Source: a virus (lineage: Duplodnaviria > Caudoviricetes). From it: a DNA stretch of 64,000 nucleotides. Below, piece after piece: positions 1-64,000 of this stretch. Positions within the stretch are counted from its first letter, which is position 1. Every line of letters starts with the position of its first letter. The stretch is from IMG/VR virus record IMGVR_UViG_3300031555_001762; one strand, 5' to 3'. Position numbers and translations under genes: made by a program. Below the pieces are notes generated by a model, which made no database searches, had not been told where the DNA came from, and was given only the letters and a program-made list of their open reading frames with translations.

Positions 1-266
1 TATGTACTCCTCAAAGCCATATTTTTATGCTTAATAGCAATCTTCTTTATGTTGGACTAACTCGTATGAAAAAGAATTGTTACCATTTGGGAGCTTTAAA
101 TAGTGTTAATCAGGCAATTCATAAAAAGGCAAACCTAGAAAGGCATACATTTATGAAGAATTTGTTGATTAACATAAATAATAAAAAAATATAGTGCCAA
201 CTTTATATTGTTGTGATATTATATGTTTCATACTATTAAAGTTATATGCTAAAGGAAGTGTGAAAT

Positions 267-1094
267 TTGAATAAGAGAGTAGTGTTGTTCGTTATATTTG
301 TGATAACAATTGTTATTACAAATGCATCTGCATATGCACTTATAAGATATAACGGAAACAACGTTAATCTAAAACAATATGAAGATGAAGTTTTTGAAGT
401 GAAAGACGAAATGCTAGTTCTAAGCGGATGGGTTGGCGTAGAAGAGTTGCCAGTGATGAGCGAGCCTTCCGAGTTAAGCGATACTGTAGGTTCGCTCTCT
501 TTTAATGAAGAGTTTGAATATATGATTTATAATAGCGACTGGTTTGAGATTGTAGATAATGATGCTAAGGGATATGTATCCTCTAAAAACGTTTTAAATA
601 AAAGCACTGGATATGATTCATATTCGCAATATGAATTAGACAAAATCATAGGATACGAGTCATATTCAGTTCCAAATACCAGCGGTTTCAAATCATATAT
701 GGATTACAGGTCTATTACATATATAGAATCTAGACAATATGAATTGCAAAACAGATATGCGGAAACAGGTAATTATGGAATCAGAATGGTTAATGGCAGA
801 TATTGCGTAGCAGTTGGCTCGTATTTTACAGACGATGTTGGGCAATATCTTGACCTCATATTAGAAGACGGAACAGTAATTCCGTGTATCTTAGCAGACC
901 AAAAGGCCGATATTCATACTGATTCAAATAATATCGTGACTATGCATAATGGATGCATGAGTGAATTTATAATTGATTCTAATTTTCTAGTAGATTCAGT
1001 TAAAAAGCATGGTAATATCTCTTATTGCAATGACAATTGGAAATCAAAAGTCGTTGAGGTAAGAGTTTATAATAAAAATATTTTTGAAGAATAA
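267..1094 (+). CDS. Exported/membrane-anchored protein with SH3-like segment and C-terminal 3D/RlpA-like putative cell-wall domain
   Basis: Hydrophobic N-terminus (VVLFVIFVITIVIT); SH3b-like 'DWFEI...KGYVSS'; C-terminal 'GRYCVAVGSYF...LADQKAD'. Confidence 0.45.
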   Translation: MNKRVVLFVIFVITIVITNASAYALIRYNGNNVNLKQYEDEVFEVKDEMLVLSGWVGVEELPVMSEPSELSDTVGSLSFNEEFEYMIYNSDWFEIVDNDAKGYVSSKNVLNKSTGYDSYSQYELDKIIGYESYSVPNTSGFKSYMDYRSITYIESRQYELQNRYAETGNYGIRMVNGRYCVAVGSYFTDDVGQYLDLILEDGTVIPCILADQKADIHTDSNNIVTMHNGCMSEFIIDSNFLVDSVKKHGNISYCNDNWKSKVVEVRVYNKNIFEE

Positions 1095-1108
1095 GGAGGT
1101 TGCAATCT

Positions 1109-3259
1109 ATGATTGTAAAAAAGAGAACTGGTGATTTTGCAGAGTTTGACAAAAACAAAATTGTCAATGCCATTCTCAAATCCATGAAGCAAGGTAGTGG
1201 CGTTGTCAAAGAAAAGATTGCAAACGATATTGCAGATGAAATTGAAATTGAGGTTCGTGATAAAACGGAGGTGTCTATTTCTGAAATTGAAGCACTGGTC
1301 TACAGCAAGCTCATTACTAAGAAGCAGAAGTTAACAGCAAAGGCATATGAGGACTATCGCGCAGTAAGAGAGTATCAGCGTCAACATAACACTATTGACA
1401 ATAAGGTTCTAGGTATTGTCGATGGTACTAATAAAGCCTCTCTGTCTGAGAACTCCAATAAAAATGAAGCCCTCATTTCTACTTGTCGTGACTTGGTAGC
1501 AGAAGAGGTCTCCAAGGATATCTCTCTGCGTATGATGCTTCCGCCTCATATTGCACAGGCTCATAATGATGGTATTATTCATATTCATGACCTTGGACAT
1601 TACCTTAATCCTTCGTTTAATTGCTGTCTTGTAAACCTAGAAGATATGCTAATGAACGGCACTGTTATTAATGGTAAGAAGATTGATAGGCCTCATAGCT
1701 TCAGAACTGCTTCTACTATTGCAACGCAGATTATCGCTCAGGTTGCATCGGCTCAGTTTGGAGGTCAGACTGTTACGCTGTCTCATCTTGCCCCATTTGT
1801 TCGCATTAGCGAAAATAGAATTCGTGAAGAGGTGTTTGAGGAGCTTGGTGATTTTGCATCGTCTGTTGATATTGAAAGCATTGTTCAGAAGCGACTTGCA
1901 CGAGAAATTCGAGATGGTGTTCAGACGTTCCAGTATCAGATTAACACTCTGCAAACTAGCAACGGTCAGTCTCCATTCCTTTCCGTATTCATGTATATCA
2001 GTGAGAATCCTGAATATGAGAAGGAAACTGCGATGATTATCAAGGAGTTTATCCGTCAGCGTATTCAAGGTATGAAGAACGAGGTTGGTGTTTGGATTAC
2101 TCCTGCATTCCCAAAATTGCTATACGTACTTGATGAGAATAATATTCATGAGGATAGCGAGTATTGGCATATTACCGAACTTGCAGCTCAATGCGTTGCG
2201 AAGCGTATGATGCCAGACTTCATTTCTGCAAAGCATATGCGTCAGAACTACGAGGGCAATGTATTTGGTTGTATGGGTTGCCGTGCTTGGCTGTCTCCAT
2301 ACAAGGGTGGCATTAACAATGAAGAAGGTTCGTACAAGTGGTATGGTCGATTCAACATGGGTCTTACCTCTATCAACCTTGCCGATTGCGGACTGTCTGC
2401 GCAGGGTAGCATCGAAGATTTCTGGAAGATTTTCGATGAGCGTCTTGAGCTTTGTTATGAAAGCTTAATGCTTCGTTATGAGAAGCTTAAGAACGTCACT
2501 TCAGATGTATCTCCTATTCATTGGCAGCATGGAGCTATTGCAAGACTTCCAAAGCACGAACCAATTTTCCCGCTCCTACAGGAAGGTTACGCAACTATTA
2601 CGCTTGGCTACATTGGCGTATATGAATGCGTTAAGGCTCTGCTCGGTACGTCGCACACTGCTCCAGAAGGCGAGAAGCTTGCAATTGAAATCGTGTCTTA
2701 CATGAAGAAAAAGGTTGTCGATTGGAAGAAGCGTAATGGTCTTGGATTTGCTCTTTACGGAACTCCTAGCGAGTCTCTAACTGAGAAGTTTGCAAAGGCT
2801 TGTGTAAGGCGTTGGGGTACTGTAGATGGCGAAGAGGTTCGAGGATTCCTTACCAATAGCTATCATGTGTTTGTCGAAGAAGAGATTAATGCGTTTGATA
2901 AGCTTAAGTTTGAGTCTCAGTTCCATCCGATTAGCAGCGGCGGTTGTATCTCCTATATTGAAGCTGTAAATCTTACAAACAACATTCCTGCGGTTCTGTC
3001 TCTTATCAAGTTCATGTATGATAACATTCAGTATGCAGAAATTAATACTAAGTCTGATTACTGCCATGTATGTGGATTTGATGGCGAGATTTTGATTGAC
3101 GAAAACCTAGATTGGTATTGCCCTAACTGTGGTAATCGTGATAAGTCTAGGATGAATGTCGTTCGTAGAACCTGTGGCTATCTTGGTGAGAACTATTGGA
3201 ACGCTGGTCGAACAGAAGAAATCAAGAATAGATATGTTCATCTTGGAGCTGGCGATTAA
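1109..3259 (+). CDS. nrdD: Anaerobic (class III) ribonucleoside-triphosphate reductase with N-terminal ATP cone
   Basis: ATP cone (IVKKRTG..FDKNKI), HIHDL, NCCL, MGCR, TPSES, CxxC..CxxC Zn site, glycyl-radical motif RTCGYLG; start moved to ATG 1109 after RBS AAGGAGG. Confidence 0.97.
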   Translation: MIVKKRTGDFAEFDKNKIVNAILKSMKQGSGVVKEKIANDIADEIEIEVRDKTEVSISEIEALVYSKLITKKQKLTAKAYEDYRAVREYQRQHNTIDNKVLGIVDGTNKASLSENSNKNEALISTCRDLVAEEVSKDISLRMMLPPHIAQAHNDGIIHIHDLGHYLNPSFNCCLVNLEDMLMNGTVINGKKIDRPHSFRTASTIATQIIAQVASAQFGGQTVTLSHLAPFVRISENRIREEVFEELGDFASSVDIESIVQKRLAREIRDGVQTFQYQINTLQTSNGQSPFLSVFMYISENPEYEKETAMIIKEFIRQRIQGMKNEVGVWITPAFPKLLYVLDENNIHEDSEYWHITELAAQCVAKRMMPDFISAKHMRQNYEGNVFGCMGCRAWLSPYKGGINNEEGSYKWYGRFNMGLTSINLADCGLSAQGSIEDFWKIFDERLELCYESLMLRYEKLKNVTSDVSPIHWQHGAIARLPKHEPIFPLLQEGYATITLGYIGVYECVKALLGTSHTAPEGEKLAIEIVSYMKKKVVDWKKRNGLGFALYGTPSESLTEKFAKACVRRWGTVDGEEVRGFLTNSYHVFVEEEINAFDKLKFESQFHPISSGGCISYIEAVNLTNNIPAVLSLIKFMYDNIQYAEINTKSDYCHVCGFDGEILIDENLDWYCPNCGNRDKSRMNVVRRTCGYLGENYWNAGRTEEIKNRYVHLGAGD

Positions 3260-3783
3260 TGAATTACCATAAGATAGAGAAAACTTCTGTTGCAAATGGT
3301 ACTGGAATTCGTGTTGTTCTTTGGACATCAGGATGTAGATGTCATTGCAAAGGGTGTCAAAATCCAGAGACTTGGCCTTTTGATTCTGGCAAATCGTTTG
3401 ATGAAACGGCAAAACAGGAATTATTTGAAGCATTAGACAAGTCATACATTCAAGGTATTACGTTCTCTGGCGGTCATCCGCTGGAGAACGAAAACCTTGA
3501 CGATGTATATGAATTAATTGTGGAAATTCGAGATAAGTTCCCAAATAAAGATATTTGGCTTTATACTGGATATAGGTTTGATAGAATAATCAATAATCCA
3601 TTAAGAGATATGAATGTAACACTTCGTAAAAGAATTGTAGAGTTGTGCGATATAGTAGTTGATGGCGCTTATATTGATGAGCTTAAAGATATTACTTTGC
3701 GTTGGCGTGGAAGTAGCAATCAAAGAGTTATCAATGTAAAGGAAACATTAAAACAAGGTGAGATTGTTTTATATAACCAATAA
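3259..3783 (+). CDS. nrdG: Anaerobic RNR activating protein (radical SAM)
   Basis: NGTGIRVVLW, CxxxCxxC (CRCHCKGC), GITFSGGHPL, WRGSSNQR; TAATG coupling to nrdD. Confidence 0.97.
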   Translation: MNYHKIEKTSVANGTGIRVVLWTSGCRCHCKGCQNPETWPFDSGKSFDETAKQELFEALDKSYIQGITFSGGHPLENENLDDVYELIVEIRDKFPNKDIWLYTGYRFDRIINNPLRDMNVTLRKRIVELCDIVVDGAYIDELKDITLRWRGSSNQRVINVKETLKQGEIVLYNQ

Positions 3784-3811
3784 GGATATATGCTAAAGAA
3801 AGGTGAAATGA

Positions 3812-4369
3812 ATGAAGAGAATGGCACGATTTGAAAAGGTTTCGTATGAACAGTTCAAGAAAGATTGCCTTGACACGTTTTTCAAGAACGAAACAGATTA
3901 CATCGATCCAGTAACCAAGGAAGTTACCTACGTAGTTGAAAATTGGATTCGAGACGTATATGAGGGAATCGAACTCCCCAAGAGGGCAACTATGCAGAGT
4001 GCTGGAAACGACTTCTTCTGCCCTATGGGAATCATGATTAAAGCTGGTGAGTCAAGAAAGATTCCAACTGGTATTCGATGCGAGATGTATGATGGCTGGG
4101 TGTTGATGCTATATCCTCGTAGCGGTCATGGCTTTAAGTATGGAGTACACATGGCTAATACCGTAGGGGTTATCGATGGCGATTACTATGAGTCAGACAA
4201 CGAGGGTCATATCTTTGTAAAGCTGGTCAACGACAGTTCTCTTGCAAAGGATATCCATATTGATGCTGGCGATGCATTTTGTCAGGGAATCTTTATGCCA
4301 TTTGGCATTACGCTTGATGATGATGTAACAGAGCAGCGCAATGGCGGATTTGGTTCAACTGGTCGATAA
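3812..4369 (+). CDS. dut: Trimeric dUTPase
   Basis: PKRAT..SAGND, IPTGI, PRSG, GVIDGDY, C-terminal RNGGFGSTG. Confidence 0.95.
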   Translation: MKRMARFEKVSYEQFKKDCLDTFFKNETDYIDPVTKEVTYVVENWIRDVYEGIELPKRATMQSAGNDFFCPMGIMIKAGESRKIPTGIRCEMYDGWVLMLYPRSGHGFKYGVHMANTVGVIDGDYYESDNEGHIFVKLVNDSSLAKDIHIDAGDAFCQGIFMPFGITLDDDVTEQRNGGFGSTGR

Positions 4370-4381
4370 ATATTAATTTTG

Positions 4382-4429
4382 CCACTATATATAGTATCGA
4401 TGATTTAAATTGCGTACTATATATAGTGG
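4382..4429. promoter_or_regulatory. Tandem NrdR boxes
   Basis: CCACTATATATAGTAT (4382-4397) and GTACTATATATAGTGG (4414-4429) match acaCwAtATaTwGtgt at 14/16 and 13/16, offset 32 bp. Confidence 0.75.
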
Positions 4430-4475
4430 TTATTTGGCATTGAAATATAAATTTCAAAGGATGAAAGGTGTCAAC

Positions 4476-4637
4476 ATGAACAACGAAACTATTAAGAAGT
4501 TTGATGTAACCATTAAGCTGCGTGGCGATAATATCTACGACCTTTATATGAACAATGACTGGGTGGCTTCTCGCGGAAGTTGCGATGGTATTCTTGATGA
4601 AGCTCGTGCTGCGATTAAAGCTTCGTTGATTAATTAA
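4476..4637 (+). CDS. Small hypothetical protein (53 aa)
   Basis: RBS AAAGGTG then ATG 4476; the longer track start overlaps the NrdR boxes. Confidence 0.65.
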   Translation: MNNETIKKFDVTIKLRGDNIYDLYMNNDWVASRGSCDGILDEARAAIKASLIN

Positions 4638-4653
4638 TAGTCAAGGAGTTAGT

Positions 4654-5028
4654 ATGTCAGAATTAGATAAAGTTTATTGCGTATTCTGTTATAGCGATTG
4701 GGATGACGAAATTGTAGAAGACACTAATATCTTCTTTTTTAGCAAGGAAGCAGCAGAGACATATGCCAAGCTTTGCAAATTGAAAGAGCCAAGCTTTGAC
4801 CATAAGGTTGTAGAACTTGAATGCCATGATCATATGATTGAGGATTATGAAATCTTCATTCACAATCTAGAAGAGGAAAAGAAGATCAAGGACGAAGCTG
4901 AAAGAATTAGAAGAAAAAGATATGATATTAGAGAATATGCAAGATTAAAAGCAAAGCTCGAACGTAATGATCCTTTTAATTTTTTTGATATTGAAAAAGA
5001 GCTTTTGAATAAGTATGGGTTAGAATAA
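4654..5028 (+). CDS. Hypothetical protein
   Basis: RBS AAGGAG; co-oriented in the operon. Confidence 0.7.
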   Translation: MSELDKVYCVFCYSDWDDEIVEDTNIFFFSKEAAETYAKLCKLKEPSFDHKVVELECHDHMIEDYEIFIHNLEEEKKIKDEAERIRRKRYDIREYARLKAKLERNDPFNFFDIEKELLNKYGLE

Positions 5029-5051
5029 TAAAATAGATTGGTAAAAAGTAA

Positions 5052-5252
5052 ATGACAACTTGCAATAACATTGGAGACAAACAGAATCCTTTACATGAGT
5101 CTGATCAATTCGTGTGTTCAAAATGCACCATTCACCTTGAAGGATGGCATGAAGTCTACTATGATTATGACTATGGTATTCCGCCAAGCAAAGACTATTA
5201 CGAATACTCTTTTAAATACTGTCCTAATTGCGGACGTGAAGTTATAGATTAA
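5052..5252 (+). CDS. Small zinc-ribbon protein
   Basis: CSKC...CPNCG pair. Confidence 0.65.
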   Translation: MTTCNNIGDKQNPLHESDQFVCSKCTIHLEGWHEVYYDYDYGIPPSKDYYEYSFKYCPNCGREVID

Positions 5253-5306
5253 ATGTTTGAAATTGCACAAAATAATATTGCAATATGAAACATGGGAAGG
5301 TAAATA

Positions 5307-5984
5307 ATGGCTAATTATTTGGTGACAAAATTTAGAGGGCAATATAAAATGCTTCCTGATATTGACATGGAAACCAATGACTTTGCCAGAGATTGCGATG
5401 ATGTAATTGACGAAGATATGGTTTACATCTCATGTTATTATGATACGAAGGTGTACTACTGGGGTCTTAACGATTCTCACAGAGGCGTTCTTGTTGCATA
5501 TATTCCATCAAAACAGAGAGCGCGAAATATCAAGAAGGAAATGAAAAAACAGAAGATTGATATTGTGGATTATGATGAATCGGAAACAGAGGCAATGTTG
5601 AAGTTTTTGGCATCAGATGCAGAACAAGTAATTGAAATGCTTAAGCCTTATAAAAGCGGCCTTAAAACATCTGCATTTAGCAGCAAGAATCTGCCGAAGT
5701 CTAACGTATCTATTCCCTCTGAAAAAATTGAAGAATATAAGGCAATTATCTCTAAATTGGGGAAGAATGATATGTTGGTCATCAAGAATATAAATGACCA
5801 CTTCTTGACTGATATTCTTGAACAAATGCTCCGTAAGAAGACTAAGAATAAGAAGTTCTCTGTACGTGACGATATGAAACTGAACAAGATGAGTAGGCAG
5901 ATGAAAGAATATGTATACGCCAGAGGTTATTGGCAAGAGTACCTAGACTATCTATCCAAGGAGATTGACGCTCATTATGCTTAG
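5307..5984 (+). CDS. Hypothetical phage protein
   Basis: 225-aa ORF with upstream GGAAGG; no recognised motif. Confidence 0.75.
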   Translation: MANYLVTKFRGQYKMLPDIDMETNDFARDCDDVIDEDMVYISCYYDTKVYYWGLNDSHRGVLVAYIPSKQRARNIKKEMKKQKIDIVDYDESETEAMLKFLASDAEQVIEMLKPYKSGLKTSAFSSKNLPKSNVSIPSEKIEEYKAIISKLGKNDMLVIKNINDHFLTDILEQMLRKKTKNKKFSVRDDMKLNKMSRQMKEYVYARGYWQEYLDYLSKEIDAHYA

Positions 5985-6396
5985 GATTATCATCGCTGGG
6001 TCAAGGAGTTTTGGCAGTTTCACCATTCTAGAAAAGGAATGTCATAAGATTTTCAAATCATTATCTGAAGAAGGATATCTTAGCGGAAATGTAAAAACAG
6101 ACTGCGCCAATATTGAAATCATTAGCGGTACTGCTAATGGAGCAGATAGGTTTGGAGAAGCATTTGCGTTAAAATACGGAATCGAAGTTAAAAGGTTCCC
6201 TGCTCAATGGCACAAATATGGTAAAAGTGCTGGATATGTAAGAAACAATATCATGGCACAATATGCAGCTAAGAGCGATGATCTTGGTGTGTTGATTGCG
6301 TTTTGGGACGGCAAGAGCAGGGGGACAAAGATGATGATCGATATTGCTAAGAAAAATAATTTAAAGGTTTTCGTGATTAATGTTGAAAGCGAATAA
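5965..6396 (+). CDS. SLOG superfamily protein (YspA/DUF2493-like)
   Basis: IIAGSR, ISGTANGAD, FPAQW..YGKSAGYVRN, IAFWDGKSRGTKMMI; start may be ATG 5977. Confidence 0.85.
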   Translation: MTLIMLRIIIAGSRSFGSFTILEKECHKIFKSLSEEGYLSGNVKTDCANIEIISGTANGADRFGEAFALKYGIEVKRFPAQWHKYGKSAGYVRNNIMAQYAAKSDDLGVLIAFWDGKSRGTKMMIDIAKKNNLKVFVINVESE

Positions 6397-6458
6397 TAGA
6401 ATGTGCTAGAATAACAAATAAGGTTATATGTTAAATACTTTATTAGAGAGGAGGATAA

Positions 6459-7490
6459 ATGAATCTAAATGAAATACATAAGAAGGTTGCGTCTGAAGAA
6501 TATGATTTCCTCAAAACCAACCCACACTTGGGTGAGAATATTATACTGCTTGGCTTGGGCGGTTCTCATGCATATGGTACTAACACGATAAATTCAGATT
6601 TGGATATTCGTGGCTGTGCGTTGAACAGCAAGGCAGAGATTCTTACCAAGGATAATTTCGAGCAAGTTGTACATAAAGAAACGGATACGACAATCTATTC
6701 ATTTAACAAGCTCGTTGACTTACTTGCTGGTTGCAATCCTAATATTGTTGAACTTGGCGGCTTAAAGAAGGAGCATTATCTTTATGTATCTCCAATTGGT
6801 CAAGAGATTCTTGATAACTTCAATATGTTTCTATCTAAGAAAGCAGCGTATACTTTTGGAGGTTATGCCTCTGCTCAGCTTCGCAAGCTGGACAACAAGG
6901 CTGCTAGAAAGCTAAGTCAGCCAGATAAGGAAGTTCATATTCTAAAAAGCATTAACAATGCAGCTCTTGATTTTAAGGGTAAGTTCTTTGACTACCCAGA
7001 TGATGCAATCAAGCTGTATATTGACAATGCCGTTAATCAAGAATATGAATCTGAAATTTTCATGGATGTTCATTTAACTCACTATCCGCTACGTGATTAT
7101 AAAAGCATGTGGTCTGTGATGAATAACGTTGTAAAAGACTATGCAAAGCTGGAACAGACTGGCAGGAACAAGCAGGCTATTGAGCATGGCAAACTATCGA
7201 AGCACATGATGCACCTTATCCGTTTGTATCTTATGTGTCTCGACATTCTAGAACGTGAAGAGGTTGTCACATACAGACCAGAGCATGACTTTCTTATGTC
7301 TATTAGAAACGGCGAGTATCTTGATGTCGATGGTCAGCCGCTGTCAGAGTTCTTTGAAATCGTAGATTATTATGAGAAGAAATTGGAATACGCAAAACAA
7401 AACACATCATTACCAGACAAGCCAGACCATTTAAATATCAACGAGTTTGTTATGAGTGTCAACGAGCGTATCGTTAAGGGGGAGATTTAA
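6459..7490 (+). CDS. DNA polymerase beta-superfamily nucleotidyltransferase (YcgL/RlaP-like)
   Basis: GGSHAYGT..SDLDIRG, CNPNIVE, FGGYA..QL, KHMMHLIRL, LMSIRNG, LPDKPD. Confidence 0.85.
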   Translation: MNLNEIHKKVASEEYDFLKTNPHLGENIILLGLGGSHAYGTNTINSDLDIRGCALNSKAEILTKDNFEQVVHKETDTTIYSFNKLVDLLAGCNPNIVELGGLKKEHYLYVSPIGQEILDNFNMFLSKKAAYTFGGYASAQLRKLDNKAARKLSQPDKEVHILKSINNAALDFKGKFFDYPDDAIKLYIDNAVNQEYESEIFMDVHLTHYPLRDYKSMWSVMNNVVKDYAKLEQTGRNKQAIEHGKLSKHMMHLIRLYLMCLDILEREEVVTYRPEHDFLMSIRNGEYLDVDGQPLSEFFEIVDYYEKKLEYAKQNTSLPDKPDHLNINEFVMSVNERIVKGEI

Positions 7491-8731
7491 TGGAAATAAA
7501 TCTCCCAATTAACGTAAGGATTGTTCTTGATGCTCTTCATAACAGTGGATATCTCGCGTATGTGGTTGGCGGTTGTGTTAGAGATTCTATTCTGGGTAAA
7601 GAACCAAAGGATTGGGACGTAACGACATCTGCAAGACCAGAGCAGATAATCGAAGTGTTCAAAGGATACGAAGTTATTCCAACTGGTTTGCAGCATGGCA
7701 CTGTAACCATTGTGGTTGGTGGCATGCCTATAGAATGCACCACTTTCCGTGTGGAAGGCTGCTATACAGATGGCAGACATCCAGATAACGTTATGTTTGC
7801 ACTCAGCGTTGAAGACGATTTGATGCGCAGAGATTTTAGAATGAATGCAATTGCATATAATCCTTGGCATGGATTAGTAGATGTTTATAATGGTATCAAA
7901 GATTTAGATAACAAGGTTATCTGTTGCATGGGCAATCCTTATAACAGGTTTAATGAAGATGGTCTGAGAATTCTAAGAGCCATTCGCTTTGCTGCTCAAC
8001 TCGGCTTTGAAATTGAAAACGAAACTTCAAATGCAATCCATGATTGCAAGCATCTTCTTGATAACATTTCAAAGGAGAGAATTCAAAGCGAGCTATGCAA
8101 GATTCTAATGAGCGAACAATGTGGAAGTGCTTTGTTCGCATTGTATTACGATGTCTTTAAAATGCTACTACCATATACAAGAATTAGTTTTGGAAAGAGA
8201 TTTACTATGAGCAAAGTTACATCGTCAAATGAAAATGGAAATGATATTGTTTCAAGGTTAACACTGCTATTTGACGGAGACAGCTCTGACACTGTATATA
8301 AAAACTTAAAGGAACTTAAGTTTGGCAATGGAGTTATTACATGTGTTACTCAACTTGTAAACCATTGTAACGATCCTTTGCCTCTGAATAAACACGAAAT
8401 GAAACTGCTCATGTCAAAGTTAAATACGGAGCAAATGAACAGGTTGATTTTCATCAATAAATGCAAGGCTAAAAGAGCTGGCGAAGAAAGCTCTGAGTTC
8501 GCAGATGTTCTCAGAGCAAAATGTCTTTTTGATGAAGTTATTTCAAATGGTGAATGTTATAGCTTAAAACAGCTTAAAATTAACGGCAATGATTTGATGG
8601 ATCGTGGTGTTCCACAAGGCAAAGATGTTGGCAATATGCTAAATAGAATTCTTGATATGGTTATTAATGAGCAACTTGAAAATGACAGGGCTGCTCTATT
8701 GGAAATGGCTGATGAAATGATTGGTGGATAA
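7490..8731 (+). CDS. cca: Class II tRNA nucleotidyltransferase (CCA-adding enzyme), no HD domain
   Basis: VGGCVRD..DWD, TTFR plus intact flexible loop (YTDGRHP), RRDF, EDGLRILRAIRF, ISKERI..EL, LKINGNDL. Confidence 0.9.
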   Translation: MEINLPINVRIVLDALHNSGYLAYVVGGCVRDSILGKEPKDWDVTTSARPEQIIEVFKGYEVIPTGLQHGTVTIVVGGMPIECTTFRVEGCYTDGRHPDNVMFALSVEDDLMRRDFRMNAIAYNPWHGLVDVYNGIKDLDNKVICCMGNPYNRFNEDGLRILRAIRFAAQLGFEIENETSNAIHDCKHLLDNISKERIQSELCKILMSEQCGSALFALYYDVFKMLLPYTRISFGKRFTMSKVTSSNENGNDIVSRLTLLFDGDSSDTVYKNLKELKFGNGVITCVTQLVNHCNDPLPLNKHEMKLLMSKLNTEQMNRLIFINKCKAKRAGEESSEFADVLRAKCLFDEVISNGECYSLKQLKINGNDLMDRGVPQGKDVGNMLNRILDMVINEQLENDRAALLEMADEMIGG

Positions 8732-8743
8732 AGAGGTGACAAT

Positions 8744-9298
8744 GTGAAAGTAGATATCTTTGAACACGAAGATAACTGGCAAGGCATTAAAGATGCAACG
8801 ATGAACACCATTGGCAAAACCACTGGCAAGTATCCAACTTCAGAATGGAAGCGAAAGCTAATCATGGCTGAGCATTCTCCTATTCGCAGACTGAAGTTTT
8901 ACTGGCGTTGGTCTGACATCAAGTATTGGGTTAGCGTTCATTTAGTTCGACATAAAATCGGCATTGAACATTGGGTTGCTACACAGAGAACTGACCGTAC
9001 TGGCGTTGACAGAAACGAGATCCCACAGGGAGCACTTGTAAATCATGCAGCAGAAGCAGATGCTCAGGCTATGATTAACATTAGCAGAAAACGTCTCTGC
9101 ATGTGTGCAAGTCCAGAAACTCGTCAGGCGTGGCAAAAGGTAAAAGACAAGGTATCACAAGTAGAGCCAGAGCTTGCAAGTTGTATGGTTCGTGAATGTG
9201 TCTACCGTGGATTCTGTCCTGAAATGTATCCATGTGGCTTCAGCAAAACAGAAGCATTCAAGAAAGAACTTGCAGAATATAGAAAGGGGTTTGAGTAA
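8744..9298 (+). CDS. thyX: Flavin-dependent thymidylate synthase-like protein (short, divergent)
   Basis: EHSPIR, HLVRHK...TQR (variant of RHRx7-8SxR), RLC..A..ETR, C.YRGFCPE. Confidence 0.75.
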   Translation: MKVDIFEHEDNWQGIKDATMNTIGKTTGKYPTSEWKRKLIMAEHSPIRRLKFYWRWSDIKYWVSVHLVRHKIGIEHWVATQRTDRTGVDRNEIPQGALVNHAAEADAQAMINISRKRLCMCASPETRQAWQKVKDKVSQVEPELASCMVRECVYRGFCPEMYPCGFSKTEAFKKELAEYRKGFE

Positions 9299-9301
9299 TA
9301 T

Positions 9302-9934
9302 ATGATTGAAATGACATACCTAAAAGAATTAAGAGACGAAGAAGACAAGGCGATAATTTCATTTGAAGGTGATGTACTTGATATTTACGAACTTCGCGAC
9401 TATGCAAAGGCGCTTAATCTCGTAAAGGGCGAAGTTAATGAAGGATATCGTCATGAATTCAAGACCAATGGCAAGAACTGCCGTGGCAATTGCAATGATG
9501 AAAGCAATTGTAAGTCTGATGAAGAGACATATTTTACATTTGACCTTGACGAGTTTATTGAAGCGCTGTCAGATACATTAAATATGGTGTGCGATGAAGA
9601 TATTTCAGATGAAAATGCTGAAGATGATAAGAGCGAATTGTGTGATATTGTAAGCGACATTATCATGGAAGAAGAAGACCTTGTAAACCATCCGCCTCAT
9701 TACACTAACTCTGGTATGGAGTGCATTCTTGAAATGATTATGCTATATGGCTTCGAGGAAACGATGTCATTTTGTAAGTTGAACGCTCATAAGTATCGTA
9801 AACGCGCTCTTGATAAGGGAGGCCGTCAGGATATTGATAAGAGCGACTGGTACATGAACACCTATAAAGAGTTGTTGTATGCTATGGAAATTGACATGAC
9901 ACCTCTTGAATACATTCTTAGCAAAACGAACTAA
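9302..9934 (+). CDS. DUF3310-domain protein (T7 gp1.7-like nucleotide kinase family) with acidic N-terminal extension
   Basis: DLVNHPPHY...ECI...NAHKYRKRA..KGG.QDI.K..WY. Confidence 0.75.
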   Translation: MIEMTYLKELRDEEDKAIISFEGDVLDIYELRDYAKALNLVKGEVNEGYRHEFKTNGKNCRGNCNDESNCKSDEETYFTFDLDEFIEALSDTLNMVCDEDISDENAEDDKSELCDIVSDIIMEEEDLVNHPPHYTNSGMECILEMIMLYGFEETMSFCKLNAHKYRKRALDKGGRQDIDKSDWYMNTYKELLYAMEIDMTPLEYILSKTN

Positions 9935-9957
9935 CAATTAAATAGATAAGGTTATAT

Positions 9958-9991
9958 GCGAGTGGAGTCAATCGACTCTGCTCGCTTTTTT
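9958..9991 (+). terminator. Rho-independent terminator
   Basis: GCGAGTGGAGTC-AATC-GACTCTGCTCGC then T6. Confidence 0.85.
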
Positions 9992-10023
9992 CTTGCGCAC
10001 ATATTCTTCTGAGAACTTTTCTT

Positions 10024-10052
10024 TTGCAATCTACGCAAATATGATATAGAAT
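10024..10052 (+). promoter_or_regulatory. Sigma-A-type promoter of the integrase
   Basis: TTGCAA-17 bp-TAGAAT; spacer holds an inverted copy of the attP arm repeat (CTACGCAAA). Confidence 0.6.
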
Positions 10053-10105
10053 AAAGCTGTAGTAAAGATTAAAACTACATAAAATAAAACCAGAGGTGAA
10101 TAAAC

Positions 10106-11302
10106 ATGGGGAAAGATTTAAAGGGAAAGTCGCTAGGCACAGGGTATTCCCAACGCAAAGATAAACGTTATGAAGCTAGGGCAATGGTTAATGGCGTTAA
10201 AATTTGCCTGTATGACATGCATCTCCCAACACTAAAGAAAAGATTCGAAGAAGAGAAGGCTAAGATTCTAAGACAGGAAAAGAACATCAGGCCTAATCTA
10301 ACATTGGGTGAATGGTTTGAAGAATGGTTTTCCTCATATAAAGAACCAAGCTTAAAATCAGAGGTTTCAAAGAAGGCGTATCACAGAAAAGTGTCTAACA
10401 CTTACATAGCTGCAATAGGCGATAAAAAATTAGAAACAATAACCCATATGAACGTACAGAATACAACAAATGACCTTCTTAATAAATTCAAAGCAAGAAC
10501 AATCAGAGAGGCACTTGGAGTTCTAAGAGAATGTCTTGATATTGCGATGATGAATTCTTTAGTCAAAAGCAACCCATGCACAAATATCAATATAATAAAT
10601 GAAAACGAAGCCGTACAAGAACGTAGGGTTTTAAGTTCTCGTGAAATAGAAATGTTCTTAGAGGAAATCCAATATGAGTATTACAATGAAGCGTATCAAA
10701 TTCTACTGTTAACTGGTATGAGAATAGGAGAGTTCTCAGGTCTCCAATGGCAAGATATTAACTTCCAAACAAAGACGATTAAGATACAACGCAGTCTAAG
10801 CACTGGATATGTTGAGGGTAAGAAAATAGAATACCTAACATCTCCCAAGACAAGTAACAGTTATAGAACAATACCATTCTTCGGGAACGTAGGAGAGCTA
10901 TTCAAATCATGGAAGGTCAAACAAGATGAGCACAAAAAGAAACTTGGCAGCAGATGGAGATGCGGAGAAGAACTTGGGGATTTGGTATTCACCACAACGT
11001 TAGGTTCTCCAGTTACAAGATACGCATTGTCTCATAACATAGAAAAGGTATTAAAGAATATCAACGAAAAAGAGAAATACAATGCAGCTATCGAAGGAAG
11101 GGAACCACAATTGGTTGACCACATTTATCCTCACGCATTCAGACACACGTTTGCTACGAGATGCTTTGAAAAGAAATTAGATCCAGTTGTCATACAAAGA
11201 ATTATGGGTCACGCTGATTATTCGGTCACACTTAAATATACTCATATCTTGGAAACAAGATTGAGCGAAGAGATAGCAAAAGCAGAAGACTTCCTATTAT
11301 AA
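10106..11302 (+). CDS. int: Tyrosine integrase with N-terminal arm-binding domain
   Basis: RKDKRYEAR arm-binding segment; TGMRIGE, PKT, HAFRH, MGH, catalytic Y (LKYTH). Confidence 0.95.
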   Translation: MGKDLKGKSLGTGYSQRKDKRYEARAMVNGVKICLYDMHLPTLKKRFEEEKAKILRQEKNIRPNLTLGEWFEEWFSSYKEPSLKSEVSKKAYHRKVSNTYIAAIGDKKLETITHMNVQNTTNDLLNKFKARTIREALGVLRECLDIAMMNSLVKSNPCTNINIINENEAVQERRVLSSREIEMFLEEIQYEYYNEAYQILLLTGMRIGEFSGLQWQDINFQTKTIKIQRSLSTGYVEGKKIEYLTSPKTSNSYRTIPFFGNVGELFKSWKVKQDEHKKKLGSRWRCGEELGDLVFTTTLGSPVTRYALSHNIEKVLKNINEKEKYNAAIEGREPQLVDHIYPHAFRHTFATRCFEKKLDPVVIQRIMGHADYSVTLKYTHILETRLSEEIAKAEDFLL

Positions 11303-11315
11303 GGGAGTCTTTTTT
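11286..11315 (+). terminator. Rho-independent terminator over the integrase stop
   Basis: AAGACTTCCT-ATTATA-AGGGAGTCTT then T run. Confidence 0.75.
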
Positions 11316-11327
11316 CTGTGTATTAAA

Positions 11328-11665
11328 TTTGCGCATTTGCGTAAAACTATGATTTGCGTAAGCAACTGCGCAAATTTATTTTTTGCGTTTTTTTGCGGTT
11401 TCGTAGCGTTTGCGTAAAAGATTTAAAAGATGCTTGATAACGCCTTATAAATAAGGTAATATGTAAAAGGGCTTAACATATGGAGTTCTAAGAGATAACA
11501 ACAAGTAAGTATTTATAAACCCTTGATACACAAGGGATTGGAAGTAACCAAAATTTGCGTAAAATATACGCAACCTTATATCTAGGTTGTATGGTTTTGC
11601 GTCAAATTTGAGTATGAAAATGCGTAAGCAAACAGATTTATTTCCTTCAGATAAGTTTACGCAAG
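11328..11665. other. Putative attP: two clusters of TTTGCGTAA-like arm sites flanking a repeat-free core region (~11420-11550)
   Basis: About 13 copies of TTTGCG(T/C)AA-like 9-mers in both orientations; exact copies at 11336, 11353, 11409, 11554; directly downstream of int. Confidence 0.75.
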
Positions 11666-11717
11666 ATTAAATAAAGCGGCTGGTATTCAGCTATATAATA
11701 TCAACATAATTTTCGTT

Positions 11718-11751
11718 AAAAGGGGTAGCCAATAAAGGTTATCCCTTTTTT
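11718..11751. terminator. Bidirectional terminator between attP and par locus
   Basis: AAAAGGGGTAGCC-AATAAA-GGTTATCCCTTTTTT. Confidence 0.7.
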
Positions 11752-11771
11752 ATATTGCCAATTGCTTTATT

Positions 11772-11881
11772 TATATTGTTTATATTAATTCTATATAATT
11801 TATATAAAACGCTTGCGCATTATAATCATACATTATATAATTACTATAATATTTTATATAATTTATATAGAATATATAAAA
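11772..11881 (+). promoter_or_regulatory. Putative parC centromere: 9-bp TATATWRWW iterons in two blocks flanking the parMR promoter
   Basis: Iterons at 11772, 11781, 11792, 11801 and 11855, 11864, 11873; promoter TTGCGC(11813)-17 bp-TATAAT(11836) between the blocks. Confidence 0.6.
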
Positions 11882-11906
11882 CATACCCAAAGGGGGATAA
11901 AACAAT

Positions 11907-13004
11907 ATGGCTATTTTTATTGGAGGAGAGAGTGCAAATTCATTTATAAAGATGGTGAGTTCTGTATCTAAGCTTGACGTTGCTGGCAATCCTATCGTAG
12001 ATACATATTTGAACACGCTGACAGAGGTAGATAAGTACGACGCATATGATGATGTCTCAGGCAAACTAAGGCCGCAACATTATGAGGTGGATGGCATCTA
12101 TTATCAAGTTGGATTGAAAGCAGAGACATCAGAGCAAGATAACTCATACTTAGATGGCATTGAAAGATACAAGCATCCTAACTTCAGGATTGAAACGTTG
12201 ATAGCTATTTATCGTCAGCTAGAGAAGGGCAATAAATTTGACGAGCCTATATATTATGTAACTGGCGTTCCTATCAAACACTTCAATAAGACAGTAGAGG
12301 ATACAATAAGAGACGTATTGATTGCAAATAATCACACGGTTAATGGCAAGCCAATCAATATCAAAGAGGTTAAAGTTATTAAGCAAGCATTATCATCTTA
12401 TTACAATGACCTGCTTGACAACAATGCGAAACCCAATGCAGATTTCTATCGTTCTATCAAAGATAAAAATCTTCTGTACTTTGATATAGGCTGGGGAACA
12501 AGCGACGTTCAACGAATCGTTGACAGAAAGCCAATGGGAGACAGTCATTTAGATGGCGTTATAACTATTGTAGACAGAATATACAAAGACGCTATAAGCC
12601 TTGGCACTATTGAAAGTGATAAGCTGAAAGCTCTTGGAGTTCCAAAGCTAGGCTTTCACAACGTAATCAAAACTGGAATCCTTAAATGCTCAAGAGATAT
12701 GGAGCTGGATATGAGAAAATCAAGAGAGAAACACGTTGCATCTTTTCTAAACTCAATATCAAGATTAACCAAGAGCGACTTTGAGCTATCTAATATAGAT
12801 ACTATTTACTTCTGCGGTGGCGGAGCAATAGCATTAGAGAACGATATTAAACAACACTTTAAGGAGTTTTTCGGTTATAATGATATACAGATATCAAAGA
12901 AATTTGTATTCGTATCTGGGGCGCAGCAAAGCAATGCTCGTGGGTACTATAAGTTTGCTTTGAAATATTTCCGAAAAGAAGCAGGAGTTGGAGTTGGTAG
13001 TTAA
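11907..13004 (+). CDS. parM: ParM/StbA-family actin-like partition NTPase
   Basis: VTGVP, phosphate-2 FDIGWGTSD, adenosine FCGGGA, C-terminal SNARGYY; variant phosphate-1 GGESANSFIK. Confidence 0.85.
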   Translation: MAIFIGGESANSFIKMVSSVSKLDVAGNPIVDTYLNTLTEVDKYDAYDDVSGKLRPQHYEVDGIYYQVGLKAETSEQDNSYLDGIERYKHPNFRIETLIAIYRQLEKGNKFDEPIYYVTGVPIKHFNKTVEDTIRDVLIANNHTVNGKPINIKEVKVIKQALSSYYNDLLDNNAKPNADFYRSIKDKNLLYFDIGWGTSDVQRIVDRKPMGDSHLDGVITIVDRIYKDAISLGTIESDKLKALGVPKLGFHNVIKTGILKCSRDMELDMRKSREKHVASFLNSISRLTKSDFELSNIDTIYFCGGGAIALENDIKQHFKEFFGYNDIQISKKFVFVSGAQQSNARGYYKFALKYFRKEAGVGVGS

Positions 13005-13324
13005 TGTCTTACAAAGGTTACTCGTTCAACCTTCATAAAGAAGACGATAAGGAATTAATAGATTGGCTCAGCAACAAGAAGGTCACAAAGACAATTAAGA
13101 TTGCACTATACAATCAAATGAAGTCAGAAAGCAATACTATAGCAGGTGACAATTCCATTGAGCTACTATCTGCCATAAAGAAAGTCATTGAAAGCAATAA
13201 CAATATCAGCGATAAACAACCTGAAATTGCAGAGAGTCAAAAAGTAGCACCAAAGCAAAATGAAGATAAGAAGTCTTTGGACGGCGAAGACGCAGAAGAT
13301 TTCGAGAAGATATTCGATATATAA
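13004..13324 (+). CDS. parR: ParR-like ribbon-helix-helix centromere-binding adaptor
   Basis: TAATG-coupled to parM; YSFNL..EDDKELIDWL...TIKIAL, low-complexity linker, acidic/hydrophobic tail (EDFEKIFDI). Confidence 0.7.
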   Translation: MSYKGYSFNLHKEDDKELIDWLSNKKVTKTIKIALYNQMKSESNTIAGDNSIELLSAIKKVIESNNNISDKQPEIAESQKVAPKQNEDKKSLDGEDAEDFEKIFDI

Positions 13325-13331
13325 AAATCGT

Positions 13332-13370
13332 AAAAAAAAGGGAGTAGCTTAATTGCTACTCCCTAATTAT
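13332..13370. terminator. Bidirectional terminator between the convergent arms
   Basis: A8-GGGAGTAGC-TTAATT-GCTACTCCC. Confidence 0.85.
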
Positions 13371-13437
13371 TTGTTATCTGAAATCAAGATAACTAGTTAT
13401 CTGTTTTATCCATTGAAATTCACATTTCAATGGATGA

Positions 13438-13899
13438 TTAAACACCGATTACATATCTCAAAACGTAATTGTTGTTAGAGAATGTAATTCCGCATTGAGA
13501 CTCTGCTGCCTGACTATTTGCATCATCACCAGTGATGCCAGTGTCAGAGATGTGCAAATGCTTAGCACCAAAAGTCTTCATAGTTGCGTTGATAGTCATC
13601 AAGAATGTATGAGCACCACCGTTGTTTAATTCGACCATAACTTTAGGTACGAAGTGACAGCTCCAAGAATGATCTTGTGCGGTTGGCTCAGTGTCACCTT
13701 CGTTCTGTTCGAAATAAGAGAACACAAGAACAATGCCATGCTCCTGCTCACTTACCTTGCCATCAAATGCAACGGCGCTATCACCATTCATGAACTTTGC
13801 GCCTTCCCACAAAATTTTATTGTTACTATTATATTGGTCTACCATACCTAATAGCTCATCTATTTTCTTTCCTGTGTAGGATGATACATATTCGCTCAT
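13438..13899 (-). CDS. Short fibre-tip protein, paralogous to the N- and C-termini of 19157..21190
   Basis: SSYTGKKIDELL start; NKILWEG...GIVLVFS...YVLRYVIGV. Confidence 0.75.
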   Translation of the reverse strand: MSEYVSSYTGKKIDELLGMVDQYNSNNKILWEGAKFMNGDSAVAFDGKVSEQEHGIVLVFSYFEQNEGDTEPTAQDHSWSCHFVPKVMVELNNGGAHTFLMTINATMKTFGAKHLHISDTGITGDDANSQAAESQCGITFSNNNYVLRYVIGV

Positions 13900-13916
13900 A
13901 TTCACCTGCTTTATCT

Positions 13917-15602
13917 TTAAACTGCCATATACGGAACGCCATCTGAATTGTAGATAGTTACGATTCCGTAATGCAAAACAGAACCATCATTTGTCATAAA
14001 GTAATCATCGTTATTATCTTTAAACATCTCACCATCTGACGTTACAAAGTTTACATTGTTATCCATATAGAAATGAATCATACCTCTTTGTGGAACTCCA
14101 TCTTCTGAGTAGATAGTTACATAAGAACAAAGTAAAACCCACTGTGCATACAAATCAATCTCTACGTCTCCAATGTTAAAACTTTCTAAAATACCCAGCC
14201 TCTCAGCTAGTTCAGCACCAGAATCAAAAGACCCATCTTCAGGAACTACAACAATGCTTTCTATTTCAGGGTCAGATCCAGTACCCCAATATCCAGTTGC
14301 TTCATATCTAGTTCTCTTCATATAAGTGTCATCGTTTACACGAGAATAATTGTTAAGTCCTTCTGGAATTGAAGTAGCATATTTATACTCGCTTGTTCTA
14401 ACTATAACGTCTTTTTTATCTGAAGAAACATCTTTGCTCTCACCATCTACATAAGCATATGTAGCATAGTTGCTCTTATAATGAACAGTAAGAACATGCT
14501 CCCTCCACTGCGCGTATAAAGTAACAATTGCGCCATCATCAGAGGATAGATTCATTACTGGCTCACCATCGTTGTATGAATTGCCAGAGCCATTAGGTTC
14601 CGTGTTCCATCCAGTAAACGTATAACCAGTACGAACAAACGCATTAGAAGTTAAGTTCTTAGCGGTATCATAAGTGTGTGTTTGCGAAGATGTTGTACCA
14701 GTGCCACCGTTAGAATCATAATCAATAGTATACGTATTTGCCTTCCAAACGGCATAGAGAACATCGCTACTGCTAAGAGTTATGCTTCCTCCAGAGCTAT
14801 ATGATGAACTAGTTGCACTAGACGAAGTTGACCATCCTAAGAACGTATATCCTGTACGAGTTGGTTCTGTAGAGGATATTGTGAATTTATGCGATGTTGT
14901 AGCGTTATATATGGTTGCTGACTGTTTTGAAGGAGCGCCAGAACCTTTGTTGGCATCATATGATAATTCAATAATTTTCTTCCATATAGCAAACAGTTCA
15001 TCGCCAGCATTCGAAGTATAACTTCCTCCAGCCGCATAATCCACAGATGTATCACTTGCAGAAGTTCCCCACCCTTCAAACGTATATCCGCTTCTAGTAG
15101 GACTTGCACTAGAAAGAGTCAATGTAACTCCATGAGTTTTTGTTTGAGTAGAAGGTACACTGCCAAGACTACCGCCATTTGCGTTATATGTTACAGTATA
15201 AGTTTTTCTTGCTATACCATCTATGCTTCCGCTACCACTACCAGATATGGTTCCATAATATGTTCCAGATAATGTAACAGCCATCTCTTGACTATATGAA
15301 TATGAAAAACTTTTAGCAGAACCCCATGAATCATGGTAAATAGTAGTAGAACCAGTTGCTAATGTAGGAGATGCACCAGTTGAAGCAGATGGGTTGTTTG
15401 TTCCGCTATATTTTTGACCATTAACGGTTACAGACCAATCTCTGTCGTTGCAATTAATACTTCCATATCCATCATTAACCAGCTTAAGAGTCCAGCTAAT
15501 AACAGAGTAGTTTTCCGTATTAGAATAACTGCTTCTGCTCCATGAAAATTGTAAGTCCCAATTTTTATTAATGTCTACGCTAGAACTTCCACTTGTAGCC
15601 AC
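13917..15602 (-). CDS. Virion protein with InlB B-repeats (Listeria-Bacteroides repeats)
   Basis: MATSG..W N-terminal domain typical of siphovirus minor tail proteins; three Y(N/D)xNGG...R.GYTF.GW...LYA.W repeats plus a degenerate fourth. Confidence 0.85.
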   Translation of the reverse strand: MATSGSSSVDINKNWDLQFSWSRSSYSNTENYSVISWTLKLVNDGYGSINCNDRDWSVTVNGQKYSGTNNPSASTGASPTLATGSTTIYHDSWGSAKSFSYSYSQEMAVTLSGTYYGTISGSGSGSIDGIARKTYTVTYNANGGSLGSVPSTQTKTHGVTLTLSSASPTRSGYTFEGWGTSASDTSVDYAAGGSYTSNAGDELFAIWKKIIELSYDANKGSGAPSKQSATIYNATTSHKFTISSTEPTRTGYTFLGWSTSSSATSSSYSSGGSITLSSSDVLYAVWKANTYTIDYDSNGGTGTTSSQTHTYDTAKNLTSNAFVRTGYTFTGWNTEPNGSGNSYNDGEPVMNLSSDDGAIVTLYAQWREHVLTVHYKSNYATYAYVDGESKDVSSDKKDVIVRTSEYKYATSIPEGLNNYSRVNDDTYMKRTRYEATGYWGTGSDPEIESIVVVPEDGSFDSGAELAERLGILESFNIGDVEIDLYAQWVLLCSYVTIYSEDGVPQRGMIHFYMDNNVNFVTSDGEMFKDNNDDYFMTNDGSVLHYGIVTIYNSDGVPYMAV

Positions 15603-15633
15603 AGATACTCACCTCCTTCTTCTATATGTATTT

Positions 15634-15912
15634 TTAATTTATCTGAATGTAAATAGTGTTTCTCTTCAATACATCACCATTTTCAATCTTGCTCCAATAT
15701 GTCTCGGCATCTTCCATACCCCAATGAATACCAAGATTGTGCAAGGCTTCGACCGCACTATTGGCACCAGTACCGCCATTTTCTACTGGTATAATACCAT
15801 TAACAATATCTTCAGCAGAATGAGTGTGACCAATATCTGCTTTCGTAGTTCTTGCAACTTCATCGCAAATTTCATAACCCATAAGAGTTTTCATAATAGG
15901 CATATCCGACAT
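15634..15912 (-). CDS. Short fibre adaptor protein
   Basis: LMGYEICDEVAR, GHTH, IIPVENGGTGA..A..AL.NLG fibre motifs. Confidence 0.7.
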   Translation of the reverse strand: MSDMPIMKTLMGYEICDEVARTTKADIGHTHSAEDIVNGIIPVENGGTGANSAVEALHNLGIHWGMEDAETYWSKIENGDVLKRNTIYIQIN

Positions 15913-16355
15913 TATTCAGCCACCTCCTTGTCAAACACTATATCTGCATTCCCATTGCCATCATCAATTATCTTCATAACGTATCCGTTATCTACAATCA
16001 TTTGTCTTATGTTGTATTCTATTTCAGCTATAGTATCTTCCGCTATAGCGTCTGTATCATCATTAATTCCAACTATATCTTCATATGTTTTCTCGGCGTA
16101 TTCAATACTGTCATTGCCAAACGAACAAAGATCAACCTTTTTATCCTCAATATAAGACAAGGCATCATCTTTGATTGCGGTTACTTGAATAATCGCATCA
16201 GCTCTGATTTCCTCTATGGAGTCCAGCGATTTTTGTTCGATTTGCTTTACATTATCAATAGTGCCAACTCTAATTTCTTCAATGTCATCTCGAATTTCTT
16301 GTTCGATTGTTTGCTCTGTAAGACGCTCAATAGTTTCGACATAGTAGCTTGTCAT
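15912..16355 (-). CDS. Acidic coiled-coil fibre/adaptor protein
   Basis: 11-residue periodic helix; resembles the C-terminal half of 16372..17241; ends DDGNGNADI. Confidence 0.7.
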   Translation of the reverse strand: MTSYYVETIERLTEQTIEQEIRDDIEEIRVGTIDNVKQIEQKSLDSIEEIRADAIIQVTAIKDDALSYIEDKKVDLCSFGNDSIEYAEKTYEDIVGINDDTDAIAEDTIAEIEYNIRQMIVDNGYVMKIIDDGNGNADIVFDKEVAE

Positions 16356-16371
16356 AATCAAACCACCTTTC

Positions 16372-17241
16372 CTATGATTCTATTGGCTGATTTAGCAAAA
16401 TTACGATATCAACATTGCCTTCGCCGTCATCTGTTGGCTGAACAGACAAACCGTTTTTATTCATTGTAGTATTGATGCTATCTTCGATTTGAGCCTGAGT
16501 TGTGTCGGCAATTTCAACAGTTTCATTATATTCAGTCAATGAATCGTTTTTGATTTTATCAAGTTCTGCTATGATATCATTTCCGATGTTGATAAATCCG
16601 CCTGTATAAGTATCATCACCAACTGTTACAGACCCTTCGTTATAAGATGCATCCATTTGGTTATCAACTTCTTCAATGGCGGCATCTGTGGTGTCTGTGA
16701 TATCATCTATCGCATTTTCTTTAGTCGTATTAACGCTATTAATTGACGTATCCTTTGTATCATTAATATCATCTATTGTCTGTTGACGAGTTTCTTTTAC
16801 GACTTCCTCAATCTCTCCTTTGATCATCTCAGCTGTGATACGATCAATGTTTTCAACATAGAGATAATCGCTTGGCTTATGTCTTTTTCTGACGGGAATT
16901 TCATTGTGCAAGATAGTCCTTTGAGAAGATGTATCTTTTGAATCTGTCATATAAACATATACCTGCAAAGGACATGCATCTTGCAGCAAGGTGTTGGGAA
17001 TTTGAACTTTGATTGAAGTATCGTCATTCTTTTCAGAACGAACAACTAATGCTTCTTCTCTTGCCTTATTAGAAAAATGAACTTCTGGCAATGCATAAGA
17101 AGGAGAAGAGGGAAGTTCTGTTTCTGGTAAGTTGCAACTATCTATAGGGATAACAAGACTTTGATCGATATCCCATTGTGTAAGGTTGTTAATTGTATTC
17201 CCATAGGAATCAAAGCATTGTATTTCGTACATATAAGACAC
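16372..17241 (-). CDS. BppU-like baseplate-anchor domain plus coiled coil
   Basis: LTQWDIDQ.L...EVHFSN...IPNTLLQ...IPV.KR.KPSDY; ends DDGEGNVDI. Confidence 0.65.
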   Translation of the reverse strand: MSYMYEIQCFDSYGNTINNLTQWDIDQSLVIPIDSCNLPETELPSSPSYALPEVHFSNKAREEALVVRSEKNDDTSIKVQIPNTLLQDACPLQVYVYMTDSKDTSSQRTILHNEIPVRKRHKPSDYLYVENIDRITAEMIKGEIEEVVKETRQQTIDDINDTKDTSINSVNTTKENAIDDITDTTDAAIEEVDNQMDASYNEGSVTVGDDTYTGGFINIGNDIIAELDKIKNDSLTEYNETVEIADTTQAQIEDSINTTMNKNGLSVQPTDDGEGNVDIVILLNQPIES

Positions 17242-17286
17242 CTCCTAAGTCTTGTTAATTGTATTCAAATTAATAATAGTAAATAT

Positions 17287-17319
17287 AAAAGGCGCGTGCA
17301 TATAAAACACGCGCCTTTT
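17287..17319. terminator. Terminator hairpin
   Basis: AAAAGGCGCGTG-9 nt-CACGCGCCTTTT. Confidence 0.8.
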
Positions 17320-17348
17320 AAAATAACATTTTCAATGTCTATCATATA

Positions 17349-18026
17349 TTAAATAATGCCATAAATAGATTTAATGGATTCATCTGTCTCAACGTTGTAC
17401 TCACCATTTGCCGCGCAGTTACCGCACATAACCATTGTCAAAACGTTGCCGCTTCTATTAGCATTAAGCGATTGAACCCACATATTCGGAGTAGTATTTG
17501 CATATCCACCAAAGCAACGGAATACGCCATCGGTAGGCAAACTAAAGCCTATCATTGGAGTAGAGCTTCCGCTAAGATATACGCAAAATAAAACATAATC
17601 AGACAAGCCGCCAACTGTAATGCTTCCAGTTGCCCATGTACCTTCCCAAAGCAGCTTCCCAATTTTCTTAGATGTAATTACCTCATTAATGCCACCGTCT
17701 TTATCTATGAAGTTCAAAGATTCATTTGTTGCCATCATAGTCAAGCTTATGGAATTTCCGTTTTTATCAAAATCGCGAAGTACAGTTCCGTAATCCGCAG
17801 TATCAGAATTGTTTTTGAATAATTGAGAATAGCCGTTATCATACGGTTTCAAATCAAGTGCGCCAGTAAGCGTACCACCAGTTTTATCAAGTTTAGAATC
17901 TAGTTCGGAATTAAAAGACTCAATATCAGCGCGTGCTTGCTCTAGTTCGGAATTAAAAGACTCTATCTGAGAACGTGCGTACTCATCTGTAATCTCATAG
18001 CCGTTAAGACTTTTTAATTTAGGCAT
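17349..18026 (-). CDS. Tail fibre / receptor-binding protein
   Basis: LNGYEITDEYAR, KLDKTGGTLTGAL, LLWEG...I.SIYGII. Confidence 0.75.
   Translation of the reverse strand: MPKLKSLNGYEITDEYARSQIESFNSELEQARADIESFNSELDSKLDKTGGTLTGALDLKPYDNGYSQLFKNNSDTADYGTVLRDFDKNGNSISLTMMATNESLNFIDKDGGINEVITSKKIGKLLWEGTWATGSITVGGLSDYVLFCVYLSGSSTPMIGFSLPTDGVFRCFGGYANTTPNMWVQSLNANRSGNVLTMVMCGNCAANGEYNVETDESIKSIYGII
17899..17963. repeat. 23-bp exact direct repeat, 42-bp period (14 aa)
   Basis: TCTAGTTCGGAATTAAAAGACTC at 17899 and 17941; IESFNSEL twice. Confidence 0.9.
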
Positions 18027-18128
18027 AAGACATCCTCCTAACTTATTTTAAGTTATCATAAAACAGAAACAAACATCAAAAGATGCTTGAAGTTATATTT
18101 GCAATATTATATTTACTACAATTTAACA

Positions 18129-18614
18129 TTATTTTGTATATTCTAGAATTAAACAACCTCTTGAGATAGTAGCATCAGAACCACACCTTACAAGAAGATC
18201 GCCGTTGTCCTGCATCAGAATGTCTCTAAATCCTGTCGTTCCGCTTGTTGAGGAAAACGGAACTGGAACCATGCGTCCCTTAACATCGTATGTGACACAC
18301 TCAACCCTCACGATGTTTACACTCAAGAGACCGCTGGCAACTGTGACAGACGAACCAGCTGCAACTACACCAATTTCGTATACCTTGCGATATATTGCCG
18401 AACCATCAATCCATGTTTGACCAGTGTTTGTTTCACTAGTTGAGAACCTTGATACTGCTTTTAACTCGGCAATCTCATCTGCGACATCATAAACAGTACC
18501 ATTACCAGATTTATCATTTACAGTAAGCAAACCATTGACATCTAAGCTACCCTCAATATCTCCACCAGTAACAGGGAGAAAGACTTCATTTAAACTAACA
18601 AATTCTGTACTCAT
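18129..18614 (-). CDS. Tail fibre tip protein
   Basis: LPVTGG.I.G.L; STSET.TG.TWIDG..IYRK...LEYTK motif common in phage fibres. Confidence 0.75.
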   Translation of the reverse strand: MSTEFVSLNEVFLPVTGGDIEGSLDVNGLLTVNDKSGNGTVYDVADEIAELKAVSRFSTSETNTGQTWIDGSAIYRKVYEIGVVAAGSSVTVASGLLSVNIVRVECVTYDVKGRMVPVPFSSTSGTTGFRDILMQDNGDLLVRCGSDATISRGCLILEYTK

Positions 18615-18824
18615 TATAAATTCCTCCTTTAAACATTCATATTTCCATACATTGCTTTTCTATGTAAAAAAGCAATCATTATAATAAAATGACTGCTCAG
18701 TGTTTTCTTCTTTATAAGTAGAAAGTTCACACCGCTTGAAATCACAGCTTCAATGTGTAAACCGATACTTCAAGCGGTGCGAATCATTTCATGTTTTATT
18801 TAGTTTTTGTTTTAACTTTACAAA

Positions 18825-19142
18825 CTAGCAATCTTCTGCATCTGCAAACTCAGGACGATTCTTCTTAAGAAGTCCGTAAGCGCACTGCATAGTATCGCCG
18901 TTCATATCCTCAATGCTGTCAGCATAGCTCATATAAACGTACTCGTGTGCAACGTAGGGGAAGGTAGGCTCGCCTTCAATCTTGCCAGCAGCATAATCCT
19001 TCTCATACTGACGAGCTTCCTCATTAAGATAGCTGTGACGCAGAATGGTAATCTGCTGATTTGGTTCAATGCTCACAAGAGCGACCCTATGATATTCTAG
19101 AGGAAGACCATTGGGCATAACGATTTTCTTTTTCAATGCCAT
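18825..19142 (-). CDS. Small tail-fibre-associated protein (possible assembly chaperone)
   Basis: MALKK.I...NG....YHR...Y..LK...PEFADAEDC; directly after the collar gene. Confidence 0.6.
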   Translation of the reverse strand: MALKKKIVMPNGLPLEYHRVALVSIEPNQQITILRHSYLNEEARQYEKDYAAGKIEGEPTFPYVAHEYVYMSYADSIEDMNGDTMQCAYGLLKKNRPEFADAEDC

Positions 19143-19156
19143 ATTATTTACACTCC

Positions 19157-21190
19157 TTAATATCCGATAACGTATCGCAGTACAAAATAGCTGTTAGTAT
19201 AGTTAATACCCGCATAGGAATCTGCGCCGCTATCATTATTTGTATCGGCACCAGTGATAGAAGTATCGCTTACATACAAATACTTATATGCCGCTACGCC
19301 AAAATTATTAGCTGCCAAATGAATACTCATACCAGTACCATTATGTGCCTCAACATGATACTTGGGTACTTGCGTAAATTCCCAATAGTAATTTTTTGCA
19401 GCACCATCAGAATAAGCACTCCATACCAGAATAACGCCATTTGGTTGTGAACTGATTGCCTCTGAAAGTGTAATTGTCTGCGTCTCATTCATACCGTGAC
19501 CACCGCTCCACAGAACCTTATTCACACCATATTCACGACCATCGACAGTAAGAGTTCCACTAACTTCCAAATCATTTTCAACAGTAGCATTGTTGAAATG
19601 ACCTACAGCCACTCCGCCTGATGTGGGAGAGTCTTTCCAAAAACCCCTTGCTTGGATATGGGCTTCAACCTGCTCGCTTCCTGTTGCAGACGTAGCGAAG
19701 AAGAGCCTCACCCAGTCTTTTGTAGCCTCAGCTCTTGCATCGATAGCATAGCCAGAACCAATGTAACCTGCATAGGAAACACTCGGAACGTCAATGAACT
19801 CTATCGGGAACTCCCACATGGGTGTATAACGGAAGGGCATGTTGTTCCATGTCGAATACGGTTCGTTGTTCTCTTCGAACAATACAGCCCAGCATTCAGC
19901 CTTGCCGCTTGCCCATTTCTCCCAATACCAACCGTCTGTTTGACCCCACTCAACCACGTAGTCCGCAGGGTTGATACCGTAAACAGCACCAGATGCAGTA
20001 CCGCCAGAAGTAACTCCGCCTTCACCAGTGGAAATGAAGTAACGCATTACAACGTAAGGTTGCATGTTGTTGTGGGATTCTCCTTCGCCCGTAAATGAAT
20101 ACTTCTTTGCGTCACCAGCGTTTACGGAGTCTACGGTTAAGTAGCTGTAATCGCCTGAAACGTTCGTAACGTTTGCCCCCGTTGAATCAACGATAGCATT
20201 TGCTCCCCAAACAGTACGAACAGTAAAGCTTGCGTAATCTTCGGGCATCTCATCAACCGTCAACGTATGCTTTTCCTCGCCACCAGTCTCACCAAGAGCA
20301 TATCCATCAGACTCACCGATAATCACACGGCTTTCAAGATTAGGCACGTTGAAGGTAGTAGAGCCATCGCCAGAACCATAAGTCGTTCCAATAGCATCGA
20401 ACAGCTTTGCGTACTCAGTTCTAGAATACTCGGAGCCGTCGCAAAGAAGGAAGCCTTCTGGGTCTCCTTCGCCAGCGAAGGGGTAGACCATACCTGCAAC
20501 AGCAGAGGACTGGACAGTGGTTTCGCTAATAGTCATTGGACGAGCATCTGCGCTCTTGCCAGTAGAGATAATGTAGTTAACCACTGTGTAAGGTTGCATG
20601 TTGTTGTGCGGTTGGTCTCCGCCGAACTCGGCTTTAAGAATAGTGCTGCCGCCTTGTGCACTGCCGTAGCCAAGCATATCGTAACCAGTGCTGCCGCCAG
20701 ACTCAGATTTCAAAATTCCATCGGGTGAAAGGAACGTTGATCCTTGAGAATCGCCGCCCCAAGTCCAATTTCTAAACCACGCTCTACCACTTAGTTTAGG
20801 TAACTCGCCCTCGATTAACTTATGCTCTTCCTCGCCACCAACTTCACCAAGCTCATAATCAACACCAGCGCCCACTGGTACGCGAGTCTGAAGGTCTGGA
20901 ACGTTGAACGTTGTAGCCCCATCGCCTTCACCATATGTAGTGCCGATAGCCTCGAACAGTTCGGCATATTCGTCACGTGAATAAGCTTCGCCATCGCACA
21001 TCAAGAATCCCTCTGGGACGGTTTCTCCTGCAAAGGGATATACGATGCCAGCGATAGGAGAGCCTTCAGGGCTAGAAGGGAGGGAGTCTAATGCTCCCTC
21101 CAAATCTGCTACTTTAGCAGACAATGTTTTAGCAGTGCCAAGAATACTGTTCACCTCTTGACCTGTATATGATAATTTATAAGTTCCCAT
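19157..21190 (-). CDS. Tail fibre protein with two tandem tail-collar domains
   Basis: Two G.VYPFAG...PEGFL.CDG..YSR.EY..LF.AIGTTYG.GDG.TTFNVP.L...HNNMQPY units, then W.KW.SGKAECW domain and a C-terminal domain. Confidence 0.9.
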   Translation of the reverse strand: MGTYKLSYTGQEVNSILGTAKTLSAKVADLEGALDSLPSSPEGSPIAGIVYPFAGETVPEGFLMCDGEAYSRDEYAELFEAIGTTYGEGDGATTFNVPDLQTRVPVGAGVDYELGEVGGEEEHKLIEGELPKLSGRAWFRNWTWGGDSQGSTFLSPDGILKSESGGSTGYDMLGYGSAQGGSTILKAEFGGDQPHNNMQPYTVVNYIISTGKSADARPMTISETTVQSSAVAGMVYPFAGEGDPEGFLLCDGSEYSRTEYAKLFDAIGTTYGSGDGSTTFNVPNLESRVIIGESDGYALGETGGEEKHTLTVDEMPEDYASFTVRTVWGANAIVDSTGANVTNVSGDYSYLTVDSVNAGDAKKYSFTGEGESHNNMQPYVVMRYFISTGEGGVTSGGTASGAVYGINPADYVVEWGQTDGWYWEKWASGKAECWAVLFEENNEPYSTWNNMPFRYTPMWEFPIEFIDVPSVSYAGYIGSGYAIDARAEATKDWVRLFFATSATGSEQVEAHIQARGFWKDSPTSGGVAVGHFNNATVENDLEVSGTLTVDGREYGVNKVLWSGGHGMNETQTITLSEAISSQPNGVILVWSAYSDGAAKNYYWEFTQVPKYHVEAHNGTGMSIHLAANNFGVAAYKYLYVSDTSITGADTNNDSGADSYAGINYTNSYFVLRYVIGY

Positions 21191-21193
21191 TTT

Positions 21194-22663
21194 CTAAACA
21201 CCTCTTACAACTATATAGTCATCTTGGGAGTCTAACAGCTCTAAGCCATCAAGAGTCTCCAACTGCTTATCTTCATAAACGCTTCCGTTATTGTCGAATA
21301 GACCCTTTGGAAGTCTGACATAAATATCCTTAATGTTTCTGCCTTCAGGAACTCTTACGAAAACCTCGTACTCTCTAGTCCATACAGCATATAGAGTAAT
21401 GACATCGCCGTTTACAAAATCATCATTTACGTATGTGCCGCCAGAAAGATAAACAGCTTTCGTTGCAGAGCTATCCAAAGCCCAGCCAGAGAACGAATAT
21501 TTATCCCTTGTTGGTTTTACGGTAGATAGTATGGATACCGATTCTGCTTCATGCAGCTGACTTTCTGGAGCATTCATACCGCCATTAGCGTCATATGCAA
21601 TAGAGCACACTACAACCAGAGACCATATCGCATAAAGAACTGTATCCGCATTGCCAGTGAATGAACCACCAGCAGAATACGAAGCAGCTGTAGAACTTGC
21701 GCTGGCTCCCCATCCGATGAACTCATATCCTTCTCTTGTCGGAATGGTAGGGGAGAGTGTTATGTTTACTCCGTATGTTTTCGTCTGAGAACTTGGAGCG
21801 CCAGAACCACCGTTTGCATCAAATGAGATAGTATATACCTCAGCTTCCCAAATCGCATATAAGGTAACGGCAGCATTTGATGTATATGTAGCACCAGCAG
21901 CATATGCTACGCTACCAGTAGAAGAGGTAGCCCATCCTTTGAATATATGACCAGCACATGTAGGTATGGTAGAGGAGAGGGTTAGATCTGTTCCATGCGT
22001 TTTAGTTTGGCTACTAGGCGCACCACTACCGCCATTGGCGTTGTAAGATACTGTGTAGGTATTCAATTTCCAAACAGCATATAATGTAGCACCTGAGTTA
22101 GAAGTGTAGCTTCCACCAGCAGAATATGTCGCTGAAGTTGCAGTAGAAGATGTTGACCATCCTAAGAATGTATATCCAGTACGAGTTGGTTTAGTGCTGG
22201 AAAGGGCTAGGGTTTTATCACGGTATTTCGTTTGGCTGCTTGGAGCACCAGAACCACCGTTAGCATTATATGAAACAGTCCAGTATAATGTTGGGACTGT
22301 GTAAGAGCCACTAACTTCAGAAGAAACATAAGAACCAGAACTTCTAGTATATCCACCTTTAGCATAGAGAGACAATGTTTGTCCCTGACTGTACCACCCT
22401 GCATTAATCCAACTATCGTCAGCATACCATCCAGTTGAATCAAGAGAGACCGAGCCAGACCAGTTGGTACTGCCGTTAGTAGTGCCTGTGTAAGCAACAG
22501 TAGTGCCATTGAAATCGCCTGTGCTTACGTAAAGAGCATGTCCGTATTCAAGGCGATATGCTGTATCAGAAGTCTCTGCAATTCTAATACCTACCCAAGC
22601 TTTAAACTTCGAATTGGTACTGCCAGCTTCGCTACCATAATTATAAACTACGTTAGTTGCCAA
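21194..22663 (-). CDS. Virion protein with four InlB B-repeats
   Basis: Repeats YNANGGSGAPSSQTK...PTR.GY.F.GW...TLYA.W; TTG start after AGGAGG. Confidence 0.88.
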   Translation of the reverse strand: MATNVVYNYGSEAGSTNSKFKAWVGIRIAETSDTAYRLEYGHALYVSTGDFNGTTVAYTGTTNGSTNWSGSVSLDSTGWYADDSWINAGWYSQGQTLSLYAKGGYTRSSGSYVSSEVSGSYTVPTLYWTVSYNANGGSGAPSSQTKYRDKTLALSSTKPTRTGYTFLGWSTSSTATSATYSAGGSYTSNSGATLYAVWKLNTYTVSYNANGGSGAPSSQTKTHGTDLTLSSTIPTCAGHIFKGWATSSTGSVAYAAGATYTSNAAVTLYAIWEAEVYTISFDANGGSGAPSSQTKTYGVNITLSPTIPTREGYEFIGWGASASSTAASYSAGGSFTGNADTVLYAIWSLVVVCSIAYDANGGMNAPESQLHEAESVSILSTVKPTRDKYSFSGWALDSSATKAVYLSGGTYVNDDFVNGDVITLYAVWTREYEVFVRVPEGRNIKDIYVRLPKGLFDNNGSVYEDKQLETLDGLELLDSQDDYIVVRGV

Positions 22664-22716
22664 TCTTCCTCACCTCCTAATAGACTAAATAATTTAATCA
22701 TTTATATCACCATCGC

Positions 22717-23946
22717 TTATAATTCATTATTTCTGAAATGAATATCGACAGTTTTTCTCCATACCGCATACAGCGTAACAATATCACTATCAACAAAGTC
22801 ATCGTTTACGTACTTACAACCAGAAAGATACGTTGCCTTTCTTGCATTTGCAATAATAGACCACCCAGAGAAATGATATCCTTTTCTTTCTGGTTTTACG
22901 CTAGACAAAGTTGAAACGCTGCCCCTCATGTGGGATTGATTGCTTATATCGCATTCGCCTCCATTTGCGTCATACATGAGAGTACAAGATTCAACGCGAA
23001 CCCATACAGCATACAAAGTCGTATTCTTCGTAACGTTGAGATTCCAAGAAGTGCCAGACTTATAAGTAGGAGACGTTGCCGAAGAGGATTCATCCCAACC
23101 TAAGAACTCATAACCAGTTCTTGTAGGAATTGAAGTCGATAGAGCAACAGTTCCACTACTTGCATAAGTGTATGTTTGAGCATTCGGAGCATTGCTGCCG
23201 CCGTTAGCATCATATGTAATGGTATAAGTGTTTACTTGCCATACGGCATAGAGAGTATAATCAGAAGCGTTACTTAAATTCCAATTCTGACCAGCCGTAT
23301 ATGATGCGCTAGTAGCGTCTGAGGAAAGAGACCAGCCTAAGAAAGTGTAACCAGTTCTAGTGGGATTTGTGCTTGATAGCTTTGTAGTGCCACTGCTTGC
23401 ATAAGTATAGCTATGGCTGCTCGGAGCGCCAGAGCCACCGTTGGCATCGTAAGAAATTGTATACGTATTAGCAGTCCATTGAGCATAAAGGGTTACAGCA
23501 GAGTTTGATGTATAGTTTCCGCCAGAAGAATATGATGTTCCAGTGCCGCCAGAGTTAGTGTTCCAATTCTTAAACGTATAACCAGTGCGAGTAGGCGTGG
23601 AAGTTGTGAGCTTCAATGTCGTTCCATATGTTTTAGTCTGGTTTGATGGAGCACCAGAACCACCGTTTGCATTATACGAAACTGTATAAGTTGCATTTGG
23701 GAACGAAGCCGCTGTATAATACCTACCATCAGCAGAACCTTTTGTAACGCCAACGTGGTATGGATATGTTACAGTCCAAGTGGCTGAATATGCACCATAG
23801 AAATAATGGTCGTTTCTAGATGTCGTAGAAGCACCACTGCCATCAGCACTAGATGCGTGTTTTGCACTGGAGCTGATAGTTAATGTAACATAATCGCCCC
23901 TGTTATAAGTTTTGCCCTTAATAGTAGCAGAAGTTGACCAACCCAT
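22717..23946 (-). CDS. Virion protein with N-terminal SH3-like segment and four InlB B-repeats
   Basis: Same repeat signature; last repeat closely matches that of 21194..22663 (YLSG..YVNDDFV). Confidence 0.88.
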   Translation of the reverse strand: MGWSTSATIKGKTYNRGDYVTLTISSSAKHASSADGSGASTTSRNDHYFYGAYSATWTVTYPYHVGVTKGSADGRYYTAASFPNATYTVSYNANGGSGAPSNQTKTYGTTLKLTTSTPTRTGYTFKNWNTNSGGTGTSYSSGGNYTSNSAVTLYAQWTANTYTISYDANGGSGAPSSHSYTYASSGTTKLSSTNPTRTGYTFLGWSLSSDATSASYTAGQNWNLSNASDYTLYAVWQVNTYTITYDANGGSNAPNAQTYTYASSGTVALSTSIPTRTGYEFLGWDESSSATSPTYKSGTSWNLNVTKNTTLYAVWVRVESCTLMYDANGGECDISNQSHMRGSVSTLSSVKPERKGYHFSGWSIIANARKATYLSGCKYVNDDFVDSDIVTLYAVWRKTVDIHFRNNEL

Positions 23947-24023
23947 TCATAACACCTCCTTTACATTGTCTAATAAGCAATGCTTATATATTTGCTTTTC
24001 ATATATAACATTTTATTTAACAT

Positions 24024-26189
24024 TTAAATCTTAACCCAGAAGATAACGCTCTCATCTGTTGGTTCAGTTTCGGAAACGACGATTCCACCACCGCCAGAAC
24101 TGCCAGAACCACCCTTGTTCTCAGACCAAGCAGCAGAACCATCTACAACGCTAAGGATTTTACCTTCGTCATCAGCAGTGTAATCAGGCAGTCCTTCTGG
24201 GATTTTGTATATTTCCTCGGCAGTACCAAACCAAGCGTTGCCATCTTCATCAATGGTAATGTTGCCTAAGTCAGCAGCTTCCCATTCAATAGGCATGCCG
24301 TTCTCGTCAATGGCTTTGACAACAGCAGTCTGACCGACAATTGCAGTTGCTGGCATACCAAGGTTGACTAGGGAAGAGGGGGTGTTGGTTAGCAATTCAG
24401 TTGCGTCATCATAGGAAGTTCCGCCAACTTTAACGCTTCCCTGATACCAAGCGTTTCCGTCCCAATCAAGTGTGTGTGCGTTAGAGGGAACTGAAGATGT
24501 ACCGTTACCTACGATATGCGCATATGTCTTTGCGGTATCTTCGATATTGTACTTACCCTGAACATGCTGTGCATCTCCATGAGCTTTGGTAGCATAACCC
24601 TCTGCATGAGTCCATCTATCATACGCCTTTGTATGGTAGCCTTCTGCATGAGACCAGTGACCAGATGCTTCAGTGTATGCACCTTCGGCATGAGAGTAGC
24701 TGCCAGAAGCAACATTGTTCTCGTAATCGTTGAATATCTCACCAACGCCATCATAGATTAAACCAACAGAAGAACCTTCTGGGAAGTCTATATACTTAGA
24801 GTCAATCTTATGAACTTCTGCATCGTTGCGCTTAACCGTGATGGTTACAGAGCCAACACTGGTTGCATAAAGCATTATTGAACCAGAATATCCAATTAAG
24901 AACGGTTCGCCAGTATCATCTGCCATTCCAAAAATGCTACCGTTACCAATGGCGAGCAGACCGTCCATAACAGTACATGTAGTAGCATAGTCAGTTCCGT
25001 TCCATGTTACGACGTATTCAACGCCTTCTTCTAGGGTTAGAGAGAATGGATTCATGGCAGCGCCCAAACCATTGTAGTCCGATGTCGTGAACATAACGTT
25101 ATCAACGACGGCTGTTAAAACTGGTTCACCAGTATAGAACGGACGATTCTCGATATAAGAATCTTCGTTGGGGTCGTTCTGGTTCCAGTCTGAATTGACA
25201 TTTACCTGAGCGCCTTCTTCAATGCCATCTACCTTTGTTTGAAGCTTTGAAATGCTGCTTTCATTGGCATCAACCTCTGCTTGAAGAGCATCAATCAGAG
25301 TTTTGATTGCAACTCCTTGTGCTGCGCTTAGTGGCTTGTTCGTCACATTAGTTGTAAGGTTGTTGATAATGTCTGATACGCTAACCTTACTCGTAGTGAT
25401 AGAATCGATAAGAGATTTATTAGACTTGATGTAAGTAACGATTTCAGCCATTTGGTCTAGGTCTTCATCGGTGCTATTCGCAAGTGTATTTAACCTTGTA
25501 GTCAAATCCTCAATTAAAAGTCTGATATCGTTGTGTGCAGAAGTGCTTGTGTTATGAGTAGACACAGCACTTGCAGCGGTGCCAGAAGCTTCTTTTCCTG
25601 CAATAGCAGAGTTAATAGTAGACACTTTGCCGTCAATTTCAGATTTAGAATATGCGCTAACATCAGAAGCTGAAAGCGTGATGTTAGAAGTAAGAGCCTT
25701 GCCATTGACCGTGCGAGAAGTCGGAACCTTCGCATCAATAGAAGACTGAAGCGCACTGTGCTGAGAAGTTGCAGCAGCGATGGTCTGATAAGTTTCAGTA
25801 ATTACATTGCCAGAACCATCTTTTGTCGCCTTTGTTGCAGAATCAGCCGTATCCGCATGAGTCGCATTGGTTGCGCTGTCAGCAGTGGCTGCATGGTCTG
25901 CACTATCAGCAGTATTAGCATGATTTGCGTTTGTTGCATTAATAGCATTGGTTGCGTTAGTGGCATTTGTTGCAGAATCAGCAGTAGCAGCGTGATTAGC
26001 ATTGGTTGCCGTATCTGCCTTAGTAGCAGTATCGGCAGAATCAGCATGTTCAGCTTCTTTGACTACGACAGTACCACTAGTGATACCAGAAATCTTTTCA
26101 TCAACTTCAGTTTTCTTAGCAAACTTATCGAGAATATTTGCAACAACCCTGATAAGCCCATTAGAGTCCAAATATTTCTTTTCACTCAT
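24024..26189 (-). CDS. Trimeric fibre/adhesin with A-T/D-N/S tripeptide repeats and YadA-head-like (SHAEG) repeats
   Basis: ATNA/ADSA run; SRTVNGKALTSNITL; DWNQND...YIENRP; ASG.YSHAEG 14-aa repeats; SNAHTLDWDGNAWY. Confidence 0.85.
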   Translation of the reverse strand: MSEKKYLDSNGLIRVVANILDKFAKKTEVDEKISGITSGTVVVKEAEHADSADTATKADTATNANHAATADSATNATNATNAINATNANHANTADSADHAATADSATNATHADTADSATKATKDGSGNVITETYQTIAAATSQHSALQSSIDAKVPTSRTVNGKALTSNITLSASDVSAYSKSEIDGKVSTINSAIAGKEASGTAASAVSTHNTSTSAHNDIRLLIEDLTTRLNTLANSTDEDLDQMAEIVTYIKSNKSLIDSITTSKVSVSDIINNLTTNVTNKPLSAAQGVAIKTLIDALQAEVDANESSISKLQTKVDGIEEGAQVNVNSDWNQNDPNEDSYIENRPFYTGEPVLTAVVDNVMFTTSDYNGLGAAMNPFSLTLEEGVEYVVTWNGTDYATTCTVMDGLLAIGNGSIFGMADDTGEPFLIGYSGSIMLYATSVGSVTITVKRNDAEVHKIDSKYIDFPEGSSVGLIYDGVGEIFNDYENNVASGSYSHAEGAYTEASGHWSHAEGYHTKAYDRWTHAEGYATKAHGDAQHVQGKYNIEDTAKTYAHIVGNGTSSVPSNAHTLDWDGNAWYQGSVKVGGTSYDDATELLTNTPSSLVNLGMPATAIVGQTAVVKAIDENGMPIEWEAADLGNITIDEDGNAWFGTAEEIYKIPEGLPDYTADDEGKILSVVDGSAAWSENKGGSGSSGGGGIVVSETEPTDESVIFWVKI

Positions 26190-26213
26190 AAAATAACCTC
26201 CTTTTATTTTTTG

Positions 26214-27752
26214 CTATGCCAGAACAGAATTGAAAATCTCGTCAATTTCCACATCGGCCAAGATAGGCATTTCCTTTGAATCAACATAAGCTTTAAGTTC
26301 ATCATGCTGGGAGGTGGCAGTTGCAACAGTCTGATAAAGAGACAGGTCGATGTTGTCAATCTTCTTGTCAATAGAAGATAAAACAGTATCAACTTCTACC
26401 TGAGTATAATATAAATCGTCATGTGTATGATTTGTATCAGCCTTATTATCAACAGCACTTAAACGTCTATCTTCTACATAATTGTCTGTTATCAATGCGA
26501 TGGTAATATTTTTACTTGTAGCTAAATCAAAATCAGATTGACTTAGTAAGTTATACGTATATGGAGAAACAGATATTGTTATATTGTTTGTATTTGCAGC
26601 TGCTGAAACAATGTAAGAAATAGAATCATAATCTATTGGCGACCATGATATATTTAGATTGACTTTAAGATTTTTAATATACAATCTTCTTAAAGAGATG
26701 CAATATCCAAAAGCTTCTCTCCAGCTACCAGATTTTGCACCAAAGTTAGTCGTATTAATAGCATCAAAAGTACCTGCTGCCTCAATGTTTCTTGCGTCGA
26801 ACATTAATCCACGACAGTCTTTTGGCAATACGATGTTAAAGTCGGGGTCATCGTGTCCGACGATACCAATTGTCCTAGCACCATAATAGCTAAATACTTG
26901 CGTTGCCCACGTTGCTTTCGCAAAGCTATTTCTATATGCTAAGTTTCCCCAGTTAGGGTCGCTATTTACTCCAAAAGCCAAATAGAAGGCTTTAAATGTA
27001 TTATCTGGAATAGTTGAATAACACAATGGCAATTGTGAAGTGTGAGTCAATGTATAATTTGTTCTTTTAGCAACTTCGCTTACATAAGGATTGTCGCTCC
27101 AGAAGATACAATTTACGTATTGTGCGGCCTGCACACGATATGACCCTTGATTACCTTGACTCCATTTTGAATACATGGCTTCATCATTCATATCAAATAA
27201 GATATTTGAAAATTGTGCAACACCTTCCAGCCAAGGATAAAACGTTCCTAAAGCACTAGGGAATGCACTTAATGATAAAATAGAATTATCCGATGTTGGA
27301 ACAATCTCAAACGAATCACCCTCTACAAGCCTAACTTCAACGTTTGAGTTCGCAGGATATATCTTAGGAATACCATTAGTAACAATTGTTACATCCTCAA
27401 TACAATAAAACGCTAATACTGTATTTGAATTTAATGTTGTATATAAATTTTTAACATATTCTTCAGTTGCATAGCCATCTACGATATTAGACCAAGCTTC
27501 TTTCTCTTCTAGGGTTACATGAATTTCGCTGTTGTCGCTATGAGCTGCAAGCTTGGTTTCAGTTTCATCAAATTTGGATTTCAATACCTTGTTCTGAACA
27601 GGATTGGCAGAAGTGCCAGAGAGAGCGGAGTCCACCGTATAATCAGCAATATCCTCAAGTTTATGTTGGTGGTTCAATGTGGCGAATCCAGCTTTTAATT
27701 GGGCTATAAGTCTAATCAAAGCTTCAGTTCCTACATATTTCTTTTCAGCCAT
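26214..27752 (-). CDS. Fibre-associated protein with internal BspA/LRR-like region
   Basis: VDSALS.TS.NPVQNKV and HTHDDLYYT fibre motifs around AF.YC.SL..L-type repeats. Confidence 0.7.
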   Translation of the reverse strand: MAEKKYVGTEALIRLIAQLKAGFATLNHQHKLEDIADYTVDSALSGTSANPVQNKVLKSKFDETETKLAAHSDNSEIHVTLEEKEAWSNIVDGYATEEYVKNLYTTLNSNTVLAFYCIEDVTIVTNGIPKIYPANSNVEVRLVEGDSFEIVPTSDNSILSLSAFPSALGTFYPWLEGVAQFSNILFDMNDEAMYSKWSQGNQGSYRVQAAQYVNCIFWSDNPYVSEVAKRTNYTLTHTSQLPLCYSTIPDNTFKAFYLAFGVNSDPNWGNLAYRNSFAKATWATQVFSYYGARTIGIVGHDDPDFNIVLPKDCRGLMFDARNIEAAGTFDAINTTNFGAKSGSWREAFGYCISLRRLYIKNLKVNLNISWSPIDYDSISYIVSAAANTNNITISVSPYTYNLLSQSDFDLATSKNITIALITDNYVEDRRLSAVDNKADTNHTHDDLYYTQVEVDTVLSSIDKKIDNIDLSLYQTVATATSQHDELKAYVDSKEMPILADVEIDEIFNSVLA

Positions 27753-27855
27753 TTATGCACCTCCTTTTCATTGTTTTCAAATGTTTCCATTTTTAAAATG
27801 TTTTCTTATGTTTCTATAAAACAGAGACATTTGAAAACAATGTCTCTATAAAATA

Positions 27856-27881
27856 GGGGAGATGCAATTAAGCATCTCCCC
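27856..27881 (-). terminator. Terminator after the Ala-rich fibre gene
   Basis: GGGGAGATGC-TTAATT-GCATCTCCCC-TATTTT on - strand. Confidence 0.8.
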
Positions 27882-27910
27882 ATTAAAAGAAATATTCTAT
27901 TGCTTAAAAA

Positions 27911-29230
27911 TTAAGCAAACAAAGAGTCTACCTCGGCAGTGGTGATAGCCTTGAACTCACCAATCTTCTCATCGGTGTAAGCCTTTGCGTTGCCCTCAGC
28001 AGCATCCCAAGCGGAAACCTTAGCAGCAGTGATACCAGCAAGAACCTCAGCGTTCTCATGGACATGAGCCTTGGTGTAAGCCTCGTTCCACTGACCGATG
28101 AGAGCAGCAGTGATGCCGTCAAGGTCGGTCTTATTGGAGTGAGTGTGGGTGTCAGCCTGAAGAGCGTCAATCTCACCCTCAGCAGTGGTTACGCGACCAG
28201 CAAGAGCGTCGTGGTCGCCCTGAGCAACCTTACCAGCAACAACGGTCTCAAGAGCATCAACTTCGCCCTGAGCAACGCCAGCCTTGCGGTCAGCTTCCTG
28301 AGCAGCAGCAAGAGCAGCAGCAGCAGAAGCCTCAGCAGCAGCATCGCCTTCACCACGAAGCTTAGCCTCGGCAGCGACAGCAGCAGCAATCTGCTCAGCT
28401 ACAGAACCCTCGCCTTCGCCAAGCTCAGCCTCGACAGCCTTCAGGCGAGCATCGATAGCCTCGTCAGCAGCCTTGTATGCGGTCTCTACACCAGAGATAG
28501 CGGTACCACGGTCGGCAACTTCCTTCTCAATAGCAGTCTTGTTAGCAGCGATGTCAAGAACCATCTGGTCAGCAGCAGCACCCTCGCCATCAAGGTAGAC
28601 CTGAATCTCCTTCAGAGTGTCAAGAGCCTCGTCAAGCTGCTCACCCTCAGCGAGCTTGAAGAATGCCTCAACTTCAACAAGGCGAGCATCCATAGCCTCG
28701 TCAGCAGCAATACGAGCATCTTCCTCAGCGCCAATAGCCTCTGCGTTAGCGGAAACTAGACCACGAAGCTCGGTGTCATCATAAGCATTAGCCTGAATCT
28801 GCTCGATGATGCCCATAACGGTCTTGCCCTCGGCAACTTCGCCAACCTTGCCAGCGAGAGCATCAACTGCGTTCTGAGCAGCAACAGCCTTACCATCTGC
28901 AACACCAGCAGCAGCAACAGCAGCGTCAGCGGTACCCTGAGCAGCGACAGCTTTGCCGTCAGCAACGCCAGCAGCAGTAACACCCTCTTCGGCCTTAGCC
29001 TGAGCAGCAGCAGCAGCATCATTAGCCTTTGCTACCTCGGTGTCAGTGTAGCTCTTGGCAGCAGCCTGTGCGGAAGCAGCGGAGCCAGCAGCGTCGTAGT
29101 TAGAAGCTAGACCATCAGCATGAGCCTTAGCAGCATCAAGGGCAGCTTTGTCATCAGCAGCAATCTTTGCCTTAATCTTGGAATCGTACTCAACAAGTGC
29201 AGACCAATCCATATACTTCTTTTCAGCCAT
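27911..29230 (-). CDS. Ala-rich coiled-coil fibre shaft, probably highly expressed
   Basis: Ala-rich heptads, LDTLKEI and HTHSNK motifs; strong GCT/GAG/AAG codon bias like the tail tube gene. Confidence 0.8.
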   Translation of the reverse strand: MAEKKYMDWSALVEYDSKIKAKIAADDKAALDAAKAHADGLASNYDAAGSAASAQAAAKSYTDTEVAKANDAAAAAQAKAEEGVTAAGVADGKAVAAQGTADAAVAAAGVADGKAVAAQNAVDALAGKVGEVAEGKTVMGIIEQIQANAYDDTELRGLVSANAEAIGAEEDARIAADEAMDARLVEVEAFFKLAEGEQLDEALDTLKEIQVYLDGEGAAADQMVLDIAANKTAIEKEVADRGTAISGVETAYKAADEAIDARLKAVEAELGEGEGSVAEQIAAAVAAEAKLRGEGDAAAEASAAAALAAAQEADRKAGVAQGEVDALETVVAGKVAQGDHDALAGRVTTAEGEIDALQADTHTHSNKTDLDGITAALIGQWNEAYTKAHVHENAEVLAGITAAKVSAWDAAEGNAKAYTDEKIGEFKAITTAEVDSLFA

Positions 29231-29277
29231 AATAAATTCCTCCTAAAAATAAATAAACGTTTATCTATATCAACACA

Positions 29278-29745
29278 CTAGAATAATGTGTTAATATCAT
29301 CAATTGTGACGGTATCAATCTCGTCGTTTTCATTTGCGTCTGCGACTACAACATATGTGTTCGTTTCTTCGTCCCAGACAGATATTTCTTTTTCCGCTTT
29401 ATTCACATAAAGCGTTCCTGTTTTTGCTTGTCCCAACTCTGGCAGTTCTACGCCAATAAATACCATGTCCTCTGGCGGAGTGGTAATTTGAACCCATTCA
29501 TTGTCATAAAACCACAGAACAGCAGTTTCAATAACAAAGTAGTATCCATTGGCAGGAGTAGAAAGAGACGATCTTTCTAATTCCGTATCCAACTCCGTAA
29601 TCTGATTGTAAAAGACTCGCTTATCCTTAAAGTCAAACGCAATACGTCCTTTATCGCGAACGAAAATCATCTGACCGTTCTTGATAACAAGGTCTTTAAC
29701 TCTATCGGAGGTAGTTGCGACAATGTTAAAAGCAGCTTGAGCCAT
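29278..29745 (-). CDS. Fibre adaptor protein
   Basis: DL.IKNGQ.IF..D; ELPELG....LYV motif. Confidence 0.7.
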   Translation of the reverse strand: MAQAAFNIVATTSDRVKDLVIKNGQMIFVRDKGRIAFDFKDKRVFYNQITELDTELERSSLSTPANGYYFVIETAVLWFYDNEWVQITTPPEDMVFIGVELPELGQAKTGTLYVNKAEKEISVWDEETNTYVVVADANENDEIDTVTIDDINTLF

Positions 29746-29773
29746 ATTGTCTCACCTCCATCATCGAGACTAA

Positions 29774-30745
29774 CTAAAACTCAACTACGGGAATCTCTAC
29801 GATTTCCTCGATTTTAGCATCAACCTTCTCTTCTATTGTCTGCATTATATCTGCCACATAATAAGGCTCGACATTCAGATGACAATCCTCATTAGTCAGA
29901 TTAATGCGGATATAATCAGAAGCAATAACCACACCATCGGCATCATACCACTCTACTGCGTAATGTTTATGCGCATATTCATTAGCAGTGGATTCAGCAC
30001 CAAAGTACGTCCAAGTATCAGAAGCCTCATTATATTCAGCAACTGATAGCCAGCACACACTGTACTTGCGACCGTATTTGTCGATACCAGCGGAACTGTT
30101 GTTTTCGAAATACCACATAGTCTGGTCTTCGATAACTGGTTTAACGTCTTCCTTGAAGCTAACAGCACCTTCGGGAGCGTAAGCCCTAAAGGTGATGTAA
30201 TAGCGATTCGGAAGTCCGTTTGCACCAACATTCTGTTTGACAAACTGAGTACCAGCTGGAACCATTACGCGAATTTCCTTCTCGCGATAGTCTACGAGCG
30301 TACCCTTTGGCGTGTCGGTAATTTCGTACTTCCTAGACAGATATTTCGCATCTACTTCATCGGCATCGACTTTTTCGCCCATCGCTTCAACCAGCTCTTC
30401 AAGAGAAGAAGTCTTCTCTTCAAGAGCAACAAGACGTTCTTTGACATCGGTTAAATCCGTGCTTTCTGAAATGACAATGAACTTTTCGCCATTCCAAACA
30501 TAGACAATTTCTCCGACGATATAAATTACGCCAGTCTTGCCAGTTTCAGGCAGCTCGTCAACAATAAGAACGTCATCTTCTGGAATACTGACGATTTGTG
30601 GTACGCCATTTTTATCAACCCAACCGACACGAGCTACGCCATCGTCAATTAGACATAGCATATCAAACGCATCAACTCTGCCAGAATCAATAGCGTCTTG
30701 AAGTCCCGCCAATGAACCAAATGCAAATTTTGCCTTATCAGCCAT
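29774..30745 (-). CDS. Tail-associated protein
   Basis: VDELPETG.TGVIYIV...YVWNG motif, coiled coil, C-terminal beta domain. Confidence 0.7.
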   Translation of the reverse strand: MADKAKFAFGSLAGLQDAIDSGRVDAFDMLCLIDDGVARVGWVDKNGVPQIVSIPEDDVLIVDELPETGKTGVIYIVGEIVYVWNGEKFIVISESTDLTDVKERLVALEEKTSSLEELVEAMGEKVDADEVDAKYLSRKYEITDTPKGTLVDYREKEIRVMVPAGTQFVKQNVGANGLPNRYYITFRAYAPEGAVSFKEDVKPVIEDQTMWYFENNSSAGIDKYGRKYSVCWLSVAEYNEASDTWTYFGAESTANEYAHKHYAVEWYDADGVVIASDYIRINLTNEDCHLNVEPYYVADIMQTIEEKVDAKIEEIVEIPVVEF

Positions 30746-30789
30746 ACTCTCATCCTCCTTTACAATTTTCCGATGTTTTTACAACAATA

Positions 30790-30817
30790 TAAAAAGAGCC
30801 AGAATTAATCTGGCTCT
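30790..30817 (-). terminator. Rho-independent terminator
   Basis: AGAGCCAGA-TTAAT-TCTGGCTCT-TTTT on - strand. Confidence 0.8.
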
Positions 30818-30849
30818 AATTACCAAATATTAACAAGCACTTAAAATGC

Positions 30850-31281
30850 TCATTTTAATATGCTCAACTTATCATCTTCTACAACACCGAAACCATTGCA
30901 AAGCTTGATAACAGCATCTTTGTCAATTTCTTGACGAGAATATAAACGCTTCATTGAATCAACAAGAAGGGAGGAGTCGCCCACTATAAGCAAGCGGACG
31001 AACTCATCCATTACATCTTCTTTAGTTCCAAGCTCCAAAGCTTTTAAACGCCTATATTCATACTCGTCAATCTTATTAAGAACAACAGTTTCATATCCGT
31101 CAACGGGGATATCATACCAACCTTCAACATGCCAGATATAATTGCCATCAGATGATATCGTTGCCTGAGCGCCATCTTCTCCGCACAGTACCATACGGTT
31201 GTGCTTTTCCTGATATTTCAGACGTACAAGATTGTCAAGCACATCAATGACTTTGCCATTATAGACAACTTTATAGAACAT
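30850..31281 (-). CDS. Hypothetical tail-associated protein
   Basis: RBS AGGAGG; XkdX-like C-terminus (SMKRLY...I). Confidence 0.65.
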   Translation of the reverse strand: MFYKVVYNGKVIDVLDNLVRLKYQEKHNRMVLCGEDGAQATISSDGNYIWHVEGWYDIPVDGYETVVLNKIDEYEYRRLKALELGTKEDVMDEFVRLLIVGDSSLLVDSMKRLYSRQEIDKDAVIKLCNGFGVVEDDKLSILK

Positions 31282-31295
31282 ACTTCACAACCTCC

Positions 31296-34200
31296 TTACA
31301 ATGATATCTCTATTAAAACGCCAAGTTCTGTATTAGCCGCAGTGAACGAATATATACCACCAGCATTAGAAGAAGCGCTGCCATCACTGTCAACATACAA
31401 TGGATAGCGTGTATATCTGATGTCTGGAGTACGTAGCCAATAGTCTCCAGCTTCACCATTTTCATATGAACGAATTCTTGCAGAATTTGAAATCATATAG
31501 TTAATAGTTGGGTTATTGTTATATAACTCGTTCTTGTACTGGGTTTGATAACTATCAACATCATATGCAGATGGTATGTTAACAAAGCAACCAGATTCAG
31601 ATGTTGCATTGGTTGTGTTTCCAACATGAGAAGATACGGACACCTTCTTCATAATTGTCTTTATCTGACTAGGTATCGCATCATAGAATCTTGTATTCAA
31701 GAAATTGTTCAATACAGACGATGCCCAACCGCCAGCAACAGAATCGCTGTTGTTGTACTTCTTCTTGCAACCAAGCAGATTCTTTGCCAAGAGACTCATG
31801 GTGCTTTCCTTTGTAAAGTCATCATAAAGCGCATAACGATAGAAACCGCTTACTTCAAGAGCAATATTCTCATGAGTCCAACTTACAAGTTTCTTGCAGG
31901 CTTCTACGCCCAGATCCATATACCAAATCTTACACCAATTGATATCTCCAACGCAGTAATTCGAGAATCTTCCAGCATCGTTCTTTGCAGCGCCGAAAAC
32001 CAGCGTTGCGACATCTGATTGCGTTGTGGTAGATTTGTCTATTGTATATTCCGCTGTTGCGTTTGAAGATATGTTCGAAGTATATGCATAAAGCTTATTA
32101 TCCCCAGCGACATGTCTTATAACCAACATCTCTCTATTTCCGTAAGATGATGGAGTTATAGCAGAATCTCCCCATGATAAGGACGGGTTTGAATCACAAG
32201 ACAGTTTAAAGCCATTAGACCCACTGTTTTGGAAGCACTGCATTAACACTGTGCCAGATTGATTTCCAGAAGCAATTTCATAATCAATTGCGAGCACGAA
32301 ATCTCTATCTTCGTCAAACAATTTGATTCCAGTATCAAGATAGTTTGCACCATTGAAAACAGTCTTCTCAGATATTACTTCATTAGATTCAATATCATCG
32401 AAATCAATATCATATCCCATCGTAAATGAGAAATCATCGCCAGTCTGAATATTTGTTCCGCTTATAGTATTGCCGTTACAAGACAGAACTCCCATGTCAA
32501 CAAGTCTCATCAAGGCGTAAACTTCAACTGGTTTCATATCGATAAGTTCTTTATCTTCGAAATAACCATCGACATACTGGCAGTCATCGAATACGGCAGT
32601 AACAGTCTTATCGCCATCAACAATCCCGCTCTTATCCCATCTGTCGAAAAGATAGAAGTGAGTTGCGTCAAGAGTTTCACCCTTAGTATAAACAGGAGTT
32701 TCACCACTGTAAATAACATTAGAACCATATGGCGCTGTTGTTTCTTGTTTAACGTCAATCCTGTTATCCATATTCACAACATACTTAACAGTATATTCTC
32801 TAGTTGATTCGGTATAAATCGCCCTAACAGTTCTAGGAGCGCCTATTCTTGTAGTAGATAAATCAATATCCCATCCAGCATAAGCGTACTCAGTGCTAAC
32901 AGAGCTTTCCTTTGTTGGAACTGGAATAGGATTATCTTCTCTGGTTACAGGGTCTACGGCAAACATATTGTTGTCCACATACTGCACTTCAAGCACGGTT
33001 CCATCATCATTTACGAACGTTACTTCGTGCTGTTCTGTCACTTGTCCAGCTTCTATCGTTAAATCAGACCATACCTCATTGTAAGCATTTAATTTACTTT
33101 CTTTAATTACTGGGACGTAAACATATCCAGAAACAACTGATTGATCTGTGTTTCCGCCAGTATTAGTAACACCAGCTAAATTATACAGACGTTCAAGAAT
33201 CTCTGTATTTTCAAGCGTCCAATTAATTCCAGTTAACCTTACCTGATACAAATTAGGACTGCTATCGATAATACCAATTAAATTAAGCAATGAGTTCTCT
33301 GCAACTAACTTTGTCAAAGTATTATAGGAAGTTGCCTCAAACCCCTCATCTGTTAGATAGCTCAGATTCTTCATCTGCAAACTACCAATGGAGGGAATCT
33401 CTGCAATCTCGATATTTCCGCCGTCTGCAAAGATAACGCCGCTCACATTGGAGCCGAATGCGTAAAGCTCTTCAAGGTTCTTAAGGCCAGACAAGTCCAG
33501 TGAAGATGTAAGACCAGACATGTTCTGAATATCAAGCTTGTTAATCAATTCATTTGCACCCAATCCAAGCGTCATAGCGTTGGTATTGTTATAACCTTCA
33601 ACATTGCTGCCAAGAATAAGCTCTCTTATCTTAGTGGCATTGCTAAAGTCACCGTTAATTAGATAAGCGGCAGACAAATCGCCAATTGACTTAAGACAAG
33701 ATGCGCTGTAAATCTCGATAATGTCCGCAAGTTCTGCATTATATTCGATATTATATTCCACATTGGGAACCGCACGAATCTTAACTGGCGGTGCGGTATT
33801 GTACTTGACGTTCAGGTAAACATGAGAATACGGAGTCAAGCTAATATCAAAGTTTGCGGGAACAGCAAGCGTTGTGTTGGGTACAGAACAGCGAAGAACA
33901 ATGTCATCGGCAGATGCGACAGTGCCGCCGAATTTAGATGACATGTACTTTTCCTGATTCTTTTCGAATTGAGCGCGTTGCGTCTTTTTACGACCGTTAG
34001 CTCTTTCCTTTAAGAACTCAGGTTTAGCAGCGCCATTGATAAATGACTTAGTATAAGTACGGATGTACTTTCTTTCTGTATCGATACGCCAAACTTCTTC
34101 TGGGAACTGAGCTTGCCATTCGTTGAACTGGTTAATCAAACCAGTTGCACTCCAAGCACCTCTTGACTCAAGAGAGGTATAAAGTTCGCACAGTTCTGCG

Positions 34201-37200
34201 TCGAACAGTTTGCGAAGCCTTAAGAAGAACACGTGCTGAGGACAATTCCAAACCCAGTCAGAAGTTCCGTCAACATAGTCAATTTCCTCATAACCATATC
34301 GATAAGTCATACGACCATAGTTGTCGATACCCAAGCTTGTGTCGTTGTCATAATCGAAGCACAAATCCCATTTGCGAATCTGATTGCCTTCTGCATCGCG
34401 GTCATTTGATTTACCATAATGCCAGAAAGAGTTTTTAGCGTGATTGTCCGTCATAGTATAACGAAGAGTAAAGAGGTAATAATACATGACAGAATCAAGC
34501 ACAACATAATCTCCGAGCTGAGCTTTGAACTCTTCGTCAGTAGAAGTAACAACGAACCTGTAGAACTCGCGCCACTTATCAATAACTGCCTGTCGATATT
34601 GCTCGTTTTCTTCATCTGTTCCATCTTCGTAAATATACCTCATACCATATGTGTCATCGAGACCATTAGGCTTAATGAACTCGCCAGTCTCAGGGTCTTT
34701 GCCACCAGTCTCATCGAACAGGTCTGCATACAGACTGTCGTAAGCACTGTTACCAGCAGTCCATTCAGATGGATCAATCGGATATATTGGAGCGCCATTC
34801 TCGTCAACCTTTCCAGTAGGCATACTTGAGTTAGGCAGCGTATTATCCATAACCTCGATAATGCACTCATAAGGGTCATCTGGGTCTGTTAAACGAGTAT
34901 CGTCGGTCTTCTTAGAGTCACCGATATTACCAAGAGCATAATAATGCCATTCATTATCTGCAAACTCTACGTGAGTTGATAAATCAGTATCGCTTTCCTT
35001 GATGAAGATAACGCAGTTTTGGAACTCCATAGTGTCCTTGATATAAGGAATAATAGACTCATCTTCGCGAACGAATGGACGCTTATATGGATTATACTGA
35101 TTATATCTCTTAGCCAACAAAGCATTGTTTGCATTCTCAGAAGAAGCGATATTTACCTTCACGTTGAAGTAATTTACTGGAATGGATTCTCTTGTTAGAG
35201 AAACCTTGTTCGTCTGAGAACCATCGCCAAGAACAATATAAGGAGCGTTTCCGTAATCCTTATAAGGTTTGATGATGATATCTAGGTTTCTACCAGCTGC
35301 ACCATAGTTATTCGAAGACGTACCTTGACCAGAGTGTACGACATCATAGGCAACCCAGTTATCGTAAATTGGATCGCCGTTCTTATAGATGCACTCTACA
35401 ATAGAGGGTATATTCGCATCGTATACCTTATCATCTTTGTCCGCCGTGAAGTGTGGAACCTCAATCTTAATAATCCTCAAATCAGGACACATCTCAGCCA
35501 GATAATCTGGATCTAGAATGCCTTCTTTGTAAATCTGGTTACGATCATAACGAGCAATCATTTCCTCTGCGCTACGAGCATCGGCAATGAAATTATTCAA
35601 AATATCTCTATCGGATAGAGATGTATTGTAGACTTTGAATCTATAGATATACAAATCACAATCAGCAGAACCAAGAGATATAATTTCTCTATGTCCAATT
35701 TGCTGCTGGAAGTCATGCGTATCATCGTAAACTAATGGTCTGGTTGAAACGCCGTCTTCATATCCCATAACCATAGAAGGAATTTCATTGGAGGCGCTGA
35801 TATTGAACTCAAACTCAATAACCTCTTCTTCGGCATAGGGGAGAGGGAGGTTTTCAGTTTTGGCATAAATCCTAGCTTCTTGAGGTCTCATTTCAATGCC
35901 TATCTTACCAGTGCCAGTTGGGTCACTAGCGCAAGATAAGAACATCGTATCTGCATTGGCAACGTTTTTAGTTTTGAATATAAGCTTAAACTGCTTGCCA
36001 TTTGCCTTCGCATCATCTCCGAACAGCTCATAATTGATTTCGGCAGAAGTGCCAGCCTTAATACAGAAGCATTGATCTCCGTTTTCATCAATCTGATATC
36101 CGCCATTTGTCCAGTCGAAATTGTCAGATACAGACATGGCGATGTCTCCATTAGACCAAATACGATTTTCATCATCATTAGAGTAACCAACGGGATTGAA
36201 GTCAAATACCAAACCAGCAGTAATAGGGGAGACGTTGATGCCAAGTTCTACAATTGTGGCAATCAAGGTCTTAACGGTCTCACCGCAGGTAATGGTAAGG
36301 GTATGTTCGCCAATAACATCAGCCTTAAACTGCCACGTAGCAGTATTGGAAGACATCGTAATATTGGAATTATATTCTTCAACTGTTTCGCCGTCTTCGT
36401 TTACATATGTAGACCTAAGTTCAACACTTGGGGTCTCAGTTGATGGGTCATAAACAGTATAGGTAATGTTGGTTGCCTCATATTGACGAGCGGTAAATGT
36501 CTGGTATACTGTGCTAATTACAGGAATATCAGAATTTTCGTCATACCAAATAACATCTTTTATAATATGATTAGATTCAATGGATTTCCCATTGATTTCA
36601 GCAGTCATGTAAATCTCGAACAAATGAGTGCCATGTTCTTGAGCTGGAATAGTATATGAATCTGATAAACCAGCAGCGGCAGTAGAACTTGTTTTAGTTG
36701 CAATTTCCTCACCATCAAGCAGGAAATGAACGGTTTTATCAACGCCGCCATATGGAGTGAATGTAAAGTTAACTGATTGCCCAGCAACATTCACTTTTGC
36801 ATCATCGAAATTGGATTCTAGCCTTACATCGACAACCTTAACAGTCCATGCCTTAGTAGCAACAGCACCAGTGGCATGTGTAATTGTAAGCAGAACCTTG
36901 TTATCGCCAACGCTTACATATTCAGTTAAATCAAATTCGCATATGCCAGTTGAAACATCTTCGGTTGCAACAACACGATTGCCAACTTTCCAAGATGCAA
37001 CGCCGTCAAGGTTTGTATCGCCAGCAGAGTCCTCTCCAGAGAAGTCATACTTAACAATTACAGGCTCATTGACTGTGGAAACAAGAGGGGTGTTATATCC
37101 ATCTACATAGGCAATGCGCAACACTACGCTGCCGCCACCACCGCCACCACCAGCAATTTGGAATCTGTCTTGAACTTCTCTGACTCCATTTTCCGTCTTC

Positions 37201-38681
37201 CAAAGGGTAAACATGTATTCTGCTGTACTGCCATCGTCTAGTTCAATATCTCCATATGTTGCATCGTATGTAATACGAGGAGACTTATCGATTCCAGCAA
37301 GCTCCTGATTAATAGTTGCAACGGCAGTGTTAAGAGAGGTAATGCTAGAAGTATTAGTAGAAACAGAAGAAGAGAGCGCTCCAACCTTATTATCGACATA
37401 TGTTTCTGTTGCATATCCAGTAATATCAACCTTGACATTACCAAGGGCAGTGTCAACTTCTGATTTAGAATATGTTTCTGATTTAGTATAGTAATCATTT
37501 AGCTTGCTAGAAATATCTGCATCGGCAATAGCTTCAGCAACATATTCTTTATTCGCATACCCATCAAGCTGCTCAGATACATCAACAGAATCAACCTTGT
37601 AATCAATATAATCAATCACATTTACAACTTCAATAAGATTGCCATCCTCATCTGCTTCTGGAATAGTTCCAACATATTCAACAGTTGCATACTTTTCCAA
37701 ATCGGCATTGGCAATTGCATCATCAACATAAGATTCCGTAGCATAATCAGCATCGTTTTCCAGTTCGCTTACGTTAACTGGCAGGTCTGTTAGCTTGGCA
37801 TAATCAACCAAAGTGCTTTCAACATCTTCGCTCTTTGCATATTCACCCATGCCTTCAGCAACTTTTTTAGTTACAATAGTGTCAATTTCACCTTCGAGAA
37901 CTTTGACTGCATCATCGATAGCCGCGTCAACCTTGGTAAGAGCTGCGCTTGCATCACTTGCGGCAGTTGCAGCTTGCGAAGCATAAAGCAGTGCATTGTT
38001 TGATGCTGTCTGTGCCGAGCTTAAAATCTTATTTGCTTCGTTAAAGAAGTCTGTTTGCCAACCTTCATCTGGTTCAATAATCTCATCATACTCCAACGCC
38101 TGAAGCACATCGATTTCACCAGAACGACTCTTCCAAACATATGAGGATGACATGCCAGAATCCGAAGTGATATACCCTCTTGCCTGAATTTCGAATTTAA
38201 CCTTGCCAGCATATCTGGTAACGCCGCTGTCAACAAGCCAAGCAAAATAGACATATGCATCATCGTAAGATACATTTACTGGAGCGGCAGCAGAACCAGA
38301 ACCAATTTCATTCACCCAATATACAGATAGCGTTGCATCTTTTAAATCATATCCATCATAATACCTCGGCATTTTAAATGGTATGTACTGTGAATTAGAT
38401 TCTTGCGTCAAGTTGATTTGACCATCTGAAAGTTTTACGTTTTTATTCTCATCAATTGTAGAAACTCTATTATCAACTAAGTTAGAATAAGATTCATATT
38501 TGGTGTCATATTCTACACCGCTATAAGCCGCAATCATATCACCTTCATCGGCTGTTGCAATGCCATAATTCAGCGTCATAACAGAGGTATTATCTGCTAC
38601 GGCAGGCATAGCAGCAACCGCAGCAGCGGCTTTGCTTTCTGCTTTTGCGGCTTTAAGAGAATCTTCGAAAGATAAAGCCAT
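31296..38681 (-). CDS. Giant multidomain virion protein: BppU-like N-terminus, Ig-like and LamG-like regions, CotH-like kinase domain, LRR, InlB-like repeats, DUF6273-like C-terminus
   Basis: IPFKMPRYYDGYDL..G.VKFEIQA; QGTSS..Y, TDNHAKN, DYDNDTSLG; LDLSGLKNLEELYA; GGW..S.L..FLN...YWLRTP. Confidence 0.8.
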   Translation of the reverse strand: MALSFEDSLKAAKAESKAAAAVAAMPAVADNTSVMTLNYGIATADEGDMIAAYSGVEYDTKYESYSNLVDNRVSTIDENKNVKLSDGQINLTQESNSQYIPFKMPRYYDGYDLKDATLSVYWVNEIGSGSAAAPVNVSYDDAYVYFAWLVDSGVTRYAGKVKFEIQARGYITSDSGMSSSYVWKSRSGEIDVLQALEYDEIIEPDEGWQTDFFNEANKILSSAQTASNNALLYASQAATAASDASAALTKVDAAIDDAVKVLEGEIDTIVTKKVAEGMGEYAKSEDVESTLVDYAKLTDLPVNVSELENDADYATESYVDDAIANADLEKYATVEYVGTIPEADEDGNLIEVVNVIDYIDYKVDSVDVSEQLDGYANKEYVAEAIADADISSKLNDYYTKSETYSKSEVDTALGNVKVDITGYATETYVDNKVGALSSSVSTNTSSITSLNTAVATINQELAGIDKSPRITYDATYGDIELDDGSTAEYMFTLWKTENGVREVQDRFQIAGGGGGGGSVVLRIAYVDGYNTPLVSTVNEPVIVKYDFSGEDSAGDTNLDGVASWKVGNRVVATEDVSTGICEFDLTEYVSVGDNKVLLTITHATGAVATKAWTVKVVDVRLESNFDDAKVNVAGQSVNFTFTPYGGVDKTVHFLLDGEEIATKTSSTAAAGLSDSYTIPAQEHGTHLFEIYMTAEINGKSIESNHIIKDVIWYDENSDIPVISTVYQTFTARQYEATNITYTVYDPSTETPSVELRSTYVNEDGETVEEYNSNITMSSNTATWQFKADVIGEHTLTITCGETVKTLIATIVELGINVSPITAGLVFDFNPVGYSNDDENRIWSNGDIAMSVSDNFDWTNGGYQIDENGDQCFCIKAGTSAEINYELFGDDAKANGKQFKLIFKTKNVANADTMFLSCASDPTGTGKIGIEMRPQEARIYAKTENLPLPYAEEEVIEFEFNISASNEIPSMVMGYEDGVSTRPLVYDDTHDFQQQIGHREIISLGSADCDLYIYRFKVYNTSLSDRDILNNFIADARSAEEMIARYDRNQIYKEGILDPDYLAEMCPDLRIIKIEVPHFTADKDDKVYDANIPSIVECIYKNGDPIYDNWVAYDVVHSGQGTSSNNYGAAGRNLDIIIKPYKDYGNAPYIVLGDGSQTNKVSLTRESIPVNYFNVKVNIASSENANNALLAKRYNQYNPYKRPFVREDESIIPYIKDTMEFQNCVIFIKESDTDLSTHVEFADNEWHYYALGNIGDSKKTDDTRLTDPDDPYECIIEVMDNTLPNSSMPTGKVDENGAPIYPIDPSEWTAGNSAYDSLYADLFDETGGKDPETGEFIKPNGLDDTYGMRYIYEDGTDEENEQYRQAVIDKWREFYRFVVTSTDEEFKAQLGDYVVLDSVMYYYLFTLRYTMTDNHAKNSFWHYGKSNDRDAEGNQIRKWDLCFDYDNDTSLGIDNYGRMTYRYGYEEIDYVDGTSDWVWNCPQHVFFLRLRKLFDAELCELYTSLESRGAWSATGLINQFNEWQAQFPEEVWRIDTERKYIRTYTKSFINGAAKPEFLKERANGRKKTQRAQFEKNQEKYMSSKFGGTVASADDIVLRCSVPNTTLAVPANFDISLTPYSHVYLNVKYNTAPPVKIRAVPNVEYNIEYNAELADIIEIYSASCLKSIGDLSAAYLINGDFSNATKIRELILGSNVEGYNNTNAMTLGLGANELINKLDIQNMSGLTSSLDLSGLKNLEELYAFGSNVSGVIFADGGNIEIAEIPSIGSLQMKNLSYLTDEGFEATSYNTLTKLVAENSLLNLIGIIDSSPNLYQVRLTGINWTLENTEILERLYNLAGVTNTGGNTDQSVVSGYVYVPVIKESKLNAYNEVWSDLTIEAGQVTEQHEVTFVNDDGTVLEVQYVDNNMFAVDPVTREDNPIPVPTKESSVSTEYAYAGWDIDLSTTRIGAPRTVRAIYTESTREYTVKYVVNMDNRIDVKQETTAPYGSNVIYSGETPVYTKGETLDATHFYLFDRWDKSGIVDGDKTVTAVFDDCQYVDGYFEDKELIDMKPVEVYALMRLVDMGVLSCNGNTISGTNIQTGDDFSFTMGYDIDFDDIESNEVISEKTVFNGANYLDTGIKLFDEDRDFVLAIDYEIASGNQSGTVLMQCFQNSGSNGFKLSCDSNPSLSWGDSAITPSSYGNREMLVIRHVAGDNKLYAYTSNISSNATAEYTIDKSTTTQSDVATLVFGAAKNDAGRFSNYCVGDINWCKIWYMDLGVEACKKLVSWTHENIALEVSGFYRYALYDDFTKESTMSLLAKNLLGCKKKYNNSDSVAGGWASSVLNNFLNTRFYDAIPSQIKTIMKKVSVSSHVGNTTNATSESGCFVNIPSAYDVDSYQTQYKNELYNNNPTINYMISNSARIRSYENGEAGDYWLRTPDIRYTRYPLYVDSDGSASSNAGGIYSFTAANTELGVLIEISL

Positions 38682-38716
38682 AGGTTTACCTCCTTACATT
38701 TATCAATCTATTAATA

Positions 38717-39508
38717 TTAAAACTGTACAACGTTGTCTTCGTTTTCTTCAGAATCCTCTGATTCAACATAAGAGAACTCAACAACGTTATCTTCGCAATT
38801 ACAATCATCACAGTTGCAACCGTTATTATGGTTTGGCTTGTCAGTAGAACCAGATCCAGAATTGGAATCAGATTCAAAATCAATTACTGGAATGCCATCA
38901 TCTATCATATCTCTTACAGATATAGCATCGCCAACGGTCTTATCGCCAGCCATAAGCTGAAGCGTTTCAAGTTTCTCATCGTACTTGAGATTGTCCACAT
39001 GATTGCCAACGCCAACCTGAGAATAGTAGCCAAGCTCGTTAATCTGAGCCTGAGTCTTAATAATTCTTTGGTCAATTGCTGAAAGAGCGCTGTCTGGGAT
39101 AATATCGCTCCATGCTGCAATAGGAGTAATATGAAGCTTTCCAGCCTTTGTTTTACGAACTTTTTGAACGCCGTTCCCATCTGCGTCTAGACCAACATAG
39201 ATAAATGTAAGTTGTAACTGAATATCTCCAGCTTCAGAACTTAGATTTGTGTCAAATGGAACTCTGTATAGCAAATATTCCTCGTATCCTTCTACGTCCT
39301 GAACAAGCTCAAGAGTATGATACTCTTTGGATACAGGCAGAATATATTCCAAAATAACATTGAACAACTTCATATCATTTTCAGAAGTCTTATATTCGGG
39401 TGCAACTAAGAAATTTATCTCATCTACAAGCTTTGATCTTTGCATAATCACTTCGCGTCGTGAAGCGAATAAAGAATTGTCTTCTTCTAAAAGAAATGTA
39501 TATGCCAT
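38717..39508 (-). CDS. BppU-like baseplate protein
   Basis: IMQRSKLVD, LEYILP, AGDIQLQLTF; acidic tail with repeated NVV(E/Q)F; start moved to ATG 39508. Confidence 0.65.
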   Translation of the reverse strand: MAYTFLLEEDNSLFASRREVIMQRSKLVDEINFLVAPEYKTSENDMKLFNVILEYILPVSKEYHTLELVQDVEGYEEYLLYRVPFDTNLSSEAGDIQLQLTFIYVGLDADGNGVQKVRKTKAGKLHITPIAAWSDIIPDSALSAIDQRIIKTQAQINELGYYSQVGVGNHVDNLKYDEKLETLQLMAGDKTVGDAISVRDMIDDGIPVIDFESDSNSGSGSTDKPNHNNGCNCDDCNCEDNVVEFSYVESEDSEENEDNVVQF

Positions 39509-39553
39509 AATTATTTTCACCTCGCTTCATTTATTATGTTAAATATAATATAT

Positions 39554-40186
39554 TTATTGCTCGAATCCATGCCAACGAACATCTTCTATAAAAGAGTGGT
39601 TAATCAATCTATGTTGATACGCTTCTTCAATGATTTTATAGGCGACATCAATTTCTCCATTTGTCAAACCGCGCTCTTTAATAATACGTTCATATTCTTC
39701 ATGAATTTTAAAAATACGGTTGAATTGCTCTCTTGTTGCTGGGAACTTATAATCCGCAACCTTTTCAGCAAAACTAATAATGGTTTCGCGCTTATTGTCA
39801 ACGCGCAAATCTGTTATATCTTCGCTGTTCTTATCTAGCTTTCTATTAATTTCCCTGACTATTTCTTCATGGTCATCAAGTCTAGTATTAACAGCGTCAA
39901 TCCATTTATTACGCATAGCAATATTATCAGTGCTATAATGCTGGTCAACATCACTAAGCAGTTTTTGAACGTCGCTCATCATTTCTGGCATCCTAGCAAG
40001 AGTTTCGCGCTCTTGTTTTTTGCGAGCAAAGTATTTTCTAAATTTAACGAACTCAGGGACAACTTTTCCACTAAGTTCTAAAATCTCTCCAATAAGATTT
40101 GATATCGCAAAGAAAACTACTATGGCAATAACCAATCCTACTGGGATATTTGTATATTGGTTTATGTATTCCAAATATCCTAGCAC
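39554..40186 (-). CDS. Single-pass membrane protein with coiled coil (lysis-accessory/holin-like)
   Basis: TM VGLVIAIVVFFAI; YE.......TNG motif; GTG 40186 fits RBS AAGGAG better than track start 40258. Confidence 0.65.
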   Translation of the reverse strand: MLGYLEYINQYTNIPVGLVIAIVVFFAISNLIGEILELSGKVVPEFVKFRKYFARKKQERETLARMPEMMSDVQKLLSDVDQHYSTDNIAMRNKWIDAVNTRLDDHEEIVREINRKLDKNSEDITDLRVDNKRETIISFAEKVADYKFPATREQFNRIFKIHEEYERIIKERGLTNGEIDVAYKIIEEAYQHRLINHSFIEDVRWHGFEQ

Positions 40187-40366
40187 ATATAACACGCTCC
40201 TTGAATAAAGGCATCCACGTGTATATGGTGCCTTTCTATAACCTAAAAACAACAACAATAATAGTATGGGAGGGGAGAGGTAGGGGGGAGGGTTAATCTC
40301 CCCCCACCACTTGAAAATCTAATTCTATTGTGTGCAACAATAGTCATTAGCATATAACCCTTTTAG

Positions 40367-41356
40367 TTAAGCGAACAGCTTAGCAACAGTATTTTTACCA
40401 CAAATGCCATCGGCAGAAAGACCGTTCTTCTGCTGATAACGCTTGATAGCAGCAACAGTCTTTGCTCCACAATCGCCGTCAGCACCAGCTGAACCAATAG
40501 AATAGCCACGGCAGATGAGCATCATCTGAACGAGGCGTACAAGGTCACCCTTAGAACCCTTCTTGACGCAACGAGAACCCCAAGCAGCCTTAGAGTTCTT
40601 GCCGAAGATACCATCAGCAGAAGTACCAATAAGCTTCTGAACCTGCTTAACGATAGCAGCCTTGGTAAGCTTGCCAAAGTCACCGTCAACAGCGAGGCCG
40701 CTGTTGTACTTCTTGTTCATGTAAGTCTGAACCTCACGAACATCATCTGGCGTATCATCATAAGAGGGAGCCTTGTTGGAGGCAGCAGGCTTCACAACAG
40801 ACTGAACCTTATTTGCAACAGTAGCGGAAACACTGGGCTTAGATACGTTAGTACCATCGATACCATTTGCAATTGCTAGTGCAACACCATCAGCGCCAAG
40901 CTTCCAATAAGCTTCAGCGTCGGCCTTGGTGTCAACGAAGCAAACTTCAACTAACATAGCTGGCATCTTAGTTGCCTTGATAACAGTAACGTTGTCACGA
41001 TTCTTACGACCACGATCACGAAGACCAAGAGCCTTTGCAAGAGTAGCAGAGGTACGAGCCGCAATAGTCTTTGCACCGCTAGCAGAAGTAGTAAGAACTT
41101 CAGTGCCAGTGCCACCACCAGCATTTAAATGAATCGATACGAAGAAATCAGCGCCAGCTGCATTTGCGCGATTGGCACGACCAGTCAGCCACTCACCAGC
41201 ATGGTCAGCAGGGGTAACATCGATAACCTTATGACCACGAGCCTTAAGCTCCTTGATTAGAGCTGCGCCAATCTTACGATCCTCAACCAGCTCATTTAGA
41301 TAACCATTTGCACCTGTACTTTTGGGACAATGCCCCATGTCAACTGCGATCAGCAT
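40367..41356 (-). CDS. Endolysin: N-acetylmuramoyl-L-alanine amidase (Amidase_3) with peptidoglycan-binding domains
   Basis: Zn/catalytic motifs DMGH, E, SIHLNA, LVEVCFVD; repeated VDG.FG..T..A / ADG.CG..T PG-binding motifs. Confidence 0.92.
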   Translation of the reverse strand: MLIAVDMGHCPKSTGANGYLNELVEDRKIGAALIKELKARGHKVIDVTPADHAGEWLTGRANRANAAGADFFVSIHLNAGGGTGTEVLTTSASGAKTIAARTSATLAKALGLRDRGRKNRDNVTVIKATKMPAMLVEVCFVDTKADAEAYWKLGADGVALAIANGIDGTNVSKPSVSATVANKVQSVVKPAASNKAPSYDDTPDDVREVQTYMNKKYNSGLAVDGDFGKLTKAAIVKQVQKLIGTSADGIFGKNSKAAWGSRCVKKGSKGDLVRLVQMMLICRGYSIGSAGADGDCGAKTVAAIKRYQQKNGLSADGICGKNTVAKLFA

Positions 41357-41377
41357 AGATATCATCTCCTTAATTTG

Positions 41378-41644
41378 TTAATTCTTGGAAAGAGCTTCGA
41401 CTACATCCTTGGAAGTAGTAGAAGCCGTAATGTTGGTAAGCTTGCTGCTTGCGCTTGCAGCATCAACATACGCTTCGGCAGCAACATAGATTGCAACTGA
41501 CAGCATAGAACAAACCATACCAACGGTAGTAAGAGTGTCATTGCCAGTGGTTATACCAGTAATAGAACCACCAATGCTGCCAAGAAAAGCAGCGATTGAA
41601 AGCCATAGCTTTCTCGAAGATAATTTGGTCATTAGCGTCTGCAT
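41378..41644 (-). CDS. Holin
   Basis: KLSSRKLW, two TM segments, Y..AEA.VD; directly upstream of endolysin. Confidence 0.8.
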   Translation of the reverse strand: MQTLMTKLSSRKLWLSIAAFLGSIGGSITGITTGNDTLTTVGMVCSMLSVAIYVAAEAYVDAASASSKLTNITASTTSKDVVEALSKN

Positions 41645-41979
41645 TACGCATCAACCTCCTCATATTGCTTTCCATAATTCTTTTCGTTAATCTCTTGCGC
41701 CATATCTTCAAACTCAGAGTCGCTGTAAACTCCAATCTGTTCTAGCATTTGATTATTCTTTTTTCTTCCAATGTTAACGCCTTCCTTTGCCATCTTAAGT
41801 CTGGCGAGGGAGACAGTTTCAGCAATGAACAACGCAGCAGTTGCGAACGTAACCTCAGATGGGAACCATTCGCCAACAATTGTATAAACGCCAACCATCG
41901 CAATTAGATATAACACCCATGTAACATACATGAATGTAATGATAACTGTTGAACCTTTAGGTTTAGCCATATCAATCAC
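41644..41979 (-). CDS. Two-TM membrane protein in the lysis cassette
   Basis: Two hydrophobic helices; coupled to the holin. Confidence 0.7.
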   Translation of the reverse strand: MIDMAKPKGSTVIITFMYVTWVLYLIAMVGVYTIVGEWFPSEVTFATAALFIAETVSLARLKMAKEGVNIGRKKNNQMLEQIGVYSDSEFEDMAQEINEKNYGKQYEEVDA

Positions 41980-41982
41980 TTC

Positions 41983-44900
41983 CTATGTAAGACCCAGTAA
42001 ATTTTTCAAGCTTTCTATGGTTATTGTAGTCACGCTACCATCATTATCAATATATAACAGTTTACCCGCATTATTGATGCTACCAGTCAAATCGGTATAC
42101 CTCCCACTAGTAGCAACCGTAGCAAGAGATGGTTTATCTGATAGCTCATCGTAACTACCAGAAAATAAAGTTGGTTTATTGGTCAAATCATTATAGTTTC
42201 CAGAGAACAAATTTGGCTTGTTGTTAAGCTCATTATAATTACCAGAAGTCGCAACAGAATGAAAGTCTGGTTTATCGTCCAATTGATTATAACTGCCAGA
42301 GGTTGCAATTGGATGCAGGTTCGTGATAACACCAGAGTCAATTTCTACACCCGTACCTAATTCCAAACTTCGAGCCATAATGTTGCCGTTAATAGTAAGA
42401 CCCTTTTCATTAACTTCGAAAACTTCTTCGCCGCTATACACGATGTTCATGATTTCACTTGTACTCGGATCAATCCTGACGTAATTATCTTCGCCATGTT
42501 CCACTCTAAAGCCGTTTTCATTGAACATCATTGTACCAATATTACTGCCACTTCCGCTAGTGATACTTAAACCACCGCCATCAAACTTCATGTTTCCAGA
42601 TTCATTTTGAATGCTCAAGTTTTCACCGAGAATAAACTTGCCGATAATGGTCTCGCCGTTTACACCGTAAGCCATCCTCATTTCACCAGTCTCAGGATCG
42701 ACATAATAATACTTGCCAACAGCAGTCTTAGTGGTCTTCCAATTATCCGTGGTAATAGCCATAGTTGAGTTGATAATCTTCATCTGCTCTGGCGAGTAAT
42801 CTCCAGTTGCGTCATCGTACTCTCTGAACAACATTCCGTGATTATCCCAAGTCTGACATTGACCATCGGCACCGCCAACAATCTTCACGTTGGTAGCATC
42901 GAGTCCAGAATCAAACCAGCTAGACACAACAGCATTACTTTCCTCGCCCTGCTTCGCTTGTCTTTGAACAGCGGGGTAGGAGGTAGCAATAGAAGAAGCT
43001 TGTGCCAATACATCCTTTACGCTTTTGATACTACTATTAGACCTGACAACATCTGAGAACTCAACTGAAATGCTATCTAAGCTGTCATAGTCTATGGTGT
43101 AACTGATAAGTCTTAGCTTATAAACTCTATCATCAACCATAACCCTCAACCAGTTACCAACCCTAAAGTTATTAACCAATGGTTTAAACTTCTCGATTAC
43201 TAACAGATTTTTAAGGCTTGCTGAAATAGAACACTGAAGCTCAGCTGACTTATAGATTTCCTTCTTTGCCGTTTCGATAAACTCATTTGCAAGAGTGATA
43301 ATTTCCGCATTATTCTTACCTTCTGATATGTAATTGTCATTAGAGTATTTATCTTCTCGTCTAAACGAACAGAACTCAAGCCATAATTTTTCTCCAAGGA
43401 ATTTCTCAAAATCAAGTTCTCCCTGAATTTCAGCCTTGATTTTCTCGATAACAGTCTGCAATCCATCTTCGACCACATTTCCATCTGCATCGTATACTCC
43501 AGAAATTATAGACATCTCATTGCTTCTAATATTCATTTCTTCTTGAATGGCGCTTAGCTTTTTAGCATAATCAGCATACAACATAGTATACAAATCTAAA
43601 GTGTAATCTATATCACTACTGCCGCAGTTTTCACACGTGTTTACAGAGTCTCCTATATAATCACACTCTGGACAATTCAATATGAACTCTTTATCATATC
43701 CGCAATTTGGACATGCGCTTACTATTTTCGTACTAAGCTCTTCATTTTCACTACAATGGATGCATATTCTTTTATCGCCCCATGTTTCCCTGTTAGACAC
43801 ACCCTGTTCAACAAGCAACTCAATACAAGACTGACAAGCATCATGAAAAGATTCCAATCTTTTAAGACTGTATTCCTTTAGCGCATACTGAAAGCTTTCT
43901 TCCGTTTTTGCGCCAATCATAAAATTGTTTCCATCTGAATCCTTGAACAAATCGCCATTGGACGTAACGAAGTTAGCTGCCAGTTCTTTTTCAAACAAAC
44001 TAGAAACGCTTAAATCTTCTGTGTCATCAGCAGAAAGACTTTTATCAAGCTTGTTCTTTACAAATGTTTCATAATCATCGTTGACAATAATTTGTATACT
44101 ATCAGTAGTGCCAGTTATTTCATCATCTGAATATGCAGTTAAAGTTATCTTGCCAGTCCAAACTCTTTCTGATGAGCCTTCGACATAATCCGACAATGTT
44201 GACCCGTCTTCAATTTTTACTTTATATCTAGAATCAACAATGGTTTTTGCCATTGACAGCACAATATTGTCAGCAGTTGATACCGAAGTCGCTTTTAATG
44301 GATTGCTTGAAGTAGATGTAACGTTTACTGCAACGGGTGAGAGATTGTCTGTTGTAAGCTTATTAATCTCTTCTTCTACGATTGGTCTAGCCGTGTTAAC
44401 AGTTGGCATCAATCCACTTTCTAAATACAGATACATATCAAACATATTGTAATAGGCATCTATTAAAGCTGGAAATCCTTTGACTGGATTCTCTATTTTT
44501 TCGAACTTGTCATCATCATCAATCTTCATGAAGTTGTTGTATTTATCAACAAGATCGTTATATTTTTTAACAAGAGCTTCGTCTAGCTGTATGAAATCAG
44601 ACTGATAATCTTTATATAAAATATCATACGCCTCAATAGCCGAAACAAGTTTATCAGACATATCCGCCTTCATTTCATTGCTCAGATACCATATATAATC
44701 GCTGCCATTTGGATTGCAATTCCTAATGGTTGCAGTCATGAGATCGTCGCCAGCTTCAAGTTTGAAGCAGTTCTTCATTGCATCTGTGTCTGTTGTAAGC
44801 TGAATATCATCCGCTATTTCATCGGCAGTAACGAAGATGGTTGTATCTTCGCCATAGCCATCGTCTATGCTATATATGATTTCGTTTCCGTCTTTGTCCT

Positions 44901-45729
44901 TGCCAATGCCTTTGCATTCAGGACACACATCAGAGAACTCTCCACGATAACCGCAATCAGGATTTAGACATCTAGATTCCAAGTCATACACAGAAATGGT
45001 TCTCTGAATACCTCCGTTCTCGTCAGAGCATGAATCAAATACAAATAAACAATTAAGCTCCTCTGCAATCTCTTGACACGCATCGTATATAGAAATTCCA
45101 TCAAACGTAAACTCTCTTTGCATATATCGAAGATTTGTATCAACATGCCCAACAGAATAATGAGGAGCTTTATCCTTTAAAATACGATGTAGGAGAGATG
45201 CTTCTTCGTAGCCTTCAAATGGAAGCTTCATATCTTCCTTTTTAACCTCATTATAAAACTTAACATCGCTTTCAGTTATTCCTTCTCCGAGAACTCCATT
45301 TTCTCTGTATAGAACAGTAGGAATAACATAATCATCTCTTTCAATATCTGCTTCGGTGTTGATTTCAATATTGTAAAGCATAATTTGAGACAACTCTGCT
45401 TGTCCTAGCCTAGTGCAGAACACTGTTTTTACAGTTTCATTCGACTCGTCAATTTCGACAGTACATTCAAACCAACAATTCCATTCAACACAATATACAA
45501 GCTTGAAGTTAGTAATCAAATCCCATAGGCTATCTTTTTCTCCATCAATCTCCTTATGAACATTGAATGTTATTTCAGAAGCATCACTCATGTTATCAGA
45601 TACTTCAATAGCCTTCGCATTTATCTTACCAAGCTTGTCTCCATTCTTCTTTGCCAGTATTAAAGTGGGTTCTTCTGGATTATAAGTAACATCGAAATTA
45701 ATCTTTATAGCATTTGATACTTTATTCAT
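41983..45729 (-). CDS. Baseplate hub / tail spike (Tal-like) with Zn-ribbon insertions and C-terminal SGxYxxLxxKP repeats
   Basis: Position after TMP and Dit; VGNWLRV..D....KLRLI.Y.IDY motif; five terminal repeats. Confidence 0.75.
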   Translation of the reverse strand: MNKVSNAIKINFDVTYNPEEPTLILAKKNGDKLGKINAKAIEVSDNMSDASEITFNVHKEIDGEKDSLWDLITNFKLVYCVEWNCWFECTVEIDESNETVKTVFCTRLGQAELSQIMLYNIEINTEADIERDDYVIPTVLYRENGVLGEGITESDVKFYNEVKKEDMKLPFEGYEEASLLHRILKDKAPHYSVGHVDTNLRYMQREFTFDGISIYDACQEIAEELNCLFVFDSCSDENGGIQRTISVYDLESRCLNPDCGYRGEFSDVCPECKGIGKDKDGNEIIYSIDDGYGEDTTIFVTADEIADDIQLTTDTDAMKNCFKLEAGDDLMTATIRNCNPNGSDYIWYLSNEMKADMSDKLVSAIEAYDILYKDYQSDFIQLDEALVKKYNDLVDKYNNFMKIDDDDKFEKIENPVKGFPALIDAYYNMFDMYLYLESGLMPTVNTARPIVEEEINKLTTDNLSPVAVNVTSTSSNPLKATSVSTADNIVLSMAKTIVDSRYKVKIEDGSTLSDYVEGSSERVWTGKITLTAYSDDEITGTTDSIQIIVNDDYETFVKNKLDKSLSADDTEDLSVSSLFEKELAANFVTSNGDLFKDSDGNNFMIGAKTEESFQYALKEYSLKRLESFHDACQSCIELLVEQGVSNRETWGDKRICIHCSENEELSTKIVSACPNCGYDKEFILNCPECDYIGDSVNTCENCGSSDIDYTLDLYTMLYADYAKKLSAIQEEMNIRSNEMSIISGVYDADGNVVEDGLQTVIEKIKAEIQGELDFEKFLGEKLWLEFCSFRREDKYSNDNYISEGKNNAEIITLANEFIETAKKEIYKSAELQCSISASLKNLLVIEKFKPLVNNFRVGNWLRVMVDDRVYKLRLISYTIDYDSLDSISVEFSDVVRSNSSIKSVKDVLAQASSIATSYPAVQRQAKQGEESNAVVSSWFDSGLDATNVKIVGGADGQCQTWDNHGMLFREYDDATGDYSPEQMKIINSTMAITTDNWKTTKTAVGKYYYVDPETGEMRMAYGVNGETIIGKFILGENLSIQNESGNMKFDGGGLSITSGSGSNIGTMMFNENGFRVEHGEDNYVRIDPSTSEIMNIVYSGEEVFEVNEKGLTINGNIMARSLELGTGVEIDSGVITNLHPIATSGSYNQLDDKPDFHSVATSGNYNELNNKPNLFSGNYNDLTNKPTLFSGSYDELSDKPSLATVATSGRYTDLTGSINNAGKLLYIDNDGSVTTITIESLKNLLGLT

Positions 45730-45741
45730 AATACATCACCG

Positions 45742-46548
45742 CTAAACCCCAACTTTTACAATAGGGGAATAAGTTAATTCAATAGAGCAGGGGAGGGTGG
45801 TTTCAATTTCGTTTAACCTACTCTTAAAAGTCGATGCCAGCCTGAAGAACACCCAATTAAAATCGTTTTGAATTTTTGTTTTTCGCTCATCACCAAGGGA
45901 AGATGATATCATCGGATAGTCTATTGTGATGACTTCATTTGCAACACAATTATTTATCGTCATTTTTCTATCTTCCATATGATTTATAATTGTAAGATTA
46001 CCATCTTCCTTGACTGTTATCTTTGTATTGGCATAAATATAACCCTCATCGTCACTCTTGTTGTAAATATTCACAATTTCTCCAGCTTCAGCATCTAATT
46101 TAACCGTAACTGGTTCGGCAATGGCGAATGGTCTATTGGTAAACATTTTAAGTTCGAAACCAACAATCATGCCGTTAATCTCGACCTTGCTAACATTAAA
46201 ACTTGCTTCGAAATATATTCCAGATAATTCTCCATTATAATCAATTAGCTTAAATTTATGGAAGCTCTTGCGGTTAAGCCATCTCATGATATCTCTTGAT
46301 TTCTCTATGGAAATTACTTCTGTCGGGTCATCGCATAGATTATTGCAGATTTGAAGCGTAGCAGTAAGATAATCTCCAAACTCGACGCTTGTAAGTTCAT
46401 GCCTAGTGCCGCTAAGTGTTGAAACTGTGTTGAATGTAATTTCACTTCCATTAGAAATTGTTTCAACGCCTAACGAGTCGAAACTACACAATGTCATGCC
46501 AAAATCGCTAAGACGAAGTGAGTCATATTCGAAATCGTATGCTCTCAT
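45742..46548 (-). CDS. Distal tail protein (Dit-like)
   Basis: DFEYD...LSDFG, RWLNRK, TNRPFA, FNW.F.RL; lies between TMP and Tal. Confidence 0.7.
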   Translation of the reverse strand: MRAYDFEYDSLRLSDFGMTLCSFDSLGVETISNGSEITFNTVSTLSGTRHELTSVEFGDYLTATLQICNNLCDDPTEVISIEKSRDIMRWLNRKSFHKFKLIDYNGELSGIYFEASFNVSKVEINGMIVGFELKMFTNRPFAIAEPVTVKLDAEAGEIVNIYNKSDDEGYIYANTKITVKEDGNLTIINHMEDRKMTINNCVANEVITIDYPMISSSLGDERKTKIQNDFNWVFFRLASTFKSRLNEIETTLPCSIELTYSPIVKVGV

Positions 46549-46576
46549 TTCCGCAATCACCTCCTCAATATATATG

Positions 46577-46915
46577 CTATTTAATGAAGAGCTTTACAAT
46601 ATTCCATTTTCCCTTGAAAAGCTCTTCATTAAATACCTTTTTCATCATCTTAATTTCAGCAAGGTTTTCATCATACTCCTCGCTCTTCATTTTCAATTCG
46701 TTGATATTTTCTTTTAACTCGCTACGAAGAGATTCGATAGTTGCAGCAAATTCCACACCTTCGTTTTCTTTCTCCGCAATGATTCTATCCTTTTCATCGC
46801 AAGATGACTTAAGCTTTGAAATTTCCATTTTAAGAGATTCAATTTCCTTTGCCTGTCTTGCAATGGTTTTATCTTTAAGTTCTGACTTTCTGTCCTTTGC
46901 AGTTTTTACATTCAT
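46577..46915 (-). CDS. Charged coiled-coil protein
   Basis: K/E-rich heptads. Confidence 0.6.
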   Translation of the reverse strand: MNVKTAKDRKSELKDKTIARQAKEIESLKMEISKLKSSCDEKDRIIAEKENEGVEFAATIESLRSELKENINELKMKSEEYDENLAEIKMMKKVFNEELFKGKWNIVKLFIK

Positions 46916-46949
46916 ATTTTTACACCTAACCTTATTCACACATAGAGAA

Positions 46950-46975
46950 GGGAGGTGCGCATAAGCACACCTCCC
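46950..46975 (-). terminator. Hairpin/terminator downstream of TMP
   Basis: GGGAGGTGTGC-TTAT-GCGCACCTCCC-TTCT; weak U tract. Confidence 0.55.
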
Positions 46976-47058
46976 AATAACAAGTAGATGATATTATAAA
47001 TTAAAGTCCCGTCATCTTCGGAGACCAAACGTCATACTAACGTATAGACAATGCTATA

Positions 47059-50000
47059 CTAACGTATAGACTTTCCCTTTCTAAGAGAACTCTTGCCAGC
47101 AAGCTGGTCAACCCCCATAGAATCAATAAGTCTCTGGAAGTTCTTATCTTTCTTCATTTGAGCAATCATTTCTTCATAATTGCGTACATTAGGCATGCTA
47201 AACACAATTTGCTCGAAGTTTTGCTCTACGCTCGTTGCTGCGCCAGAACCATAATGAGCATTAACATTGCCAATGCCAAGATTATCTTTGATAAACTCAG
47301 CAGGGGAGTTAGCCATGTTCCAAAGGTTGCTAGAAGCAGCAGCATTCAATACGCTATCGCCCTTGGCAAGCGGAGTGAGAATAGCACCGTCAGAAGGTCT
47401 GATGATATATTCCTGTCCATTCTCCTGAGTCCAAGCAGTCTCATCAGACAAGAAGTTTTTCTTACCAGAAGCATATCCGCTAATTTGATTAAGCTTCAAC
47501 CAGCCTAAGTCACCATTGCCAAGTTTAGACCCCGTACTGATATGATATGGATAAGAACCCTTTGGGTTGATATGTGTAATATACACTTCCTTACCAAGAT
47601 GTTGTGAGCCAACAGGAGCCTTACCATATGAGTCAAGATAATATTTTCCACTAACAAATTTAACCTTATCTCCAACTTTAGGAGTGCCGTCACCAGCAGT
47701 TACAGTAGATGGCTTAGTTGTAGCAGGCTTATTAGCTTCTTCTTTTTTCTTAGCTTCTTCGGCAGCTTTTCTGGCTTCTTCAGCGGCCTTGTCTGCTGCG
47801 GTTTGCTGAGCACTTTTAACTTTTGTGCCAGCAATCTTGTTCAACTGACCAATCATGCTTGCAATATTAGTAGAAATATCGCTAAGAGCAGCATTAGTAG
47901 TTGTCATAGAATTCAAGAACTTATCGCCATAAGTTGTAATGACATTGTTTATCGAATTGCTTGTATCGGTGAAGCTTTGAGCATTCCAAATGGTCTTCAT
48001 TGCCTCAGACAATTCGTAACCAACAGCATCTGCTTCATCTGATATGGTGCCACTAATTGAAGCAGCATTATCGTTAATCTGAAGAATCATATCAGAGACA
48101 AGCATATCAAGGTTATCAAGACGCTCGTTAAGAATTGTCTCGTATTCCTCGTACAATTCATCAAGCATCTTTTGTTGGTCGGCTATATATCTATCATATT
48201 CGGTCTCTTCTAAATCTTGCTTGGCTTCTTCAAGAGAAACTTTAAGCTCCTGAACTTTTGCCTTGGTTTCTTCAGAAGTGTCTCCACGATAAGCAGCCAT
48301 TTGCTTTTCAAGAGCGGCAATCTCCTCTGTCTGCTCTTTGACTTTCTTCTGGTAGTCATACAGATCCCTTTGACTGTCAAGAGCCTCATTTCGCTTTTCA
48401 ATAAGTTCATCAAGAGCCTCTAATTCGAGATTGATTCCTTCTTCAACCATGTCTCGAATTGCTTCCTTAGAATCCTGAGCAGAACTAATCATATCCTGCT
48501 GAGCCTCAATAAGCTCATAATATCGATCAGCCAAATCTTGATCAAATGGGTCTTCTGCAAGTTCCTTCTCAAGCTCTGCAATTTGCTTCGCATATTGATC
48601 TGCTTGATTCATGTAAACATTGTAATTAACACCATGAAGACCCATCGTAGCCATACCAGAATCAGTAAGCTGACCTTTATCACTATATAGCTTATCGCTG
48701 CTCATAAGATCTATAAGGAATTCTGATTCTTCAACAACCTTAGAAATTCTATCCTGAATAATATCAAAAACTTCCCAATCCAATTGCTGAAGAATTTGCT
48801 TGTATTCTAACAACTGAGTCTCAGACTCTGCTATTGCAAGCGTAACTTCGTTAATAGAATCACAAAGTTCGACCCATTGCTCACTAGTCTCATCGACAGT
48901 ACCGCTATCCATGATTTCATTGAACGTTCTTAGCAAAGCTGCTTCTTCCGCCTTTAACTGGGCAAGATTGTCTTCTTCAGTATGAACTAAAGCTTTGTAA
49001 TACTCAGCGGACACCAACCAAGCGCGTGTTTCTGCCTGATTGACATACTCTTCAAGCAGATCCTTCTCGGCCTCAATGAGAGATAGAATACCTTCATATT
49101 CAGTTTGAATATGTTCGAAGCGTTGGACGTGCAACTCTGCTTCAGTTTCCTTAAGTTCGTCAATGGCATCTTTGCAATCCAATGCCTTTTCATACCATTG
49201 TCGATATTCGTCAATTTTTTCCTTAAGGTCTTCATTGGTAATTGTCTCAATGTCAATCTCACCGTTACGAACTTTTGCAGCATAATCTTCGGATAAACCA
49301 ACAGAATTTGCTTCTTGCAAATAACGCTCGTATCCAGCTTCTTGAAGCTCAATCTCTTCTCGAACCTTGCTGATTTCCTTGACCAAATTACTGTTACGAG
49401 CAGACCACTTCTTGAAGATACTATTGGCCTTAAGGTCTAATCTATTAATTGCTCTTTCGATTCTGTCGATAGCAACTTCAATCCAGTCGATTTTCTCTTT
49501 AAATTCATCGACCTCTTTTGAAGAGGATGAACTAGACGATTTAGAATTTTTACTACTAGAACTAGAACTAGAACTAGAACTAGATGAAGTGCTAGAATTT
49601 CCTCTGCCACTTCCAGTAGCAGATGTGGTGCGCGTAGAAGAACGACCACTTCCAGTAGCACTGGTTTCAATAATTTTTTCAACAAATGCAAGCCCGCTAG
49701 AGGTAGCATTTCCACCAGCAAAAGCAGTACCGCCAGCAACAGCCCTGCCCCTTGCCTTACCGTTTACAATCTTTCCTTGTTCAAAAAGCTGTTTTGTTTG
49801 ACCAGCATTGAACACAATGTCATTCGGCTTGTAGTCAAAGAATTCAGCGCCATTATCACCAACAGTAAAGAACCTTCCGTCGCGTACTACAAGTTCCTGA
49901 CCCAACTCTCCTACGAGAGCAGTGCCAGACCCCTTAATGCCCCAATTGCCTTGTTTGAATGCACGACCAACTGTTCCCTCTGCGAAAGCTGTGCCATTAG

Positions 50001-53000
50001 AGTGGGCGGTACCGTCAGCTACATTTCCCTTAATATTGTTAATGGCATTTTGAACACCTTCAATACCTCTTGAAATGACGCTAACCGTAATATTCTTTAA
50101 CGTTGGCAAATTTGAAAGTGCTGTTTTTAATTCATCAACTTTATTTTGACCCTCGACACTTGCGACAGCTTCCACATAATTTGAATCCATGCTGTCAACA
50201 GCATTTCTCAGGCTGTCAACATCATCAATTCCATATGCTTGTGCTATTGCCTCAACAACTTTCGGGTCTAAATTGTCAATCGCACCACAAAGAGCATTAA
50301 CATCGTCATGACCAAAAGCTTTCGCAATAGCAGTCGCCGTTGTTTCATCTGGGATGTTCAACAACGCAGCTTTTAACGCTTCTACATCGCCAGAGCCAAT
50401 AGCTTCGGCAATTGCCTGCACATGTTCATCTTCTAGATTATTCATCGCAGTCTGCAATTGCTCAACGTCAACATTGCCAATTACCTCAGCCATTGCTATA
50501 ATAGTCTGGTCTTCCAATCCATCGAGATTGACTTTTAGCCCTTCAACATCGTCTTGACCCTCAACTTTTGGAGATATAACGGGTTCAACTTTGTCACCAT
50601 TCAACCATGACTCAATAGCCGTACCTTTGAGACCGTCGCCCGTATTATTTAATAAACGTGCAATATCGTCAATATTGGTGCCAGCAACATCTTCTATTTC
50701 ATTAGACGAGCCTTCGGATGAACCTTCATTTTCATCCTCTTTATCAGTTCTCCATCTCCTGTCGAAATCTTCTTGTTTCATATACCCGTGTTCTAAGAAC
50801 AAGAGGTCTACTAATTTAGACAGATTTTCGTTGATGTTCGCTTCTAGGTTTAGCACTCCATCTATTTCAATTTCTCCAGCTTCAACCTTTTCGCGAATTT
50901 CATCTTCTGATAATCCATCTATCCCTAATTCAATCTTGGCTTCTTCACCAAGAGTTGAAAGATAGACGATTATATCATCAAGTTGTTGCTGAACCTCGGT
51001 AATATCTTTGCCTTCGATAATCAACTGATGTTTCTTTGCTAAAAGCTCATCATACTCTTTTAATTTCTTAAGAGGGTCTTTCAAAGAGTCTTTGACTTGA
51101 CTTGCATCAACAGACATATAAGCTGGATTGTCAAGCGCATCAACCATTGATTGAAGCGTTTGTGCAACAGTAAGAGCTTCCTGAGCGCCCTTAATAGGCT
51201 CGCCATTTTCATCATATAAACTAATGGTTCCATCTTCATTTCTGAAACCATCGAGAATATCTAATGCGCTGTCAAGATCTTTGAGAAGACTGTCAGAGTC
51301 TGTTGTTTCAAAATTGAATGTAATATCGGTAAAACCTTCATCTTTTAAAACCTCATTGGCCTTTTTAGCCTCTTCGACTAACCCTTGAAACTTGGATTCA
51401 ACCATTCCAAGTTGCTCAGCCATAGAACCATAGTTAACTTCAAATCCAACTGCATTCTGAAGACCTTGAAGCATAAGTTCAACAGTGGATACATTTGTGC
51501 CTAATTCTTTTGCGGCAGCATCCATATCATCAACATTTATACTCCAAGTATCAGATGCCTTATCATAGACAGCCCATGACTTTCCAACGCCTTCGCCAGC
51601 TTTTTCCAAATCTTCTAAGAAGTTGTAATAACCATCAACCGTAGCATTATCATCTTCATCGAATGTAAACCAGTCAAGCGGGGAGAACTTTCTATTATGC
51701 GCATTTCTCCAAACCTTCATATATTCATCGTATGACTTACCTGTTAGGTCTTCATACGAGAGCATTTGAATATATGCTCTGTCAGCTTCGCTAAAGAATC
51801 CACCTTCAAGACTTTTCTTCGTTTGCTCATATGCTGTTTTACCAATATTGGCATATAAATCATTTGCTTCTTCTGTTGTCTGAGCGTTCAAATAATTATT
51901 AATCGAAGATGTGAGAGCTTCATACGCAGCAGAAAGATTGTATACTTCTTCAATCTTGTCTCTAATTTCATTCTGCTCATTAAGAAGATTCTCTCTTTCG
52001 ATAACGTTGTTGCATGAATCAATTTCACTTGTCAAATCATTATACTTCTTGACGAGAGTTTTTAGCGTATCTTCGGTTTTCTGCTTATTAAGCTCTGCAT
52101 ACTCGCCTTCTAATCTTGTAAGCTCATCATAGTTCAATCTTATGCCATTTGCAGTCCTCTCGAACAAAGCTTCTGGGTTGAAACTATCGAGTTCGGCATA
52201 CCTATCCTTTAACTTGCCTATACTTTCGGATGTAAGGCCAGTGGCTGAAATCGTTTCTTCTAATGCTGTGTTAAGAGCATCAATGCTTTCGGTCTCTGCT
52301 TCTATATTTATTTCAAAGCTCATAGCATCAGCTATAGCGGCTTCTTCTTCTACGACCTTTCTAAATTCATCGGCAGTAATATTGCTAAAGTCAATTTCTC
52401 CAGAATTAATAATATCGACCGCTACTTGGACTTCTGAGGCAGATAAACCACTTAGAAACTCTTCCGCTTCACTTACGTCCATCTGTATAGAATATTCATT
52501 AGATGTCAATTTTTCTTTGATAGCGTTGTATTCCTCGTTAACCTCATCATAATTTAACGTCAACTTTAATTGGGATACGATATCTTCATCAAGCCCCATG
52601 TTCTCAATGAGATTCACAGCGCTTTCAAGTCCATCTCTATATTCCTTATAGGTAATATCGCCACTTGCAAATTGAGTCGATAAATCAAAAGCGTTTTTAA
52701 AGCGTCCTGCGCTTATAGCGTCAAGATTATTAATTGCACTCAATATTCTATTGACATAATCTAGAACAGCATCTTCGCCACCAGCTTTATTAAGCTCAAT
52801 GATAAGTTCAGAATCAATACTGCCAACTATGTTTTGAGCAAGAGCCTGAGCTTCGCTATCAATGTTTTTATAATCGCCTCTTAAAAACGCATTTTCCATA
52901 TGGGCATTAATAGCTTGACGCATTTCCTGCGTAGCTGAATCCATCTCCCCATTCATGCTATTGACGATTTCTCGTGCAACTTCTGGATGTTGTTTGCATG

Positions 53001-56000
53001 CCTCTTCAATAAATTTATTCCATGTATTTTCTGAAGACCAAATTTCTGGCATTTTTATGCCATCTAATTCAATACCTCTTTCTTCAAAGGCGTTTTTCAA
53101 TAAGTTTCCTATTTGATAAGGATTGGGAGCATATTCACTTATAACATCACTGTTTATTTCAGGCGAACTTAAGATTTTTTCTAATATTTCTACTGCTGAA
53201 CTGCCACTTGCCGCAAGCTCATCATAACTATTATTAAGATCTTTTGAAATATCTCTAATACCCTTATAATTTTCGCCATCGCCATTTAAAAGCGCATTGT
53301 TTTGCTCTATGATTAAATTTCTATATGCCTCTGTCAATACATTGACATCATCGGCACAATTAAGAATCGCATTTCCATGTTGATCATATCCAGCAACAAG
53401 AGACGGAGCCATCTCAGCTATTTGATTGACAACCTCCTGATACTCTTCATACTCATCTGTTGTCAAGCTTTTATTTGCACCAGTAAGTTTATAAACGCCT
53501 TTCGATAATTTAGAATAACTTTCTGCCAAATCATCAAAAGTTGATTGGTTCTTTTTTAATTCATCATGCTGGTCTTTATATGAAGTAGTTGCATCTTCAA
53601 CAGTTTGGGCAAGTTCTTTTTTGGCATTGATTAACTTTGTTATTCCAGAAATAACGGCTGTTATGGCAAACATTATGCCCATAGTCATAACCATGTTCAA
53701 AGCAGATAATGCCATCTGGGTTCCAAATGCGGCAACCTTAGATGCTTTCAAAGAGTTGGTGAAGTCATTCACAGCCACTGTGCCATTTGCAATCTGATTT
53801 CCCATGTTTTTACCAGCAACAGTTGCTTTTGTCATGGTAGAAGCCCAAGCTTGTTCAACTGGGATGCCCCTTTTAACTTGATCGACAAAGCTTGTTATAT
53901 ACCCAACGTCTTTCTTTGTAATGCCATTATTGCTGTTCATTCCGCTAAACAAAGCGGTAAACATGCCTTGACCAGACTTCATATCGGTTCTAATATCCGC
54001 AAATGATTTTTGGAACAAACCAAATCCATTTGCAACGCCAGCAAGTCCTGTTAAATTAGTCTTGAATGTGTTTAAAAATCCAAGGTTCTTAAATGATAAT
54101 CCAGCTGCAACCATGCCCAAAATAGCGGGAAGAGAACCGAAAGCATCTACAATTCCAGTACCAACATCAAGTAATTTAGTCGCAAATGAAATAAGAGTCT
54201 TTAAACCATCTGATTTCATCATTTCTGTTGAGAACGCCTGCCAAGCAGCAGTCAGTCTATCCAAATAACCCTGAACGCTGTTAAGGTATTTTTCATTTTC
54301 CCTAGCAGCACTTCCCTCTGCTTCTGTTGCGGATAGTGTGGCTTGCTCAACTCTGTCCCAGTTAGAAATCAATGCAGCAACATCGTTCGCCCTGTGTTTG
54401 CCAGCGATAGTCTCAAGCAATGTTGCCTGATCGATAGATGACAAATCATCATATACCTCTGCAATTCCCTGCATAATTTCATATGTTGATTTGAAATTGC
54501 CGTTATCATCGAAAATGTTAACTCTTCCTTGGGTCATGTTTAAAATCTGACCCTGCATCTTGGAAATGTTCTCTACATTTTCGTCAGTTTCCTCTCCAAG
54601 CTCTTCGAGCTGGCCTTTCATTCCTCGCAAACGAAGAGAAAGAATTTTCATGGCAGAACCAGATTTTTCAGCATCCTGAGTAACTTCGGTAATGCCAGTA
54701 ACCATAGCGGCAGATTCTTGAATGGAGTTGCCGCCGATATCAAGAGCAGACGCGCATCGTGTCAATGCGGCACCAACTTGTTCAGCACTGATTGCGTAGT
54801 TGTTGCCTAATTCGTTGAAGATGTCTGCAACGTATTCAACAGCAGCCGCCTCATCGCCGCTATATAAATTTAACAGCTCATTTTTAAAGCCGTTGTATGC
54901 AGTAACCAAGTTTTCGGTTGCAGTTTCAACATCCAAGTCTGAAACGTGCTGGTACATAGTTGTAATTTCAGAAAGCTTCATCGCAACGCTGGCATCAAAG
55001 CCTAATCTAGCCCAAGATGCTGTGCCTTCAATAATATCAGCAAGCGCAGAACCATATTCTTTTGCAGACTTTATCATACCATCATACATGTTGCTATATT
55101 CAGCAGATGTCAAATCAGTAACACGATAAAGCTCCGTCATTGCCTTGTCTACATCTTTAACTGCCTGATACATATTCCTTATGCCCAATGTAACCTGCAT
55201 AAAGACTGATGCAACGCCGAAATATGAAACGTATCTCTTTAGCTGAGCGCCAAGTCTGTCGCCAAAATTCAAACCAGCGACACCAGCTATCTGAGCTTGC
55301 TTTCTTAATTCGGCAAATTCAGAACGAAGATGTTTAAGCTGTGTTGCATCGCAACTTTGAATCTTTGCCTTTAACTCACTTAACTGAGCACCAAATTGTT
55401 TGGTGGCAGCGGAATTGTTCTTCATCCAAAGCTCAATAGATGACATTAGAGAAGAACGACCAGCTAACAGAAGTTGATTTTGCGAAGCAGCAGCTTTTTG
55501 CAGTCTGCTATCGTATAAAACAACGCTAGATGCAACATTTTTCAAAGCCGCACCAGTTTGCTGTGATTGCGCTGCAAGTTCTTTCTCTGATAATGTTAAT
55601 TTCTCAGTTAGGGTAACAGCCCTGCCAATAGAATCTACTCCGCTAATAGTGACGTTGACTCTATTGCCATTCATCTTGGCAGTAACTTTAGTTAGCTCAA
55701 TATCCATTTTCCCAAGCTTGTTAGTTACCGTATCTATAGATTTTGAACTAAGTCCAAGATTGCTCAAACCACTTCTTAGTTTATTAATTTGAGCGGCAGC
55801 AGGCTGAAAACTTACTCTTCCAAGAGAGCCAACTGCTTGGGCTGCAACCCTAGCAGAACTAGAAATATTATTTAAACCAGATGAAACACCAGATAAATTG
55901 CTGCCCTTGCCAATGCTGTTGATATTATTTTTAACATTCTTAAGAGCTTTATTGGCCTGTGTATCATCTACGCCAACCTTAATATTTCCAGCTTTTGTTT

Positions 56001-56082
56001 GGTTTAACTGACCTCTCAACCTAGCCAAGCTTTTCATATCAAGCTGTACGCCAACTATAGCTGTAAATTTATCCATTGTCAT
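47059..56082 (-). CDS. Tape measure protein (~3007 aa)
   Basis: TP901-type core (DKAMTEL.RVT, GNNYAIS, G.A.K.LS.RLRG, LLETIAGK), long helical body, Ser linker, C-terminal SH3-like segment; start moved to ATG 56082. Confidence 0.93.
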   Translation of the reverse strand: MTMDKFTAIVGVQLDMKSLARLRGQLNQTKAGNIKVGVDDTQANKALKNVKNNINSIGKGSNLSGVSSGLNNISSSARVAAQAVGSLGRVSFQPAAAQINKLRSGLSNLGLSSKSIDTVTNKLGKMDIELTKVTAKMNGNRVNVTISGVDSIGRAVTLTEKLTLSEKELAAQSQQTGAALKNVASSVVLYDSRLQKAAASQNQLLLAGRSSLMSSIELWMKNNSAATKQFGAQLSELKAKIQSCDATQLKHLRSEFAELRKQAQIAGVAGLNFGDRLGAQLKRYVSYFGVASVFMQVTLGIRNMYQAVKDVDKAMTELYRVTDLTSAEYSNMYDGMIKSAKEYGSALADIIEGTASWARLGFDASVAMKLSEITTMYQHVSDLDVETATENLVTAYNGFKNELLNLYSGDEAAAVEYVADIFNELGNNYAISAEQVGAALTRCASALDIGGNSIQESAAMVTGITEVTQDAEKSGSAMKILSLRLRGMKGQLEELGEETDENVENISKMQGQILNMTQGRVNIFDDNGNFKSTYEIMQGIAEVYDDLSSIDQATLLETIAGKHRANDVAALISNWDRVEQATLSATEAEGSAARENEKYLNSVQGYLDRLTAAWQAFSTEMMKSDGLKTLISFATKLLDVGTGIVDAFGSLPAILGMVAAGLSFKNLGFLNTFKTNLTGLAGVANGFGLFQKSFADIRTDMKSGQGMFTALFSGMNSNNGITKKDVGYITSFVDQVKRGIPVEQAWASTMTKATVAGKNMGNQIANGTVAVNDFTNSLKASKVAAFGTQMALSALNMVMTMGIMFAITAVISGITKLINAKKELAQTVEDATTSYKDQHDELKKNQSTFDDLAESYSKLSKGVYKLTGANKSLTTDEYEEYQEVVNQIAEMAPSLVAGYDQHGNAILNCADDVNVLTEAYRNLIIEQNNALLNGDGENYKGIRDISKDLNNSYDELAASGSSAVEILEKILSSPEINSDVISEYAPNPYQIGNLLKNAFEERGIELDGIKMPEIWSSENTWNKFIEEACKQHPEVAREIVNSMNGEMDSATQEMRQAINAHMENAFLRGDYKNIDSEAQALAQNIVGSIDSELIIELNKAGGEDAVLDYVNRILSAINNLDAISAGRFKNAFDLSTQFASGDITYKEYRDGLESAVNLIENMGLDEDIVSQLKLTLNYDEVNEEYNAIKEKLTSNEYSIQMDVSEAEEFLSGLSASEVQVAVDIINSGEIDFSNITADEFRKVVEEEAAIADAMSFEINIEAETESIDALNTALEETISATGLTSESIGKLKDRYAELDSFNPEALFERTANGIRLNYDELTRLEGEYAELNKQKTEDTLKTLVKKYNDLTSEIDSCNNVIERENLLNEQNEIRDKIEEVYNLSAAYEALTSSINNYLNAQTTEEANDLYANIGKTAYEQTKKSLEGGFFSEADRAYIQMLSYEDLTGKSYDEYMKVWRNAHNRKFSPLDWFTFDEDDNATVDGYYNFLEDLEKAGEGVGKSWAVYDKASDTWSINVDDMDAAAKELGTNVSTVELMLQGLQNAVGFEVNYGSMAEQLGMVESKFQGLVEEAKKANEVLKDEGFTDITFNFETTDSDSLLKDLDSALDILDGFRNEDGTISLYDENGEPIKGAQEALTVAQTLQSMVDALDNPAYMSVDASQVKDSLKDPLKKLKEYDELLAKKHQLIIEGKDITEVQQQLDDIIVYLSTLGEEAKIELGIDGLSEDEIREKVEAGEIEIDGVLNLEANINENLSKLVDLLFLEHGYMKQEDFDRRWRTDKEDENEGSSEGSSNEIEDVAGTNIDDIARLLNNTGDGLKGTAIESWLNGDKVEPVISPKVEGQDDVEGLKVNLDGLEDQTIIAMAEVIGNVDVEQLQTAMNNLEDEHVQAIAEAIGSGDVEALKAALLNIPDETTATAIAKAFGHDDVNALCGAIDNLDPKVVEAIAQAYGIDDVDSLRNAVDSMDSNYVEAVASVEGQNKVDELKTALSNLPTLKNITVSVISRGIEGVQNAINNIKGNVADGTAHSNGTAFAEGTVGRAFKQGNWGIKGSGTALVGELGQELVVRDGRFFTVGDNGAEFFDYKPNDIVFNAGQTKQLFEQGKIVNGKARGRAVAGGTAFAGGNATSSGLAFVEKIIETSATGSGRSSTRTTSATGSGRGNSSTSSSSSSSSSSSSKNSKSSSSSSSKEVDEFKEKIDWIEVAIDRIERAINRLDLKANSIFKKWSARNSNLVKEISKVREEIELQEAGYERYLQEANSVGLSEDYAAKVRNGEIDIETITNEDLKEKIDEYRQWYEKALDCKDAIDELKETEAELHVQRFEHIQTEYEGILSLIEAEKDLLEEYVNQAETRAWLVSAEYYKALVHTEEDNLAQLKAEEAALLRTFNEIMDSGTVDETSEQWVELCDSINEVTLAIAESETQLLEYKQILQQLDWEVFDIIQDRISKVVEESEFLIDLMSSDKLYSDKGQLTDSGMATMGLHGVNYNVYMNQADQYAKQIAELEKELAEDPFDQDLADRYYELIEAQQDMISSAQDSKEAIRDMVEEGINLELEALDELIEKRNEALDSQRDLYDYQKKVKEQTEEIAALEKQMAAYRGDTSEETKAKVQELKVSLEEAKQDLEETEYDRYIADQQKMLDELYEEYETILNERLDNLDMLVSDMILQINDNAASISGTISDEADAVGYELSEAMKTIWNAQSFTDTSNSINNVITTYGDKFLNSMTTTNAALSDISTNIASMIGQLNKIAGTKVKSAQQTAADKAAEEARKAAEEAKKKEEANKPATTKPSTVTAGDGTPKVGDKVKFVSGKYYLDSYGKAPVGSQHLGKEVYITHINPKGSYPYHISTGSKLGNGDLGWLKLNQISGYASGKKNFLSDETAWTQENGQEYIIRPSDGAILTPLAKGDSVLNAAASSNLWNMANSPAEFIKDNLGIGNVNAHYGSGAATSVEQNFEQIVFSMPNVRNYEEMIAQMKKDKNFQRLIDSMGVDQLAGKSSLRKGKSIR
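49555..49584. repeat. (ACTAGA)5 microsatellite encoding poly-Ser in TMP
   Basis: Five tandem in-frame hexamers. Confidence 0.9.
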
Positions 56083-56216
56083 ATTCAAATCACCTCTTTT
56101 CACACAAAAAGTGCATTAAAAAATGCACCTTTTATGAAGGTGCAATAACTTTAAAATTTATTACCAAATAAGATATTTAAATTTCAAACCAGCATAAACA
56201 AATGTTTATAAATTAT

Positions 56217-57251
56217 TTATATTTTATTTTCCTCTAAAGCACTTTTCAGATTGCTCAAATTTTTCCATTTACGATCTGCTGCCGTCATATCATTGTAAAT
56301 GCCAACCATACTATGACCAGTGCTTTCAGACCATCCAGTAAGATAAACGATAAAATCATCTTCTAACTCAAGTCTTTTTAAAAATGTAATATGATAATGT
56401 CGTAACCCGTGCGGATAACACGGCTGACCAACAATATTACCCCATTCGGCTATCCAGTCTCTAAGCCTATCAGCATTTGCTGGATTTCCATCCTTGGTCA
56501 CGAAGATATAGTTATGGTCTTGTTTCTCATTGCCAACAATATCTTTTCTTATAGTTAACCATTTATGATAGTGGGGAAGGAAGAGGTCTTTTAAAATATA
56601 TTTTTTAAGCATTTTGCCATTGGTTCCTCTGCCCTTAGTTGCAATCTCTTCTGTGGTTTCCAAAAACAACCCATCAAAAACGACATTGTTTTCGTCTATT
56701 AAGTCGATGGTGAATCTAGCAAGTTCTGAAACTCTTGCTCCACATGATATTGCAAGGGCTAAGAGACACGCCTCTTGAAACATATTATTATCTTCAAAAT
56801 AATTGAATAATTTATCTATATCTTCCTTTTGAAGAACTGTTTTCTTTCTAATATTTTCCTTTACTGGCTTTTCAATTTTTGGAAGAAGATTACGAAACAT
56901 AGGATAGTCCTCATCGTAAAAATTTTCCACCCAAGCACTAAAACTAGATAGGCTGCTATGACATTGTGCAAATCTGTTACTTGACCATTGCAGTTCCGTC
57001 ACAGCGTAATCGAAGAAATCCATAAGCTCTCTCTTTTTAATATCTACAAAAAGCTTATTGTCATTCTCCAATAAATTCCACGTAAAGAATATACGCAAAT
57101 TCGACCTATAGCTTGTAACAGAATTAGGAGAGCGTTTAGTGGCAAAATTCTTCAAAAATCTCTCAGCCAACTTAATATTCTCTGGGTTAATCTGTGCATC
57201 TAGTTCTTCGCTTGTTATTACTTTTCTATATGTCTTACGCCTTTTTGCCAT
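56217..57251 (-). CDS. Tyrosine recombinase (Cre/Xer-like, no arm-binding domain; same position as SPbeta yomM)
   Basis: CGARVSE, TKGRG, HGLRH, TGW, IYND. Confidence 0.9.
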   Translation of the reverse strand: MAKRRKTYRKVITSEELDAQINPENIKLAERFLKNFATKRSPNSVTSYRSNLRIFFTWNLLENDNKLFVDIKKRELMDFFDYAVTELQWSSNRFAQCHSSLSSFSAWVENFYDEDYPMFRNLLPKIEKPVKENIRKKTVLQKEDIDKLFNYFEDNNMFQEACLLALAISCGARVSELARFTIDLIDENNVVFDGLFLETTEEIATKGRGTNGKMLKKYILKDLFLPHYHKWLTIRKDIVGNEKQDHNYIFVTKDGNPANADRLRDWIAEWGNIVGQPCYPHGLRHYHITFLKRLELEDDFIVYLTGWSESTGHSMVGIYNDMTAADRKWKNLSNLKSALEENKI

Positions 57252-57282
57252 AATCGCACCTCCTTTTAAAAGTGCAAATTAA

Positions 57283-57319
57283 AACGCTGGTATTTCTAAA
57301 TAACAGAAATACCAGCGTT
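57283..57319. repeat. Perfect 15-bp inverted repeat with 7-bp spacer
   Basis: AACGCTGGTATTTCT-AAATAAC-AGAAATACCAGCGTT. Confidence 0.9.
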
Positions 57320-57754
57320 ATTCAATTCTCTTTTTAATATAGTTAATACCTCTGCATCTAAAATAGGCTTACTTTCAGTCCAAATTTTAGTGGGGTTTCT
57401 CCAAGTTTTAGTCTTTGCTCCAAGCATCGCGGCATTCAAAACGGTCTCTCCATCCCAAGTAGCATATCCGTATCCTCCGCCCTTCAAAGGAACCTGACCT
57501 TGCGGATAGTCAAGCCCACTGGTATCGAAATACACTTTTGCAATCCAACCATTGCCAGTTGACTCGACCACTGGATGAACCAATGATCTCAGCAAACGTT
57601 CCGTTCTGATATAGTAATCAGGCTCGAAACCATAGTATTTCTCTAGAACATCATGAATAATATCGTATGCCTTTCCTGCCGCTATTGCAGTCGCCGTATG
57701 ACTTCTTGCCAAAATATACGCTTTTATTTCATCTATGTTTCTAAACTCAGCCAT
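57296..57754 (-). CDS. Putative tail completion protein
   Basis: Y.P.YY.RT..L motif; position in the tail operon. Confidence 0.55.
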   Translation of the reverse strand: MAEFRNIDEIKAYILARSHTATAIAAGKAYDIIHDVLEKYYGFEPDYYIRTERLLRSLVHPVVESTGNGWIAKVYFDTSGLDYPQGQVPLKGGGYGYATWDGETVLNAAMLGAKTKTWRNPTKIWTESKPILDAEVLTILKRELNNAGISVI

Positions 57755-57759
57755 ATCGA

Positions 57760-58332
57760 TTATTTCCCGTTTTTATACATGTTTGATTTCTCATATGCTT
57801 CAAGCAAGTTTGACATGGTGAACTCATCGGAAATGCCTCCAAGCATGCTTATAGCATCCATTAGATTTTGTCCGTCCATATTGAAATCTCCAACTTTCTT
57901 CTCAAAAGCGTCAATAAGTCTAGCAAGAGATTCGTTAATTGGGTTTCTATGAATTCCAGTACGATATTCAATGTTTAAATCTAGAGATTTCTCAAGTTCT
58001 TCGATAATGCCGCATTCATCATTTTTCTTTACGATTTCAACGATATTAGTTCCGTAAACCATATTTTCCATTTCTCCGAGAACATCAATATCGGAACCAT
58101 CGTTTTCTTCATTGTCGTAAATCCAAGATGTATACACATCTGTGAAAACATCAATTATAAAGAAATCTACGAGCAAGCTTCTCAATACGCTATTATAGTT
58201 TTCTCCGATAAGCAGGTTGCTAATCGAGTTCACAAAATACACCTTTTCACCAGCAGAAAGATATGTTTTAAATTCAAACATATGGTCTTCGCCATTATAA
58301 GTGTATATACCATTCTTATCATACTTGTTCAT
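57760..58332 (-). CDS. Hypothetical protein (possible tail assembly chaperone)
   Basis: RBS AGGAGTG before ATG 58332; acidic; lies between tube and TMP. Confidence 0.6.
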   Translation of the reverse strand: MNKYDKNGIYTYNGEDHMFEFKTYLSAGEKVYFVNSISNLLIGENYNSVLRSLLVDFFIIDVFTDVYTSWIYDNEENDGSDIDVLGEMENMVYGTNIVEIVKKNDECGIIEELEKSLDLNIEYRTGIHRNPINESLARLIDAFEKKVGDFNMDGQNLMDAISMLGGISDEFTMSNLLEAYEKSNMYKNGK

Positions 58333-58342
58333 ATTATCACTC

Positions 58343-58894
58343 CTATTCACACTTTGATTTATCGTCATTTACATCTTTTAAAAACGAATCGAGATCCCAA
58401 CGATATCTTGTTCGTTTTTTCTCTCCGTAAATACGCTTCGCATGATTAGTTAGCAAATCCAACTCGTTAAAGCTATGCTTGCCAATGTCATTAATCATAT
58501 CCATAAACGACTTTATACCTTGAAAATATGTTCTTTCTATATTATTTTTTTCATCACGAAAATTAAAAAGAAATCCAGCCGTTACGCCGTTAACTTTAGA
58601 CATATCGAGCAATCCAAGAATCTGATGCTTATGCACCATTCTACTTTCTTGTTCGTCTGTGTCTATGTTTTCAAATGAAATGCTTTTATATTTTGTTGTC
58701 TTTAATTCAATGGGGAAGAGCGTTCTAGATATGCCATCAAACAATATGTAATCACATGGGTTTTTAACTGAAAATCTAGTATCGCTTCTTTTCGTAAAAG
58801 AATGAGGCGGGTCTGGAAGTCTAATTAAAAGGCAATAATCTGGAACAGAACTTTTTACATCTTCTTCGAAACGTTTGCCCACATTTTTAGACAT
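58343..58894 (-). CDS. recU: RecU-family Holliday junction resolvase
   Basis: GKRFEE, CDY, IELKTT, HQI..L, GFLFNF. Confidence 0.8.
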   Translation of the reverse strand: MSKNVGKRFEEDVKSSVPDYCLLIRLPDPPHSFTKRSDTRFSVKNPCDYILFDGISRTLFPIELKTTKYKSISFENIDTDEQESRMVHKHQILGLLDMSKVNGVTAGFLFNFRDEKNNIERTYFQGIKSFMDMINDIGKHSFNELDLLTNHAKRIYGEKKRTRYRWDLDSFLKDVNDDKSKCE

Positions 58895-59117
58895 TATCAT
58901 CAACTCTATCGTTGTTATTTCTAGTTCCCCATCTATCACGATATTTCATATGGTCAGACTTTCTAAAAACACATACTAGCTTATGGTCTCCTCCAGTAAA
59001 AATATCTACCAATTCAGCTCCCCATTCGATGTAGTATGCAGACTGAATGCAATTCCTAAAGAAAACGCAATCTTCTGCCTCATACACCTTTCCAGTAATT
59101 TCACTCATAGTCTTCAT
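58887..59117 (-). CDS. Small hypothetical protein
   Basis: RBS AAAGG; overlaps the recU start. Confidence 0.65.
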   Translation of the reverse strand: MKTMSEITGKVYEAEDCVFFRNCIQSAYYIEWGAELVDIFTGGDHKLVCVFRKSDHMKYRDRWGTRNNNDRVDDNV

Positions 59118-59171
59118 ACAATCACTTTACCTTTGCTTTTCATATTTCTACATCTTTCTTTGCGAAAATGT

Positions 59172-59217
59172 AAAAAAAAGGGAAACATTAAAACACTTTA
59201 GCGAATAATGTTTCCCT
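59172..59217 (-). terminator. Rho-independent terminator
   Basis: AGGGAAACATTA...TAATGTTTCCCT then T run on - strand. Confidence 0.7.
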
Positions 59218-59289
59218 CCTTATTTATTCAAATATTTACAAACACTATTCACACAAAACTATGTGAGAACAGGGTTAATCATATTCTCA

Positions 59290-59691
59290 CTACTCTGCCT
59301 TAAAATCAATAAATTCAAGGTTCTTTTTCTTACGGTTATTATATAAAGGAGCAGAAACAACTTCGGCAACTGGCTCTTCAGCTCGTTCTTGAATCGTCTC
59401 TGTAACTTTGACATTCTTTTTGTCTTCCTTCATAATATCTTTGATAATCTTCTTGATGTTATCTCGAAGCTCACCAAGGTCAGATAAATCAATGGCGTTC
59501 AACTTTTCCTTGGCCTCCGACTTAGTGTAAACACCAGTATTATAACCGCGAATCACCTGAAAAATCTTGTAATGCTCAGATGTATCGGTATAATGTTTCC
59601 ACGGCGTAGCCTTGATTTCAGATTGGCAGCTAAGACACTTATAATATCCTTTGCCGCAAATAGAGCAGGTAGCATTAATTTTCTCTGCCAT
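59290..59691 (-). CDS. Zn-finger-containing hypothetical protein
   Basis: CSICGK.Y..C.SC; follows the tail tube gene. Confidence 0.7.
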   Translation of the reverse strand: MAEKINATCSICGKGYYKCLSCQSEIKATPWKHYTDTSEHYKIFQVIRGYNTGVYTKSEAKEKLNAIDLSDLGELRDNIKKIIKDIMKEDKKNVKVTETIQERAEEPVAEVVSAPLYNNRKKKNLEFIDFKAE

Positions 59692-59765
59692 AACAATCAC
59701 CTCCATTCAGCAGAGCAACAAGGGAGGGTGATAAGCCGCCCTCCCTCATCACTGCTATAGGAAAG

Positions 59766-60548
59766 TTACTCTGCAACGATGATAGTGAACAGTTCCTCGT
59801 CAACGGAGCAGTAATCCTTGAACATCTTGAAAGTGAATGCATGCTTGCCAGTAGAGGTAAGTGCAAGCTCGACAGAAGAGGGGTCAAGCTTAGCCTTCGG
59901 GCAAACAATCTTGCCAGCATAAACCTTGTTCTCGTTGCAGACATCACGGAAGATGCAGTAAATGACAACTTCGCAAGCCTCTGGGAAGTCAGAAGCCTTG
60001 TTGACAACGCGGACAGCAGAAGTGGACTCATACTGATACTCTACGAAAACCTTGCCAGTCATGCCAGTGGGAAGAGTGATAACACCCTCGTCAGAAACAA
60101 CGAACTCGGTCTCGGAAGCTGCGGAGCCAACCTTGTAAGACTTAGCAGCAGCACCGTTCTCAACAGCGTAAATGAACTTGACGCTATCCTTGACGGGCTT
60201 CTTAGCAAGAGTTACCTCGGTAGCCTCAGCAGGGATGTCAATGAACTCATAAGTCCAGTCGATAATGGTAGCATCCGTACCAGCAACTTCCTTCTTAGAA
60301 CCGAACTGAGCAGCAGCAAGGTCAAGGGAGAGAAGAGAGTTAGTAGCGGTGAACTCAGCCTGCTTGGAACGATACATGGTGGTGATAAGAGCGCCAACAG
60401 CATCGGTAACGTCTTCGCCCTCAGCGGTGCAATTCAGAGAAGGCTCTTCAAGCTGAGTGAGCATGAACAGCTTTTCCTTAGTCTCAAGATCGTGAGCGGT
60501 AAGATAGCGGACACGATCGAGAATCAATTCATTGGGATTGATAGCCAT
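59766..60548 (-). CDS. Major tail tube protein
   Basis: Strong high-expression codon bias, beta-rich, followed by a hairpin (59721-59746); between neck genes and TMP. Confidence 0.75.
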   Translation of the reverse strand: MAINPNELILDRVRYLTAHDLETKEKLFMLTQLEEPSLNCTAEGEDVTDAVGALITTMYRSKQAEFTATNSLLSLDLAAAQFGSKKEVAGTDATIIDWTYEFIDIPAEATEVTLAKKPVKDSVKFIYAVENGAAAKSYKVGSAASETEFVVSDEGVITLPTGMTGKVFVEYQYESTSAVRVVNKASDFPEACEVVIYCIFRDVCNENKVYAGKIVCPKAKLDPSSVELALTSTGKHAFTFKMFKDYCSVDEELFTIIVAE

Positions 60549-60586
60549 ATCATTTCCTCCTTAATATAAACAAAAAATATAAAAAT

Positions 60587-61414
60587 CTATAAATCGCCAG
60601 CCCAGTCTAGACGAGTTTTGTCAATTCCCTTTAAGCTGGCAAATCCAGAATAAGCTCCTTGCAAAAGCAATTCTGCATCCTGAATTTTACTGATTCTTCG
60701 TATATTGTCGAAGAATGCATTTATATGCATATTCCAAATATTGTCATCTCCACACATTCCGCATTTAACTGTCAATGCAGATATAAGCGGTTTTAACGTG
60801 CTTTTATAAGGCTGCTTAGATGCTATCATCGCAGCATCTCTGGCATCCTCAATCAGAATCATTTTCGTAGCCTCGTTAGCAGGAATCTCACAGTTTCTTT
60901 TAAATCCGTGTATTCTTCTAACAATATCTACGATTTGTGAATATACAACTCTATCAATAGTTATGTCACTCTCGGCATTATAGAGAATGATTTCTCCAGT
61001 ACCCTCATGCTTGCAAATGGTAAAATCAGCCAAATCAATATCCTTAAGTACGAGTTGTAATGGGTTTACCAGCATCTCATCCAAATCCTCTTGCGATAAA
61101 GACGATAGCTCCTTTTCATACTTCTCGGGATTACCTGTTAATTCGGCATGTATACGTTTCTTGCTAGACACAACCATCCAAATATATTTAATAAAAAGCT
61201 CGTAATCTTCTATTTCTGTATAGTCGATTTGAGCCATATCCCATAACTGCCACTTCAAATCAGCACCCGTAGCGGTAAGGGTGCGTATGGCACCGAAATA
61301 TCTTTTCTCGCCAAACTTTTCTATCTGACCCAAAGTAGGCTGAATTACGGTTATTTTAGGGGTAATTTGAATGTCGCTACCCCTGTAAATCTTCAACTCA
61401 TCAAATTCAAACAT
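60587..61414 (-). CDS. Conserved morphogenesis protein
   Basis: QPTLGQI...GE..Y; GAYSG; start moved to ATG 61414. Confidence 0.65.
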   Translation of the reverse strand: MFEFDELKIYRGSDIQITPKITVIQPTLGQIEKFGEKRYFGAIRTLTATGADLKWQLWDMAQIDYTEIEDYELFIKYIWMVVSSKKRIHAELTGNPEKYEKELSSLSQEDLDEMLVNPLQLVLKDIDLADFTICKHEGTGEIILYNAESDITIDRVVYSQIVDIVRRIHGFKRNCEIPANEATKMILIEDARDAAMIASKQPYKSTLKPLISALTVKCGMCGDDNIWNMHINAFFDNIRRISKIQDAELLLQGAYSGFASLKGIDKTRLDWAGDL

Positions 61415-61425
61415 AATAACACCAA

Positions 61426-61914
61426 CTATTCTTGAAGGCATAGAGAATCATTGATTTCAGCAACCTCAAAAACCATCTGTCTGTAAAGCCAGTCTTTTTG
61501 ATATGACCCCTCTATGTTACTTTTTAACTTGAGCTTGCCGATTCCAAATAACGATGTACCGTTAAGCTTATTATCTATCAACTTAGAAAGATAATCATTT
61601 CGATTTTCCGTTACTTTTGATATGTTGCTGACCTTCATATGCGCTTCATGTGATAATATCCAAATCTCAACATTGGAATCAACCAATATGTTGCTTCCAG
61701 AATATTGGCGTGGTATATGAACTTGAATTGTAACAAATGTTTTAACGTCGTTAACTGTTGTTGGATTTTGATGAAAATTAAAAATGTATTTATTAACTAG
61801 TTCCTCATTGCAATCTAAATGAGTAGGGTTGATGGCTTTGATAATTGCATCATCATTAATGAATTCTCTGATAATTTTATTCTTGGCCTCGCCAATAACA
61901 GAACTGTTAGACAT
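61426..61914 (-). CDS. Putative tail terminator / neck protein
   Basis: RNDYL...ID..LNG...FGIG; position. Confidence 0.55.
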   Translation of the reverse strand: MSNSSVIGEAKNKIIREFINDDAIIKAINPTHLDCNEELVNKYIFNFHQNPTTVNDVKTFVTIQVHIPRQYSGSNILVDSNVEIWILSHEAHMKVSNISKVTENRNDYLSKLIDNKLNGTSLFGIGKLKLKSNIEGSYQKDWLYRQMVFEVAEINDSLCLQE

Positions 61915-62963
61915 TATAACAACGACTCAACTCTAACAATCAAAGAGGATGAGTATTTGCCGTCCGAATCAGATAGAACTATCTTGAATTCCTCGTCAAC
62001 ATACTCATCGTCATCAATGCCTATGATAAGACGATTATCGGACTCCTCAACTTGCAGCGCATGAGAGAAATCGCAGATAATCTTCCAATGAGGAACGATG
62101 TTCAAAACCTCATCCCCGTTATCATCAAAGAATGCACCAGTAAATATTTGCGAACTGCCACCAGATTTAATTACAGTAGTCTTGTATGAGATAACCGATT
62201 TAGACACAAACTTATCATTTGCATTGTCAACAGCGACCGCATCTTTATCTATGTAATCACAAATACCCAAATCCATTCTGTCTGTTTCTGGATTGTGAGG
62301 ATGCTCCAAAAGAGTAACCTTGACCAATCCTTTTTTGCCATAAAAATAACTAGTGCTATCGTTCTGAGTAACCATAAACGATGTAGGATGCTCTTCGTCT
62401 CTATCCAAGAAGAACCTCTGCGGGTGCTTCAGGGCAACGGTATTCTCATCATATGGCAATGTAATCATATGTTGAGAAGAGCCAATGGTGAACTGCTTAT
62501 TTGACTGTTCGCCAGAGTTGTACTGAGTAGAGTTAATATCATGACAAGGATATTCCAGAATGTCCCCGTTTTTATTTTGCCATCTTAAAATCCAATTACA
62601 CAACGTAAACTTGCCCTGCCAATGAATATTGTCAATATTGAATGATTCAGTGCAAATCAGATATTCATCTGAAGTAGAATCATATACAACATCACCAACA
62701 GAAACAGGGGAGTCGAATAAAGTCTGGAAGCTCATGGTAACGCCATTTGCATTCGAGAAGGCTCTGTTATATATTCGAACCATCAAAGGTTCTTTGCCTT
62801 CATAAGACTTTAATCCCAACTCCCAAAAATAAATACCTAAAGATAGCGAAGCATCATCGAAGAAAGTTGCTTGCAGCAATTCTCTGCTGTTCTTGATATT
62901 TTCATTTCTCAATGATCCACCGCTAAGTCTCATTTTATTATTGAACTTATCTAAACATTTCAT
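61914..62963 (-). CDS. Putative head-tail joining (head closure) protein with C-terminal Ig-like domain
   Basis: VGD.V, CNW.L.W, LPYDENT, D..DLGICDY; position. Confidence 0.6.
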   Translation of the reverse strand: MKCLDKFNNKMRLSGGSLRNENIKNSRELLQATFFDDASLSLGIYFWELGLKSYEGKEPLMVRIYNRAFSNANGVTMSFQTLFDSPVSVGDVVYDSTSDEYLICTESFNIDNIHWQGKFTLCNWILRWQNKNGDILEYPCHDINSTQYNSGEQSNKQFTIGSSQHMITLPYDENTVALKHPQRFFLDRDEEHPTSFMVTQNDSTSYFYGKKGLVKVTLLEHPHNPETDRMDLGICDYIDKDAVAVDNANDKFVSKSVISYKTTVIKSGGSSQIFTGAFFDDNGDEVLNIVPHWKIICDFSHALQVEESDNRLIIGIDDDEYVDEEFKIVLSDSDGKYSSSLIVRVESLL

Positions 62964-62984
62964 TATGACGCATCACCACCTTCA

Positions 62985-63467
62985 TTACATCGGAGGCTCA
63001 TTGAACCTCATTCTATTCTTTCGATATCCAGAACCAAACGTAACTCCGTTTTCCCTAGCTCCCATCCATGCGTAACGAGATAGAAGTGTCTCGTTTTCGC
63101 TTAGGAACCTTTTCTGCATTTCAGTAAGCTTCGAAAGCATGTTCGCTGGGCTAAAAGCATTAAAATCCGTTGAGCTTAAGTTAACCTTAAGCAACGTAGG
63201 AACTCGAACGTAAGTTGCATCGATATATTCTAACAACATGTAGTTTACAAGGATATCAATTTCAATATCTGATAATTCAGAGTTAAATCTCTGCAAAAGA
63301 TCGTCTCTGTCATTCAAATCTTTTCTGCAAACATGAAACTTCGGGATTGCAAAAACAAGATAATCATGCAGACAATCTTTCACATCATCTTCAGTCATTT
63401 GGTAAATTTCATAACTCTGAAGCTTGGGTAAAAAACCTTCATATATTCTTTCATATGGAGTAGGCAT
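62985..63467 (-). CDS. Putative head-tail connector protein
   Basis: TPY..IY..FL, FN.EL...EI.IL..YM, FSPAN.L. Confidence 0.6.
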   Translation of the reverse strand: MPTPYERIYEGFLPKLQSYEIYQMTEDDVKDCLHDYLVFAIPKFHVCRKDLNDRDDLLQRFNSELSDIEIDILVNYMLLEYIDATYVRVPTLLKVNLSSTDFNAFSPANMLSKLTEMQKRFLSENETLLSRYAWMGARENGVTFGSGYRKNRMRFNEPPM

Positions 63468-63491
63468 GATTATCCACCTTTTCCTTAATGA

Positions 63492-63998
63492 CTAACGAAT
63501 AAGGGAGAACAAATCGATCTTCAGGTTCTTCTCCATAGCGCTGATAACAAGTACGTCAGAAACTTTTCCGCTTGCAACCAAGCTCTTAACCTTGTTGCAA
63601 AGGGATAGCTTCAATGAACTTGGAGTAGAAGCGATGCTGTCGCAAATCTTGTTAATATTAGCTTGTGTATAGTTCGATTCGTCCATTAGGAAATCGTATT
63701 TTTCATACGTGCCACCAAGACCAAACTTCTTGATAACGCGCTCATCAAGAGGCTTTAACCACATGCTCTTGAAATAAGTCTTGTGCTTCTGCCACATGCG
63801 CTGCACTACATCGAAAGACATTGGCTCAACCTGTCCAGCTTCTTCCCATTTGTACATGTCTCCAGTATGAGAGTCTTTGTAGCTCACATTTGGGATGAGG
63901 GAGATAACTAGGATTTCATCGTCCTTCTCAAGAGGTGCAACAACGGCAACCTTTTTAACTGGCTTTTCCTCTACAATTTCCATTTCTTCTACATTCAT
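63492..63998 (-). CDS. Hypothetical head-region protein (start at window edge)
   Basis: 168-aa ORF; upstream context not visible. Confidence 0.6.
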   Translation of the reverse strand: MNVEEMEIVEEKPVKKVAVVAPLEKDDEILVISLIPNVSYKDSHTGDMYKWEEAGQVEPMSFDVVQRMWQKHKTYFKSMWLKPLDERVIKKFGLGGTYEKYDFLMDESNYTQANINKICDSIASTPSSLKLSLCNKVKSLVASGKVSDVLVISAMEKNLKIDLFSLIR

Positions 63999-64000
63999 AT

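Follow-up and report, generated by a model that had tools for sequence, protein, structure and literature searches.

The podophages KP32, K11 and KP34 of Klebsiella carry dual receptor-binding proteins (RBPs), with a branching domain and a conserved N-terminal docking peptide (PMC6872550, PMC13352976). In the KP32-type arrangement the gene for the secondary RBP lies directly after that for the primary one, and the secondary RBP needs a conserved peptide at its N-terminus, about 29 aa long, to be incorporated (PMC6872550, PMC13352976); fusion of this docking peptide to foreign heads is possible (PMC13352976). Other arrangements include the joints gp34-gp35-gp36-gp37 of the T4 long tail fibre, with gp38, the T2-type adhesin, on the tip of gp37 (PMC3004832, PMC3157838), and the BppU-BppL baseplate of lactococcal phage TP901-1 (PDB 4V96).

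Here a 64,000-nt window of an uncultured gut phage (the whole stretch of DNA analysed) is described in which a short hairpin peptide, situated at or near the C-terminus of a fibre protein (termed here the carrier), is followed by a gene whose product (the head) starts with a characteristic N-terminus (the YTG handle). An earlier note on this DNA had proposed that the peptide is a portable attachment tag that lets the same tip proteins load at several virion sites, giving a branched adsorption apparatus. The analysis below leads to the prediction that peptide and YTG N-terminus are, on balance, probably the two halves of a non-covalent connector. Such a pair would be a variant of the known RBP docking systems, and itself a new one.

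By analogy, the handle is like the KP32-type docking peptide in its position, size and modular behaviour, with no sequence similarity between the two. The receiving sites differ: that of KP32-type phages is a folded, T4 gp10-like branching domain, whereas a linear hairpin peptide, some 20 aa long and placed at a C-terminus or in a Tal loop, is the candidate site here. Pfam detects no gp10-like domain in the 561- and 489-aa carriers, only Flg_new repeats; one sub-threshold Gp10_C match (26.9 bits against a cut-off of 27) falls within the 677-aa head rather than in a carrier. The phages differ as well, the window coming from a large, siphovirus-type phage with hosts among Gram-positive gut bacteria, for which prophage-like relatives suggest Clostridia or Lachnospiraceae. 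The locus may resemble the T4 fibre in that consecutive genes would encode fibre segments joined end to end non-covalently, and the T4/T2 adhesin arrangement in that a small head or adhesin gene comes right after the fibre gene and its product would bind the C-terminal tip of the fibre; what the genes show here is adjacency, spacings of 1-17 nt and fused forms in other phages. There is, however, no homology to T4. Its joints have not been described in terms of a short, portable pair of motifs, and none of them is inserted in a hub protein. With TP901-1, also a siphophage of Gram-positive bacteria, the proposed likeness is that a trimeric RBP inserts its N-terminal stem into the C-terminal portion of a carrier to give a branched device on the Dit/Tal hub; the window carriers, in contrast, have no N-terminus of the BppU type, as other tip-bearing proteins do, and the only link in sequence is a weak similarity (E 0.07-0.2) of gp046 of Klebsiella phage Menlow (Ackermannviridae) to the BppL stem.

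Table 1. Carriers, heads, peptides and hub genes in the 64,000-nt window.
Feature	Position	Strand	Description
153-aa head protein	13438-13899	-	YTG handle at about residues 1-21 (13837-13899; E 1e-16); joined straight to it, a widespread fibre tip domain at about residues 25-153
561-aa carrier	13917-15602	-	N-terminal fibre-type domain; three Flg_new (Listeria-Bacteroides) repeats (Pfam PF09479, E 2.3e-36); C-terminal hairpin-repeat region with peptide 1
Peptide 1	13995-14051	-	F-x-T-x-D-G-x-x-F-x-D-x5-F class; inside the 561-aa Flg_new protein
105-aa gene	18825-19142	-	phrog_5084
677-aa head protein	19157-21190	-	YTG handle at 21128-21190; two copies of the phage tail collar domain (Pfam PF07484, E 4.7e-45); tip domain as in the 153-aa protein
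489-aa carrier	21194-22663	-	Four Flg_new repeats (Pfam PF09479, E 5.2e-53); peptide 2 on a C-terminal extension
Peptide 2	21206-21265	-	L-x-T-x-D-G-x-x-L-L-D-x-x-D-x-x-I-V-V class; 489-aa Flg_new protein, 4 residues before the stop
409-aa Flg_new protein	22717-23946	-	No peptide; next gene without handle
1248-aa Tal-position minor tail protein	41983-45729	-	Match to phrog_6211 (minor tail protein) at E 2.9e-28; immediately follows Dit
Peptide 3	43912-43974	-	Insert of about 20-27 aa; Tal residues 586-606, after conserved LF-K-K-D/E-L-A; peptide motif at 43918-43974 (residues 586-604)
Dit gene	45742-46560		Pfam PF20195 and PF20753

Three peptides and two YTG N-termini occur in the whole window (Table 1), at the places where the earlier note had put them. 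A six-frame profile search of the window recovers the peptides at E 8e-9, 7e-7 and 1e-5 (a fourth match has E >5) and the handles at E 1e-16 and 1e-12 (the next match has E 11); when residues of the 54 main ORFs were shuffled 2000 times, 0.0 occurrences of the strict peptide pattern were expected (2 observed) and 0.085 of the loose pattern (3 observed). The 489-aa gene does end, as had been claimed, with the peptide, and a YTG gene comes next. For the 561-aa gene the same claim stands in part: peptide 1 is near the C-terminus and a YTG gene follows, but 24 residues still separate the peptide from the stop. These form two further, degenerate hairpin units, and the peptide is flanked on both sides by 'TIY-x-x-DG' hairpin units. 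The near copy noted inside the 1248-aa protein is indeed there, with its identity to the 561-aa peptide corrected to 11 of 19 residues (17 of 19 similar).

Flg_new (PF09479) scores 124 to 178 bits in the 561-, 489- and 409-aa proteins against a cut-off of 27, and the two collar copies in the 677-aa head reach 151.8 bits, above the Pfam threshold; this head also matches PHROG tail families and the tip family phrog_7389. Carrier and head genes are tightly packed, the 153-aa gene having its ATG at 13899 with a Shine-Dalgarno site 5 nt upstream, and the 677-aa ORF beginning 3 nt past the 489-aa stop in the same frame. The C-terminal 82 aa of the 561-aa carrier are conserved, at 70-73%, in two database relatives only, and a near-identity DNA search of cultured phages with the region gave no match.

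On the head side, the handle (about 20 residues) stands at the start of at least six unrelated bodies among 53 database proteins, including tip, collar-plus-tip and H-type lectin bodies and others--that is, one N-terminal peptide shared by differing heads, as in KP32-type phages. (A first, narrow handle alignment led to 2 loci; wider alignments brought in new YTG types. A handle scan of GTDB genomes confirmed nothing, and PDB sequence searches with the heads and the handle profile returned nothing relevant, no solved structure containing either motif.) The handle side of the proposed portable tag is thus supported: judged from these sequences, the YTG N-terminus behaves as a portable, putative attachment handle on many different bodies.

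On the carrier side, a DG-hairpin peptide within the last 45 aa, with a YTG gene 1-17 nt downstream, recurs in six independent contexts and involves six of the ten YTG types examined. The carriers are (i) the 561-aa type (window, L102, L103, L134 and L137), (ii) the 489-aa type (window and L152), (iii) a 345-aa protein (L102), (iv) a PF06605 tail protein (L136), (v) a Tal-position protein followed by a 57-aa YTG protein (L155/L160, GC 55-60%) and (vi) an 85-aa protein followed by a 44-aa YTG protein (L161/L170, GC 33%); two of the six occupy the Tal position, in other phages. By comparison, the loose motif occurs at 9 of 836 other ORF C-termini (about 1%).

These junctions could also arise without contact between the two motifs. 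The handle might be a general-purpose attachment N-terminus whose partner is a different part of the carrier or baseplate, the peptide being only the carrier's terminal, 8-residue-periodic beta unit, which caps or trimerises the fibre; the junction would then be co-inherited as a cassette and the Tal insert would be a decorative hairpin. This explanation is unlikely, yet it survives best among the alternatives, and several observations favour it; the YTG types without a peptide and the generic core also speak against the connector reading when that is taken strictly. The peptide is missing upstream of four YTG types: the H-lectin heads in the G003 clade (where the preceding Flg_new protein stops just short of the extension), the G001 type (behind the tape measure gene), the 266-269-aa 'A-Y-G-G' type and that of L133; the Menlow protein likewise has the handle and no upstream peptide. 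The period of the peptide is strictly 8 residues with a variable copy number, and at its core lies a DG beta-hairpin of a generic kind: F-x-T-S-D-G-x-x-F-K-D is likewise seen at the N-terminus of unrelated small phage proteins, a degenerate DNA pattern of the core found only two unrelated small proteins in IMG/VR, and similar hairpin repeats in a 291-aa protein of L103 have no YTG gene after them. Against it, however, stand the six unrelated carriers with the peptide at the extreme C-terminus right before a YTG gene, given the low background, and the distribution of the extension, which is found in precisely those cases in which the next gene is a tip or collar YTG gene and is missing in paralogues without one. 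Flg_new paralogues that lack the peptide are followed by no YTG gene, as is seen in the 409-aa protein of the window, which serves as an internal negative control, and again in a 462-aa protein of L152. In L134 the peptide is tandemly duplicated ahead of one head gene, which fits a structural repeat and a tag equally well.

A second alternative is that the YTG proteins, above all the smallest ones (44-57 aa), act as assembly chaperones or caps, recognising the C-terminal peptide of the fibre as it folds, and are not permanent receptor-binding heads. Tail fibre assembly chaperones are commonly encoded just downstream of the fibre gene, as are Tfa of lambda, Mu and P2 and gp38 of T4; the YTG genes occupy this usual slot, and the tiny YTG proteins hold little beyond the handle itself. 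The YTG proteins of the window, on the other hand, bear collar and tip domains, and others bear an H-type lectin, as befits binding heads; the tip domain itself was matched in 1463 representative proteins, nearly always at the C-terminal end. Moreover, in the window as well as in L152 and L133, YTG head genes are followed by a separate, conserved 105-aa gene, which may encode an assembly factor and is the better chaperone candidate. A chaperone role for the YTG proteins is accordingly improbable.

Still less probable is that the junction is a recombination linker, its conserved sequence at the 3' end of one gene and the 5' end of the next serving only as DNA homology by which head cassettes are swapped, without any contact between the proteins. 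In its favour, both N-terminal domains and distal bodies have been exchanged about a junction that stays conserved (the L152 orthologue of the 489-aa carrier, of 498 aa, keeps about 90% identity over its last 350 aa and has its N-terminal domain swapped) and type-B heads (585-871 aa) have identical first 30 residues, but the peptide classes have a common residue pattern and no common nucleotide sequence, the junction is found in phages from GC 33% to 60%, long conserved nucleotide stretches at junctions across lineages are absent, the Tal and 561 copies are 65% identical in DNA with most synonymous sites changed, and the insert inside Tal is left unexplained. Since 6 of the 10 non-Met codons of identical residues differ synonymously between these two copies, their similarity is kept at the protein level. 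Gene conversion as a recent link between the Tal peptide and the fibre peptides is rejected, given their DNA identity.

The Tal copy bears on the proposal of several loading sites. The 1248-aa protein has 1801 database homologues; no Pfam hub domain was found in it, and a Foldseek comparison of its modelled residues 441-760 with the PDB gave no match. The insert is present in only 11 of 185 aligned homologues and absent from about 170 (the MT835469.1 homologue among those that lack it), so that, by this alignment, it is a clean insertion (an indel) outside the core fold, which answers the earlier note's question of whether the peptide is part of Tal proper. An AF2 model of residues 441-760 has a mean pLDDT of 87, with the insert as short paired strands at pLDDT 83-85; the insert is thus predicted to form a small beta-hairpin in a confidently modelled region. 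Wider scans with Tal add no further copies: a single-protein scan of IMG/VR found nothing, and the insert was in none of the 77 IMG/VR loci from an alignment scan (site A) and in none of 26 Tal loci from GTDB genomes. The check on co-occurrence of the insert with YTG genes covered two related genomes; the relative that encodes Tal P0003 combines four peptide sites (three C-termini plus Tal) with four YTG-type genes, one of the latter without an upstream carrier.

Under the preferred reading--that of a non-covalent connector--a carrier would bear, at its end or in a loop, between one and several DG-turn hairpin units with a period of 8 residues, the carriers being the two Flg_new-repeat fibre proteins in the window and the Tal-position protein in other phages. 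The YTG gene would be translationally coupled to the preceding carrier gene, and the handle would run from a short Y-x-L-x-Y strand through a turn at T-G into the beginning of a helix (x-x-V/I-D-x-L-L). The strand would contact the carrier hairpin directly, joining it by strand addition, and would start a stem of presumed trimeric stoichiometry; the result would be an exchangeable distal head mounted on a carrier, whether tip domain, collar plus tip, H-type lectin or another. Whether the Tal insert is an additional landing site for the same heads is nearly an even question, the chance being judged a little short of one half. If occupied, it would most likely bear the 153-aa tip protein, because the peptide of that protein's own carrier matches the Tal insert most closely. 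More tentatively, gut siphophages may use a set of orthogonal short-peptide connectors, in which a transplantable hairpin of some 20 residues would suffice as landing pad for whatever protein starts with a YTG handle, and in which insertion into a surface loop of the hub adds a docking site, giving a branched adsorption device loaded at several sites.

If the motifs bind, they would constitute a minimal peptide-to-peptide connector for receptor-binding heads, much smaller than the folded branching domains of Klebsiella and Ackermannviridae phages and evidently able to occupy either a C-terminus or the interior of a loop. It would offer a simple rule (carrier peptide plus YTG handle makes a complex) by which heads can be assigned to carriers in the complex fibre modules of large uncultured gut phages, and would account for the exchange of heads on a carrier that need not itself be rebuilt.

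No single chain with both peptide and handle was found when looked for, fused fibres running straight into the tip domain, and an AF2 model of the in-frame read-through (the 489-aa C-terminus plus the 677-aa N-terminus, with the stop as glycine) was uninformative at a mean pLDDT of 39.9. Because the tip domain usually ends long fibre proteins, some of which carry Flg_new in the same chain (P0160, P0210, P0228 and others), carrier plus head resemble a split form of a fused fibre.

The three DG-hairpin peptides and the two handles (conserved N-termini of about 20 residues containing YTG) that were named in the earlier note are all present at the positions it assigned, within the tail and fibre genes of a large uncultured siphovirus-type phage, whose relatives are 110-210 kb contigs from gut metagenomes, together with contigs that fall in MAG bins of Clostridia, Lachnospiraceae and Bacilli. 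On the minus strand the gene order is tape measure, Dit, Tal-position protein, lysis genes, a 2461-aa protein and a row of fibre genes extending to 13438. Peptide 1 lies 24 residues before the end of its protein, flanked by two 'TIY-x-x-DG' hairpin units, and peptide 2 four residues before the end of its own. The genes that follow these two carriers both begin with the handle, M-x-x-Y-x-x-S-Y-T-G-x-x-V/I-D/N-x-L/I-L, after gaps of 17 nt (561-aa carrier) and 3 nt (489-aa carrier), and at both junctions the ribosome-binding site of the head gene (the gene starting with the handle) is located within or just past the end of the upstream gene. Local profiles built from the collected examples, when applied to the six-frame translation, recover exactly three peptides and exactly two handles, the next matches being far behind; the loose peptide pattern occurs three times versus 0.085 expected from residue shuffles, a count reached in none of 2000 shuffles. 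Flg_new (PF09479) paralogues without the peptide, both in the window and in L152, have no handle gene after them.

Tail genes, DG-hairpin peptides and peptide/handle junction contexts
Feature	Position or loci	Strand	Description
Tape measure gene	47059-56103	minus	PF10145
Dit	45742-46560	minus	PF20195 + PF20753
Tal-position protein	41983-45729	minus	1248 aa; phrog_6211 minor tail protein
Peptide 1	13995-14051	minus	in 561-aa protein with three Flg_new repeats
Peptide 2	21206-21265	minus	in 489-aa protein with four Flg_new repeats
Peptide 3	43918-43974	minus	residues 586-604 of the Tal-position protein
Context A	window, L102, L103, L137, L134		561 type; tandem double copy in L134
Context B	window, L152		489 type
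Context C	L102		345-aa Flg_new protein
Context D	L136 (small unrelated siphophage)		1131-aa PF06605 tail protein
Context E	L155, L160		712-775-aa proteins, at Tal position by gene order only; GC 55-60%
Context F	L161, L170		85-aa protein; phage GC 33%

Several fibre proteins end in tandem hairpin units of 12-13 residues ('T-x-Y-D/S-x-x-G'; window 13917-13994, minus strand; L103:6267-7142), and peptide 1 looks like an insert between two of them. The window also encodes a 92-aa protein (15634-15912, minus strand) whose sequence, in the relative L102, forms the fused C-terminal part of a 616-aa Flg_new protein (L102:8106-9956), the two making up a split/fused pair.

To survey the junction more widely, the gene upstream of every reachable independent handle type was inspected, a junction being defined as a handle gene 1-17 nt downstream of an ORF whose final 45 residues include a DG-hairpin peptide. 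Six of ten handle types have such a junction (contexts A-F), whereas the loose peptide motif occurs in only 9 of 836 background C-ends (the last 50 residues of the other ORFs in the window and all loci). Within context B, the N-terminal domain is swapped between the window and L152, while the last 350 residues and the junction are about 90% identical. The carrier in context E ends much like peptide 2, with a handle protein of 57 aa encoded next; the carrier in context F ends much like the Tal peptide, and the handle protein encoded after it has 44 aa. No upstream peptide was found for the H-lectin heads of the G003 clade, where the Flg_new carrier stops just where the window extension starts, for the G001 type, whose gene lies between the tape measure gene and Dit, for the 266-269-aa type, whose gene comes after a type-A head gene, or for the L133 type.

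The heads themselves are modular. The 153-aa protein consists of the handle and, immediately behind it, a domain of some 125 aa with which 1463 representative proteins end, nearly always as a C-terminal tip behind many differing N-termini; the 677-aa protein has this tip too, preceded by the handle and two tail collar domains. A handle-only profile retrieves 53 proteins, and no fewer than six unrelated bodies are found behind these shared 20 residues: the tip domain, a collar-plus-tip combination (585-871 aa; first 30 residues identical), an H-type lectin of 119 aa, two other small domains and proteins of 258-269 aa. Viral contigs, when scanned, add handle proteins of only 44-57 aa, and such a distribution is the hallmark of an attachment module that exchangeable heads carry. 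Because some tip-bearing database proteins carry Flg_new repeats and tip in a single chain, the window carrier and head look like a split fibre broken exactly at the peptide/handle site. In the G003 clade the H-type lectin domain (PF09458) sits on a YTG handle that is itself preceded by 11 extra N-terminal residues (L083:1240-1599; P0283-P0319). At three loci (window 18825-19142, minus strand; L152:12394-12711; L133:1424-1741), YTG head genes have immediately after them a conserved 105-aa gene (phrog_5084), whose product may be a tip-domain assembly factor.

That peptide and handle pair directly is, on balance, somewhat favored. When the in-frame read-through that pair B (context B) naturally offers is folded as a single chain, pLDDT is 39.9, and neither motif was found in solved structures. 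The peptide has a strict period of 8 residues (hydrophobic, x, T/D, S, D/N, G, x, x) and a variable copy number, which would fit a structural end-piece just as well. Unrelated small proteins share its core; small phage proteins 86-98 aa long (L100:706-738, L101:7644-7676), found as tandem paralogues, have an N-terminal hairpin with the same core (F-E-T-S/T-D-G-x-x-F-K-D-E) followed by a helix. In functional terms, direct pairing would resemble three known systems: that of KP32-type Klebsiella phages, with its branching domain and conserved docking peptide (PMC6872550; PMC13352976), the fibre joints of T4 along with the gp38 adhesin of T2, and TP901-1 BppU-BppL. The window system shares no sequence similarity with any of these and is a member of none, and Pfam detects no gp10-like domain in the window carriers.

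The proposal that the Tal copy is an insertion is borne out by the alignment of Tal homologues, 11 of 185 of which contain it; against the only relative among deposited phage records (MT835469.1), the peptide 3 region is a 27-residue gap. Ten of the eleven inserts are clean and follow a conserved 'LF-K-K-D/E-L-A', and that of P0014 is longer and rich in Cys; one more homologue, P0018, carries a long insert of another kind at this site, and in the remainder the site is empty or holds a stretch that is unrelated or much shorter. AF2 modeling of Tal residues 441-760 (74-row alignment; mean pLDDT 87; no PDB fold match) predicts the insert to be a small hairpin of short paired strands (pLDDT 83-85) on a confidently modeled scaffold. 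Of 19 residues, 11 are shared by the Tal and 561 copies, yet their DNA is only 65% identical and 6 of 10 non-Met codons for identical residues differ, so that the likeness is kept at the protein level and does not stem from recent copying. Since contexts D and E place a C-end peptide of a Tal-position protein directly before a handle gene, Tal is a plausible landing site for heads; that the insert actually works as one is a tentative reading, with slightly less than even chances. A separate Cys-rich insert with four C-x-x-C-type pairs, resembling a zinc ribbon (window 43612-43770, minus strand; Tal residues ~654-706), occurs only in P0001-3, P0006, P0014 and P0027 and is missing from other Tal homologues.

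The further idea that the Tal insert goes with YTG genes is consistent with the site and gene counts, to which few independent lineages contribute. The window has three peptide sites and two handle genes; a related genome with Tal P0003 (two stretches, L102 and L152) has four of each, one handle gene being without an upstream carrier. Type-A and type-B heads are absent from 55 IMG/VR genomes whose Tal homologues have no insert at the peptide 3 site (site A), and 13 of these genomes have other handle types. A second Tal insertion site (near window Tal residue 232, ~45030) holds an acidic, peptide-2-like stretch, roughly 28 aa long and made of L-x-D-S units with a period of 8 residues, in P0043, P0062-P0064, P0072, P0074, P0077, P0081, P0098, L022 (Tal at L022:9995-13501) and L059. 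L105 has this insert and no YTG gene within 10 kb of Tal; in the two complete genomes that have it (G001, G043), the sole YTG gene lies between the tape measure gene and Dit.

Klebsiella phage Menlow gp046, an annotated Ackermannviridae tail protein (Vi01_174 homologue; L173:3501-4826), starts with a clear YTG-type handle, which suggests that the handle may be far more widespread than gut Firmicutes phages; the gene upstream of gp046 lacks the peptide. About 44 Klebsiella phage records match the handle weakly (E 0.2-0.5).

Follow-up and report, generated by a model that had tools for sequence, protein, structure and literature searches.

How might four neighbouring tail-fibre genes of an uncultured gut phage give rise to one fibre? 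We examined a 64,000-nucleotide stretch of DNA from a tailed virus (IMG/VR record IMGVR_UViG_3300031555_001762; hereafter, the window), in which four consecutive genes on the minus strand encode proteins of 155, 439, 512, and 721 amino acids. A sequence-only reading had claimed that the first three of these end in a shared C-terminal motif, that the last three begin with a shared N-terminal motif, that the first lacks the N-terminal motif and the last lacks the C-terminal one, and that the bodies of the proteins are otherwise largely unrelated. It inferred that these are plug-and-socket peptides that join separate trimers into one long fibre. The features are as follows:

29278..29745 (-), starter gene, 155 aa, no N motif, ends in the C motif
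29281..29319 (-), C motif of the starter, residues 143-155
27911..29230 (-), extender 1, a 439-aa Ala-rich coiled-coil "shaft" with both motifs
29165..29230 (-), N motif of the shaft, residues 1-22
27914..27955 (-), C motif of the shaft, residues 426-439
27856..27881 (-), intrinsic-terminator-like hairpin (10-bp stem plus T run) just after the shaft gene
26214..27752 (-), extender 2, 512 aa, both motifs, no fold assigned to its body
27687..27752 (-), N motif of extender 2, residues 1-22
26217..26270 (-), C motif of extender 2, residues 495-512 (core at 502-507, then five more residues)
24024..26189 (-), terminator gene, 721-aa distal fibre, N motif only
26124..26189 (-), N motif of the terminator, residues 1-22

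We first asked if the motifs are present, and the observation was confirmed. The 155-aa protein ends in DDINTLF; the 439-aa protein starts with MAEKKYMD and ends in AEVDSLFA; the 512-aa protein starts with MAEKKYVG and ends in VEIDEIF plus five more residues, so that its motif is near the end rather than at it; and the 721-aa protein starts with MSEKKYLD and has no C motif. In a pattern scan of all six frames of the window, the C motif was found only at these three C-termini plus one internal chance hit (56217-57251), and the N motif was found only on these three genes plus one spurious 88-aa ORF. BLASTP showed that the 439-, 512-, and 721-aa proteins are alike only at residues 1-25 and at the last ~25 residues, so their bodies are unrelated, as had been stated. 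The labels "LRR-like" and "YadA-like" that had been given to two of the bodies are not supported by Pfam. The claim that the 439-aa gene has high-expression codon bias held: its ENC is 34.4, the second lowest of 42 genes (57.6 for the starter). Furthermore, in relatives, it is the most codon-biased gene of at least 200 aa within 10 kb on either side in 36 of 39 loci.

Annotation resources said little about these proteins. Pfam (at E ≤ 5) and PHROGs gave no hits for the 155-, 439-, or 512-aa proteins. The 721-aa protein had PHROG tail-fibre hits and one weak repeat match to Phage_fiber_rpt (PF22337) at residues 274-302, with 26.3 bits against a gathering cut-off of 27. The starter does not match Mtd_N (PF18454) in Pfam; the only link is an Atlas cluster of similar features (score 0.94, 166 shared features) that carries Mtd_N, which is no more than a lead. 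Searches of GenBank phages found no relative by DNA or with the 512-aa protein, only a 3% chance-like hit. AF2 monomer models of the starter (pLDDT 55.7) and of the 512-aa protein (pLDDT 53.8, with a helix at 500-511) were too poor for a fold search.

To test if the motifs are conserved, we examined relatives of these proteins, and found that the motifs are conserved although the bodies diverge. The starter belongs to a family of 1,856 relatives in which the C-terminal motif is conserved; in 49 sequences, F155 is invariant and I151 and L154 are at least 90% conserved. The N motif of the shaft is conserved in 23 relatives, and a profile of the N motif found 887 protein clusters at E ≤ 1e-3 against 1.84 billion proteins. 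In 138 of the best 150, the match starts at residue 1. The C-terminal peptide has about 13 residues (aromatic-x-x-[IV]-[TS]-x-x-[ED]-[IV]-x-x-[LA]-F), and the N-terminal peptide has about 22 (M-x-x-K-K-[YF]-[LIV]-D-x-x-G-L-x-x-hydrophobic-x-x-K-[IL]-K).

If the two peptides are partners, then a gene that ends in the C motif should be followed by a gene that starts with the N motif. This adjacency and the modelled interface described below were the two proposed checks that we ran, and both came out in favor of docking. In 53 related IMG/VR loci, the de-duplicated neighbour pairs were 65 with C then N, 37 with C only, 14 with N only, and 463 with neither (odds ratio 58, Fisher p = 3e-45). These loci are not independent, and their shared ancestry inflates the statistics. 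In most loci the order is a starter (C only), one to three extenders (N and C), and then a terminator (N only), and the chain length varies among close relatives. The motifs never occur internally in the 53 loci. The same pairing recurs in unrelated genome contexts that lack the 155-aa starter, namely the loci L068 (118 aa, then 323 aa, then 216 aa), L069, L074, L067, L075, and L076. There are exceptions: locus L072 has an N-motif protein with no C-motif partner, L067 has three N-motif proteins but only one visible C motif, and some C-motif genes are not followed by a recognizable N motif. We also looked for natural fusions of a C motif to an N motif, which would have linked the two independently, and found none. 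The longer forms of the starter carry an extra N-terminal domain and still end in the C motif. The two internal N-motif hits keep their Met and lack an upstream C motif, so they are probably gene-calling read-ins.

The modules are exchanged. Another protein, P0359, shares only its N-terminal 60 amino acids with the 512-aa protein and has a different body. Conversely, the body of the 512-aa protein (a family of 1,324 hits) mostly occurs behind a different N-terminus.

To ask if the two peptides could be in contact, we modelled a complex of three starters and three shaft N-termini (80 aa), with the trimeric state assumed. The ipSAE was 0.69 in all three runs, with a best control of 0.01. This mark was reached by 58 of 80 solved complexes and by 2 of 110 mismatched pairs, but these counts, which are for single-chain pairs, hold only roughly here because our own alignments and a 3+3 complex were used. 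The runs agree in at least 97% of contacts, and the partner pLDDT is at least 89. The predicted interface is starter residues 143-155 (143-148, 150-152, and 154-155) with partner residues 3-22 (3-16, 18, and 22), which are exactly the motifs. Profile searches of the PDB with the N motif, the starter, and the shaft N-terminus found nothing better than E = 0.55, so the score is unlikely to reflect a remembered structure. In the model, three C-terminal peptides of the upstream oligomer interdigitate with three N-terminal segments of the downstream oligomer, and each C peptide touches two N segments. The conserved I/L/F pack against the conserved Y/L, and the acidic C motif faces the Lys-rich N motif.

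Our best explanation is that the four genes encode segments of one segmented fibre in the tail module of a roughly 110-160-kb temperate phage, probably of gut Clostridia, and that the two peptides form the joints. In this view, the starter has only a plug, the 439-aa shaft and the 512-aa module each have a socket and a plug, and the distal 721-aa module has only a socket; gene order would give the simplest assembly order. We put the probability of this explanation at roughly 0.7. The evidence is entirely computational: the motifs, their conservation, their restriction to protein ends, their adjacency, and their modular exchange were observed directly in sequences, but physical contact is inferred from a model of the first junction alone, and trimers and collinearity with gene order are assumptions. 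End-to-end joining into one fibre rests on that model and on gene-order statistics. The sequence-only interpretation is partly supported. Its core inference, that the C-terminal peptide of one fibre protein docks with the N-terminal peptide of the next, passed the adjacency and modelling checks, but an orthogonal "code" that distinguishes cognate from non-cognate pairs is not shown. Its suggestion that the shaft self-polymerises fits the gene's strong codon bias and its own terminator and is plausible, but it remains a hypothesis.

The main alternative is that the fibre is branched rather than chained. The N motif could be a common attachment peptide by which several alternative fibres bind one site on the virion (the starter or the baseplate), and the C motif could be an unrelated trimer cap or folding nucleus that is shared by paralogous fibres, in which case C-then-N adjacency follows simply from paralogues lying side by side. 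Conserved N-terminal peptide adaptors are established in Klebsiella and E. coli phages (PMC6872550), and the unpaired N motifs in L067 and L072 fit this view. Also, the N-termini of the 512- and 721-aa proteins resemble each other more than either resembles the shaft's, and the codon bias of the shaft and the terminator after its gene suggest unequal stoichiometry. However, starters from four unrelated families (155, 118, 416/80, and 567 aa) carry the C motif without being fibres of the same kind, terminator proteins regularly lack it, and the complex model places the C motif itself, rather than another surface, against the N motif. The length of the tail after the Phe also varies inversely with the N-terminal lead (Spearman correlation of -0.42 over 69 pairs, which are not independent). 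We consider a branched arrangement unlikely.

The conserved gene ends might instead be DNA-level linkers, or short homologies that let recombination swap fibre cassettes, with no binding role for the peptides. The three N-motif starts in the window do share about 18 nt, and fibre bodies are clearly shuffled among relatives. But the conserved Leu uses all six codons in the C motif and five in the N motif, which shows that selection acts on the protein and not on the DNA. Furthermore, the gap between the stop and the next start varies from about 10 to over 500 nt and can hold a terminator or inserted genes, and the motifs persist down to 37-48% identity of the flanking proteins. We rejected this reading as very unlikely. 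Chance resemblance can also be rejected: although the motifs are short and a loose pattern hits about 7% of unrelated C-termini, all three consecutive junctions in the window have the pair and no other site does, and the family-wide invariance, the 887 clusters, and the odds ratio of 58 are not expected by chance.

How does this compare to known systems? In the long tail fibre of phage T4 (gp34-gp35-gp36-gp37), products of neighbouring genes are joined end to end into one fibre; trimeric gp36 binds the N-terminal region of gp37, and the half-fibres then join (PMC3004832). None of our four proteins had Pfam or PHROG hits to T4 fibre families. T4 uses a monomeric knee protein and dedicated chaperones, and no single reusable peptide pair recurs at every joint, whereas here one short motif pair is reused at up to five successive predicted joints and across hundreds of protein clusters. 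In anchor-branch receptor-binding-protein systems (G7C gp66/gp63.1, K1-5, and the Klebsiella KP32/Menlow/PhiK64-1 groups), short conserved N-terminal peptides (7-29 aa) attach interchangeable distal proteins to a primary one, and the bodies are swapped between phages (PMC6872550). A short conserved N-terminal peptide is present here as well, on three proteins in the window. But in those systems the socket is an internal T4gp10-like domain and the topology is branched, while here the predicted partner is a terminal 13-residue peptide and the inferred order is linear. None of the four proteins has a Gp10-like hit; a sub-threshold Gp10_C hit occurs only in the neighbouring 677-aa protein (19157-21190). 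In lactococcal phage baseplates (TP901-1/Tuc2009), the C-terminal part of one trimeric protein, BppU, holds the N-termini of the receptor-binding BppL trimers, but this is one level of attachment rather than a repeatable chain, and there is no motif similarity. Finally, the docking domains of modular polyketide and non-ribosomal peptide synthases, to which the sequence-only reading compared the peptides, are complementary short C- and N-terminal peptides on products of successive genes that set the order of a non-covalent assembly. Those are enzymes, there is no homology, and we found no synthase domains in this phage tail module; the analogy is of logic only. Our literature searches found the general concepts (T4 and anchor-branch systems) but nothing on this motif pair.

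A more speculative possibility, which we consider doubtful but cannot exclude, is that the peptide pair is a general and partly promiscuous connector that gut Firmicutes phages use to build fibres combinatorially. The highly expressed shaft, which has both ends, would polymerise head to tail into shafts of variable length, and alternative distal modules would compete for free C-terminal plugs. One genome would then make a mixed population of fibres with different reach and receptor specificity, and modules could move between phages without re-evolving an attachment site.

Overall, these short matching peptides most likely join separate fibre segments end to end, which would be a widespread and apparently undescribed way of building modular phage fibres. 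The pair has no Pfam family and no solved structure that we could find, yet it marks hundreds of protein clusters, and its predicted interface is defined, very small (about 13 plus 22 residues), and accessible to biochemistry and cryo-EM. Many uncultured gut phages carry long runs of fibre genes whose arrangement on the virion has not been established. The motifs give a simple rule, readable from sequence alone, for which protein starts a fibre, which extend it, and which end it. This would allow fibre architecture to be predicted directly from metagenomes, and it would explain how receptor-binding modules are exchanged without losing attachment.

We examined four consecutive minus-strand ORFs in more detail. 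Each carries a short conserved peptide at its N-terminus (the N motif), at its C-terminus (the C motif), or at both ends:

29745-29278 (-), 155 aa, the starter: no N motif, ends in ..DDINTLF
29230-27911 (-), 439 aa and Ala-rich, the shaft: both motifs
27752-26214 (-), 512 aa: both motifs, with the C motif followed by five more residues
26189-24024 (-), 721 aa: N motif only

We read the DNA at the junctions and scanned all six frames of the window with regular expressions. The C motif was found only at these three C-termini plus one internal hit, and the N motif was found only on these three genes, apart from one spurious 88-aa ORF. BLASTP between the three larger proteins aligned only residues 1-25 and the last ~25 residues. 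The observation made in the sequence-only reading, that consecutive genes with largely unrelated bodies share these terminal peptides, is confirmed.

The genes lie in the tail module of a phage. Upstream on the same strand are a 3,014-aa protein, a 1,248-aa minor-tail-like protein, an endolysin-like protein, and a 2,461-aa protein; downstream are proteins with Listeria-Bacteroides repeats and a tail-collar protein. There is no phage relative in GenBank. The relatives are IMG/VR contigs of up to ~156 kb and contigs binned with Clostridia or Lachnospiraceae MAGs such as Wujia and Waltera.

The 155-aa protein has 1,856 relatives. Down to 48% identity, these end in [TS]-x-x-[DE]-I-x-x-L-F; the final Phe is invariant, and I151 and L154 are at least 90% conserved. 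For the N motif, we compared a 40-position profile to 1.84 billion representative proteins, and we found 887 clusters at E<=1e-3. In 138 of the best 150 clusters, the match starts at residue 1. Another eight matches lie within the first 46 residues, directly after a Met; two are internal, and two match only a repeat. Of 103 of these proteins with at least 150 aa, 41 also end in the C motif. The N motif of distal modules (for example, at 27752-27630 (-) in the window, at 12421-12540 in the related locus L001, and in many other distal fibres) is often followed within ~10 residues by an H-x-H motif and then by ..T-S-x-N-P-V-Q-N-K.., so the portable N-terminal module is about 55 aa, which is longer than the docking peptide.

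To test if genes with the two motifs tend to be adjacent, we examined same-strand neighbors in 53 IMG/VR loci. After de-duplication, 65 pairs had the C motif and then the N motif, 37 had the C motif only, 14 had the N motif only, and 463 had neither (odds ratio 58, Fisher p = 3e-45). The loci are related, so the p-value overstates their independence; also, many of the "C only" cases are N-motif variants that our regular expression missed. Reading downstream from the starter, most loci have a starter, then one to three extenders (both motifs), and then a terminator (N motif only). Close relatives differ in chain length and in the bodies used. Neither motif occurs internally in any protein of these loci. 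In the related locus L011, six consecutive small genes (16152-19914) all begin with M-A-L-[IV]-K-S-I-[AG]-G-N-E-[IV]-C-D-Q and end with ..D-D-G-x-G-N-V-T.., which is the relatives' version of termini that the sequence-only reading had listed as class 3.

We also looked up seven of the N-motif proteins from the profile search without knowing their context. In four cases, the gene immediately upstream ended in the C motif, and in six cases, the locus held a C motif somewhere. Three of the loci (L068, L069, and L074) are from unrelated genomes without the 155-aa starter; their starters are 118, 416/80, and 567 aa. In L068, a ~35-kb phage, the starter-extender-terminator trio (4644-6651) lies between a Mu F-like head-morphogenesis gene and the scaffold and capsid genes, so in some phages, the chained fibre may belong to the head rather than the tail. 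Furthermore, we tested a prediction in two more loci, L075 and L076, in which a protein with a different N-terminus ends in the C motif. In both loci, the next gene begins with an N-motif variant, as predicted.

The conserved Leu of the C motif is encoded by all six Leu codons, and that of the N motif by five. The distance from the stop codon to the next start ranges from about 10 to over 500 nt. These two facts argue against a DNA-level signal.

To ask whether the two peptides could bind each other, we modelled a complex of three copies of the starter (using an alignment of 49 sequences) with three copies of the first 80 residues of the shaft (using an alignment of 23 sequences). The ipSAE was 0.69 in each of three runs, and the best of three controls was 0.01. 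That mark was reached by 58 of 80 solved complexes and by 2 of 110 mismatched pairs, but these counts hold only roughly here because we used our own alignments and a 3+3 complex. The three runs agree in at least 97% of contacts, and the partner pLDDT is at least 89. (AF2 monomer models, of the starter and the 512-aa protein, were poor.) The confident interface is starter residues 143-148, 150-152, and 154-155 with partner residues 3-16, 18, and 22, which are the two motifs. One starter copy touches two partner copies, so the chains interdigitate. Neither partner has a solved relative by sequence. The model, which covers this one junction and assumes the stoichiometry, supports binding but does not show it.

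The bodies of these proteins appear to be exchanged. P0359, a protein with a different body, shares only the first 60 residues with the 512-aa protein. The conserved body of the 512-aa protein (1,324 hits) mostly sits behind a different conserved N-terminus (M-x-E-N-I-K-V-R-W-L..K-I-A-P-K-T-L), as in P0397, P0398, P0410, P0413, P0415, L075:2211-4223, and L076:5001-6719. This is probably another attachment module, and some of these proteins still end in the C motif. The terminal peptides therefore behave as portable adaptors. There may also be a second type of joint: the gene just upstream of the starter ends in [VI][VIT]EF in 26 of 27 unique loci (among L001-L066), although its length ranges from 112 to 560 aa. 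In the window, this gene (29774-30745, minus strand) encodes a 323-aa protein that ends in ..PVVEF. Such a joint may fix the starter, whose N-terminus is also conserved.

The 439-aa shaft gene has an ENC of 34.4, which is the second lowest of 42 genes; the starter has an ENC of 57.6. In relatives, the homologous gene is the most codon-biased gene of at least 200 aa within +-10 kb in 36 of 39 loci. Besides the shaft, only two genes in the window have very low ENC: an endolysin-like protein inside the tail module (40367-41365, minus strand; ENC of 35.2) and a virion structural protein (59766-60548, minus strand; phrog_2729; ENC of 33.8). A strong terminator-like hairpin follows the shaft gene at 27881-27856 (-), within the 158-nt gap that precedes the 512-aa gene. 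Together with another strong terminator-like hairpin at 30795-30817 (-), it brackets the 323-aa, 155-aa, and 439-aa genes as one unit. The codon bias of the shaft gene and the hairpin that follows it suggest that the shaft is made in excess over its neighbors, which would fit either self-polymerisation through its own two ends, as the sequence-only reading proposed, or many copies per virion.

Overall, the most likely explanation (probability of roughly 0.7) is that the peptides are a plug and a socket that join fibre segments, most simply in gene order. The motifs, their conservation, and their adjacency are read directly from the sequences, while binding is inferred from the model of a single junction, and specificity between junctions or polymerisation of the shaft would be further inferences. 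The docking interpretation in the sequence-only reading is thus partly supported, on computational evidence alone. The main alternative, which we consider unlikely, is a branched system in which the N motif binds a common site and the C motif is an unrelated trimer cap. Loci with more N motifs than C motifs give this alternative some support, but it does not explain why unrelated starters carry the C motif, nor does it explain the modelled interface. We rejected the possibilities that the conserved ends are DNA-level linkers or that they arose by chance.

End-to-end fibres are known from phage T4 (PMC3004832), and N-terminal adaptor peptides are known from anchor-branch systems (PMC6872550). 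We did not find a Pfam family, a solved structure, or a paper that describes this pair of peptides. This case shares the logic of both of those systems but not their parts, as there is no homology to T4 fibres and no T4gp10-like socket. Instead, one terminal peptide pair is reused at successive joints, which are themselves inferred, and across many phage lineages.
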